Positions 1-64,000 of a stretch of DNA of 64,000 bases are shown here, piece after piece (the stretch's first letter is position 1; the number at the start of each line of letters is the position of its first letter). The stretch is from Pecten maximus (taxonomy: Eukaryota). The stretch spans positions 32,488,001 through 32,552,000 of the forward strand of contig NC_047015.1 of assembly GCF_902652985.1 (NCBI RefSeq), written 5' to 3'. Made by a program: the position numbers and the translations under genes. The notes under the pieces are model-generated. The model ran no database searches. It had not been told where the DNA came from and was given only the letters and a program-made list of their open reading frames with translations.

Positions 1-87
1 ATGTGATAGAACAGAGAATCCTGGAGTCCATTAAACTTGACAAACTCGTCAAACTAGGTGACCTGAACGCCCAGGCAGACCTTACAG
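1..87 (+). CDS. NFKB1: NF-kB exon (RHD insert region), 5'-truncated by window
   Basis: Frame from nt 3 reads VIEQRILESIKLDKLVKLGDLNAQADLT. Donor ACAG|GTAAGA is phase 1 and joins the exon at 854. Confidence 0.75.
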
Positions 88-3000
88 GTAAGATTCTGTT
101 ATTTGTATGTAGAATATCATACATTAATTAATCATACCATATTCACAAAACAAGACAAAAAACATTTCACTTCAAATTTAGCAAATGTAAGATTCTGTTT
201 GTCATATAACCAATAAATTTGCAAACATTTTTGGAAGAAGAGTTTTTACAGGATCATTTAGCTTTTAGAATGGCAATATTTTCATTCCATTTATGATGTC
301 TCTTAATGTGATGCCATGGAAATGTGTTGTTACTGTGGGAACCTATAGCTAATCACTGCTGATCCATTATTTGTTCGTAACACAACTATGCTAATGAGAG
401 TAATTATGATATTAAAATCTTACGTTAAGTGATAACATGATGTAATTACAATGAGGGGGGAAACATGACTTCAGTTGAGTGACTCAAACCAGGTTATGTG
501 GACAGATGGCCTAGTTCACAGTATGTACGCAAGCTTGAAACTTATCACACTTCTGTCTGCCATTTGTGTGGTATATATCCTTTTCTTTAAAAGTCATGTG
601 CTTCCATCCACTGAATTATTCTGATCATAATTTGATTCATCACACATTTGTTTGGAGATTTTGGAAGTAAAATCACCTTTAATGAACATTCCTAACCATG
701 ACATACAAAACAGCTACATGTACAGTTTGTATATGAAGTGTAAGTGTACTGCATAGATATGTTATGTCAGCACATCATTTCAAATTTGATTGATGTCTTT
801 TTGGTCATTCAAGTATTTCCAATAAATTAATTTATGATTGTTATTTAATCTAGTGGAAGATGTTAACCAGGCTAAGGTACAATCTGAGAAACTTGCCAAG
901 GAAATGCAGTTAAATGTTGTGAAGCTGTGTTTCCAAGCCTACCTACGAGATGAAAATGGAATGTTTAGTCGTCTGCTTCCCTCTGTTCTATCCAACCCTA
1001 TATATGATAGCAGTAAGTATTATAATCTTCTGTTTATTTTAGTTCAGTGAAATAAGGTCTTCCCTCAAAATGAAGGACACATTGCATTAGTACCTCTTCT
1101 TCAGGTTCTCCTCATAATTTCTTCTCTGGCCATTACTGGCCTAAACTGTTGAAAATGTCTAGACAATACTTGCAGTATATGTACTTGCATTGCTTCAGCT
1201 GGTGTGCATTGTACTACTGGTATGTCACTGTGACCTTGACTTCAACATCAAAGGTCAAATAAGTGCAATTTTTTTCAATAATGCTTTTCCAGGCAATTAC
1301 TTTAAAAATGTTAAAGATGTCTTTATGATAGTTGCTGGATATCTGTTTCACACACTGACAAATTGTAGAACTGTTTGAAGGGGGAAAATATCAAACAAGT
1401 GTTAATTTTGTCTGGGTCATAACATCTAAACTGTTGAACTGTTGAAGATATCTTGATGAAACTTCAAAAATATACCAGTATATATATACACACTCACAGA
1501 TGATGTGCAGTGTACTATACCTGATAATTTGGTCATTGCAATCTTCATTTTTAGGTCAAAGATCATTTGAGTGCAAAAATATTCAATGCCTAGTAAGAGA
1601 GGAAAGAGAAACATGTTTTTGTTCACAAAAACAAATCACTAGTTGGATACATGTTTTGTGGAATTTATGGAATGGGCCTTGATTTACACTAATATTTATA
1701 TTTATTAATGTACAGTTACAGTTTTTAAACGAACATTAATGTTCGGTTATTGCAATCAAGAACTAGACTGAGAAATATGACCATATTTGGTAACCACATT
1801 CACCAATACGCCATCTACTGTCTGTTTCAATGAAATATGGCTGCCCCCATTGCCTTACGCTTCAAATAATTTACCTGCAAAAACATCTTCGTTTTATATA
1901 GTAGTTTTACCGAAAATGTGGAAATATATTCAGTAGATGTTTTGAAGATGCATACGATTTGAGAAATGCATAACGCTAGCGAAATGTTAGAACTAAATGA
2001 ACCTGAACTTTGCGAATAACTCCAGGTCAATATATTTATGTAAACAACTATTGCGCAGGCGCAATCGTCTCCGGATGTTTAGAAAGTTTTGCTCTTCCGT
2101 GTTCATTCCAAAAAGGCCTGACATTATAGCATAGGTCTGCAAATATGTCCGCGATTTACTTAAATGTGTAATATGTATATTCTAGAATGTTACATCATTA
2201 TCAACTAGGTGTGTATTTCTATAATTTAGAGAAAGAAATATATCAATAACGGCATACGAGACGATACATTGTATCATACTATAGGTTACTGTACGTGTTA
2301 ACGGTGTTTGCGAGAAAGAACTGTACATATGTATAGACTTACAATTAGGTGGCATTTGTGGTCAGGGTGACTGGTCATAGCGTTAACGTTGTCATCGATT
2401 TCCATATACCAATTTCCTTTGACGAAAATGACCAATAAATCAAATACAAATGATAATATCTTTTTATGTGCACGGGATTGCTTGTTGTAGGCGATACTTG
2501 AAACATATTTACTGTTGTAAGGGAGGTAACTGCAAGATTACGGAAATCAAAAGTTAAACCAATTTGATTGGTCGATTCTTCCACGACTTTGGCAGGGGGT
2601 TTACAATCGAAGTGACAGATTTCTTACGGCAATATTCAGATGATATCAACAATAACATTTTGGATACGTGTGGTTGGCAGTTGTCATGTTTAAAATGAAC
2701 AATTATATAGCTTGTTTTTATTTCGGCACAGACGAGAATATTTACTGAAACGGACCACACGTGAAGCGGACTTGGAAATACCAAAACGAAGAAAAATGGG
2801 GCTTAATTATAATATAAATTGGCATTATTTTCAGAGGATTGACCAATATATATGTTCTTCAATGCCTAATTGTATCATATATAAAATATTAGAGGTTTAT
2901 TTGACCGAATTTTAAATTAATTATTCATTTGCGAATCGCGGCCCGATTGTCGTTAGAGTTGTATTACCGAAATGGCCGATAGTGGACCCAAAATCGATAT

Positions 3001-6000
3001 TTTTACGAGAATTTTTTTTTCATTTACCTGGAAGTATTTTGAAATAATTTGCAAAATACCGAATTCACGACCAAATTTTCGATTGTGACGAACTACTGAG
3101 ACGGTGTTAAGTTCATGTTAAGTCAATCTGATTAAATCAGCTGTTACATGGCTACGTTTACTATGCACTACGTCTACTAGGTAATTTTTTTTAAAGACGG
3201 AAATCCGGATTATCTAAAAAACAAATGCAAAAATACTTGTGATATTCTCTTAATTTGATATTCAGCCGTTAATTGTTATCTGTAGTTTTATAACTTCTGA
3301 TATATTGTGATTGATACTCTATATAATATTGCTGTGGAACTTGTGTTATTTTTCAAACAAAATTCATTTTAATAATTTGTTAATTTAGAATTTTCATCAA
3401 GACATGATCAAGACTGAAATTCTCACTACACCGTACTTCAAACACGGAGTAATCAATGAATTGATAAACTGAAAATTGAAGTCAAGCAAATGAGTTAATA
3501 TTTACCTTAAGTATTTTTTCAATATACAACAAATGTTCAGATGACTATTTGTGCCATGCTGTTACAATATTTCAGTTACAATTCTAAAATTGAATTAGTA
3601 TGTAAATATATGTTATCCTGTCAATATCCACAAAGCGAGTGTAGTCTACTGTACTCAAAGTCATGCCAGTAGATAGCGGTACATATACTTACTGCTTACA
3701 TCTAGTGCTTACTTGTATGAACTATAAATCAATAACAAAATGGTTCCTATATTTCTATATATGACTTCACAAATTATGTGGTGTCTGAAGATCTGAATGA
3801 AGTTAATAAACGATGTATTAAATTATTTTTATGAAATATTCAAGTCACACATCATTCTCTTTTAAAAATATTGATTTCAGGTCCATTTTGGTAATTTAAC
3901 TATGACGGCAATCAGGCCTCGAATGGCGAATGATTACAAAAAATTTAAATACGTCTCGGTCAAATAAACCCCTAATATTTTACATATGATTAATTTTGAC
4001 ATTGGAGAACATATAATTGTGTCCATTCTCTAATATAAGCACTGGTAGAAAGTACAGAATAGAGCTTCATAAATATATTATCAAAATTACTAATTACCCC
4101 GGTAAATACAACATTTCACATAAACCTCCCATGACTGATGGTGAACTTAAACTTGCAAATCTCCTGTGTCATTCCAATTTTGATATGTGTAAATATATAC
4201 ACGTACGGTATATATATAGATATAGATATGGAATGATTCACAAATTTGCATACAGTTATGGAATCTTATAACACCCCAAAAAATGTTCTCTCCACATAAA
4301 GGTGTGATTTGTGCAATTACATTGCTGAACTATGTGGTTCACTATGATTGGATGATCAACATTGGAAAGGGACAATAAATAGGGAATGTGTCATCCCATC
4401 GAATGGACTGTAACCTTTATCAGCTTTGAAGTTGAAAATGAAGCTTGAAGTTTTCTTTTCCTGTTTGCTGAATTATTTGATGAAGATAGTCTTTATATGG
4501 TTGTTATTCTTTATCACATTGTGTACAATACTGTAATTATACCAGAAGTATATCTATTCATATAAAGATTTATTAACATCAAATGATTCCTGAACAAAAA
4601 GAGTCAAGTTTTTTGTTTTGAAGTACCATACCTGCTTGAGTACAGTTTCAATAGGATACATTCCTAATGCGGGCCTTGATTAGCAGCTCTGGTTTTGGTT
4701 TTCAGTAGTTCTTTATGTGTGTTTCATCATATTAAGTTGAAATATGCTAAACTAACGATGGAACTAGCCTAAATTTAGTGCATATTAGAAGTTGGCATCA
4801 ATAAGGTCACAGAGTCCTGGCTGTATTATAACTGATGATGCCTTCCCGAAAGAAAGAAGACATATTTTATTTTCATCCATCCAAGATAGATCAACAAACT
4901 TCCAATTTCAATTAGGACCTTACAGAAACATGCATGTGTTCAATCATATTAGAACAGCTGCAAACATTTCAAATTATTTGCAATTAATTCCTAAACCAAT
5001 ATCAGTAAATTTATCAACTTTAAACTTAGAAGATTACTGATTTTGCATTAAACAATAATGTTCGTTTACAGTACTTCCAGTACTTTGATTATTCATTGCC
5101 ACCAATAGTGAAAATAAATGATATCTTGATGATAACAAACTTTACGCTTAAAATATGTATCCTCCAAATTAATGCGGAACAAGGCCATTCTGCATTACAG
5201 ATTAAGTTAGTTGACAGTGCTTCAAAGGGACTACCTTTAGTTGTATTTGCCAGCAGTGTGATTCTTCATATAAAAGAACTATTTTAGAATATTTGAAACA
5301 AAGGAAATAAAAATACAAGGACAACTGATAAATTTGTAGGAAATATACTCAAAAGTTTTAAAAATTATTTCATTAACTTATTATTGTTCTGTTTCACAGA
5401 ATCACCTGGAGCCAATGCCCTCAAAATCTGTCGCATGGATAAATACGGGGGCTGTTGTACTGGAAATGAAGAGGTGTTTCTGTTGTGTGAAAAAGTACAG
5501 AAAGGTAACTTGGTATTCTGTCATATGTTGGATACAAAGGTTAAAAGTATGTTAGCACACAGAACATGGTGGTACTTATGTGTGATTGTTAGTGGTTTTG
5601 TGTCCTTACATAAACTAACATCATATACCATCTAATGTTACAACTGAAGAAAACAATATAGTACAAAGAATATCATAGTAACAATGTTAGTGTCCTCTAA
5701 TAATACCATGCAGTAGAAAACAACATTGTGCTGCACTGTTCCATTCACTGTTTGTCCTCACTAAGATCAGGTACATTTTTGATAACAGAAAACTGATATT
5801 ATGCTATATCTGTATATGTCCACTAAATTCCATCCTCTGCTTGATGCTTCATGTCAAGATTCATTGACTGATCTACTGAGAAAGAAAAATGTAGCTTATC
5901 CTAGTTATTTAACTACAATCAATGTCTTTTCATTCAATTGATCTAAAACCTAATAGATATATACCTCAGTTAGAAAGTCATTTTATCTATACCTTATCAT

Positions 6001-9000
6001 GAATCTTAGACGACATCTCGGTAAGATTTGTGGAGCAAGATGAGGAGGGTCAAGTGACTTGGGAGGCGTATGGGACCTTTGGGCCTTTTGATGTCCACAG
6101 ACAGGTTAGTATGAACCTATTCTTATAAATTATCTTATTCTCTTAGATTTGTTCAAAATCTGCTACTCGTTAGACTAAATAAAGTTCTTGATCAGATTCT
6201 TGTCTGTGAAAAGTTCAAATATTTTTGATAATTGTGTACAACTGTTTTTATTAATTTATGACAATGATTAAGATGATTTGTGTTGAATAAGTTGTCCACC
6301 AAGTGACACTTGTGTGGAAAACATCTCACCTTCAGAGAGTAGCTAGTTTGTCAGGTACAGTAGTCTATACAGAGAAAGCATATACAATTGTTTGAGTGCT
6401 GTTGTTGTTGATGATACTTTCACGATTTAACTATTGTTTAAGTTAATGAAAAAATTGAATTAATATTAACTTCTTTTTTTTTTACAAACCAGTATGCCAT
6501 CGTCTTCAAAACCCCACCCTACAAGGACCCAACGATAGACAGAGCAGTAAATGTTCTCATAATGTTACAACGCAAGTCAGATTCTGAAAGCAGTGATCCA
6601 AAGTCTTTTACCTACTACCCTCAGAACATCGGTAAGTTTACTTTCAGTAAACACGTCAGGTAATTGGTTAGTCTTTTAAGTACTTACCTCAATGTCCAGA
6701 GTTACATTTACACTTCGCTGGGCTAGCATGGTAACGTGACCCTCTAGTGGCCTGTTTATCTACAGACACTAATGTTCTGTGATCTTAATTGTTGCAAAAT
6801 GTATGGCCATTAACATTAAACATTTACATAGTCATTTTGTGTCTTTGCCATATGTTAATTTATCAATATTAAATTTGATTAAAGGTATTTGTAGGGCAAC
6901 AGGAAGGGAACAGTTTGTTTTGGACTTATTATAATAGGTATTGTTTGGATGTATAAAGTGGACCGCACAAAGATCATGGCTTTTAAATGTGTTTAAATTG
7001 GTTAAAGAGATACTTTAATGAAACCTCATATGTTACTGTCTCATCACTACAAATGTTTATCACCTGTACCCAAGTGTTCAAGTCAAGGTCAAGCTCAGGC
7101 TTATAACCTGCTATCCTCAAGAATCAGAAAATAGCATGAGGGATATTTTTCTGTATTATTACAGGTATACTGTATGCTCCCCCAGGGAGCTAAGGAAGAC
7201 ATTGGCTGGTTGCTAAAAGCCTAATAACCATAGATGATAATTTGTGAACCACTTTGAAGCGGCCATGTTGGTTTGATATAGCAGTACAGTGGAACTTCGT
7301 TAACTCGAACTCGGAAAACTCGAATACCCGCTTAACTCAAAGTACAAATGTACTTTGTCAGTCCCGGCCGAATTATCTCTTTATCCTAGTAAAAAAAAAC
7401 TTGGAAAACTCAAATTCGGAAAACCCGAAAAACTGGGATAATATGAAGTGAAAATTTGGCCCTAATTCATTAAAGAAATTGTCGGTGGAATCTTATAACA
7501 ATAAATGTCGGTGATAAAAAGGACTGTTTTACTTACATCAGGTAATTTCCTAAGGCGGTCGCCGATAATAGTACACACGATAGTCAACAACTCATCTACC
7601 CGCTTGCTCAAGCGGAACTAATCTCTGACACACCGGTAGATCTACCCGGCTGATGTTTTTACAGGTGTAGAAATGAAACAGTCACCGGTGCCTATTAAAT
7701 ATTAAACTGCACATAGAAATGGCGTGGTTGTCGGTAAAACATAAGTAGGACTATCAAACAGTGTTTTATATGTCCAATATAAGGTAATGGTTCTGTTACG
7801 TTTTACATATAATCTGTGTTAAATTTAAACGGTTATTTGATATACCATCAATAAATTGTTATTCGGTTGAATTCCATTTTATCGTTTTTCCTTTTGCAAA
7901 CATGACATATGTTATTTACATCAGATCGTTATTGAATTGACTAAGCGAAAGAAAATTTATCGAGACTGTATATCGGCAAAACTACACCAAACTACGAGTG
8001 ACAGAACAAAATATTACATATACATTTACATGTATTGACCGGTCTTTACACTTAACTGATGAGCGACAGAGCAGAGGACAGAGTGGAGTTATGATGATTA
8101 TATAATCTTGACAAATATTGACCAAACTTTGCACCAAAAATGACAACTCCCTTAATTCGAACACTCAGATAACTCGAAGTTTTCTCATGGTCCCGTTGAG
8201 TTCGAGTTAAGTTCCACTGGATATGAGACTCCAGATTATTATTATCATTAGATTTCTTGCATTTTCTTTAAAAAGTCTGATTTCTTTTTGATTTATAGAC
8301 ATGGATGACATTCGTAAGAAGAGAAAGAAGACTCTGCCAATATATCCAGGGAGTGGTAACTTTGGCTCTGGAGGCGGCGATAAACAACGAGGAGGCAGTG
8401 GCAACTTCTTCGGTGCAGTCAATGGAAGTGAGAGAATATTATGAGTGGCCTGACAGATTGACATAGAAATGTGAACAAAATAGTCAGTTTGTAGGAAAAA
8501 AATCAGATCTTGTTTTTTACTTCTTAGGAAACTTTATGAATTCAAATTCAGAGTTTGAAGATTAAGAAAAATTACCAAAAATAGATACCCTGAAAAAAAT
8601 TATAGAAATAAATTATACATGTAATCTACTTTCACTTTCTGTGAAATTTCTGCTGAACTGAGAATTTGAACCTGGTAAAAAAAATACTGTTAAGATAATA
8701 TATTGGATTATAGAGACTTTATACCTACTGCATTGAAGTTTGGGGGTATATTGGAATCACCCTGTCTGTCTGCCGTCCTGAGAACTCCTCCTAAACTTGA
8801 AAACCAATTTCAATGAAACTTCATACTAATATAAAGGACCATATTTCTATGTGTATGCAATTTTTTTTTCTTCAAAATTTTGGGTGGCTTGGTAATTAAC
8901 TGGTCAGTATAAACAGGTTTAATGATAAAGGGCCATAGCTCTTCGTTCATTTGACTAATTTTGTATTCAGCATCTGTCAAATGGTGTAACTAAACAAAGC

Positions 9001-12000
9001 CTATAGTTGCACATATTAGGTGTTTCCGAAGCTATTACCATGGCAACACAGTCCTGGCTTCTGATTGGTCAAAATGTAGATATTGGCAGAACTTGACCAA
9101 ATTTGCTATACATAGGTATTTGGAGATGCTGGGCATCACTGTATGGGTTTTGTTACCATGACAACCTAGCTGAAAAAAAGTGGCCTTGATATGTTGAAAT
9201 GTAGTCTATGACTGATTCTGACCTAATTTGATGTACAAGGGTGTTAGGGGATGCCAAATGTCACTGTGTAGGCTTTGTTGCCATGACAACTATGCTGAAG
9301 AAAATAGTGGCCTCTTATTGGTTGAAATTTAGAAACTGTCCTATTTCAACAAATTTGATACTTGATAGGTGATTGGGACCAAATAAATATTGGCCTCTAA
9401 TAAGTTGACATTTAGATATTGTTTGAATTGGATAGATTTCTTTAAAAATGTGCATATGATTGATACATGTGTTTGTGCATGAGTATTTTAATTTTACATG
9501 TCGAGGGGCAATGTTATGCTTAAAATACTGAATTCATTGGGACTGGAACTAAGGCTGTTGATGTATAAACGGCAACTGGGGTTGGAGAGGTATTAGTTAC
9601 CCCAATAATGACGGTTTTTAATTGGACTAGTGGGTGTATAAGGATGGTTCTACAAGATTTCTGGCTATTCTCAATGTAATATAGTATGTAGTCTTTAATC
9701 TTCCATCCAGTGTGTTGTCCATTACTAAAGTGAGGATGAATTGTTTGTTGTAGACTCGTTGTCTGATAGCCAAGGAAACATGCCCACAACAGTTAACCAA
9801 GATGAAGGTAGGTTTAGATATGGTTATTATACCCCCTACAACAAACTTGGGCGAGGGGGTATTGGAATCAGTGTGTCCATTCGTCTGTTCATAGTACTAA
9901 TATTGTACTGCCTACTCCTCCCAGTTTTATGCATGCATTTTAACAAAACTTTGCACACATATTATTCATGACATGTTCTTGTGTCTCTATGATATTTATT
10001 AAGTTCCATCAATAATTATTGTATTGAATATTTTGCAGACCTAGTTCACAAAAAATCAAATTTCACCCAACATTCTCTATTCAAAATATGCAGTTTTTTT
10101 ATCAAAAGGCAGTATATAAAATGAATGTACTTTTCTAAAGAATTTAAAGTTGGATGTACACCATCTCCACATAGCAATTCCATAATGTTACCAAGTATGC
10201 ATCCCTATTATGTGTTGTGTCATGTCACATTACATAAGGGTGAAATATCTATGCTCCTGTTTGTGACACTATTGTTGGTAGTACAGTGTATTTTGTTAAA
10301 ATACAGTAGCAATTTCTTGATAAATTAATAAATACCCATTATTTGTTGATTTTACATTGATGCCAATTTTAGGAGATTTTATTTCTGTTACCTATATGAT
10401 TGTGATTATGTATTAAATGCTTTACTTCGGCAGATGCTCCTCTGTCTAGAAGGACTATGGCTAAGGCAAGGCGTAATCCTGTACAACAACGCATCACCCC
10501 CCATGATGACTTGGAAACTGATACACCACCAGCTGTCACATTAGCATGTCAGCCTCCGAAACAAGCTGTTAACCCCTATTTCAGCAGTATGCAGATGCCT
10601 CAGCAAACTTTACCGCAAACCATGCCTATTAGGATACCCCAGACCACAGCCTATACCACGCCCTCTAACACTAACATGACTCCACCACAAACCATGTATA
10701 TGCCAAACACCCTAAATACATCAGTTCCACAAACATCTGCCCAAAATACGTACATGGCTACCTCCCACAATAACCAAATAGGGATGTCCCAGGGTCATCA
10801 AATATCAATGCCTCATATGCCACAACAGATAACTCAACTACCGACCATGTACACTAACAACCAGTACCAGGGTCAGATCCTGATGGCTCCATCCAACCTG
10901 TACATGAACCCTAACCTTATGACTAGAGGCTCAGAGAGAGAGACTTCACCCATTCCAAGCATTCCACTAACTGTCCATGATGACAGGGAGATCATAGAAA
11001 AATATTCGGATCTGATTCCACTGACCGTTAGTGCGGATATGGGAACATGTCCACCTCAGATTCCACTGACCGTTAGTGGACATGATGTGGTTGATGGCAT
11101 GGTCAAAATGGAAAGTCCAGCAATAGTTCATCAACCTGTTAAACGCGTGCACAAATTCCACAGTGATCCTGGTTCCCGTACAACTAAAAGTGTACATGGT
11201 AGGTTTTATTTTCTGGCATTATATTCAATTTTTTTCGTACTAAACAGACGCTTAATCATTGTCCTTTATAAAATAATTCCAAAACTTGCCTTTTCTCTTT
11301 TTTATCCTTTCCTTGTATCTGGCCTTGTTTTATAATCATACCAGACATTACCTGTTAAGTGGGGAATCTTCCTGTTTAATTATTTAGATACTTTGAAATA
11401 ATGTATTAGTTATTGTAATAATGTCAGAATTCCAATAGGTCTACAAGATAAGACAGAGAAATTTCAAATTTGTAGTTTGTGGAAAAAGTTTCTGTAGATG
11501 TACTGGACCTAAGGCACGCAACATTCAAACTCAAAATCCGACAAAAGCAAAACGGTTTGTTACCTATTGTACCACCATCCTGAAAGTCTATTCCGTGTAG
11601 GTTTTGGAACGACTACTAATCATTAGCAGTTTCCCTAATACTGGACGACATCCCTGACACTGGCTAAAAAAGACGGCCAAGGCCATTCAGCTGTATGCAG
11701 CTACAGAGACACATGCCTACCATAGCCACCGGTCAGTCAGAGTACAGGGTTTTCAACCTGTATAATGGTAGACTTTTGATTTTGTAACATGTACAGTTAT
11801 CTCACCGACCTAATGTTGACAAAGATGGGGACAACATGTAAGTATCGTCTCACCTGTAAAAGGTAGGATGAGTGGACATGTAAGTAATCATTACACTCTG
11901 TAGTAACAGGTATACGGATTGGGCACCTGTACGTATCTCACCTGTATCAATGTAAGGGTGCATGTAAGTATCTCACCTTATTAGCTGAACAAGGACTGGG

Positions 12001-15000
12001 ATGATAAGTAATCGTCGCCTGTATAACAGGTAAGGATGGGGACATGTAAGTATCTCACCTGTATAACAGGTAAGGATGGGGACATGTAAGTATCTCACCT
12101 GTATAAAAGGTAAGGATGGGGACATGTAAGTATCTCACGTGTATTGCTGACAAGGATGGGGGCATGTAAGTATCTCACCTGTATAACAGGTAAGGATGGG
12201 GACATGTAAGTATCTCACCTGTATAACAGGTAAGGATGGGGACATGTAAGTATCTCACCTGTATAACAGGTAAGGATGGGGACATGTAAGTATCTCACCT
12301 GTATAACAGGTAAGGATGGGGACATGTAAGTATCTCACCTGTATAACAGGTAAGGATGGGGACATGTAAGTATCTCACCTGTATTGCGGACGAGGATGGG
12401 GACATGGTCCATATCACCACTGTTCAGTATCTTCCATAGTTTTTGTGGAACCAGAAATGTTTTAGTGGATATAAGTATTTTTTGCTTGTTCAGTCATGCA
12501 GGAATGCAAATCTATGATGTGTGTTTGTTATATGTATCATGTAATACATGTGTTTGTTATATGTATCATGTAATACATGTGTTTGTTATATGTATCATGT
12601 AATACATGTGTTTGTTACATGTATCATGTAATACGTGTGTTTGTTACATGTATCATGTAATACATGTGTTTGTTACATGTATCATGTAATACATGTGTTT
12701 GTTATATGTATCATGTAATACATGTGTTTGTTATATGTATCATGTAATACATGTGTTTGTTATATGTATCATGTAATACATGTGTTTGTTATATGTATCA
12801 TGTAATACATGTGTTTGTTATATGTATCATGTAATACATGTGTTTGTTATATGTATCATGTAATACATGTATTTGTTATATGTATCATGTAATACATGTG
12901 TTTGTTACATGTATCATGTAATACATGTGTTTGTTACATGTATCATGTAATACATGTGTTTGTTATATGTATCATGTAATACATGTGTTTGTTATATGTA
13001 TCATGTAATACACGTGTTTGTTATATGTATCATGTTATACATGTGTTTGTTATATGTATCATGTAATACATGTGTTTGTTATATGTATCATGTAATACAT
13101 GTGTTTGTTATATGTATCATGTAATACATGTGTTTGTTACATGTATCATGTAATACGTGTGTTTGTTACATGTATCATGTAATACATGTGTTTGTTACAT
13201 GTATCATGTAATACATGTGTTTGTTATATGTATCATGTAATACATGTGTTTGTTATATGTATCATGTAATACGTGTGTTTGTTACATGTATCATGTAATA
13301 CGTGTGTTTGTTACATGTATCATGTAATACGTGTGTTTGTTACATGTATCATGTTATACATGTGTTTGTTATATGTATCATGTAATACATGTGTTTGTTA
13401 TATGTATCATGTAATACATGTGTTTGTTATATGTATCATGTAATACATGTGTTTGTTATATGTATCATGTAATACATCCCTAAATGGTTGATGATTTTAA
13501 CTTAAAACATTGTTGTTGCTTCAGACCTCTACACACCTGTATTATCAACCACCAGCTGGAGGTCGTCCACAACCTACTGGATGTCATGGAAACTTTGCCC
13601 AATGCTCAGTCCAAGATCAATGTCCACAATAGGAGACTCCAGGTACTGAAGCTGTATAAACAAAAATTAAAGATATGTGTTTGGGACAACTGATTTTGAG
13701 AGATTGTTTTTAACTTTTTATAATGATGATAAATACTATTATCAATTACTAGCTAGCCCCCCGAAGTGTTTTGGTTGCTGCTGTGTCAGTCCAACTTTCT
13801 GTCTATCCTTTTCATGTCCGCAGCATAACTTTGACCACAAATAAGCCAAGATCATGAAACTTAGTGTGTACTTAAGTTACACCAAGGTGGCATGCAGTGT
13901 ACTAGATTCATGGCCCACAACCCTTTATTTACAGAGTTTTTGCTTTTAGTTAAGATTTCCTGTCTAGAGCAAAACAATACATTTGTAGTGTTAAAAAACA
14001 TTATTCTTCCTTTTTCTAAACTCTCAAATTTTAACATATTGTTTACAAGTATTTGTGAGTAATATGACCGAATACAAAATTAACCTCTAATAAAGTTGTT
14101 TTTGAGAGTATTCATCAATTCCACGGCTACTCTTGTGTTAAAAAATACTTTAATCAATAATCTGAATTATCAAAATTCTATTCAAAATTTATGATATTAA
14201 ACTTAAAATCAGTTAATAATAAGAATGATAAAACTAATTTACAGACACCATTGCATCTTGCTGTGATAACTGGCCAGGAAGGAGTGGTTGATGCCCTTCT
14301 CAAGGCAGGAGGAGAACCCACTGTTCTTGATCGTCATGGTAACACAGCAGCTCACTTAGCCTCGCTTTACAAAAAGGACAAGTGTCTTGCAGCAATGCTC
14401 AAATATATCCGGCCGAGAGTCAGCAGGCAGAGACCTTTCCCAGAACTTGACATCAAGAACATTGATGGTACTTATCAACAAGGCTGGATTCCTAATCAAA
14501 TTCAAATGCTGTCATAATTTTACTGACTTAATTCATACCTTTCCAAAAAGTAATAATAGATATGAAGACTAAATCAAGAGCATTTCAGAGCAGTTCATAT
14601 CTACAGGAATAATTCAACATAAGTAATTAGCCTTATAAATCAGCAATGCTAGTTTGACAATTATAGCAGAAAGTTATTACAATAAATGTATTAACATGTG
14701 TCAAGTTATATTTCATAATGTGACAAATTTTGTTTGCTTGCTGTCTTTTTATTGTAGAAACTGAGCGGGGGGAATAATGCGAGTAACCATTTCTTGTTTG
14801 ACAATGTTTCTTGTTTTCTGTGGATTGGACTTGATGTTATGAAATATTACCTTTATATATGTACTGTGATAATTTTCTAGGTTTGACTCCACTCCATATT
14901 TCTGCCCAAAAAGAGGACTTAACATCCATAAAACTATTAATAAAGGGCAAAGCTGATGTGAACATGGCTGATGGGAAAAGTGGTCGAACAGCCCTTCACT

Positions 15001-18000
15001 ACGCAGCAGGCAGTGACGACCTCGCTACTGCTGGCTGGCTACTTCTAGAGGTACTTATCAGCATTCAAGTTTTATGATTATTTGTTTGTAGACTTCAACT
15101 CGGTTCATTTGACTCTTGCTCAGCGAAGAAAACTGGTGTTTGAAAAGCTAAAATGTAGTTTTTTAATGATTTTGTGCAAAGCAAACTTACTGTAGTAGTA
15201 AAATCTGTTGTTTCATATAAACCTAGGACACTCTTAGTTCTGGCCTTTTATGCTGGATCTATGGTTCCTGCTAGTACTTCCCAGTCAGTTAGGCGACACC
15301 ACTGACAAAATTTATTAAATATTATGTCCCATCACTAACGTTTCAATTATTTTGATCATTACACAACAAGGCTAGCAATATTATATTACAATAATATTTT
15401 ATAAAGAAAATTTATCATTACACTGTACTATTAGATAAAAGAGGTACGCTAGAATGAAATGGACCCCTAGTGTATAAAACATAGGATTTGAGTTGTTTTC
15501 CCTGGCTAAAAGAAGATTTCTGGTTTTAGGCTACAACTTCAGTTATCTCCCCTGACACATGTTGTCCCGTTTTTCTTATTTCAGGCCAAAGCTGCAGTCA
15601 ATGCTACATGTTTTGATGGCAACACATCTCTTCATGTGGCTTGTGGCCGGCAGAATGTTGGTATGGTAGCCCTCCTGATGGCAGCTGGGGCTGACCCAAA
15701 AATTGAGAACATGGACTACGAAGATGAGAGTTCAGAGAATGAAAATGAGGATGAGAAAGACAAAGATGAGATGATAAGAAAGGACAAGTGTCAGCGAGGT
15801 CGTACAGCAGAGGACTTTGCAATGGACAATGATAAGGTGGCTATTACATATATAGGTATTTTAACCGAATGTAGTATTAGATATACTTAGGCCAAGTAAA
15901 AACATCTTTTAAAAATGATTGGGAAGGTATACATAACTAGGTAAATAAATATTTAGAAGGCTGTAATGGGCATTAAACTTGTAAATAAATAGAAGTATTG
16001 ATAACTTAAATTCTGCTTCCAAAATAATCGTAGCAAAAAATTCAGTTAACACAAAATATGTTAGGGTTGTTAGGGAAACAAGCAGTTTGTTTGTGCTCTG
16101 CCTTTTATAAACAGATAGCAGAATGTTTTATTGTGATCTGTCGGAGGTGCCATACTCTTATTTCATGCATTTGACTCATAATGTTTAAAAGTGTAAACAT
16201 TTTGTTTAGTTTCAAATGTTTGGTATTATTGTCCCCTATTAACAGTTATGTCTAACTCTAGGTCCTAGATACTGTAAAGAGGTAATAATATTCAAGACTA
16301 TCTATTATGATACACCCATCAAATTTCAGTAGTTTGATTTTTGTCCGGAGATCTCCTCCCACACATTCTTTGAAACTAGGAAGGCTTTATAATCGTGATA
16401 TATGATTGTCTTTAATGAGTTGGAGGCTAACTTCTGATTGCTTGTATTCCTTAAACTGTTTGAAAATTAACTTTGACATGGTAATAAATTATGAGTGTTA
16501 AAAAAGGCCATCTAACCACTCATAATGTGGTTCTAATCTGATTTTACTGCAATATGGTATGTAACACTATGGCATTCAATGGACATATATTGTGGTGCAC
16601 TTTAGTATTTCCAAAGATATAATTAAGTAGCCAAAAAAAGGATTCCTAAAAAGAGGTTAACCACTTAGAGACCATTACAGCCTACTTCCCCATTTCTGCC
16701 AAAGATGCATACTTTTACACCAAACTTTTGGTAATTGTGAAAAAAGTGAACAATCGTTTGATCATCCTGTATTGATATTCTGTTGTAGATTCTAAAGGTG
16801 TTGTATGGACACCCCTATACAAGTATGAGTGAGATTCATGAGGAGGCTGACAACAGGGAATATGAGCAAACAGCTGAGATGTTCACCTCCCTGTCCCTGG
16901 TGAAAGGTGAACAGGAGGAAACTGGCCTCAGTAGTATAGGTCCCATCACCGACGGTGAGTCCTAGGGTGTTATTGTGGGTGATGATAGGAGAGAGGGTGG
17001 ACCCCCGTACTGGTGAGTCCTAGGGTGTTATTGTATGTCATGGTAGGAGAGAGGGTGGACCCCTGTATTAGTGAGTCCTCAGGTGTTATTGTATGTGATC
17101 GTAGGAGAGAGGGTTGACCTGTACTGGCGAGTCCTAGGGTGTTATTGTATGTCATGATAGGAGAGAGGGTGGACCCCTGTATTAGTGAGTCCTCGGAAGA
17201 TATTGTGTGTGATGGTAGGAGAGAGGGTGGACTCGTACTGGTGAGTCCTAGGGTGTTATTGCGGGTGATGATAGGAGAGAGGGTGGACCCGTACTGGTGA
17301 GTCCTAGGGTGTTATTGTATGTCATGATAGGAGAGAGGGTGGACCCCTGTATTAGTGAGTCCTCGGAAGTTATTGTATGTCATGGTAGGAGTGAGGGTGG
17401 ACCCGTACTGGTGAGTCCTCGGGTGTTATTGCGGGTGATGATAGGAGAGAGGGTGGACCCGTACTGGTGAGTCCTGGGGTGTTATTGTATGTGACGGTAG
17501 GAGAGAGTGTGGACCCCCATACTGGCGAGTCCTAGGGAGTTATTGTATGTGATGGTAGGAGAGAGTGTGGACCCCCATACTGGCGAGTCCTAGGGTGTTA
17601 TTGTATGTCATGGTAGGAGAGAGGTTGGACCCGTACTGGGGAGTCCTCGGGTGTTATTGTATGTCATGGTAGGAGAGAGGGTGGACCCCTGGTGAGTTCT
17701 AGGGAGTTATTGTATGTGATGGTAGGAGAGAGGGTGGACCCGTACTGGTGAGTCCTAGGGTGTTATTGTATGTGATGGTAGGAGAGAGGGTGGACCCGTA
17801 CTGGTGAGTCCTAGGGTGTTATTGTATGTGATGGTAGGAGAGAGGGTGGACCCCTGGTGAGTCCTAGGGAGTTATTGTATGTGATGGTAGGAGAGAGGGT
17901 GGACCAGTACTGGCGAGTCCTAGGGTGTTATTGTATGTGATGGTAGGAGAGAGGGTGGACCCCTGGTGAGTCCGAGGGAGTTATTGTATGTGATGGTAGG

Positions 18001-19692
18001 AGAGAGGGTGGACCCCTGGTGAGTCCTAGGGAGTTATTGTATGTGATGGTAGGAGAGAGGGTGGACCCGTACTGGTGAGTCCTAGGGTGTTATTGTATGT
18101 GATGGTAGGAGAGAGGCCTTGATTGACCCCTGTACTAGGATTAAGTATTTAATTGAGACAGATCAATTTATTACTTTGCAATAAAATGCATCCTGAAAAA
18201 AACATTTATGCTGAAAAGGCAATCGTGTCAGACATAATATAAAACTGTGAATTGTTACATCATCAAGGAACACAGCAACTGGTTCAAACTTATTTGAAGA
18301 CAATTTGCTAACACATCTGGTTACGTGTACCTGTATTAAACGTGTCTTTATCTGTGACAGGAGGTGACATGGCCAGCATCACATATCCACAGAGGGTGAA
18401 GCTCTCCCAGTTGCTGGACCCTGACAGGGAGGGACAAGACTGGCGCTCACTGGCAGACAGACTTGGCTTCAGCAAACTAATCTCAGGCAGCCAGACAGGA
18501 CACAGTCCTACCCGCATCCTCTTCACTTACTACGAGGTCACATTATTATTTAGTATTTCATAATCTGATGTTGCTATCCTCTCATAATTAATAAATCCAG
18601 TTACTTTTCTATCCTGATTCTCAAAAATAGGATGTCATTGTTTTCCCCCTTATTACATGAAGTATGGAGTATTATTTAGTTGTCTCATTTGTTTGTCAGT
18701 CTATCCATCATGTTTTCCATACTTATCTAGAATACAAACTACCACAGGCTGTTTTAAATTGGTTTGGTAATTTCACACCAGACAAATAACCCAACTTTAA
18801 CCACATCAAAAATATCTCAATTTACAGAGTTATGACCTTTCGTTCATTTTTATGCCTCCGCTATGAAATAGAGGGGCATATAGTGTTACCCATGTCCATC
18901 CCGTCCGATGCAATGTAACTAGCTAATCTGAGGAACTGCTGATGCAATCCTCATCAAACTGTGTTTTGCGGTGTCAAGTGGCAACGGGAACATTTATGTC
19001 TTACAGACATTTTCTAGTTTATATATCAAAGATTAGACAGAGTTGGGGGACCATGAATTGTTTGAAATACTTTGCCTTGTAAGACTTCTTTCAGAAATTA
19101 CAAAGGATTTATTTTAATTACTAACACTTTTTTAATTGAACAGGAATGTGGTGGAACTGTAAAGCGACTGAAAGATGCACTTATGGCTTTACACAGGACA
19201 GATGCTGTCAAACTCTTATCTCACCCAGACTCCGAAACTACAGGTATGTATACACAGGACAGATGCTGTCAAACTCCTATTTCACCCAGACCCCGAAACC
19301 ACAGGTATGTATACATAGGACAGATGCTGTCAAACTCTTATCTCACCCAGACTCCGAAACTACAGGTATGTATACACAGGACAGATGCTGTCAAACTCTT
19401 ATTTCACCCAGACCCCGAAACCACAGGTATGTATACATAGGACAGATGCTGTCAAACTCTTATCTCACCCAGACACTCTTATCACAAATATGCATAGACT
19501 AAGGCAAACAATTTGTTGATTCTTTCGAAATAGAAAAATAAAAACATCTATAATTGCTTAATATTTTCAAAATGTGGTGTTAAAAAATTCATTTGATCTG
19601 ATTAAACAGATGTCCGGAAGGAGAAAACCATATCATCTGAGGGCAGCCTAATAGACTCTGGACTGAATTCAAAAAGTCTGACTCTACATTAA
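1..19692 (+). CDS. NFKB1: NF-kappa-B p105/p100 (Relish-type, class I) gene, multi-exon, 5' part outside window
   Basis: GT-AG exons splice in phase into RHD-IPT-NLS-GRR-linker-ankyrin-death domain-degron. Exons: <1-87, 854-1012, 5400-5504, 6010-6104, 6493-6631, 8299-8427, 9754-9807, 10434-11198, [disrupted ~11439-11837], 13525-13642, 14245-14467, 14881-15050, 15585-15836, 16789-16954, 18361-18536, 19144-19243, 19610-19692. Orthology to NFKB1 versus NFKB2 cannot be resolved; it is probably a co-orthologue. Confidence 0.95.
854..1012 (+). CDS. NFKB1: NF-kB exon, end of RHD N-terminal domain
   Basis: AKEMQLNVVKLCFQAYL...VLSNPIYDS matches the Rel-family motif. TAG acceptor, GTAAGT donor. Confidence 0.93.
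5400..5504 (+). CDS. NFKB1: NF-kB exon, IPT/dimerisation domain
   Basis: [35 protein letters not shown] (compare p50 [28 protein letters not shown]). CAG/GT boundaries. Confidence 0.95.
6010..6104 (+). CDS. NFKB1: NF-kB exon, IPT domain
   Basis: DDISVRFVEQDEEGQVTWEAYGTFGPFDVHRQ. Not in the ORF track; read manually. Confidence 0.93.
6493..6631 (+). CDS. NFKB1: NF-kB exon, IPT domain end
   Basis: YAIVFKTPPYKDPTIDRAVNVLIMLQRKSDSESSDPKSFTYYP. CAG acceptor, GTAAGT donor. Confidence 0.93.
7287..8219. mobile_element. Tc1/mariner-pogo (Tigger-like) MITE in NF-kB intron
   Basis: TIRs CAGTGGAACT..TTAACTCGAACTC / GAGTTCGAGTTAA.GTTCCACTG. TA on the left flank, subterminal AACTCGAA repeats, no transposase. 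Confidence 0.8.
8299..8427 (+). CDS. NFKB1: NF-kB exon: NLS and glycine-rich region
   Basis: DMDDIRKKRKKTLPIYPGSGNFGSGGGDKQRGGSGNFFGAVNG: a basic NLS followed by the Gly-rich stretch typical of p105/p100. Confidence 0.9.
8718..8880 (+). mobile_element. Helentron/DINE-1-like (HINE) fragment
   Basis: TTTATACC...GGGGGTATATTGGAATCACCCTGTCTGTCTG start with short inverted repeat and GTCY microsatellite. A related start occurs at ~9825. Confidence 0.45.
9754..9807 (+). CDS. NFKB1: NF-kB small linker exon
   Basis: TAG|AC...GAAG|GTAGGT, 54 nt, phase 1-1, reading SLSDSQGNMPTTVNQDE. Supported only by splice sites and frame. Confidence 0.6.
10434..11198 (+). CDS. NFKB1: NF-kB large Q/P/T/M-rich linker exon
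   Basis: 765-nt open exon in the frame of ORF 10457-11335. CAG acceptor and CATG|GTAGGT donor, phase 1-1. Confidence 0.85.
11439..11837 (+). other. Frame-disrupted NF-kB exon(s) preceding ankyrin repeat 1
   Basis: Fragments recognisable across frameshifts: LAKKTAKAIQLYAAT(G)D at ~11660-11710 (compare p105 LAKRHANALFDYAVTGD) and YLT..VDKDGD at ~11798-11832, followed by GTAAGT. Confidence 0.6.
11797..12405 (+). repeat. 40-bp minisatellite derived from an NF-kB exon end plus splice donor
   Basis: Unit TATCTCACCTGTATAACAGGTAAGGATGGGGACATGTAAG. About 10 clean copies at 12011-12405 and about 5 degenerate copies upstream. Confidence 0.92.
12520..13476. repeat. 29-bp intronic minisatellite, about 33 copies
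   Basis: Unit TGTGTTTGTTATATGTATCATGTAATACA, period 29. Confidence 0.97.
13525..13642 (+). CDS. NFKB1: NF-kB ankyrin-repeat exon
   Basis: PLHTCIINHQLEVVHNLLDVMETLPNAQSKINVHNRRLQ. Confidence 0.9.
14245..14467 (+). CDS. NFKB1: NF-kB ankyrin-repeat exon
   Basis: [39 protein letters not shown]...ELDIKNID. Confidence 0.93.
14881..15050 (+). CDS. NFKB1: NF-kB ankyrin-repeat exon
   Basis: GLTPLHISAQ...ADVNMADGKSGRTALHYAA, the IkB-type ankyrin motif. Confidence 0.93.
15585..15836 (+). CDS. NFKB1: NF-kB ankyrin exon with acidic insert
   Basis: AKAAVNATCFDGNTSLHVACGRQNVGMVALLMAAGADPKIEN, then an acidic run, then GRTAEDFA. Same layout as p105 ANK6-7. Confidence 0.92.
16789..16954 (+). CDS. NFKB1: NF-kB exon between ankyrin repeats and death domain
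   Basis: ILKVLYGHPYTSMSE...GPITD. TAG acceptor, GTGAGT donor. Confidence 0.8.
16955..18116 (+). repeat. About 56-bp (53-58) minisatellite starting at a splice donor, about 20 copies
   Basis: Unit GTGAGTCCTAGGGTGTTATTGTATGTGATGGTAGGAGAGAGGGTGGACCCGTACTG. Confidence 0.96.
18361..18536 (+). CDS. NFKB1: NF-kB death-domain exon
   Basis: GDMASITYPQRVKLSQLLDPDREGQDWRSLADRLGFSKL...SPTRILFTYYE. Confidence 0.92.
18847..19020 (+). mobile_element. Short Helentron/HINE-like element
   Basis: T-run start TTTTTATGCCTCC..GAGGGGCATA (inverted repeat), GTCC microsatellite, 3' hairpin TGTCTTACAGACA and CTAGTTT end. Confidence 0.55.
19144..19243 (+). CDS. NFKB1: NF-kB death-domain end exon
   Basis: ECGGTVKRLKDALMALHRTDAVKLL. 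Donor CAG|GTATGT. Confidence 0.88.
19191..19473 (+). repeat. 61-bp tandem repeat of exon 3' end plus donor, about 4.6 copies
   Basis: GATGCTGTCAAACTC recurs at 19201, 19262, 19323, 19384 and 19445. Confidence 0.95.
19610..19692 (+). CDS. NFKB1: NF-kB terminal coding exon with DSGxxS phosphodegron
   Basis: DVRKEKTISSEGSLIDSGLNSKSLTLH-TAA, in phase with the previous exon. Confidence 0.82.
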
Positions 19693-19974
19693 CATAAGAG
19701 AACATTAACATAGGAGATGGCTGAGGAGTGCCACTGTGTTATAAGTCACAGTGTCCACTGGCTGTACAGAATAGTGCTACGACTGTGTACGTTTTACAAC
19801 AACATGGCCTTGTCAATGGTATATACATGATTATGTTTTACATAGGTTACTGTATATATAGGTCACTGATCATATCAGATATTGTATAGGTCACTGTATA
19901 TATATAGGTTACTGTATATATAGTGAAGTTTGTATATATTGCTCATTGTCTCCTATATTCAGAACATGATGATA

Positions 19975-20236
19975 TTTAGCAATCCTGACATCCTTGAGTA
20001 AAGGTCCGGGGTGTGTGGTTTAATCCCTACCCCAGGTGGTTTAAGTTTCTCCAGAAACTGAGATAACAGACTGCACTGCGTCGTGGTTGTGTCCTTGGGC
20101 AAGACACTTTACCCTTATTTCTCTGGATGGCATGTGGCAGACCTCTTGTATGCTGTTAAGTGAGGTAGCTACCACCTACTGCAAGCCACATCAAAATGAC
20201 TTTGGCTGTCCATCGGGCGATAAACCCAGCAAAACA
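19975..20236 (+). mobile_element. Degenerate tRNA-derived SINE
   Basis: B-box-like GGTTTAATCCC (~20017), central GTGTCCTTGGGCAAGACACTT motif typical of CORE/V-type SINEs, and tail ATGACTTTGGCTG...TAAACCCAGCAAAACA. A similar tail fragment lies at ~56515-56565. Confidence 0.6.
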
Positions 20237-20457
20237 GTGATTGTGTATTAGAGATTCATTGCTCCTTGTTTAAGTACCAAAACATAGTTGTACATAGTAT
20301 TTGAACTGTTGTTCATGTCAAAGTATTATCATTTCTAATTTCCATAAGATTTCACTAACAAATTAAAGAGCAGTCATTTTGGGAAATGTATCTAGGTTAT
20401 AAAGTGTACATACAAAAATATGTTTTCATTGATCATTTTAACTACTTTGATCAAATA

Positions 20458-21129
20458 CTGTATATGACCTAATAAGGGCGCAGGGCACGGGTTATTGACA
20501 TTCTGATTTTTTATGAAACAGACTATACCTTATAGCAGAATACCCAAGGCTGTGGAAACAGTAAAATATTCAGTCAAAAAAATATTCCAGATGAAGATAT
20601 CTATTCATTATCATATATTGAGCTTAAAAATCAATTGAATATTCCTGTAAACTTGTAAACCATGCCAGCTGATCTTTAGACCAGAGAGCATGTGTTCCAT
20701 CATGTATGTTCAAATGGAACTCTTTTGTGTTCTATTTATAGACACAGGTGATTTCCCAGATCATATCAGACATTGTTTTCTTTGACCTAATAATTGATTT
20801 ACAATGTCTTTTACTAGCTTTCTGTTCTGAACAAAAAGTTAGTTAACAACAAGAATGAAAATCTTTTCCTTTATCTTCAAATAAAGATGGTAAGTTATAA
20901 TTTGAATGTGTGTTTAGTTTCGGGTGCGCTTTGCACCGACGTCTGTAGGAATAGACAAAATGTGGCGAAAACTTGTGTTCCAGTGACTTAATTTGCTGAA
21001 GAAAATTGAACACACAAAGTAGGAAAACATTTCACATGAATTATTACTTTTGAACACCATTTTGACACTCAGTCACAGATTTTTTTCCTTGGAAAAAAGG
21101 TAGGGGCACCCTTATTAGGTCATATACGG
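20458..21129. mobile_element. Tc1/mariner-type MITE
   Basis: TIR C(T/C)GTATATGACCTAATAAGGG(C/T)GC at both ends, with TA target duplications at 20456-57 and 21130-31. Confidence 0.85.
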
Positions 21130-22541
21130 TACATTTATTTCTTGAGAATTTCATTTTTTTTTTTTTTTTTTTGTCTATTTCATTATTTGTATATTTCTTA
21201 ATGTTTTTCTTGTTGGCCAAGTTGATGTCAACTTTGCAAAAATATAGTAAATCCAGTTGCATGAAATTTTGTGTGCCCGAAATACCTTTGAAAAAATAGG
21301 TACACATTTATCCCAAGCAAATTCAGCCAAGTTGCATGTAACGAAAACTGACTATTTTTCTGTTATTTCCATTTTTGAAAATATCACCTTTTTTTTCAAA
21401 ATTCAGAAGGTATATAATGCCAAATCAAGTAAAAATTAGATTATTTACCATATTACTTGATTTATATGTTAACAATATGTACGTGCATGTTTGGGTATAG
21501 TGTGGCCTGCTGTATTTGTTTGTGAATTCTTACACAATATGGTTGTAAGATTGAATGCCATAAGCTTTAGAATTCCCTTCAAACATAACACATTTACACA
21601 CTGCTGAGGTACAAAAACTATAAACGTCTTAAAAAATTTTAAAGAAAATTTAATGAATTAATTAAATGAGGCGTTTGAAAATAATATCATTGAAATATAA
21701 CCATAACTGTACATTGTATTTGCAAATGAGTACATTTCAAGGGTAGATCCAGTAGTTTGCCAAGAGGGATTGCCATGGACTTGGTACATGTTACAGTCTG
21801 ATGTTGCTACAGTCAGACTTGGTTTCAGATGTTATATGTTACAGAAAAAAAAATGTAGTTGAAAAAAAACACATTTAAATTCTATCACCTTTAGACATGA
21901 ACTTACAATTCTGGTTTTTGTTTATGTAACAATTTAATCCTTTATTGATTTGGTAATACAAGACATGATAATATCATGATCTTTTACACTGTAGATGTAT
22001 TAATGTTTTTGTACACTTAAAATTAGGGGCAATATTGAATGTTAATATATTAACACATTGACACAACATATATATGTAATGTAGATCCAATATGTAAAAC
22101 ATCCAATTTTCTCCATAAAACTGTCTTGGTCAACTGAAAAGTCAATAAACAATTAGGTTAAACATATTAAAACTGACACCTAGTTTATTGGCAGGCCAGA
22201 GAATATTACAATATAATGTAACACCTAGTTATTTAATATATTACATTGTTAAATGATTCAAACTTCTATATGTTTACAACATCATTTAGAGGATGATAAA
22301 TTCATTACACTTTCTGTACTTGTCGTCGGAGCATACTCCATTGCATATTGATCATGTAGTTGTTGCTTTTCCTAAGAGATGTGCCCAATGGTACTCTTAT
22401 TATATATCTGTTATGTATATATACATGTATATATACACTTGTATTTTAAATACAAATCATTGTTATGGTTTTGAAAATGTTTTTTATCATAATACTGAAA
22501 AGAAATTGATGTACGTTTGAAAAAAATGAAAGTGAAATGGT

Positions 22542-22547
22542 AATAAA
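22542..22547 (+). promoter_or_regulatory. Candidate polyadenylation signal of the NF-kB gene
   Basis: AATAAA followed ~15-35 nt later by a GT/T-rich tract. No transcript evidence; other AATAAA hexamers exist upstream. Confidence 0.3.
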
Positions 22548-23127
22548 AGAAAATCTAATAATTTGTTGTTTTTAATTTGTGTACCGAGTTACCTTCACAG
22601 TCTCATTACAGACAACACTGTTTAATACTTAATTATTAACGATACAGTCAGGTAGCAAAGTTTGTATTAAGTCGTCTTCGGAAACAATGCCCATGGGCCT
22701 AAATGGTCATCTGACTTCAAATACCTACAGCAAGGAGAATGAAAGCCGTTATACTCCCACTTTTTTCAGTAAAATCTCACTTAGAATCTGTTTTCTGGTA
22801 AGTAGTTGGTAACTACAGTATTTGTTTTTATAATCATCAAAATCATTTAAAGCCAAAAAAAAGTACTGGCTTTTGTAATAATCAAAATCATTTAAAGTTA
22901 AAAAAAAAAATGAGCTAATTTTCCCCATTTTGGGGTTCTCCTCTTTGTCCAATGAGTTCAAACAAGCCTTACGTATTTCAGAAATGATTCCAACTCTTTC
23001 AGTGATGTATTTCAGTTCAAATTTGGTTGAAACAACGAATTTCTTTTTAAGACCCCAACCTATGGTTCAAGGCGTCAAACTAGCGTGATTTATATGAATT
23101 AGGATTGCCCTCTTCCAATGAGACCAA

Positions 23128-23620
23128 TAAACTAGAAAGCGTACAAAGGCGTGTTACAAGATTAATAACAAAGTGACGTAATCCAGAGAGGACGCATGCA
23201 TGACAAAAATGCTACAAGATCTAAACCTTCCAACACTCCAAACCAGAAGAAAACACCAACGTCTCGTATACTTGTACAAAGTTATAGAAGGACAAAATAT
23301 CACCTGAACACTCGATCATACTTCCACACAAAAACGGATAATCAAGGCAAAATCTTGCATGGCCTGTGAAACATTCAACATTGTTCCAACATCTGTGAGA
23401 AACGACAGCAAACCTGTAATCATCACATCTGGAAAAACTGAATAATTCAGGGAAAAAACATTCTTTATGCGCACAGCAATTAACTGGAAGACAGCAACAT
23501 CGCTAGCGCCAAAGTTGAGTACTTCACGGGACACCACGATTTATTGCTCCTTTCCTCGGTCATATTATAGCCAAACTGGAAATCTCTGACGTACTGATAT
23601 ATATTTATAGCGATACAGAT
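23128..23620 (+). mobile_element. CR1-group LINE 3' remnant
   Basis: Broken reading KLESVQRR...MTKMLQDLNLPTLQTRRKHQRLVYLYKVIEG...FFMRTAINWK, typical of the CR1-like ORF2 C-terminus. Confidence 0.65.
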
Positions 23621-24547
23621 GATACGTCAGACGAAATATAGTTGTAATACACTCTGACATTAAGGGGCCCCGTCCCCTTGAGTCGAACCAGCATGATTTG
23701 TATTAATTATTATTGTCCTCTCCCAATGATACTTCAGACGAAATTTGGTTGTTATCCACACATGCATTAAAGAGAAGTAGCGTTTAAAGAAAAAAGAAAA
23801 AAACCTAGCTAAGTTCCCCTTTGGGGCCGTCCCTCTGTCTCCAAAGGTCGAAACAGCTCATGTATATAATGTGACTTGTAAAGCAGTTTCAACAATTCTT
23901 TTAGACCCAGTGAGCACACATGCGCCTATATTTCCAAATGTGTGTTAAATTAAAATCCAGTTATGTCAATGAATGTATCCAAGGAAACAGAACAATTCTA
24001 TTTCCGAGAAAAAATCATTGTTTTCCAATCGCAAGTCCACATGCAAAACTTCCATGTATTATATGGATTGATGGTATTTTGGTACCGTGCTCTTCAATAA
24101 ATCCACGGATAAAAGAAATTAGGGATCAATTATTATAATGTTAAATAAGATTTGTAGCAAGACAAACATTTCTACAAACTGGTACTGGTTTTGTTAAATT
24201 CAGTAGCAATCTATTTTGTTTGGGCAGATGCAAATATTTTATCTGCAAGTTGAAAGCCCATGTACCTGGGTAAACTAGCGCATTCCGCGATGTTTGTTAG
24301 TTGTCCTGTGTTGTAGTCGCCCAGTTTTGATAACTCGGCAAAGATAGGATCATAATTTGGGCAATTTGTATGCTCAGTCATAAACTTCAAGGGGATATAT
24401 GTAAATGGCGTACCCATAATGCACGTCCGTTACATCTTATACATACATCTGTAAAATTAATCGTGAAACATTCTTTATTGCCGACTGTTGAAAAAACGTC
24501 TAAAATTTTCCATACGGAGTTGAACAATCCGCAACCGCTTTGTTGTT

Positions 24548-24878
24548 TACAACACATTATCTGCACTTTGTTATTTATAAAACAACAACATATTATCTGC
24601 ACTTTGTTATTTATAAAACAACAACATATTATCTGCACTTTGTTATTTACAAAACAACACATTATCTGCACTTTGTTATGTACAGAACAACAACACATTA
24701 TCTGCACTTTGTTATTTACTAAACAACACATTATCTGCACTTTGTTATTTACAAAACAACACATTATATGCTCTTTGTTATTTACAAAACAACAACACAT
24801 TATCTGCACTTTGTTATTTACAAAACAACAACACATTATCTGTACTTTGTTATTTACATCACAGTATCTGCACTTTGG
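24548..24878. repeat. 33/36-bp minisatellite, about 9-10 copies
   Basis: Unit CATTATCTGCACTTTGTTATTTACAAAACAACA, with or without one ACA. Confidence 0.93.
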
Positions 24879-25118
24879 TTGTGACAATTGTTATCCTTAA
24901 CACGCAATCATTTTAAACGTTCCTTAAACATTTTGTAAATAGTCAGTTGGGATAAACCACATCTGTCGATCACCTTTTCCAAAGCATGTATCCTTATATT
25001 ATCATCCATATCAGGAAGATGAGACTTGAGCGGTGTTCACTGTAAACGATGTTATCTATTCCACCAATTGATCCACTTCGATAAATGTCCGATTTGATCA
25101 CTGATGTATTCAAGTGAG

Positions 25119-26304
25119 TTACTTAGCTTGGAATCTGTAATGGTCGTACAACAGACTGCCTATCGTAAATTCAGAATGAAGAATTGTCCCAGGCTGATAT
25201 CCACTTGCTGCACAACATAACGCTATAGGAAGGAAGTGTTCTGGGGTTTTATGTGCACTTGAGAATGACTTCTCTTCAGAGCAAGCCAGGAACTTGTCCC
25301 TTCCGTTCGTTAGGGCTATAGTTGGGGTTGGACACCAGGTCGTGAAGCCACTCTCTGAATGGTTCGGCCCAAGGTAGATTTGACTCGCACATCCCCGAGT
25401 GTGAAGCGAACCCACTACCTATCACCAGAATGTTTTCCTTACTCAAGTCCGACAACGCCTCACCAATCTTCAGGTGTTCCCCCATGTCATAACTCTTCAA
25501 CAGTGATACTTCAACCACTAAAACACGAGGAAAACGAAATTATTGTGATAAAAATGTGCATTCTTTATTCATTTCTTTCGACTTTTTTGATAATTTTTTT
25601 TTGTATTTGTATCTAATATTTACTTAATTGTTACCTAGGAAGTAGTTTTGTTATTGAAAGAGCAAATATAATGTAGTTGTAGTTTTACACACAAACCACA
25701 ATACATGGCGAATTTACAATAGTTATTTTTTCATCTAACCTACCTCATGTTGAAATATGGATACAAACCAACGCTTCTTGTAATTCGTAATTGTGTGATT
25801 TGCATATCAAATAAAATAAATATCATCAAATGTACATGGTCTTAATTTCGAATCCACCTTACCTGGGATATTGGCTTCAGGGAACACCAGCTTTAAAGGG
25901 ATGAATACTCCGTGATCTAGTCCTCGTTTGTTGTCTTCATTACACGGAATTCCTCTTGCTTCAAGTAGATCTTTGACCCTCTTTGCCACATCGGGTGCCC
26001 CGGTTACAGGCCATCGTACCTCGTACGTCTCGGGAGGCCATTGGAAATCACCATAGTCATAAACCAAAGAATAATTTTCAGGTGATGTCACCGAGCATAT
26101 CTCTTCTTCCCAATGGGCACTAAAAACTACAAGAGCCTTTGGGGTGGTTATGCTGTGGTCCGTTACGAAGCTCTTCAAAACGTTTGCCGCAGTGGAGTCT
26201 TTATCCAAACCTTTTACCCTTGGCTCTGTTGTGGCATCCATGTAAAATGAAGGCCCAGCACCATGGGAAAGGAATATAGCGGGTTGGCATTCACTCACAG
26301 ACAT
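25119..26304 (-). CDS. DODA: LigB-family / 4,5-DOPA extradiol dioxygenase-like, copy 1 (two coding exons; 1-bp frameshift as assembled)
   Basis: Exons 26304-25863 and 25517-25119 with a phase-1 GT-AG intron. Motifs FLSHGAGP, SAHW, YDYG.F..PPETY, RGLDHGVFIPL, IGSGFASH and EHFLP. One extra G in GGG at 25298-25300 splits exon 2 into ORFs 25276-25518 and 25119-25415; 279 aa if corrected. The symbol denotes the family, not proven activity. Confidence 0.88.
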
Positions 26305-27705
26305 TTTCGCTTCACCCAGGGACTAAAGAAGATATGAAATATGTTTTAGCAAATGAGACCCATACTATCAACACTCATTGACCAAACTAGTATTCAAAAT
26401 CATTTTCAAAATGACAGAAAATGTATACTTGGAAACCTGCTATGGCGAATAACGACCGGAAAATTTCACGACAAACAGGCACAATTACAAATATGACACC
26501 GGCTACTAACGCTTAGATATATTCAAGCTAATACTGACAAAAACAATTTGGGTTTTCGTCAGCTAGATGCCACGTTGTGTATTTCAGTTCATTTTATTTC
26601 CCCACTCATTTGAAAAAAAAGTAACAAATCTGACATAGCTTTATGATATATGATTTGACATTTTATGGGCGCAGGCAAAACAGATGTCTCTATATCTATA
26701 TCGAAATTATGGGAATACAGTTTATCATTTAATGCATTTGTCGTAAAAAGTGCTATTATCTTATTTGATATTTCCTGTCTTTAAACATTATATCTCCCAC
26801 TAAGAACGTCAATGTGTACGATCAGTTAAATGTAATTGAACACAGAGTCGTTTTTTATCATAAGTTTCAGTTGCATCAGAGAATCCTAGCCTTCCCTATA
26901 ATACACACACCATGATGAGGACAGGTTTTTGACAAACTACCTGGGGGTACGTGTAGATCTATTACGAAATCAGCTTGACGCAATAAAATGTTTTCATTTG
27001 TAATGGACTATACAGCAGTCTGTATAGTAGTTATAAATATGTAGACACGCAATAAGGAGGACGTGTTTACTCTACATGTGTGTTATTAAGAGGGAAGCGG
27101 CATACCTCTTAAACATAACATACAATGCACTTCTAATCCACAATTATTTGGATAAACACAAACTATCATAACTGATATACAATACAACGTTTAGAATACT
27201 AGATTTATTCCACCTTTTTAATATGATAATAATCTGACGTGAAGTAGTGAGCATTACTAGCTCCTAAAGTCACAGGCTTACTTGTAACAATAGTATCCTT
27301 TTGAGAGACGACCCTTTTAGTCGCCTCATTTAAAATACAACTACTTTCTTATCTCCTGAAAAGTGGTTTGTTAATGTTGTAATAACGAATAGCGGACTAC
27401 GTGACGCCTGTTTTAGGTATTCCCTAACAAAGATCTTACTGACAACAGGAGACAACAACCACCTGTTTATATTGCCTCATTATAAAAAGGTGTTCCATTA
27501 TCTAATCAAGATATCAGATACGTGCTTTGTAGGGATGATCGTTTTGAAGATTCGAATGGGTTAATGAATATATCGAATTTGCTTTTAAAACAATAGTAAG
27601 TAATAGATCATTCACGAAATCAATTCTGAATGAGTCCATGTGGGTTATTTAGCATTGGTACCGTTAATGCTCTATCGGTTACTAAAGCAAAGGGGAGTGT
27701 GCTTA

Positions 27706-30700
27706 GATTTCTGGGCTTAGTTACAGTCACTAGAACTGATGAGAGTGATTTCTGTGTATAGTTACAGTCACTAGAACTGATGAGAGTGATTTCTGTGTAT
27801 AGTTACAGTCACTAGAACTGATGAGAGTGATTTCTGTGTATAGTTACAGTCACTAGAACTGATAAGAGTGATTTCTGTGTATAGTTACAGTCACTAGAAC
27901 TGATGAGAGTGATTTCTGTGTATAGTTACAGTCACAAGAACTGATGAGAGTGATTTCTGTGTATAGGTACAGTCACTAGAACTGATGAGAGTGATTTATG
28001 TGTATAGTTACAATCACTAGAACTGATGAGAGTGATTTCTGTGTATAGTTACAGTCACTAGAACTGATGAGAGTGATTTCTGTGTATAGTTACAGTCACT
28101 AGAACTGATGAGACTGATTTCTGTGTATAGTTACAGTCACTAGAACTGATGAGAGTGAGTTCTGTGTATAGTTACAGTCCCTAGAACTAAGGAGAATGAT
28201 TTCTGTGTATAGTTACAGTCACTAGAACTGATGGGAGTGAGTTCTGTGTATAGTTACAGTCACTATAACTGATGAGAGTGAGTTCAGTGTATAGTTATAG
28301 TCACTATAACTGATGAGAATGATTTGTTTGTATAGTTACAGTCACTAGAACTGATGTGAGTGATTTCTGTGTATAGTTACAGTCACTAGAACTGATGAGA
28401 GTGATTTCTGTGTATAGTTACAGTCACTAGAACTGATGAGAGTGATTTCTGTGTATAGTTACAGTCACTATAACTGTTGAGACTGATTTCTGTGTATAGT
28501 TACAGTCACTATAACTGACGAGACTGATTTCTGTGCTTAGTTACAGTCACTAGAACTGATGAGTCGGATTTCTGTGTATAGTTACAGTCACTAGAACTGA
28601 TGAGAGTGATTTCTGTGCTTAGTTACAGTCACTAGAACTGATGAGTCGGATTTCTGTGTATAGGTACAGTCACTAGAACTGATGAGAGTGATTTATGTGT
28701 ATAGTTACAATCACTAGAACTGATGAGAGTGATTTCTGTGTATAGTTACACTCACTAGAACTGATGAGAGTGATTTCTGTGTATAGTTACAGTCACTAGA
28801 ACTGATGAGAGTGATTTCTGTGTATAGTTACAGTCACTAGAACTGATGGAAGTGATTTATGTGTATAGTTACAATCACTAGAACTGATGAGAGTGATTTC
28901 TGTGTATAGTTACAGTCACAAGAACTGATGAGAGTGATTTCTGGGTATAGTTACAGTCACTATAACTGACGAGACTGATTTCTGTGCTTAGTTACAGTCA
29001 CTAGAACTGATGGGAGCGATTGCTGTGTATAGTTACAGTCACTAGAAATGATGAGTCGGATTTCTGTGTATAGTTACAGTCACTATAACTGATGAGAGTG
29101 ATTTCTGTGTATAGTTGCAGTCACTTGAACTGATGAGTCGGATTTCTGTGTATAGTTACTGTCACAAGAACTGATGAGAGTGATTTCTGGGTATAGTTAC
29201 AGTCACTAGAACTGATGAGAGTGATTTCTGTGTATAGGTACAGTCACTAGAACTGATGAGAGTGATTTTTGTGTATAGTTACAGTCACTAGAACTGATGA
29301 GAGTGATTTCTGTGTATAGTTACAGTCACTAGAACTGATGAGACTGATTTCTGTGTATAGGTACAGTCACTATAACTGACGAGACTGATTTCTGTGTATA
29401 GTTACAGTCACTAGAACTGTTGAGACTGATTTCTGTGTATAGTTACAGTCACTAGAACTGTTGAGACTGATTTCTGTGTATAGTTACAGTCACTATAACT
29501 GACGATACTGATTTCTGTGCTTAGTTACAGTCACTAGAACTGATGGGAGCGATTGCTGTGTATAGTTACAGTCACTAGAACTGATGAGTCGGATTTCTGT
29601 GTATAGTTACAGTCACTATAACTGATGAGAATGATTTCTGTGTATAGTTACAGTCACTAGAACTGATGAGTCGGATTTCTGTGTATAGTTACAGTCACAA
29701 GAACTGATGAGAGTGATTTCTGGGTATAGTTACAGTCACTAGAACTGATGAGAGTGATTTCTGTGTATAGTTACAGTCACAAGAACTGATGAGAGTGATT
29801 TCTGGGTATAGTTACAGTCACTAGAACTGATGAGAGTGATTTCTGGGTATAGTTACAGTCACTAGAACTGATGAGTCGGATTTCTGTGTATAGGTACAGT
29901 CACTAGAACTGATGAGAGTGATTTATGTGTATAGTTACAATCACTAGAACTGATGAGAGTGATTTCTGTGTATAGTTACAGTCACTAGAACTGATGAGAG
30001 TGATTTCTGTGTATAGTTACAGTCACTAGAACTGATGAGACTGATTTCTGTGTATAGTTACAGTCACTAGAACTGATGAGAGTGATTTCTGTGTATAGTT
30101 ACAGTCCCTAGAACTAAGGAGAATGATTTCTGTGTATAGTTACAGTCACTAGAACTGATGGGAGTGAGTTCTGTGTATAGTTACAGTCACTAGAACTGAT
30201 GAGAGTGAGTTCTGTGTATAGTTACAGTCCCTAGAACTAAGGAGAATGATTTCTGTGTATAGTTACAGTCACTAGAACTGATGGGAGTGAGTTCTGTGTA
30301 TAGTTACAGTCACTAGAACTGATGAGAGTGAGTTCTGTGTATAGTTACAGTCCCTAGAACTAAGGAGAATGATTTCTGTGTATAGTTACAGTCACTAGAA
30401 CTGATGGGAGTGAGTTCTGTGTATAGTTACAGTCACTAGAACTGATGAGAGTGAGTTCTGTGTATAGTTACAGTCCCTAGAACTAAGGAGAATGATTTCT
30501 GTGTATAGTTACAGTCACTAGAACTGATGGGAGTGAGTTCTGTGTATAGTTACAGTCACTAGAACTGATGAGACTGATTTCTGTGTATAGTTACAGTCAC
30601 TAGAACTGATGAGAGTGAGTTCTGTGTATAGTTACAGTCACTAGAACTGATGAGACTGATTTCTGTGTATAGTTACAGTCACTAGAACTGATGAGAGTGA

Positions 30701-32308
30701 GTTCTGTGTATAGTTACAGTCCCTAGAACTAAGGAGAATGATTTCTGTGTATAGTTACAGTCACTAGAACTGATGGGAGTGAGTTCTGTGTATAGTTACA
30801 GTCACTATAACTGATGAGAGTGAGTTCAGTGTATAGTTATAGTCACTATAACTGATGAGAATGATTTGTTTGTATAGTTACAGTCACTCGAACTGATGTG
30901 ACTGATTTCTGTGTATAGTTACAGTCACTAGAACTGATGAGAGTGATTTCTGTGTAAATTAACAGTCACTAGAACTAATGAGAGTGATTTCTGTGTATAG
31001 TTACAGTCACTAGAACTGATGAGAGTGATTTCTGTGTATAGTTACAGTCACTAGAACTAATGAGACTGATTTTTGTGTATAGTTACAGTCACTAGAACTG
31101 ATGAGAGTGATTTCTGTGTATAGTTACAGTCACTATAACTGACGAGACTGATTTCTGTGTATAGTTACAGTCACTAGAACTGTTGAGACTGATTTCTGTG
31201 TATAGTTACAGTCACTAGAACTGTTGAGACTGATTTCTGTGTATAGTTACAGTCACTATAACTGACGAGACTGATTTCTGTGCTTAGTTACAGTCACTAG
31301 AACTGATGAGTCGGATTTCTGTGTATAGTTACAGTCACTAGAACTGATGAGAGTGATTTCTGTGCTTAGTTACAGTCACTAGAACTGATGAGTCGGATTT
31401 CTGTGTATAGGTACAGTCACTAGAACTGATGAGAGTGATTTATGTGTATAGTTACAATCACTAGAACTGATGAGAGTGATTTCTGTGTATAGTTACAGTC
31501 ACTAGAACTGATGAGAGTGATTTCTGTGTATAGTTACAGTCACTATAACTGACGAGACTGATTTCTGTGCTTAGTTACAGTCACTAGAACTGATGAGTCG
31601 GATTTCTGTGTATAGTTACAGTCACTAGAACTGATGAGAGTGATTTCTGTGCTTAGTTACAGTCACTAGAACTGATGAGTCGGATTTCTGTGTATAGGTA
31701 CAGTCACTAGAACTGATGAGAGTGATTTATGTGTATAGTTACAATCACTAGAACTGATGAGAGTGATTTCTGTGTATAGTTACAGTCACTAGAACTGATG
31801 AGAGTGATTTCTGTGTATAGTTACACTCACTAGAACTGATGAGAGTGATTTCTGTGTATAGTTACACTCACTAGAACTGATGAGAGTGATTTCTGTGTAT
31901 AGTTACAGTCACTAGAACTGATGAGAGTGATTTCTGCGTATAGTTACAGTCACTAGAACTGATGAGAGTGATTTCTGTGTATAGTTACAGTCACTAGAAC
32001 TGATGGGAGTGATTTATGTGTATAGTTACAATCACTAGAACTGATGAGAGTGATTTCTGTGTATAGTTACAGTCACAAGAACTGATGAGAGTGATTTCTG
32101 GGTATAGTTACAGTCACTAGAACTGATGAGAGTGATTGCTGTGTATAGTTACAGTCACTAGAACTAATGAGACTAATTGCTGTGTATAGTTACAGTCACT
32201 AGAACTGATGAGTCGGATTTCTGTGTATAGTTACAGTCACTAGAACTGATGAGAGTGATTTCTGTGTATAGTTACAGTCACTAGAACTAATGAGACTGAT
32301 TTTTGTGT
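27706..32308. repeat. 41-bp satellite, about 112 copies, with higher-order structure
   Basis: Unit GTTACAGTCACTAGAACTGATGAGAGTGATTTCTGTGTATA. Confidence 0.98.
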
Positions 32309-32825
32309 TTTGTAGTGGACGACCATATAAAATATAGAACAATTAAATGCTTTTCGCTCCATTACATAGTGTAACGTATGTGTGTTACATATATAAATTG
32401 AATGTATCGGTGAGGCTTTGTCTAACCTGCTTAATCTTTAGGTTTAGGATTACGTAACATTTCTTACTAGGGGAAACGGATAAACACTTCATTAGCATTT
32501 TATACTCAAGTTTATAACAATTAGTTTCGATTTAAATAGCAATCTTACTGTACCTGTGTTTAAAAGCTACATATAACGTGTTCCTATCGCATTGTCAACA
32601 TTTAAATACAGAGAAATACATCCACTTGATTTACAATGCTATTTATCCTTTATACGTCACCTAGTCACACTTGTCCTTAACATTAGTTACCTAGGAGGAT
32701 TCATTTCCCAGGTAAAACAGTACAATCATGTTTTAATACATCAGGGTTTCTATCAATTAGTACTACACCATTATAACAGAGGATAGTCGACATGCGTTTT
32801 TTTTCCTACTAAAACAACTTAAGAC

Positions 32826-32937
32826 TACTGACACGCTAACAAACCAGTACTCATAACTCAAATAATCATATACTCTACTGACAGGCTAACAAACCAGTAC
32901 TCATAACTCAAAATAATCATATAATACTCTACTGACA
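32826..32937. repeat. Short tandem duplication (~50 bp, 2 copies)
   Basis: CTACTGACA.GCTAACAAACCAGTACTCATAACTCAAA(A)TAATCATATA repeated. Confidence 0.8.
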
Positions 32938-33646
32938 TTTTCGTTACAATATTAAGACCTCGTTACCTGTTTCTGGATAATAAACCTGAGTTGATCCCGT
33001 TCACTTCCACAGTTCTGAGGTTAACACTCAGAAAAGCCTCGACTTCTACGAAACAAGTGTTGCTTAAACATTGGCTGCGTCCACATTTCTTTTCCTTGCA
33101 TACGTAAATTGTATATATATTACAGTGCCTTTTAACGTAGGAGAAGCACTCAACCGTGTTGTCATTTTAGTTGATAAGTATTTGAGTGAAATGGTCTGGC
33201 TTCAGTAAACACAAGCTGTCAAGTATGCCTTAGCAGTTTTGTGTATAAACATCTACAAACTCTTCTATAAAACTTCATAATACATTATGTATGTGTGTAT
33301 ACATGCGACTGAGCCTTAGATTAGCGACGTGCTATACACTACTTACACGTGGTGTCACGTGGTATTGTTTAATCATACATGACGAAATACCTGACAAGAC
33401 ATGGCAGTCACTAACCAGGTGTTAATTAGTAATTATCATACGTAACAGTAATAACCTGAATTTCTTCAGTATGGCTTAAGGAGGCTATCATACATTACAT
33501 GTACCAAATATACACAACACTTTAAATGAATTATAATGAAGGAAAATCTTTCACATGCAAAAGAATATACTTTCTTAATCCTATAAACAAATAGTACCGT
33601 GAAATAGCAATTGAAATGGCCCATATACCATCAGGACAATGTGAAA

Positions 33647-36113
33647 AGTGTGAAGCCTAGACGGACACTAATGGACCATGTCATCAACATAATGTAAAAA
33701 GTATGAAGCCTATATACATACTAATGGACCATGTCATCAACATAATGTAAAGGTATGAAGCCTACATACATACTAATGGACCATATCATCATCATAATGT
33801 AAAAGTATGAAGCCTACATACATACTAATGGACCATATCATCAACATAATGTAAAAAGTATGAAGCCTACATACATACTAATGGACCATGTCATCAACAT
33901 AATGTAAAAAGTATGAAGCCTATATACATACTAATGGACCATATCATCAACATAATGTAAAAAGTATGAAGCCTACATACATACTAATGGACCATGTCAT
34001 CAACATAATGTAAAAAGTATGAAGCCTACATACATACTAATGTACCATGTCATCAACATAATGTAAAAAGTATGAAGTCTAGACACATACTAATGGACCA
34101 TGTCATCAACATAATGTAAAAGTATGAAGTCTAGACACATACTAATCGACCATGTCATCAACATAATGTAAAAAGTATGAAGTCTACATACATACTAATG
34201 GACCATGTCATCAACATAATGTAAAAGTATGAAGCCTACATACATACTAATGGATCATATCATCAACATAATGTAAAAGTATGAAGCCTCGACACATACT
34301 AATGGACCATGTCATCAACATAATGTAAAAAGTATGAAGTCTACACACATACTAATGGACCATGTCATCAACATAATGTAACAAGTATGAAGTCTAGACA
34401 CAAACTAATGGACCATGTCATCAACATAATGTAAAAAGTATGAAGTCTAGACACATACTCATGGACCATGTCATCAACATAATGTAAAAAGTATGAAGTC
34501 TAGACACAAACTAATGGACCATGTCATCAACATAATGTAAAAAGTATGAAGCCTACATACATACTAATGGACCATGTCATTAACATAATGTAAAAGTATG
34601 AAGCCTACATACATACTAATGGACCATATCATCAACATAATGTAAAAAGTATGAAGCCTACATACATACTAATGGATCATGGCATCAACATAATATAAAA
34701 AGTATGAAGCCTACATACATACTAATGGACCATGTCGTCAATATAATGTAAAAGTATGAAGCCTACATACATACTAATGGACCATGTCATCAACATAATG
34801 TAAAAAGTATGAAGCCTACATACATACTCATGTACCATGTCATCAACATAATGTAAAAAGTATGAAGCCTACATACATACTAATGGACCATGTCATCAAC
34901 ATAATGTAAAAGTATGAAGCCTACAGTTGTATATACATACTAATGGACCATGTCATCAACATAATGTAAAAAGTATGAAGCCTACATACACACTAATGAA
35001 CCATGGCATCAACATAATATAAAAAGTATGAAGCCTACATACATACTAATGGACCATGTCATCAACATAATGTAAAAGTATGAAGCCTACATACATACTA
35101 ATGGACCATATCATCAACATAATGTAAAAGTATGAAGCATACATACATACTAATGGACCATGTCATCAACATGATGTAAAAAGTATGAAGTCTACATAAA
35201 TACTAATGGACCATGTCATCAACATAATGTAAAAGTATGAAGCCTACAGTTGTATATACATACTAACGGACCATGTCATCAACATAATGTAAAAAGTATG
35301 AAGCATACATACATACTAATGGACCATGTCATCAACATGATGTAAAAAGTATGAAGTCTACAGTTGTATATACATACTAATGGACCATGTCATCAACATA
35401 ATGTAAAAAGTATGAAGCCTACATACATACTAATGGACCATGTCATCAACATAATGTAAAAAGTATGAAGCCTACATACATACTAACGGACCATGTCATC
35501 AACATAATGTAAAAGTATGAAGCCTACATACATACTAATGGACCATGTCATCAACATAATGTAAAAAGTATGAAGCCTACATACATACTAATGGACCATG
35601 TCATCAACATAATGTAAAAGTATGAAGCCTACATACATACTAATGGACCATATCATCATCATAATGTTAAAGTATGAAGCCTACAGTTGTATATACATAC
35701 TAATGGACCATGTCATCAACATAATGTTAAAGTATGAAGCCTACATACACACTAATGAACCATGGCATCAACATAATATAAAAAGTATGAAGCCTACATA
35801 CATACTAACGGACCATGTCATCAACATAATGTAAAAAGTATGAAGTCTACATACATACTAACGGACCATGTCATCAACATAATGTAAAAGTATGAAGCCT
35901 ACATACATACTAATGGACAATGTCATCAACATAATGTAAAAAGTATGAAGTCTACATACATACTAATCGACCATGTCATCAACATAATGTAAAAAGTATG
36001 AACCCTACATACTTACTAATGGGCCATATCATCAAAAAATGTAAAACGTATGAAGGCTAGATACATTATATTGGACAATTTCGTCAATAAAATGCAAAAC
36101 GTATGAAGCCTAG
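33647..36113. repeat. 52-53-bp satellite, about 46 copies
   Basis: Unit TATGAAGCCTACATACATACTAATGGACCATGTCATCAACATAATGTAAAA(A)G. Some units carry an 8-bp GTTGTATA insert. Confidence 0.98.
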
Positions 36114-36964
36114 ACTATGTTATATTTAAACTACAACCACTTTATCAATAACCATTAGTTGTATGAAGGGTCTTCCCTATTACGCTGTTAATAATAATTT
36201 CTTTATTTTACAAATTATACGATAACACTTTCCCAAAGTATAAGGGATGTCCAGGTGTGTAATTTGTCAATGGGATTAAGTGAGCATGCTATTTGTTAGA
36301 ATACATACCGGATACTAAAAGAAAAGTACATACATACTGTCTGTGAGAGAGTTTTTTTTATCAAACATGCCTGATTAATATCTAATTTGAAGAGAAACCA
36401 GGATGTGGGTGAAGCTCCATGATTTTATGACACCAAATACATCATTTATGAGCAATCTTATAAAATTAACCGCAATTTACACGTATGGCATTACATACAT
36501 TAACCTTCTTTACTTTATCCCTTAATAATGATTTACTTTTAATATAATACAAAACCTACATCAGCGATGTCCCTATTACGTAGACGTAGTGTTGCTATTA
36601 TTAGCGGGGTTAACGTCCACAATAACGACGTTTCGGCGGGCGACGTGTTGAGTCAAACGGACGAGTGACGTAATGAGTAACTGAAGATTAATATCACGTG
36701 AATAATGAGAATATCAAGTAAGTGTGTTATCGCCGCCATGCTATTTTTATTTTATGTTATTGTATTTTTTAGTGAAATAGTAAACTGAAGTAGAAACTTA
36801 AGTTTGATGATCGAAGTAACCAGTGTTTCCTTCCGTAATGAAATACTTTGTGTCGTTCTTATGACATGATCTCTAGCTATGCAAATTAAGTGACGGCATG
36901 ATTTCACGCCGTGGTGGACCGACTGTCTTAAGGAATTGAGAAGGTTTCCTAGTGTATTCCAGTT

Positions 36965-37900
36965 GATTTCGGTGTCTTCCAGATTTTATATATCAGTAAT
37001 TGGATGAACTCCAATTGGCTCAAGCTATATCAGGAAAGGACGGAACTAATAGTCTTTTCCCATAAGTGTCAGCACACTAAAGGTCTCCAGCTAAAGGTTA
37101 GTGCCCAAACAATTGAGGCAGTCCAAGTTGTGAGGAACCTCGGGGTACACTTTGATAACTGTCCGAACATGGCGAAACAGGTAAACGCTGTCCTGTTATT
37201 ACCAAATCAGAAACAGCGGGTGTATTTGACAGTTCATGACCACAGTTGCATGCAAGATATTGGTACATTCGTTTGGTACTTCTTGATTAGGCTATGGCAA
37301 TGCTTTGCTCTTTGTTGTAACTGATGCACTGATTAGCCGCCGGGAGAAGGTCCAGAACACTGCAGCATGCCTCAGGTTTCCCACACTCAAAAGAGGGAGC
37401 ACATCACACCAGCGCTTTATTCATTGCATTGGTTACCTGTGTATTTCAGGTCACAGTACAAGATTTTGATGTATATATACAAGGCAATAAATGTAACCAT
37501 TTCGGAGTATTTACAGGAACTTGCCATTCTCTACCAGCCGTCATGATCACTGTACATACGATCAGAGACAGAATCCTTGTTATGCGTTGCTGACTCTCGT
37601 ACTGAGGTTATGGTAACCGGTGCTTTGGAAAGGAAGCGGCCACTTTGTGGAACAGCTTATCAGTTGTCACCAAGAAGACCAAAACCCTGACCAAACTCAA
37701 GGGGATTAAAACTAACTTTTTGTGTGTGCTTTTTAGAGTCTCTTGCAGACGTCCATAATGTCGATAAAGGTTATATATGTTCTTTGCATTGTGTAACACT
37801 TGAAATATTGTGTACTATTATATCATTATATCAATGTGAAGCGCATTTAACAAATTTGTTAGTGCACTTTATAAATAATGTATATTATCACTATTATCAT
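36965..37900 (+). mobile_element. L2/CR1-group LINE, 5'-truncated, degenerate RT C-terminus and 3' tail
   Basis: WMNSNWLKL..ERTELIVF, VRNLGVHFD, KVQNTAA, REHITPALYSLHWLPV and ATLWNSL read across stops and frameshifts. Ends in ATAAATAA..(TAT/CAT)n. Confidence 0.85.
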
Positions 37901-39797
37901 ACAGCTGTTTTAACCTTCTAGGACTCGTCAAGGATTTTAAGTACCTAAGATATTGATACATAGGAGTCAACGGAAGAAACTCAACACAGGTCAACAAAAT
38001 ATCAGAATCTGGATTGGGGAAGTGAAACAGTGCAGTAAAATTACATATTTTTTATATTGGATAGAAAAGATAGAAACTTCTCAAAAGAAGAAAGGGAAGG
38101 AGTCCCCGTTTGATAATGAAGATGGTACTTTACAGAAGCCAAAGCCAAATTTCTGAGATTTAAAGATAGATAAAAAGATATTTTGAGTTATTCAAAACTC
38201 CACACGCTGTTTCCGCTGGTGTACATTTTGTAAGTTTTACTTAGAACGTTACTTAGACAAAGAAGGCACGTTTTTATTTTTTATCAAAAACTACTATTTT
38301 AAAATATTGTAATACAAAACATGACCGGCTGGTATTTCGTTTATCGAGGAAAAAACCGAATGTTATAAAAGTCGAATTCATTCCCTTGATATCAAGGAAG
38401 ACAAACTCGTTATGTACACAAGGAATATAGAAGGGGTTCACAGGCGATGTTAGGTTTAATTGAAACCACGAATAAACACAAGTGTTTGGTTTTCATTTTG
38501 TATTCCAAACTATTGATTTTTTTTCAATAGATACGCCTAATATATATTCAACCTACCACTCTGAATGTTTTGTCCATTCAGTATACTCATATTTTGATAT
38601 TACAAACCCACAAGAGGACACGTAATTTTTTTATTAGATCACTTCTAATTAGTTTTCTCGAAATCCAAATTTCATCTACTTAATTGAATACCAGCAACAT
38701 TTTTATAGCTAAATGCATTCACGTCTAAGATATGCGCAATCGGAAAAAAAGCTTATTGATGTTTACAAATTGTGACGATAGTCACACGCCGTGTATCTTG
38801 ACTAACGTCATACATATTTTTCTCGTTGGATTTCATGTCGAATGCACATATAAATATGTATTTATATCGACAATCTACCCTAATCATTATCCAACTTTAG
38901 AACGCAATTATACAAGATGACGCACATAAAGTGCCGTACCTATCAAAGCATTAGATAGTCATCTTCACATTTATATAATGTGGTGTGCTATAAATGTACA
39001 ATCAACATGCTAACATAAATGGACGTGTCTGATTTTATGTTCTATCTCCATAAACACGAAGAGATTATTACGAATAGGTTTTATGTGTATGTATATCGTG
39101 CTTCAATCGAGTCGCTATTATATCGAATGTATATATCAAACGGATTTATAAATGGGATCTAATTGAAACAGGTTAAAAACCCTTTTTATCGATCTACAAT
39201 ATCTCCGTCAAATATTTCAATATGTACATATACATTGCATATCAGGCAAAATATATAACATCAGACAAATTGTAATATCTAGCATCAGGCAAAGTATATT
39301 AATACTTCCATGAATTTGCTTTGTCAAGAGACAGTTAGACAAAAGATACTGTCTCCCTTCTGAAATACATTGAAATGAGACATGAGCTGCGTAACAGTTT
39401 AACCATCACCGCCTCAAATACTGTCACTAGAACGCTTTACTTCTATGACGATATCAACGGAGCGCTCATTTACAACAGATTTGTAAAAAGCAGAAACAAA
39501 CTGTCAACAGGTCGAGGTTTGCTCTTTCGCTCCTGTTTCAGAGCAGGATATGGAGGATTCGAAAAAAACACGCAAAGAATAGTAAACACACAGCGTGAAG
39601 GCTTTCTACCGTTCCTTGGGGAGGAAAACACATTTGAAGTGTTTTCCAAAGATGTTTTTTAAGGAAAATTTAAGAAACTGTTTTGCTTCGGTAACATTAT
39701 ACTTTATTGCTAATTAAATGAATATTCAGACACAAGATTGGTGTGAAGAGTTTTAATTAGGATATTGTTATCATTATGACTTTCGGGATAATAAAAC

Positions 39798-39907
39798 AAA
39801 TATTACATTCTTTAGTATGTGACAGTGGATATTGTCAACCCTCGGAATCCCATTGTCACTCTCGGGTTGACAATATCCACTGTCACATGCTAAAGAATGT
39901 AATATTT
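39798..39907. repeat. Long palindrome (44-bp arms, one mismatch, 22-nt loop)
   Basis: AAATATTACATTCTTTAG(T/C)ATGTGACAGTGGATATTGTCAACCC and its reverse complement. Confidence 0.9.
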
Positions 39908-41117
39908 ATATAATATATAACAATAGACAGCGTATAATATATAACAAACCTCATAGTAGTAGTAGTTCTCTTTCTGTATTTGGCAAAGTAATGAATATAC
40001 TTTTTTGTACATGTGTATATCGTGTATCTCTTTATGTTAATAACATCCTTGTTTACAACAGACCATGGTTACATTACTATATTTGTACTTATTGGGAGTC
40101 TCCATGCAGATCTAAATTTTGACCTTTATTCATGTTTACTTCCGTCGCCATTTATTTGAAACCTGTAGATTTGTCTTTTCAATCTTATTTGGAATGTTCT
40201 ATTTCCTTGCGTGAAGACTGATATGTTCTTTGCTCAGCAATGCATGCAATGAAATGATTAAATGTAAACCCCTTATGCGATGTCGTTAGATGTTCATGTA
40301 ACGTAGTGAGGATGGCCATATCTAGATTTTAATTAGACTGAATACCCATGCAAATACTTTAACATGAAATACCCTTCATATATGAGTCTTGAGGTGTTTT
40401 AACAAATAGTAAATTTCATGATCCTGGGTCTCTCGTTTCCCCCTTGGAAGGGGATAAACTTTCCTCTGTAGCTTATATAGGAAAATGACATTTTAATCAT
40501 CTTTTATTTAATTGCCAATTGAAATAATTCTGTTAGAATTTTCTGTATTGGATGGCAGACTGATGGTGTTCATAAATCGACCCTAACTGACGCCCAGGGA
40601 CTGGTTGGCAGAGTCAAAATGGATTTAATTGACTGAAGTTTAAAACAAAATCTTCTTGTCAAAACCCAGATATGATCAGATACTCTGCATAGATGAAAGA
40701 GTTTTAAGATGGTTTACCAAAACTGTGTAACATTCCTATTTTTTTTTTTTTTTTTTTTTTTAAATCAACGATGAATCAGGAAACTGTAGAGGCCCATATG
40801 TCTTTCGTTACTTTATTTCATTATTTTAAAGTTATGTTGTGATCTAAGAGGACACGATGAAATGGTGACAATTCCTAAAGTATACGGTTGATCTTGTATG
40901 GATGGCTTTACTTCTTCTGTATAGGTAATATGTTACTATCAACTAGATATGTAATTCTTAATTTCAATAAAGTAAGGCCAATGACCGAAGTTCTATTAAC
41001 CTGGACGGAACAACACTTAATTACATATTTAGATAGTTAGAATGTACATTGATGTATTTCCTTATCCACCCACTAATAATGTGATGTTATACTTAAGCAT
41101 GCCTTGTGAATAAGGAA

Positions 41118-41203
41118 ACGGATGTTGCTGTAGGGCCTTTTATCACATTTTATATGACGTATACGGATGTTGCTGTAGGGCCTTTTATCACATTTTTTAT
41201 GAC
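41118..41203. repeat. 45-bp period direct duplication
   Basis: ACGGATGTTGCTGTAGGGCCTTTTATCACATTTT(A/T)TATGACG twice. Confidence 0.85.
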
Positions 41204-42291
41204 GCGTGGTATTGTTGATTCTTGCGTGAAAAACAAATCACAAATATATCATACACAAACACCGATATTATTCCAGTCAGAACACTTATAATATGATATT
41301 GAACCAGTTATATCTGGGCTCTATTAGCTAAAACATATTTTATTCAATAACATTTCATATCTTGATTTTTTATCGGAACTGGCACACTATGATTTTTTCT
41401 CGTATATCTGATAACAATCAAAACGGCTCGGTAAAATCACTGGAATGTGATATATATACAGATTGTTTACTTTATGATATATCCATGTGTTATATGCTTG
41501 TGTAAATGCCCATTAACGGACAGGGCATTATATACAAACAACATCAGTACACATTTATAATATTAGTGTGTTTTAACTAAACAAAAATATTAGCCTAGCA
41601 TGTAGAGATCTCTGTTGCCATTTATAAGCAATCACAAACCGTGCTTCACATAAAAATTGGATATTTTTTGAGCTTATAATTATGTTGGTACCGGCCACAG
41701 ATTACTTTCATTGTCCAACTGACACTCTAATGGAATAAGCACATTTGGCCTTTTTACAAGTCTCTCACATTCTGTACTCCGTGAAGCCTTATATTGGTCT
41801 ATCGAATGTGCCCTTTGATCCCTAGTGTTCTTAGGAGTAAGTAATAACTTGATAAAAATAAACGACTTTCTCCGGTCGGATTTGGGTTCTCCCATTTAAG
41901 GTTTGAATATGCTCTTATACTCTCATATTATAAATCTAAACAGTCCCCTCTGTCCAAAGGTCGTTATCTGGTTTGGTTATATGATACTGTTCCGATCAAA
42001 TATTTACAGATATGATTAACGTCACCTTTAAAGCGTCGGAGCGTACTGTATATTCCATAAAGACGTATTCCGCTAATCGTCTTATGCTAAAGTAAAGAAT
42101 TAATATTATATAATGCGCAAAATCAATCATGTTCCGGACATGTATAATCACTCAACAATACAAACAACATAATGTTTTATTAAACAGCAATGTACACACT
42201 CCTAATCCTATTACAAAGTCCATACGATTATGTGTATATATCAGCACATTTCGATACGGTTTCATGTATATCATACATTGTAACCAATATC

Positions 42292-42852
42292 TAAGGATTG
42301 AATCTTGATTTGGTCGATTTCATGGGGTCATGAATTGAATTGCTTTTGAGACAAATTTAATGAACTGCAAAGCAAGTTCATTTTGAATTTGTCTCAAGAG
42401 CAACTCAATTCATGACCCCATGAAATCGACCAAATCAAGGTTCAATCCTTATATTTCAATTGTTTTTTTTTTTTTCGAATAAAAAGTCGGTCTAGATATT
42501 AATGTCTCGAAGCTTATGCAAGTCCAAATGGGGAAAAGCCCGAGGAGTCTAGTCGGTCGAGTAAAATAGTCCGCAATATTAGGATTAAAAACAGCATTAT
42601 TTTGTCAAAATAGAAGTATTTAGCATCTCTGGTCTTTTATAAAATACAAGAATACATTATAAATTTGATAATTTTAATAATTATTCCATGTTTATAACAA
42701 CAATGTGGAAATAGTGAAATCGTTCCGCGGAAGGATTTTAACCATGTATTCATACGCACTGATCAGTGTTAATCTGGTCAAATTCATGAGCAAATGAAAC
42801 AGATTAAGTTTGATAGTTTCATTGAGTCCAACTTGAGTAGAAATTGGAATAT
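42292..42852. mobile_element. Non-autonomous hairpin element (160-bp palindrome plus body bounded by short inverted repeat)
   Basis: Arms of ~75 bp at 42292-42451. ATATTTCAATT (42451) pairs with AATTGGAATAT (42842). The family (Crypton-like) is an inference. Confidence 0.6.
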
Positions 42853-43180
42853 ATGGCAAATGAAATAAAATGTTTGAGTAATGAATAGCTTTTTAAAGCT
42901 TAAAATGAAATTTCAATGGGCTTTGCATCATATGAGAAATGATAGTCTTAATTATTAACCAAAATAGCCAAAATCAGATACAATATTGAATAATGTTTAA
43001 ACTTTAACACCAGTCATGATTTTATGGTTTGTCTCTGCATCCATTTTGATAAAGTAGGGAGGGGGTTTATGGAGTAAATAATGTTATCAAAGTTAGATTA
43101 TTTTGAAGAAAGCAATATGACAATGAATTAGGAATGCTATTAAATGGCATGAATAGTGTATGATAACACAAGCTTTAGAC

Positions 43181-45187
43181 CTATTTTGCTGCTGGAAATC
43201 TGTATTGATCATTCAACAAACATCCTACAGAAAATTCCGAAAAAAGAATTTCTGCTGCCTGATATCCACTTGCTGCACAACATATGGCGATGGGGATGAA
43301 ATGTTCACTGGTAGGATGTGCCTTCGAAAATGTCTTCACTTTTTTATATTCCAGAAACTTAGTTTTTCTCTCACTAGCGCTGTATTTTGAGTTAGACAAC
43401 ACATTATGAATCCATTCCTTGAACGGCTCTGCCCACATTAACCCCTCGGGAGACAATCCCCCGTGTGTAGCAAATCCGCTTCCTATCACCAGTACATTTT
43501 CCTTACATAGGTCCGACAATGCCTCTCCAATCTTCAGGTGTTCACTCATGTCCAGGCTATTAAGGAGCGACACTTGTATCACTAGTAAAAGAAATCAATA
43601 AAAAAAATTGTCATTTGACATTTCAAATCTTCATTAATAATATTTTAAGCATTTTTCGCTTGTATAATTTTTCGGGAAATTGATAACGTTATCTTTCTTT
43701 AAAATATATGCTACCCGTTAATTAACACATTCGATTTTGTGTGGATGATTTAGCATTGAGTTAATACAAAATCGCCAGATCATCAGAGTGCTCTCCCATG
43801 TCTAAACATTCACTCAACTGAAACAAATTCACTGTTAGAACCAGGAGGTTCATAAGAACAACATACCGACATAATAACAAAACAATTTGGTTCATTTAAG
43901 ACTTATTAAAGTGACGTTTTAAATAATTAAAAAAAGAAAATTTGTATTCAAATATGAAGTGGTCCTGAAACATTGTATATATGAGGAAATGGAAAATAAG
44001 TCGATATATCTCTTATATATGTTCAAAAGATGGATTGATTCCAGTTTTTGCTCGATACTGTTAAGCTGTCTTGGGTACGGTTGATAGTGTTTTAGGCACA
44101 GCGTATGGTAGACTTACTTAACATTACATCTATGTAAGAATGGAGTAAATGATAGCAGCAAGTGGTAATTGGACTTGGGAGTTTATGCAGAATAAAAATA
44201 AGTAGTTTCCCCTATGTCACATATTATCATTCCAACAGTACATTGGGTTGTGTAGGGTCATTTTTCTCATACCAATGTTTGTTCCTCCAATCGCGTCCTT
44301 TCATGTATCTTCATACAAGATTTCTCAATAACTACTTTCATATAACAGTGACTTGAATTATAATTATTATTTTGATTAAAGACTTAGTAGGGGTAAAATC
44401 CAGTGATCGGATGATATTAGAGAACATATGAAATAACTTTTGTAACTCCTTGCCGCTTAGCCTCAGTTTGATGGTGAACCTGTGTCTTCACGCTAAACAG
44501 GTAGGTCGGCAAAAGTTAAGTTTGCTGCAATACTTTTGAAAAACACTGAGATGGTTAAATTAGTGACTACATAGATCCAGTTAAAATCCAGGGAACAAAA
44601 TCAAACAGAATTTGTTTTCGTTTTCTCAATTAAATCAAACAATATAAGTAAATGTTGTTCAAAAATGATATTATTGCGTCCCCATTTTCTTCAAAACTGT
44701 GTTTTAACATTGATTACTTAGTAAATGGATATATTACCCTCGATAACGTACCTGGAATATCAGCCGCCGGGAACACTAGTTTTAAGGGTACGAACACACC
44801 ATGATCCAATCCCCGCTTCTTCTCCTCCTTACACTCGATTCCTCCTGCCTCTAGTAATTCCTTGACCCTCCTGGCAACATCCAGATCCCCAGTTACTGGC
44901 CACTCAAGTGTGTAGGTCTCTGGTGGGAACCCGCCATAGTCGTATAACAGGGAGTGCTTGTCATTTGTGTTGATACAACAGGTCTCTTCCTGCCAATGTG
45001 CACTCAACACAACAAGGGCTCTGGGAGGTTTGATATGATTGTCAGACACAAAGCTTTTCAAAACTCTTGCTGCTTTGGAATTTTTGTCTAAACCTTTGAA
45101 CATCGGTGCCTGTTCGGCATCCATATAAAACGAAGGACCAGCCCCATGAGACAGGAATATTATGGGCTGGATCGAATTTGCAGTCAT
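43181..45187 (-). CDS. DODA: LigB-family / 4,5-DOPA extradiol dioxygenase-like, copy 2 (intact, 278 aa)
   Basis: Exons 45187-44752 and 43581-43181 with the same phase-1 intron as copy 1; splice acceptor 4 nt upstream of the ATG. Motifs FLSHGAGP, SAHW, YDYGGFPPETY, RGLDHGVFVPL, PVIQVSL, IGSGFATH and AHPTSEHFIP. The symbol denotes the family, not proven activity. Confidence 0.92.
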
Positions 45188-48100
45188 TTGCCTGTAGGAA
45201 AATAAGAATGTAGCTATCAAACCTTTTTAAAGATTATATTAAATCAAATGTTTCTTTTTTGCACATTTACATATATGTCTCGTTCTAATTTTATTAACAT
45301 GTATTTTATATATTATTAGACGATAGCTTATTGGCAGATAACTTGTATATGTATTGTTCAAAAATGCCTGATATGCTGAAACCCTTGAGAAATTGTGTGT
45401 ACTATAAATTATTGGGCTGTGACAGTTTTAGGGAGAAATAAATACTTTATTTGATATATATAATGTTATTATCAGAAGATAAGGATGTTTTCACGATACC
45501 TCTTGCATGTGCTTTACTAGAGAATAACACATTTTTATATATTGATTTAATAAATAATCTATAAAATTGAATTAATTAGTATTTATAAGTATTTATAAAG
45601 TATTCTGTCGGAAATTATGAAAAGGACTATGATATTAACTTGATTAAATTATTACTGCCAAGTATCAAATCTTATTCAATACATCTTCGAAAACTCCCTT
45701 AATGAGATAGGGTTACACAATCTTTTTACCTTTTAATGTACTGAAAGTTATTCTTTCTCTTTATGTTCATTGTTTTACTTGTACTCTTTATTTGTCACGT
45801 TTATTCGAATTATTTACTTATGTATTTGTTGAATGTACATGAATGTAACATGATAATTAATACTGTATGTACACTGTATATATAATGCATAAACGATTAA
45901 TAATACATATTGATTAATATGTTATTACTGAAGCTAAATAATGCATGTATGTGTGAATTAACTAAAAATTGCCTTTGTACGAATGCATACGATACTTGAT
46001 AACGGATGTAAGGTATGTGTGTAGTTGTGTCTGAATTCAGTAATATAAGCAAATTGCGAATCGGTCTCTTCTTGGATACACAGTATACGTGTATATATTA
46101 TTATGCTTATCTTAAAAAATCTTTCAAGAAGAAAATAATGATAATAATAAATCTTCGAATATTGACAATTATGAATCCTTCAAAACAACTATTTTTTCAT
46201 AATAGGATTAGATACACCCACCGGTTTAATGTATATACATCCCAGTGTGATATGCGTACGGGGCAACATTTGTGACTGATGAACACAAGTGACTGATGAT
46301 CGCATGACCATTTATCATAATATCATATTGGCCTCCGCTGTAAATATACATTGAAGTACTTTGTTTGATTGACATTTTCCATCCGAGTGCTGATCTTCCT
46401 CCCATTCATATTACCATTTACATTTAATTTACATATTACTTCCGTGCTGTAGAGCTCAGTTTCATTATAAACGTGTGTATCAAATAAAAACCAGAAAAAA
46501 ATATGTGTGGTGATTTATTGGCTCACATTCTTTATGTTGATTTTGCTAATTGAAAAATTCCAATTAATAATTACAATTCGTAGAATTATATGTATGAAAT
46601 ATATCAGCAAAGGTGAGCGGAAGAAAAATTAGTCAGCCAAAAATGACTATATATAAATATAGTGAAGCACATTTAAGCGCTTAAAATACTACAGGTATTT
46701 TGATTAACACAATCTTAACAAATATATTAACAAACCTGAACTTTTTTGTATCTAAAATAAATAAGCTTGTAAATAATATTTTATTATTATAAAGTAGACG
46801 TTGCTATTTACATGTATTGTTAGTGTGCTTTGAGGTGGTATTGCTACCATCGGCATTTATCGTCAAGTGATGGATTGGATAATTGGATAAATAAAAATGA
46901 TATACCATAAAAAGCTAAAGAGTAAACATGATAAGACAACTTAGAACTGTAAAAGATTAGATGGTGACTGTGAGTGTAAGAAGCGACAACTCTGGGTAGA
47001 GCTTGAATAAACAACACCATGCGTGCTGTGAATTATCTCTCTTTGTTTACAAATATATATCCTATTTACTTCCGGTTTTTTTCTAATAACCCAACGAGTG
47101 TTTCCCTTTGATATCAATGCATGTATAAATCCTGATGAACCCTTCCTTGCAAATATATCACCAACAATAACTCTCAATTTTCACTACTTATACTACCAAT
47201 GGTCTTCGATATAGAATCTCTCATATCTGGTCGTGTTTACAAATGTCAATCGGCCTGTTAGAATATCAATTGTCTCATAAATAACTTCATAAATCGATTA
47301 TATCATATCTTACATTTAACGCTGTTTTGATTACCTTTTAAACATCCACAGTTTCCTGCTCATCAACGTTCTGTGCACACTTTGATAAAGCCTGCAAAGA
47401 GGGATCACTTGCGTATGGTTTATGTTCTAAATATTCAACTCTGCTAGCTGGCAAGATGCCAGGTCATAGACATAATGCAATGTTTAACAGGTATACCTAC
47501 ACTCCAATTGATTCGTTACTCGAATAGATACTTCTGATAAACACGGACAACTAGGGTGTTGTTTAGGATTGAATCTTAATATAATTTAATAAAAAAAAAA
47601 CATAGCTTTCAAAATAAGTACCTGATAGCAAAACTGAATTTCTATTTTTACTATTGTAACGCTGTATGTTCCCGCTCCTTTGGAATAACGTGCCGTTAAA
47701 ACAAAAAGAAAAAACATGTTCATTTGTAACTATATTTTACTGCACTTTTGGAAGTTTAGGATAAGTTACACGAACAATATTTTAATACCAGTTTGCTATG
47801 AATTAGTTGTTCCACAGACAGGTACAGTAAATAGTCTCAAACAATAACAACAAAGAACATCGACATATAAACATATCAACTGTAAATTGTAACCCTAATA
47901 ACGAGGACAAAATATGAAAACTATCTCCTGGATCTAGCCAATAGATAAATGTAAACCAATAAGTTACCCACTGATGAAAATTTATTATATGGATACTCTA
48001 AAAATACCAGACAAGAATTCCACTAACATCTGAAATATAACTCTATAGCACTAAACAGAAACATTATATCTACGACAAAGACCACCGACAATAAGATATA

Positions 48101-49012
48101 ACAAACTCAATATGTTATAATGTTTTCTGTCTTCCATTTTAGCTGGAGTCATAATTGTCAAGTTTCCACACGGTAAGCTTCTCATACATCTATCCGTTTT
48201 ATACCCTTTTTTAATATTACCTTAAAATAAAAAATCATAATATATAAAACAAATCTATGCATAGCCATTTGCATCGATTTTTTCTTTTTGCTGTACTCAT
48301 ATATCTTGGCAATATTATTCGATATCAGCTAAGTATGTATTAATTAGTCCAGCAATTATTTTAAAATAGGGATACAAACAAAACAAAGTAGAAGCAAGAA
48401 ACTAATTTCAACATAATGTAACCATCGTACTCCACAATAATTTCATCTATATCATATTAGAAAAGTAATACCAAAATCAATCTTCGAGAAAGTCTTTCAT
48501 CCTAGGAACAAACAATTACATGTTACCGCAAACTCATATTAGGAGACAGTGTACGGCAGAGTAATTACCAATTTAGTAGCATTAAGAATCAATCATTTCA
48601 AAAAGAAATAAATTAAAATACAATGTATTTGACAAAATATCGGTAACCCCAATAAAAATGTATGTTCGATTTATGAAAACATTTGTGATGACCTCCATTT
48701 GCCTTTTCCGATATATACTGCAGAATGCATACATGTAAATATTTGTAACATAGGTCTAACATTCCAAACCAAATGATATGAAAAAATCAATCAAGTTTTG
48801 TTAACTTGAATCAAGCATGTGAATCTAATGAGGTAATGACATCGGAACCACCATACATATGCAATATATGTATATTTCCATCGATACCAGGTGTTCAGGA
48901 AGGGTGAGGTATGGCTTCATAATAATTAAAAATGACGACATATTTGTGTTCATTGCATTGACATGTAATCGACAGGTTTCCACTTCATTTGAACTCTAAT
49001 ATATTAGTATCT

Positions 49013-49399
49013 TTTATCCTGCAACTGCCACCGCATTGTCGGAATACACCCACCGTATATATTTTTGCTGTATACGGCAGTGACGGAAAACAGCTGTATT
49101 TTGGAATCTTAGCACGTGCGTCAGTTCGACTGACCTACTTCAAAGTGAAACTACGTTTAAAAGGCGAACATATTTCTGTCTTTTTTGACACCGTTTCACT
49201 TAAAAATGATTATTTTTGATGATTATTTTAATGACTGTTGCAGGATAAATAGAATACATGGTCAGTGTCTTAAAATGTAAGCTGTATTTTTGGCTCGGGG
49301 CAGAAAGACAAAAGTGGCTCGCCAAGGCTCGCCACTTCTTGTCTTTCTTTACCCTCGCCAAAATACAGCTTATATTTTAAGACACTGACCATGTATTCT
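49013..49399. mobile_element. Non-autonomous hairpin element (short inverted-repeat body plus 149-bp imperfect palindrome)
   Basis: TTTATCCTGCAAC (49013) / GTTGCAGGATAAA (49237) followed by palindrome 49251-49399 (AGAATACATGGTCAGTGTCTTAAAAT... / ...ATTTTAAGACACTGACCATGTATTCT). Confidence 0.65.
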
Positions 49400-50307
49400 C
49401 TATTTCTATGTCAAATACTATCAGATGAATTGGTTCGATTGTTCCTGTTTGTCGACCTTCGGGGAATACTTTTGAGATAGATATGGCCAGATGATATAAC
49501 GTTATCAACACTCCACACAACCACTGTTGTGGTTAATAAACCACAGTTCTTCTAATACGGAAATACGGTTGTCGGTTCTTCCAGCCTTACCTACCACAAA
49601 GCAATGCTGTAACAACCGAATCGCGAGGACGCAGCAAACTTTCTCATCTGCTCTACGTCTCAACAGGACAATGAAGTTAGCTAACGAAAATGTCACGAAG
49701 AGTCGACATTAGCGAGACACTCCTTTCTTATGTGAATTTGCTAATGAATTAAGTATAAATAATGATCATTCCATCTGATATGGAATGCATATCAGAAAAA
49801 GTTCCAAATTTCGGCTTTAACACCGCCTTCAAACAGTCCAGGATTGAACAATGCATAATACCGTTAGGCGAAAATATAGAAACCCAACTGATTAACTGGT
49901 ACGATAATATTGCAGCAATATCTCTATCGACACCATATTTTACCAGAAAAATTAACCACGACTCACAAAAACTATGGCGTCATGACATTCGTTGATTTTT
50001 TATGATAAAGAATCAGATCTGATATTAGAAAAGGTGTGCATTATATAATCTTAAACAACAACAGGAAGAAAAATAACAAACATTCTGCAAAGTGTACCGA
50101 AATAATGACTGCTGTGTTAATTGATTCATCAATAGAATATCAAGCTATAATATATCCAATGGAATGGTAACACTTTGATATTGACTCAAATGATAAAATT
50201 TCTCGAGTTGATGTCCCAATGGTAATTGTGATCCGCATACGCCGATTGCTTTAATTATCTAACACTTTCCAATGTAATGTGAACACTTTATAGTGTAACG
50301 CTTCACT

Positions 50308-51642
50308 TCAATTTACATTGGCGCAGATGAAATATGAAACGGTGGTAGCGATGGTGAAAGAAAAGAAAAGAAAGAACAACAACGTATCAACGATCTTCGC
50401 CGCCATGTGCCAGGTAACTACTTCCGGTTGATGATCAGGAATCATGGGTACGTTGTCAGTGGTAGGTTTCTCTTGACCTTGTGACATAGGTAGTATACTA
50501 GTGTAAAATAGGTCATGATTCCGTTTTGAAGAATCCACATCAAGTATATGGTTGTTATCTAATCCATTGTTTGTTTTACTGTCGCTTCCATCAGGTCTGT
50601 GTAGTCGTTCGCTAGTGTTTACTTTTTTGCGCCTGAATATGTTTTGAGTGTACAAGTACAATGTCCGTACCCATTCAGGAACTGGTTCATCCTCATCGTG
50701 TTTACTGTATGTTCTTATTTGAAATATATTCACCGTTACTATGACGACGCTGATGCCAACCAATGAAAGTAGATAATAGGAAATATAAGACATTGGTTGT
50801 GATGAAGCAGGCATCCTGTCACTCACCACAGTCATATACACAGTAAAGGCTAGTAACACTGTGATACTATACGAAGCCCTTTCTCCGGAGTTAAATGGCA
50901 GGAGAAAAACGAACAGGTTCACAAAAGCCAGCATAATGACAGGTATCACAACACTCACCAGAAAATTCATATGACGTCTTTCGATGGTTATAAAGAACTC
51001 CGCAATATCAAATGATCCCGACCAAAGATATGTTAGTGACGCTTTCACATCCCATTCACTATTCATATGAAAATAATTGAACAGAATAGTAGAAGAAGGT
51101 ATCTTGAGCTTCACCTGTTGACTCGAGTATCCCCACGGGCTTAGTTGTAGTTGACATGTTTGTTGATCGAATGGATATCTGTATACATTTGGTGTACAAG
51201 TGGCCGTCAACAAAGCACCTGGTGTCCATGTAACATCACCATTTGAAGATAATGAGACTTTGAAATGTTTATTGCTAATTGGTTGAAGAGAATCTGCTGG
51301 GTTACATAAAAACATTTCTGGTATCCATAATTTGCTCTGTGGAAACGTCAGTGATGTTGTATTCCCGAACGAGGTGGAATTCCACACCAAACTTTCATCA
51401 TTCCAGGAAATATACAAGATGACAACCATCGATATCGTTCCTGCAACATCATCAAAGTCATTGATGGAGACAATATCGAGGTCGATGTTTACAGTTATGG
51501 GTTTTGACTGGTCTTCTACTGGTCGGATGTCTTTGGAATAATTTTGAAACAAATCTTGTAATAATAATTTACTCTTCTCTATTGTAGTCGCTTCGACAAC
51601 TATGCTACTTAGAACTGTGATAAGCAAGGGGAATATATCCAT
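50308..51642 (-). CDS. Intronless nicotinic acetylcholine receptor-like (Cys-loop cation channel) subunit, copy 1, 444 aa
   Basis: Probable start MDIFPLL (signal peptide, aligns with the paralogue starts). IRPV, Cys-loop CTPNVYRYPFDQQTC, M1-M4, and M2 entry SGERASYSITVLLAFTVY. No vicinal CC in loop C. Confidence 0.93.
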   Translation of the reverse strand: MDIFPLLITVLSSIVVEATTIEKSKLLLQDLFQNYSKDIRPVEDQSKPITVNIDLDIVSINDFDDVAGTISMVVILYISWNDESLVWNSTSFGNTTSLTFPQSKLWIPEMFLCNPADSLQPISNKHFKVSLSSNGDVTWTPGALLTATCTPNVYRYPFDQQTCQLQLSPWGYSSQQVKLKIPSSTILFNYFHMNSEWDVKASLTYLWSGSFDIAEFFITIERRHMNFLVSVVIPVIMLAFVNLFVFLLPFNSGERASYSITVLLAFTVYMTVVSDRMPASSQPMSYISYYLLSLVGISVVIVTVNIFQIRTYSKHDEDEPVPEWVRTLYLYTQNIFRRKKVNTSERLHRPDGSDSKTNNGLDNNHILDVDSSKRNHDLFYTSILPMSQGQEKPTTDNVPMIPDHQPEVVTWHMAAKIVDTLLFFLFFSFTIATTVSYFICANVN

Positions 51643-52640
51643 TTTACCAAAACCACAGGAGTAGTCAAGAAATACAAAAAGTATATATTTTTCACAACTG
51701 GCACCTTGCGTGCTGGGTTGTAAATAGCGTCTTAATTCAACCATCATCAGAACCCATCCTTATATCACGTGTTTGGAGAGGGAGTATTGATCGGGTAATG
51801 AAATAATAATCTCCTTGGGTGAAAAATCCACCAATATTTACCGTAAAAGTTAGTTTATTGAACAAGTAATTAGATACCATGTAAAAGTGTCTGACCAATA
51901 TTCTAATGACGTATGTACACTTAACGTCCCCAGAACAGTAATGATCGGCAATAATGGACAATATACATGATAAGTATATATCGGTATGAAATACATAGGG
52001 GACAACAATCAGACATCAAACACCATATGATAATAATAGAGAAACGTAATAGCCAATTACTGGTAAATCACCTAACGCTTTGCTATCACATTAAAGTGGC
52101 TATTTACATAGTGTCTTTTGTGTTTCTTTGGTAAATAATAACACATTAAAGCCTATGTCCAGCGTCCTTATTGTCTACTTTCATCATCTAATGACCATGT
52201 CAATTATCTCTAGTTTCTATGTACATTGTTCATTACAAATCCTTTGTATGCTAAGTACTTGGAAGTCAGTGCCAGAACATGTACTTAAACAAGGCAATAT
52301 GAAAACGAAAGCAGTACTGTTTAGTTATTCTGTTGCCAAAATATGAAAGTTAACGAGATCATGTGGTAAACTAAAAGAGACGGTTTACAACTAAGCAGTA
52401 TGATAAATGTGCTTACTTCAATTTCAAAAGAGGGTGTTGTTGATGAAGCAGAAGACCATTACCCAGTGCTTCTTATGTTGTCTCCATGCAAATATATTTC
52501 ATGTTCATATTTTTTCATCGCTTTATTGAATTCGATGTAGAATTGCGGGTTTTTATTCATATTACTGGGCATAATATCGTCAGAAAAAAATTCAACGAAA
52601 CGTCAATAGGAATGAAGATGGACATGAAATAAATAAAAGT

Positions 52641-53043
52641 AACCCGTATCACTACCAGATATCTCACATCACTACCAAATAACCCATATCACTACCAAAT
52701 AACTCACATCACTACTAAATAACCCGTATCACTACCAAATAACTCACATCACTACCAAATAACTCGCATCACTAACAAATAAATCACATCACTACCAAAT
52801 AACCCACATACCTATCAAATAACCCACATCCCTATCAACTAACCCACATCACTTACAAATAACCCACAGCACTACCAGAATTACGCACATCACTACCAAA
52901 TAACCAACATCACTACCAAATAACTCACATCACTACCAAATAACCCATATCCCTATCAAATAACCCACATCCCTATCAAATAGCCAACATCAATACCAGA
53001 ATTACGTACATCCCTACCATTTAACCCACATCACTACCAAATA
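52641..53043. repeat. 20-bp minisatellite, about 20 copies, between divergent nAChR-like genes
   Basis: Unit AACCCACATCACTACCAAAT. Confidence 0.93.
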
Positions 53044-54599
53044 AGTGGCTTCAGTGTCACAATTTCCGCGATAGATGTCGGCTGCTGGCAGACAAAAGTT
53101 TAGCATATGTTTCGTATTCTGCAGGATGAGAGATATGTGTTTTACTTAAAACTGTAGTATTGTTAAAACGATGATCAATACAGATCAGAACCTTTACCCT
53201 CTATTCATCCCATGTAAAATCATGCCTGGTATAAGACATTTTACCTTCTGACTGGGTTGGACGTGTCCCCTTGGTCTCTTTAGGAGCGATGTTATGCTTG
53301 ATGCAGATTTCCCGGCCTTGTTGGCATGTCCTTGTAAGTAAGAAAGTCCAAATATATAGAGAATACATGGTTAATGTCTCAAGATATAAGCTTCATGTAT
53401 TTTTGGCAAGAAGTAGAAAAGACAAAAGTGGTGAGCATTGGTGAGCCACTTTTTCCTTTCTATCCAGAGCCAAACGTTCACACTGAGTACACACTGAACC
53501 AGAAAGAGAACATTGGGTTTCCACATCTACTTATAAAAGATAATATGGTAAGGCGAAAACATGGTTCTTTTAACGATTATGACTTAGCAGTGTACCCTAT
53601 AGCTTCAAATAGGTTATAACGTGATAATGCTTCAAGGGCAAATATATCTAACATGATCACATGACGAAATAACTAAGAGATATGAAGTATAATAGGAATT
53701 CCAACAGGTAGATATGATATCGAATATTTGTTTTCTATTTGGTTCTACTGTATCTAACTCTCAATCAAAATTCGATTAGAATATTTCTTGGTTGCATTGC
53801 ATGAAAGAAAACACGAATTGAATGAAACTAAATGAATGCATGTGTGATATTTCTTTTCCAGAAATGTAGTAACAAGGAAATGGGCTTGAACATAGATTGT
53901 TAATCAGGCTACGGTAACGTACAATTGTTCGTTCGAATGTTTTTATTGTTTACATTCACAAATTACTAGAATTGGTATTGATGCCTGCAATTCTACTTGT
54001 TTCTGCATGCTTTTCGATAATTTCTAACTCTTTCATATTTGTGGAATGCCTGGAGAAATGTTGATTTATATCAATTGTACGAACAACCTGAAACAAAAGA
54101 AAATTGTACCATTCTTTCTAACATAATTTCAATAATTTTAACAGCTATCATTCCCTTTTCTTTAAATCATATTTCATCAACTACAAAGAAACTCAATTAT
54201 GAGTCATTGAGGCGTTTAGGGTGGAAAACAAGAACGCTCGATGTCGTTATATAAGACTTAATGCATTATCATATAGCAAAAGTATAAAGTTAATGTCCAA
54301 ATAGACCAAGGTTTTGAACCCCACTTTGTTTCTCCATTGTCATTATATCGACTATGAGTTCCAATTGTTGTCATCTGTGTACATTTCATACATTTATACT
54401 GAAACACTTATCATATATTGGGTAAATATTGGTGAAATTTCCACTTGTTTTATTTGCCAATAATTGATCTTATTACAAACATATGATAGAAAGGATAGAT
54501 TCGGGTAGCAAGGATTATTCTTTTTATAACCACTCTTAAGGTGAAAGGGATATCCAACTACTTTAGTGTAGGAGTCGACCACACCTGTATTGGCAGAGG

Positions 54600-55947
54600 A
54601 TGGATTTGTTCGTATTTATCGTGTTTACCATAGTTCTAATCAGTAACGTTGTAGAGGCGACTACAATGAAGAACAGTAAATTATTATTACAAGATTTGTT
54701 TCAAAATTATTCCAAAGACATCCGACCAGTAGAAGACCAGTCAAAACCCGTAACTGTAAACATCGACCTCGATATTGTCTCCATCAACGACTTTGACGAA
54801 GTAGCAGGATCGATATCGGTGGTTGCCATCTTGTATATTTCCTGGAATGATGAAAGTTTGGTTTGGAATTCCACCTCGTACGGGAAAACGAAGTCATTAA
54901 CGTTGCCACAGAGCATAGTATGGGTCCCAGAAATGTTTTTGTGCAATCCAGCGGATGCTTTTCGGCCAATTACTGGCGAAAATTTCAATGTACTGTTAAT
55001 GGCAAATGGTGATGTTACATGGACACCCGGTACTTTGTTGACGGCGACATGTACACCAGATGTATACAGATATCCATTCGATCAACAAACATGTACACTA
55101 CAACTAAGCCCGTGGGGATACTCCAACCAGCAGGTGAAGCTCAAGATACCTTCTTCTACTATTCTGTTCACTTATTTTCATATGAATAGTGAATGGGATG
55201 TGAAAGCGTCACGAACATTTCTTTGGTCGAGATCATTTGACGTAGGGCAATATCATATTGTTATCAAGAGACGTCATATGAATTTTCTGGTGAGTGTTGT
55301 CATACCTGTCATCATGTTGGCTTTTGTGAACCTGTTCGTTTTTATCCTGCCATTTAACTCGGGAGAAAGGGCTTCGTATAGTATCACAGTGTTACTGGCC
55401 TTTACTGTGTATATGACGGTGGTGAGTGACAGGATGCCTGCTTCATCACAACCAATGTCTTACATTTCCTTTTATCTACTTTCATTGGTTGGCATTAGCG
55501 TCGTTATAGTAACGGTGAATATATTTCAAATAAGAACATACAGTAGACACGATGAGGATGAACCAGTTCCTGAATGGATAAAGAAAGTGTACTTCTACAC
55601 TCAAAACGTGTTTAGACGCAAAAAAGTAAACAATAATGAACAACTACAAAGATTTGCTGGAACCGACAGTAGCAACTACGTAGACAACGTGGGAACGCAA
55701 GTAAAGGCTCTGGATTCTTCAAAAGGAGCAAATGAGTTATTTTACACTGGTAACTTACATGAGTCGCAAGTGAAAGAGGAACCTACTTCTATCACTTACA
55801 GCATACCAATGATCCCTCCCAGAGAACCTAGAAATAGTCACGTGGCACATGGCGGCGAAGATCGTTGATAAGTTTTACTTCTCTCTGTTTCTATTCCTCA
55901 TCATCATTACCACCGTTTCATATTTTATCAATGTTAGTGTCAATTGA
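54600..55947 (+). CDS. Intronless nAChR-like subunit, copy 2 (1-bp frameshift before M4 as assembled)
   Basis: ORF 54600-55868 is paralogous to copy 1. After one extra base at ~55830 the shifted frame gives EIVTWHMAAKIVDKFYFSLFLFLIIITTVSYFINVSVN-TGA (55945-47), matching M4 of copy 1. Confidence 0.88.
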
Positions 55948-56636
55948 ATCGGCCATCACGGTCAAAATGACTAATCTAACATTCAGGTGAGTTCGCGTTA
56001 GAGAGAACACGTATAGCCTCCTTGTGGATCATGAGTATCATCAGTTCATCCAGTAGAAAACGGACAGAAACTTTAGAATGCGAACACATTTACTAGAAAT
56101 ATTTGTAGCTAAACATTCTTTTTCACACCAAATGACTTGGTATTTCGTTTCCATCTTAGTATATGGTGACTTTTAAAGCGATAACCGATGTGACGGTGGT
56201 TATTCTGATTATTTGTGCATAATGTGTTGAATGTTTGTTCCAGTAGAATTCCATGAATATCAATGAAATTAATGAGTTTTACTTTTATATAATTTGATAT
56301 ACATTGTACTAATAAATGACGATTCCGTTAGAATCAGATACTCAAGTATTACATGTGTCTTTTATAACTGTTTTTGTCAAGGAAAAATGACATCTGAAAG
56401 TTATGATGTCGCAGAGGTTATTTTTTCACCAGTTAAAGGTACGACCGAAAGCATAGCTTCCTTAATATCAGGGTGTTGATGTATAATTATCATAAATTAA
56501 TTAAAACAGTCTCCATATGACCCTGGCTGCTAATAGGACGTTAAATAAAATAAACCAAACCAAATCATGATATCAGTTAAGGAAACGTCATTGATTTAGA
56601 CAAATGAGGAAAGTATCACGGAATTTTAAGGCTATA

Positions 56637-57404
56637 CCGTATAGAGGGAAATTTTAGCGGTCATAAAATTTGGCGATTTGGTCATGAAAACTGAAAGTTA
56701 AATTTTGGCGAATTAAAATTTAGCGATTTCCCTTAAATCTAGGGTTTTAATTTGACGTTGAGCATATATATTACCTACTGATATATAGAGATACAATCTA
56801 ATTATGTTATGTCCATACATTCAATTCATGTTGATTAAGTGTGTTGTGTATTATCGATCCTCTGTCTCGAAACCGGAAACTATTACCAAATAAATTCAGA
56901 CGAAAACATACATATGAGTATATGTACAAGCAACAGACAAAGGGAATGTAATCAACCGTAAGATATTGCCATGGTCATCTATTGTATGATGTGTATATGT
57001 ATACAGGTAAGTTAAACAATGAGACTACAGGTAAAGTGTTAACATCCGTTCATTGAATGGTATGGGTAGATGGCTTTGTTTTCACAAAAAAATTATTATG
57101 ATGCGATATATGTCATACTTGTATTGCTATACATATATCGTGAGTAGTTGTTCACTAACTATTCGTATTACATGTACCTATCGGCATTTTGGCTGACAAT
57201 TGCCAGGCAACAACCAACGTTACGCACAAGTCGTTACTCTCTTGAGTTATCAAAGGTAAATGGCGGTCGGAAAGGAAACTATTTGGGAAATTGAAATTTT
57301 CGCGTCTTTTTATTTGGCGGTGTTAAAATTTGACGGGTTAAATTTTGGCGATCTTTATACGGACCCGCCAAATTAAAGCCCCGCTAAAAGTTCCCGCTAT
57401 ACGG
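56637..57404. mobile_element. Tc1/mariner-type MITE
   Basis: 24-bp TIR CCGTATAG(A/C)GGGAA(A/C)TTTTAGCGG with TA on both flanks and subterminal AAATTT(T)GGCGA repeats. Confidence 0.85.
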
Positions 57405-57409
57405 TATCA

Positions 57410-58230
57410 CATCGTTCTGGGCAGGCAACACAGACTTGGTGAGTATTAACTGCATGGTACTTCCGGAAGTTCCGGGTGCCTCGTGTGACCTGCTTGTCAG
57501 ACGCGTGATGGACATGTGAGAGCTGTCAGACAGGTCTGTATTAGATCCGGACAACATACGGCACTGCTGGCTACCTGCATGCCAGCTGCATGATACCTAC
57601 GTCGAAGTTGCCAGCGGGTCGTACAATCCAAATCGTCTGCGTCTCTCCGGCTTCAACCACCCCGGGTATACCAAGACCTGGACCCCCTTCTCTCCGTCTT
57701 TTGATGCGATGCAGCTGCAAGCTCGCTTGTACCGGCATGATTTCAAATTGTGCATGCATGATGCCCAATTGATCCTTTATGTGTGCCCTGCTACCCACTC
57801 AGTATAGATGCCTTCTATATACTAGACCAAAATGACAATTGAAGGGATTCCTCTGATGGGGAGACTATTTATGTGAAAGAGCTCCTCGCAGAACGCCAGT
57901 AACTTGGTCGCATCCAGTCCTCAGATTACCAGCAGGAAGGAAGCTATTCGCCCTCGACATGTCCTCACTTTCCTTCGTATACCTCGCTCCATGCCCGCAA
58001 AGATATGCCACACTCAGTACCAACGCCGTTCCTCACCATCAAAACGCATGCTTCATACCACAGGCGCTTGCACAGAAAAAGTGATAATTTCAACTCCGTC
58101 ACAAGCGAAACGGCACCCCTACTCCTTCCAATCGACTTAAAAACACACTATATACGACCGTCATCAAGAAACATTCATCTTAAACCCACCTTGTCGTTCA
58201 ATACTAATTGTTACATCTAAAATACGATAA
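57410..58230 (-). mobile_element. Degenerate PIF/Harbinger-like transposon fragment
   Basis: GC/CpG-rich block. The minus strand at ~57610-57710 reads HRIKRRRE..RSWYTR/WLKPERRRRFGLYDPL across frameshifts, resembling Harbinger transposase N-termini. Boundaries are uncertain. Confidence 0.4.
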
Positions 58231-58302
58231 TCCGTGAAAACATCGCCGAATTTGTCCTTCAGTACACCATGTTTCAAACTGCTCCCTCAGCCCACATACG
58301 TC

Positions 58303-58742
58303 TGCTTCTGATTAGTTTTGATAGAAAAAAATATTAGCCCCTACTCCTACTATATCAACAAGGTGTAACACTCGAGGATCTACGATACATCGACTGTGGA
58401 ACGAAAGTAAACTTGATTGGTCGACAATTATAGTTAGTATTGTTTATAAAGCTTTCGACCAATCAGATTGCCTCCCTGCATACCGCATTAAAAAATACAG
58501 ACTACTTCCATTCCACAGTCGATGCATCGTCGGCTTTCCCGATCGCTTTTGATCCATCTTCTCATCTTTAAATCATTGTCACAAGACACAAGAATAACGT
58601 GCATTGATATTAAGGATTCTAATCCAAGGTACATTACTGAAATTATGTGCATTTGATATTTTAGACGAATTGAAGCTCAACCTTTAATTGTTGATATAGT
58701 AGGAGTAGGGGCTATTTTATCTATTAATACTAACCAGAAGCA
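58303..58742. mobile_element. Fold-back MITE with nested inverted repeats
   Basis: Outer inverted repeat of ~55 bp containing TAGCCCCTACTCCTACTATATCAACAA. Inner pairs CATCGACTGTGGAA / TTCCACAGTCGATG and TGATTGGTCGA / TCGACCAATCA. No clear target-site duplication. Confidence 0.7.
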
Positions 58743-59212
58743 AAAACCTGTGTTCAGCCTCTGCAGATTCTTAATTTTACATTCAGGGTCGAAAGGTCAT
58801 GCGGTTATTTGATCGGCTGCCGCCATGTGCACTTTTTGGGGTCATCTCGGCATACTTTATTCTAGGTGCTAGGACGTCATTTGTGAGATAACGAATCAAT
58901 TAGAATGTTTTATGTCAGCAATAAGATCGTCCTTTCCTTTTCTTCAACTGCATAGTTTCGGTAGTTGTTAAAATTTCGTGTTGAAATCGACAGATTGCAT
59001 GTAACGATGCAGGACCTGGACGTTATAGATAATTTCTTCGCCATGAACAAACAGTATCGGTTGCACTTTTTCAATTTAAAAACTTGAACGGGGTAATAAC
59101 TGTGCATGGTTATGCCCGTCTTCAATAAAAAAAACATGTGCAACTGCTTGACTAGTTTAAAAGAATTTGAAGTTTATTTTTCGAAGGCTTCTTGAAAATA
59201 GCCTGAAGTTTG

Positions 59213-59245
<33 letters not shown>

Positions 59246-59439
59246 GTTCTGGCGTTAGCTCTTAATGCTTCAAAATTCTTCAACAACCTGTATAATTATA
59301 ATATACGATATACAGTAGCGTGGAATCACATAGATAATCAGTATAACGAAGAAATACTTTACAATGCGTTAAACGCCTTGCCATTGTTCACACAAAGATT
59401 TTACCAGTCGAAATCAAGTAAGCAAAGAATACCCTTTCA

Positions 59440-59640
59440 AACATTTGAATAAGAAATTGTTTACAATAAAATGATACTCATCCTCAATATTTCTATTATC
59501 ACACAGTGACAAGTCTACATGCGAGTCCCGAGCCCTGTTTATACTCAAAAAATGTCTGGAAATATTAAATTTAACATTGTGGGACTCATTGTATTTAACA
59601 ACACAGCTGAAAAGAATGAAAAGTTGATGGTTAAACATGA
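59440..59640 (-). mobile_element. Non-LTR retrotransposon C-terminal remnant
   Basis: KFNISRHFLSINRAR...LCDNRNIEDEYHF resembles the C-terminal Cys/His motif of LINE ORF2 (RTE-X-like). Confidence 0.5.
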
Positions 59641-60479
59641 ACAAAATGGAAATAATTTAAATGTCTGTCCTCCTCCGCTCTAATGACTGTTTAATAAATA
59701 AACAGGTCTGAAGTATGATCTTCCTATTTGACGACAACATTTGTAAAAATATGTTAAAATGAATAAACAGGTCTGAAGAAAGAAAGATATAGGTGGCATT
59801 ATTCGTGATGAACTTTTCTTACTTGTTGACCTGATTGCAGCAACCTTATAAGAGTTTGTCATAAAAAGAAGCATTTTGTTCTACCTTAAAAAAGAGTATG
59901 CAAATTCATTTCCTTTTTTTCAAGCATGAAAGGCCTTTACCTACTAATGTATGTGATTGCAGACTGGACATTCTTGACATAGCTTGCATTTCTTGTGTGC
60001 TGTCATATTCGGTGCATGAGACTCTCGCGTTTAAACTAATATATGATTATTAGTTTTATATCACCGTTCAGTAAACGAAACTCTTCAAACATATCGTAAG
60101 TGAGACGAAGCTCTCCAAATAGCCTAAGCGCTTTCGGGATATTATGCGAATTGTCAACAGACGTGAAAATGCATGCGGAGATGACCCAAAAAACTGCACT
60201 TGGCGACAGTCGATTATATAAACGCACAACCTTTCAATTCCGTATGTAAATAAAGAATCTGGACAGGCTGAAGGGAGCTGTTTTCAAAATGGTGTCTTGA
60301 AGGACGAATTCGGCGATGTTATCAAGGATTATTGTGTTTTGGATGGTACAATTCGTATTGAGTGACAAGGTAGGTTAAAGATGAATGTTTCTTGATCACG
60401 GTCGTTTATAGTATGCGCATTGTCAGTTTGAATAGCAAATAGAAGGGATATGCAATCAAATAATGTTGAACAGTTGAAA

Positions 60480-61030
60480 AACAGCTTTAAATACAGAGGT
60501 GATAATGAATTTGAAATCTGAAATTAAGAAAACAACACCTACTAGAGAAGAAATGGTTTCTAAATTCAAAGAAATGAAAGAGAGAGGAAACTACATTCTT
60601 CTTTTTGGAGTTCCGGAACAAATCCATCATGATGGAAAGAAACGTATGGGAAAAGATACCAAATTAATTGAAAAGTTATTAGAAGTATGCGGTGTATGAA
60701 ATGAAGAAGGACCAGGGGAAGCGATACGACCAGGAAAGAACAGAGTTCAGGGACACAGCCAATAGAAACAGGCCTATTCTTGTTCGCTTTGAAACGAAGA
60801 CACCAACAAAGAAATATTTTAAAGTATTAGAAGAATTTGAAGTCATCGTTAATTTTCCTCAATACGAATCAGAAACGATTTAACAAGATGACAGAGGTAG
60901 AGAGAAGTCATTACAGGAGTAAGCGAGGCAGAAAAAACACGACGAAACGGAGGACTATATATATATCGCGTCAGTGGACCGCCTTGGAGTAGAAAAATTA
61001 AGTGTCTTCCGAAAACGAGAAACACAGTAT
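60480..61030 (+). mobile_element. LINE ORF1-like remnant (CR1 group)
   Basis: Broken frames EMKERGNYILLFGVPE, RPILVRFET and YIYRVSGPPWSRKI. Confidence 0.5.
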
Positions 61031-61959
61031 AAAAAGAGAAGAAACGTTTTAATGTCATTTCTTACACTTAAATAGTTACATAGAAAGGTCCTCAGAGTAG
61101 AATCTAAACCGTGATATATTTAAAATATAATGCACATTATAATTTTAAACAATCTCCTGACAGTGTAATTCTAGGTATGGATACTAGTATAGAGGCATTG
61201 TGTTTCCCTGTATCCATCATTAACTAAAGTTGCGTCATATGCTTACGCGCATTAAAAACCCACAACTTCCCTTTTGCATTTTCACAAGTTCCTCGATCCA
61301 AGGTCTGATCTATCAGCACCGCTCCTTTACTCTGATTTGACCACGTGTATTCGCTGGAGCAACCGTAACGACATCGCAGAGTTCTTCAAGATCCATTTGT
61401 CGTGCGGCTAGCGTTCGCTGGTTGCAAGACAGTCGCAGGAGTACGGTTCCCACGGGCATAGTTCGTTGCATGTGAAATGTCGATTCCCAAAAAAACATCG
61501 CACGTACCCCCTGCAATTCGTACGTCAGATTTACGATACACCTGCAATCACTTCTCAACTATCCCCGAGTCTATGATCAGCCAAGGCACAGAATAAACGA
61601 TCAGCCTCTACGACTGTCGTCTACAATGATATAAGGCGAAAAACGCAGAGACACGTGATTAAAGAACCGATCCTGTTGTGACGGAGATTGTCTCGCTTAT
61701 TTAATCCTGTAATGTCCTTCTACAGAAAACTTTATGTTGATGACCATATCTGTTAGTGTGACATTGCACAATGTTTTCATTTTCAACAATGTTTAAAGAT
61801 CATTAAGCGTTCATACAAGTTATAAATATGCCAACATCTTTTCTAGTCCACGTAGTATAAACGAAGTTGAAAAAAAGATCTACCGCTCGTATGCGATCGC
61901 TGTCTGTTCCGTCGCTCTTGCATTCAGACAAATAAGAACTCGTATTTTAACCCGTGTTA

Positions 61960-62900
61960 TTCACTCATATATTGCCTTAAGATACACACAATGTACATGT
62001 TATTATAAATTTGAAAAAGGAAAACAGAATTTTGACGTGTTATTAAGCCGTCATTCCAACTCGATATAACGTAGGCAAAATATGATAGATTTAGACGAAG
62101 ACCTTTGGAAATGGCAGAATGAATTATGCATTCCGGAAGGCATGCGTCTTCTGCCTCACCGATGACATTCACATTGTAAATATAGGTCAAATTCTGATGA
62201 ATCTCAATATGAAAAGAGAATTGGTGATAAAGGAACCTTCAGGCATATAAAGTATCGAAAATGTCGCATTTCATTCATCGCACGGGGAAACATTTTTTTC
62301 CCAATAAATGATGTCTGTGCACTGAAAGTTTGTTTTCAGTCAGCAGTCGGCATACATCCTGAAAATCGTGTTTAAGAAAACCAGACCCATGATTTTCGAA
62401 TCAAAGCAAACATTGTGTTTTGGGAAATCGGGAATTTACCATATATATATACGTAAAGTTACGTTTATTATACAGTTAGTTGTAGTTTAGTTGCCAGCAA
62501 AGATCGAGGAGTGTTGCTGCAGTGGAATATATATCTCATGTCTTCACGCATTTTCAAGTTTTAAGACAATTAAAATAAAACGTCAATAATTCGAAAATCA
62601 TGTCAGTTACCTGATCAGATATATTCTTAGATGAATCAATTTACACTCCTCTGAAAACAAAAACCGAACTGGCAAACAAAGGGAGGGCAGAATTTGTCCC
62701 CACGGGTATGTCAATAGTCTGTTGAAAGATATCCACACCAAAGTCAACAGAGATATTGAACTTCAGTCGTTCAAACCATGTACAATGAAACCTGACTTTA
62801 CCTATCACAGACTTTAACTTTGTCACTTCGGACCATATCCACCAGAACGGTTATATGTTCTACTATTATTGCCAACACACTCTCATTTCCGACACTTTGA
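61960..62900 (-). mobile_element. Penelope-like retroelement RT remnants
   Basis: FNISVDFGVDIFQQTIDIPVGTNSALP (ORF 62641-62826) resembles the PLE RT motif DNIFV.FG..VFQQ.VGIPMGTNCAP. Further weak fragments lie at ~62130-62270. Confidence 0.55.
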
Positions 62901-63411
62901 CTTGGTCCCATACAGTCTCGTAAAGTCAGGCTTTACAGTATCCCAATTCACCTTTCTTGAAAATCGAATATACAGTATGTATATCTTTTGTATTTATGTT
63001 CATGTGAAAAGAAACGAAAAATGAGCAAGTATCCAAAAACACCAAACCATTATAAGATCGGGTTCTGTCATTAACTGTCAAATTGGTCTATCGACATGGA
63101 TTTCAGATATTCCAGTTTTTGCCTATCGTACCCATTAAATTGATTATCCTTCCAATTACGTGAAATTTTCATATCCAATATCATTACTAATAATACCTGA
63201 ACACGATCTCTATTCTCTAAATATTTGCTAATAAGACAAAAAGGAGATAAATATTTGCTGAATCACCACTTAGAGGAACATTTGCTTTGATCGATCGTGT
63301 TTCTCGCAGTTTCGTATCAAGAGACGTAGCCCGTGACTAAGTCCATCAGATGTACAAGAGGGAGGCATTGCAGCAAACCGGGGTGGTAAGACAGGTGTGC
63401 GTTGGTTAACG

Positions 63412-64000
63412 ATGTACCTTTCCCCGTTCTTACTTATAGTCCTTTGTGGCAATGCTGTCGACACGACTACAATGGGGAATACTACATTATTATTACAAGA
63501 TTTGTTTCAAAATTATTCCATAGACCTCCGACCGGTAGAGGACCAATCAAAAGCCGTTACTGTGAACATCAACATGGATGTCATCTCCATTAACGATTTT
63601 GACGAAGTAGCAGGAACAATATCGATAAATGTCATCTTGTATATTTCCTGGAATGACGAAAGTTTGGTATGGAATTCTAGTTCGTATGGAAGTACAACGT
63701 CGGTAACGTTCCATCAGAACAAAATATGGCTACCGGAAATGTTTTTATGTAACCCGGCAGATTCATTTCTTCCAATTAGTAATAAACATTTCAAAGTCTT
63801 GGTAACTTCAAACGGTGATGTGACATGGATACCCGGTGCTCTGCTGATGGCAACGTGTTCGCCAGATGTTTACAAATACCCATTCGACCAACAAACGTGT
63901 TCATTCCAACTGAGCCCGTGGGGATACTCGAATCAACAGGTGAAGCTCAAGATACCTTCTTCTACTCTTCTGTTTACTTATTTTAATATGAATAGTGAAT
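63412..64000 (+). CDS. Intronless nAChR-like subunit, copy 3, runs off window
   Basis: Open frame MYLSPFLLIVLCGNAVD...LLLQDLFQNYSIDLRPVEDQSK...WLPEMFLCN...CSPDVYKYPFDQQTC...SPWGY. Absent from the ORF track because there is no stop in the window. Confidence 0.92.
   Translation, partial: MYLSPFLLIVLCGNAVDTTTMGNTTLLLQDLFQNYSIDLRPVEDQSKAVTVNINMDVISINDFDEVAGTISINVILYISWNDESLVWNSSSYGSTTSVTFHQNKIWLPEMFLCNPADSFLPISNKHFKVLVTSNGDVTWIPGALLMATCSPDVYKYPFDQQTCSFQLSPWGYSNQQVKLKIPSSTLLFTYFNMNSE

Follow-up and report, generated by a model that had tools for sequence, protein, structure and literature searches.

To our knowledge, every tested member of the DODA/YgiD subfamily of extradiol dioxygenases accepts L-DOPA. 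Arabidopsis LigB (DIOXL) cleaves caffealdehyde toward arabidopyrones, and therefore members of this family can also use catechols other than DOPA. The E. coli protein YgiD makes betalamic acid from L-DOPA in vitro, and its metal site is formed by His22, His57 and His234 (PMC13263728). An animal-encoded DOPA dioxygenase, DODA1 of the tardigrade Hypsibius henanensis, is reported to be associated with betalain synthesis and radical scavenging (Li et al. 2024, cited in PMC13263728 and PMC13389832). Spider mites encode intradiol ring-cleavage dioxygenases, for which a role in the detoxification of dietary phenolics has been proposed (PMC9167512).

The window analysed in the current study is a 64,000-nucleotide stretch of Pecten maximus DNA that carries two LigB/DODA-type extradiol dioxygenase genes, both on the minus strand. 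These are the only two LigB/DODA copies in the whole 918-Mb scallop assembly. Both are labelled ‘4,5-DOPA dioxygenase extradiol-like’ in RefSeq, and a preliminary description of this DNA was right to caution that homologues might already be annotated. Annotation of the family across molluscs is already known, and what is new here concerns the artefactual nature of a frameshift in copy 1, the evidence for transcription and splicing, the 5' exon, the age of the duplication, and the distribution of the family together with its intron position. Molluscs make heavy use of DOPA in byssus, periostracum and melanin, and we know of no catechol ring-opening enzyme that has been studied in these animals. 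We judge it probable that the two scallop genes are tandem paralogues, both intact and transcribed, of a gene distributed throughout molluscs and that they encode dioxygenases of the DODA/YgiD type.

Gene structure and transcription

The two same-strand paralogues, each with the family histidines, lie where the preliminary description had placed them. Their features, in window positions, are as follows.

47335..47391 (upstream limit approximate), minus strand: copy 2, 5' exon; residues 1-9 of the RefSeq protein P0001 lie at 47363-47337, followed by AG/GTAATC
44752..45191, minus strand: copy 2, first core exon; Pfam LigB E 3e-17, 100% identity to P0001
43582..44751, minus strand: copy 2, phase-1 intron of 1170 nt, GT..AG; P0001 runs uninterrupted across the junction
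43181..43581, minus strand: copy 2, last coding exon; Pfam LigB E 1.1e-7, with His185, His239 and the stop codon TAG at 43183-43181
32967..33039, minus strand: copy 1, 5' exon without coding sequence, 73 nt or longer; a 73-nt loose end of RNA contig X6, with a unique match at 32969-32998
26323..32966, minus strand: copy 1, 5' intron of 6644 nt; spliced out in RNA contig X6
25863..26322, minus strand: copy 1, first core exon; Pfam LigB E 8.7e-17, spanned by the spliced RNA contig
25518..25862, minus strand: copy 1, phase-1 intron of 345 nt, GT..AG; record 18 of RNA contig X6 joins 25863 to 25517
25119..25517, minus strand: copy 1, last coding exon; a single open frame in the reads, stop codon at 25121-25119
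25298..25302, minus strand: copy 1, surplus assembly base; RNA contig X6 and DNA contig X1 each lack one base

In copy 2, the 5' exon contains the ATG of the RefSeq model (47363), contributes 11 non-conserved residues and ends at a GT donor (47334-47333). The first core exon follows an AG acceptor (45193-45192), includes the conserved ATG at 45187, and encodes residues 1-145 plus one base before its GT donor (44751-44750); His14, His64 and His129 are located there. Translation from the conserved ATG yields a product of 278 amino acids. Of the sequence words in the copy 2 stretch, RNA-type runs from at least six studies contain a fraction of 0.26-0.37, to be read against an exon share of about 0.4 of that stretch and the 0.8-0.9 held by DNA runs, and this establishes an exon-sized RNA signal for copy 2. 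The splicing of this copy is indicated by the RefSeq model and the word share, and the direct evidence from reads concerns copy 1.

Copy 1 has a comparable arrangement. Its 5' exon is located 6.6 kb upstream of the core exon and has a GT donor at 32966-32965. The intervening 5' intron contains a satellite with a 41-bp unit present in 112 copies (27706-32308). The first core exon, with its ATG at 26304 and a GT donor at 25862-25861, encodes 147 residues plus one base, and the 3' UTR extends to at least 24993. The preliminary description had noted one phase-1 intron and an acceptor at the 5' end as common to the two copies. Both features are now confirmed, with the intron falling at the same codon in each copy and the acceptor being used both in copy 2, where P0001 joins 47335 to 45191, and in copy 1, where the RNA contig continues into an upstream exon whose end is at 32967. 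Copy 1 is transcribed, is spliced at exactly the predicted sites, and is covered by record 18 of RNA contig X6 at a depth of 430, versus 10-38 in its phase-1 intron. Sequencing run X19 gave no contig over copy 1, which is not proof of absence.

As assembled, copy 1 carries a +1 frameshift at 25298-25302, a point that the preliminary description did not include. The RefSeq model of copy 1 has only 227 amino acids and lacks the third metal ligand because the surplus reference base shifts the frame. Taken at face value, the extra base and the truncated model would indicate a pseudogene. However, both contigs that cover the site, one of RNA and one of DNA, are a single base shorter there, which brings the frame back: X6 omits a base at 25298 and shows no other difference from the reference along its 986 nt, while X1 omits a base at 25301, and the codon at this point is Lys or Arg. 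The frame beyond the site is free of stop codons, and 51 of its 59 residues (86%) are identical to those of the Ylistrum orthologue. Since the transcript is moreover abundant and spliced, we consider a pseudogene very improbable and have rejected this interpretation. The frameshift is an assembly artefact, and the RefSeq model should be corrected to the 279 amino acids of the restored frame.

Family membership and predicted active site

The LigB assignment made in the preliminary description holds when judged against the Pfam profile. Every sufficiently large exon piece matches PF02900 (E 3e-17, 1e-7 and 9e-17), with 63, 31.7 and 61.5 bits versus a gathering cut-off of 26.3, and precomputed PF02900 assignments are on record for P0001 and P0008. 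Both copies exhibit the motifs SHG, SAHW, LDHG, GSGFA(T/S)H and (S/P)EHF, and the five family histidines that they share are invariant in an alignment of 13 mollusc sequences. The histidines of scallop SAHW and EH are aligned to His57 and His234, two metal ligands of YgiD, and the scallop SHG histidine occupies the expected N-terminal position; the three metal-binding histidines that characterize DODA/YgiD proteins are therefore all represented.

Comparisons with solved structures yield only four PDB matches, all of them DODA or YgiD, and the similarity to this subfamily is full-length. The closest are the plant 4,5-DOPA dioxygenases 8in2, 29ky and 9j2l (E 1e-47 to 1e-35), with the 8in2 match (E 2.7e-47) covering residues 38-287, or approximately 250 residues. 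The matches to E. coli YgiD are weaker, at E 1e-22 to 1e-25. A microbial rather than plant likeness had been suspected in the preliminary description, but plant DODA structures match the scallop protein better (2.7e-47) than YgiD does (8.7e-22). The predicted model in the Atlas has a pTM of 0.91 and a TM of 0.87 to a DODA-type cluster. In a scan performed exon by exon rather than on the joined protein, the scallop sequences did not reach the cut-off of 233 bits set for PRK10628, the NCBIfam equivalog model of bacterial 4,5-DOPA-extradiol-dioxygenase. The two pieces of copy 2 scored 60.6 and 26.3 bits and copy 1 scored 62.3 bits, and even the sum is far under the cut-off.

The scallop proteins depart from their relatives in the loop that follows the fourth histidine. 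Neither copy has the HP(S/A)(N/D)xTP motif of plant betalain DODA-alpha at this location, and the loop reads HGGLSPE in copy 2, HSGMCES in copy 1 and HPSNGTP in 8in2. The HNL motif found there in bacteria and protists is likewise absent from the scallop copies, and in molluscs it is replaced by variable residues. Because of this replacement and variability, the substrate preference of the mollusc enzymes may have shifted.

Distribution and origin

Representatives of the family were found in three mollusc classes, namely bivalves, gastropods and cephalopods. The orthologue of Mya arenaria is labelled ‘DIOXL-like’ by its source. Both paralogues are retained in Pecten, Ylistrum, Mizuhopecten and Argopecten, showing that the duplication is older than the split of these four scallop genera, and it is restricted to scallops. 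Among 38 divergent exon-1 ORF fragments from genomic contigs (42-71% identity), 33 read through into the phase-1 intron, which thereby occupies an unchanged position in them. The preliminary description had proposed intron gain and duplication following a transfer; the duplication is real, albeit in scallops only, but the intron count argues against a recent gain.

A metagenome scan with P0001 alone revealed no relative. When the mollusc alignment A1 was used, 80 uninterrupted full-length loci were recovered (34-41% identity) on long contigs; these look bacterial and are therefore uninformative with respect to introns.

A bacterial contaminant or a recent bacterial transfer has nothing in its favour beyond the abundance of the family in bacteria. 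The spliceosomal introns are removed in RNA, the flanks consist of animal genes and satellites, orthologues occur in three mollusc classes, and the tree described below is opposed to this origin. The animal surroundings, which the preliminary description had also cited against contamination, include two Neur_chan ORFs within the window, on a contig of the scallop assembly. We consider a recent bacterial origin refuted by the spliced transcript and the mollusc-wide clade, leaving it next to no probability. The histidines, the spliceosomal introns and the transcription support both genes as genuine animal-encoded members of the LigB/DODA family.

An older acquisition is harder to dismiss. A gene could have entered the stem mollusc lineage, or a wider spiralian one, from a bacterium or protist, with introns and the scallop duplication following later. 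Molluscs are the sole animals among the named matches in the best 120-150 listed, although this picture extends only to those best matches, and bacterial homologues are 40-52% identical, approximately as close as distant molluscs. In the maximum-likelihood tree, however, the molluscs group in a single clade. They share their side of the tree with every one of the six named eukaryotes, which are protists, and a branch with 100/91 support parts them from all 14 named bacteria. Metagenome or SRA assemblies are the source of most near neighbours. Supported nesting of the molluscs inside a donor clade is not seen in this tree. An AU test that placed the molluscs next to the bacterial set did not reject that arrangement (lnL difference 19.7, p 0.15). 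The nearest sister of the molluscs is a group (P0121, P0070, P0075, P0289 and P0290) that is known only from transcript-like contigs and may represent other animals, which would count against a transfer.

The preliminary description had also taken the SHGAGP start as a hint of horizontal acquisition. The SHG(A/G)GP start is common to bacteria and named protists and therefore does not discriminate between these sources, and we have rejected it as a sign of microbial origin. With the tree placing the molluscs among eukaryotes, bacterial transfer as envisaged in that description is not supported, and we view an ancient acquisition as possible but somewhat doubtful.

Candidate functions and comparison with known systems

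The product is predicted to be a class III extradiol dioxygenase that belongs to the DODA/YgiD subfamily, resides in the cytosol and uses non-haem Fe(II). His14, His64 and His239 would hold the Fe(II) and the catechol ring would be opened beside its hydroxyls. Given that all tested subfamily members accept L-DOPA, the likeliest substrate would be L-DOPA or a related catecholamine or catecholic acid. A seco-DOPA product would cyclise to betalamic acid or muscaflavin. Many LigB homologues are weak on DOPA, which we count against a DOPA dioxygenase assignment, and our literature search found no enzymology of any mollusc member. Candidate physiological roles include the breakdown of DOPA and other catechols and the making of pigments or antioxidants, with a betalain role being speculative.

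Tyrosinases are abundant in molluscs, and together with them the enzyme could form a physiological betalain or muscaflavin pathway that supplies scallop tissue with yellow betalamic-acid-type pigments or radical scavengers. Betalamic acid condenses with amines without an enzyme, by established chemistry, so one enzyme and a source of DOPA would suffice. Subfamily membership and the intact predicted active site are consistent with such a pathway, as is the tardigrade precedent. On the other hand, no report of a mollusc betalain was found in the literature search, and the plant high-activity motif is missing from the scallop copies. In addition, the DODA of Neolecta is active although betalains could not be detected in the fruiting bodies (PMC13263728), and therefore activity in vitro is no proof of a pigment in vivo. 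On balance, we regard this pathway as unlikely in scallop tissue. Similarly, there is only a slim chance that an old DOPA 4,5-dioxygenase of the eukaryote type has been retained across the phylum Mollusca and converts tyrosinase-made L-DOPA in vivo to compounds of the betalamic acid or muscaflavin type. If this were true, molluscs would be a second animal group with betalain chemistry, the gene involved would not have come recently from bacteria, and a class of pigments or antioxidants in shell or tissue would have been overlooked. Regardless, a conserved and expressed DODA-type gene in three mollusc classes offers a function that can be tested directly and cheaply, and the outcome with the enzyme would reveal one of two things, a way in which DOPA is broken down or a new animal pigment or antioxidant pathway.

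Among known systems, plant DODA proteins (8in2, 29ky and 9j2l) belong to the same Pfam family, are similar in length, and have five histidines that align with those of the scallop. They differ in carrying HP(S/L)(N/D)xTP after the fourth histidine where the scallop copies have their own two sequences, they are only about 35-40% identical to the scallop proteins, and molluscs are not known to contain such a pigment. YgiD of E. coli (2pw6) has the same fold family and two metal ligands, His57 and His234, with scallop counterparts, but it retains HNL, which the scallop proteins lack, and the scallop pieces remain far below the cut-off of its equivalog model. Arabidopsis LigB is, like the scallop genes, of the eukaryotic DODA type, and its role is not in betalain formation. 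The spider-mite enzymes belong to an unrelated intradiol family and, in contrast to the scallop proteins, are secreted, of fungal origin and expanded to 17 genes (PMC9167512). Tardigrade DODA1, for which the likeness is by description, with no tardigrade sequence among the named matches listed, is presented as a bacterial horizontal transfer confined to parachelan tardigrades, whereas the scallop pair falls within a clade that spans the molluscs and is placed by the tree on its eukaryote side. The tree also bears on the tardigrade case, since a bacterial source need not apply to every DODA gene found in animals.

Gene structures and expression of copies 1 and 2

When the first core exon of copy 2 served as query in a word search, the matches included P0001, the RefSeq protein '4,5-DOPA dioxygenase extradiol-like [Pecten maximus]', at 100% identity, and P0008, the RefSeq model of copy 1. 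Both scallop genes are already annotated. In the 918-Mb assembly, searched in all six frames, only exons of copy 1 and copy 2 were recovered; the encoded proteins are 66% identical.

Gene features, in window positions
47335, minus: end of copy 2 5' exon in the RefSeq model
45191-44752, minus: copy 2 first core exon, then GTACGT
45187, minus: conserved ATG of copy 2
Minus: copy 2 phase-1 intron, 1170 nt
43581-43181, minus: copy 2 last exon, TAG at end
32967, minus: end of copy 1 5' exon, boundary CAG/GTAACG
26322-25863, minus: copy 1 first core exon, then GTAAGG
26304, minus: ATG of copy 1
Minus: copy 1 phase-1 intron, 345 nt, at the same codon position as the copy 2 intron
25517-25119, minus: copy 1 last exon
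50311-51747, minus: intronless Cys-loop channel ORF, Neur_chan_LBD (E about 1e-47) and Neur_chan_memb
54600-55865, plus: intronless Cys-loop channel ORF, Neur_chan_LBD (E about 1e-47) and Neur_chan_memb

The two channel ORFs confirm the animal context of the dioxygenase genes. From its conserved ATG, copy 2 encodes 278 aa; with the in-frame ATG at 47363 in the 5' exon, the RefSeq model is longer by 11 residues that orthologues lack.

The frame of copy 1 shifts at 25298-25302 in the reference assembly and meets a stop seven codons on, and for this reason the RefSeq model ends after 227 aa, without the third metal ligand. Contigs from four sequencing runs were placed on positions 24600-28400. 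A 986-nt contig from X6, an RNA-type run, omits one base at 25298 and otherwise equals the reference (depth 430), and a contig from the DNA run X1, representing another haplotype with eight further differences, lacks one base at 25301. The frame is restored in both contigs, the affected codon reading Lys or Arg, and the reference therefore seems to combine two alleles in one surplus base. Given also that the downstream frame is stop-free and that 51 of its 59 residues are identical in the Ylistrum orthologue, the frameshift is an assembly artefact and copy 1 is an intact gene of 279 aa.

Copy 1 is transcribed and spliced. The X6 contig joins 25863 exactly to 25517, the two ends of the skipped stretch read CT..AC in plus-strand orientation and hence GT..AG in that of the gene, and depth inside this intron is just 10-38, versus 430 for the spliced contig. 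The contig extends 73 nt past the 5' acceptor of copy 1, and because this extension maps uniquely, to 32969-32998, with a donor at the exon end, copy 1 has its own 5' exon and a first intron of 6.6 kb. Expression of copy 2 has indirect support: at least six studies include RNA-type runs that contain an exon-sized share, 0.26-0.37, of the words sampled from 43100-45400, versus 0.80-0.91 in DNA runs; exons occupy about 0.4 of the region.

The first intron of copy 1 carries a satellite (27706-32308; 41-bp unit, 112 copies, 91% matches), and a second (33638-36112; 53-bp unit, 46 copies) is located just upstream of the copy 1 5' exon. Both lie between the two genes and explain why GC skew is strong at 28-32 kb. 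Short plus-strand ORFs at 37004-37546 resemble, by eye, the reverse transcriptase tail of a decayed non-LTR retrotransposon. Just downstream of the copy 1 stop, at 24600-25107, X6 word depth reaches 600-1000 and exceeds the 430 over the exons, which could reflect a repeat, an extended 3' UTR or a separate transcript; two overlapping ORFs on opposite strands at 24370-24900 have no Pfam match.

Family membership and active site

Exon pieces were scanned singly, with P0001 and another database protein, P0007, standing for the full-length proteins. Every scanned piece exceeded the gathering score of Pfam LigB (PF02900), which upholds the family assignment made earlier, and the pieces fell far short of the threshold set for PRK10628, the bacterial equivalog model. 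The solved relatives were only three plant 4,5-DOPA dioxygenases (8in2, E 2.7e-47, then 29ky and 9j2l) and E. coli YgiD (E 8.7e-22). An Atlas model has a pTM of 0.91 and a TM of 0.87 to a DODA-type cluster.

The five family histidines (14, 64, 129, 185 and 239 in 278-residue numbering) are invariant in all 13 mollusc sequences compared. Reported metal ligands are His22, His57 and His234 (PMC13263728), and His57 and His234 of YgiD align with the SAHW and EH histidines of the Ylistrum copy 1 orthologue. The loop after the fourth histidine differs between mollusc species and, in those compared, carries neither the plant betalain motif HP(S/A)(N/D)xTP nor HNL, whereas bacteria and protists retain HNL.

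Intron age, distribution and origin

Among 38 fragment proteins from genomic contigs (42-71% identity), 33 lose homology directly after '...(I/V)P' and continue with Gly and a short unrelated tail, as expected of read-through into a phase-1 intron starting G/GT. This intron is old. In the Tegillarca granosa model P0012, six additional residues (VQRILT) fall precisely at this position, probably due to a mis-set acceptor in the annotation.

Among the matches listed, named homologues occur in the scallops Ylistrum, Mizuhopecten and Argopecten (both paralogues in each), in the other bivalves Tegillarca, Mya, Dreissena, Mytilus, Pinctada, Saccostrea and Solemya, and outside bivalves in Octopus and the gastropods Gigantopelta and Littorina. 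No named animal other than molluscs appears among the best 120 hits listed. Two Mizuhopecten yessoensis RefSeq models, P0003 (examined residue by residue) and P0004, combine a copy-2-type first half with the second half of the copy-1-type protein P0015; these hybrids represent either two first exons with one common last exon or read-through annotation across tandem genes.

In a tree of 91 rows (IQ-TREE, LG+C20+F+G4 by PMSF), molluscs are monophyletic (100/98), with five proteins from transcript-like contigs as their sister (100/98). The scallop paralogues form two sub-clades with all four genera in each, and on this topology the duplication is specific to scallops. The preliminary description had hinted at horizontal acquisition from microbes, and here the best tree argues against a bacterial origin: a 100/91 branch separates 25 tips, including all 14 named bacteria, from 66 that contain every mollusc and each of the six named eukaryotes (Pyxidicula, Chlorochromonas, a heterolobosean, Cyanophora, an MMETSP protist and a EukProt transcript). 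However, the deeper backbone is short, and a constraint that joins the bacterial set to molluscs plus their sister group lowers the log-likelihood by 19.7 units without being rejected (AU p 0.15), which leaves a bacteria-adjacent position statistically acceptable. The SHG(A/G)GP start loses its value as a microbial sign, as four named protists share it.

Predicted function and comparison with known enzymes

Both scallop proteins are probably active Fe(II) extradiol dioxygenases acting on a catechol, judging from the conserved metal site, the fold over the full length and the purifying conservation seen in each paralogue. Since PMC13263728 reports betalain or betalamic-acid formation by such enzymes from E. 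coli, Gluconacetobacter, Anabaena, the fungus Neolecta and a tardigrade, activity on L-DOPA in vitro would be plausible for the scallop enzymes, with about an even chance. A physiological betalain role in scallop is speculative and improbable, and degradation of free DOPA or of catechols from the diet is no less likely; in Neolecta the enzyme is active, yet pigment is undetectable (PMC13263728).

Our literature search found no mollusc work on these dioxygenases. New here are the splicing observed directly in RNA, a corrected copy 1 model in place of the truncated one, the old, shared intron and the scallop-specific duplication. A betalain-making animal DODA has been published from Hypsibius henanensis and is interpreted there as a bacterial transfer (PMC13263728, PMC13389832), whereas the scallop genes belong to a mollusc-wide clade, also new, that the tree places on the side of the eukaryotes.
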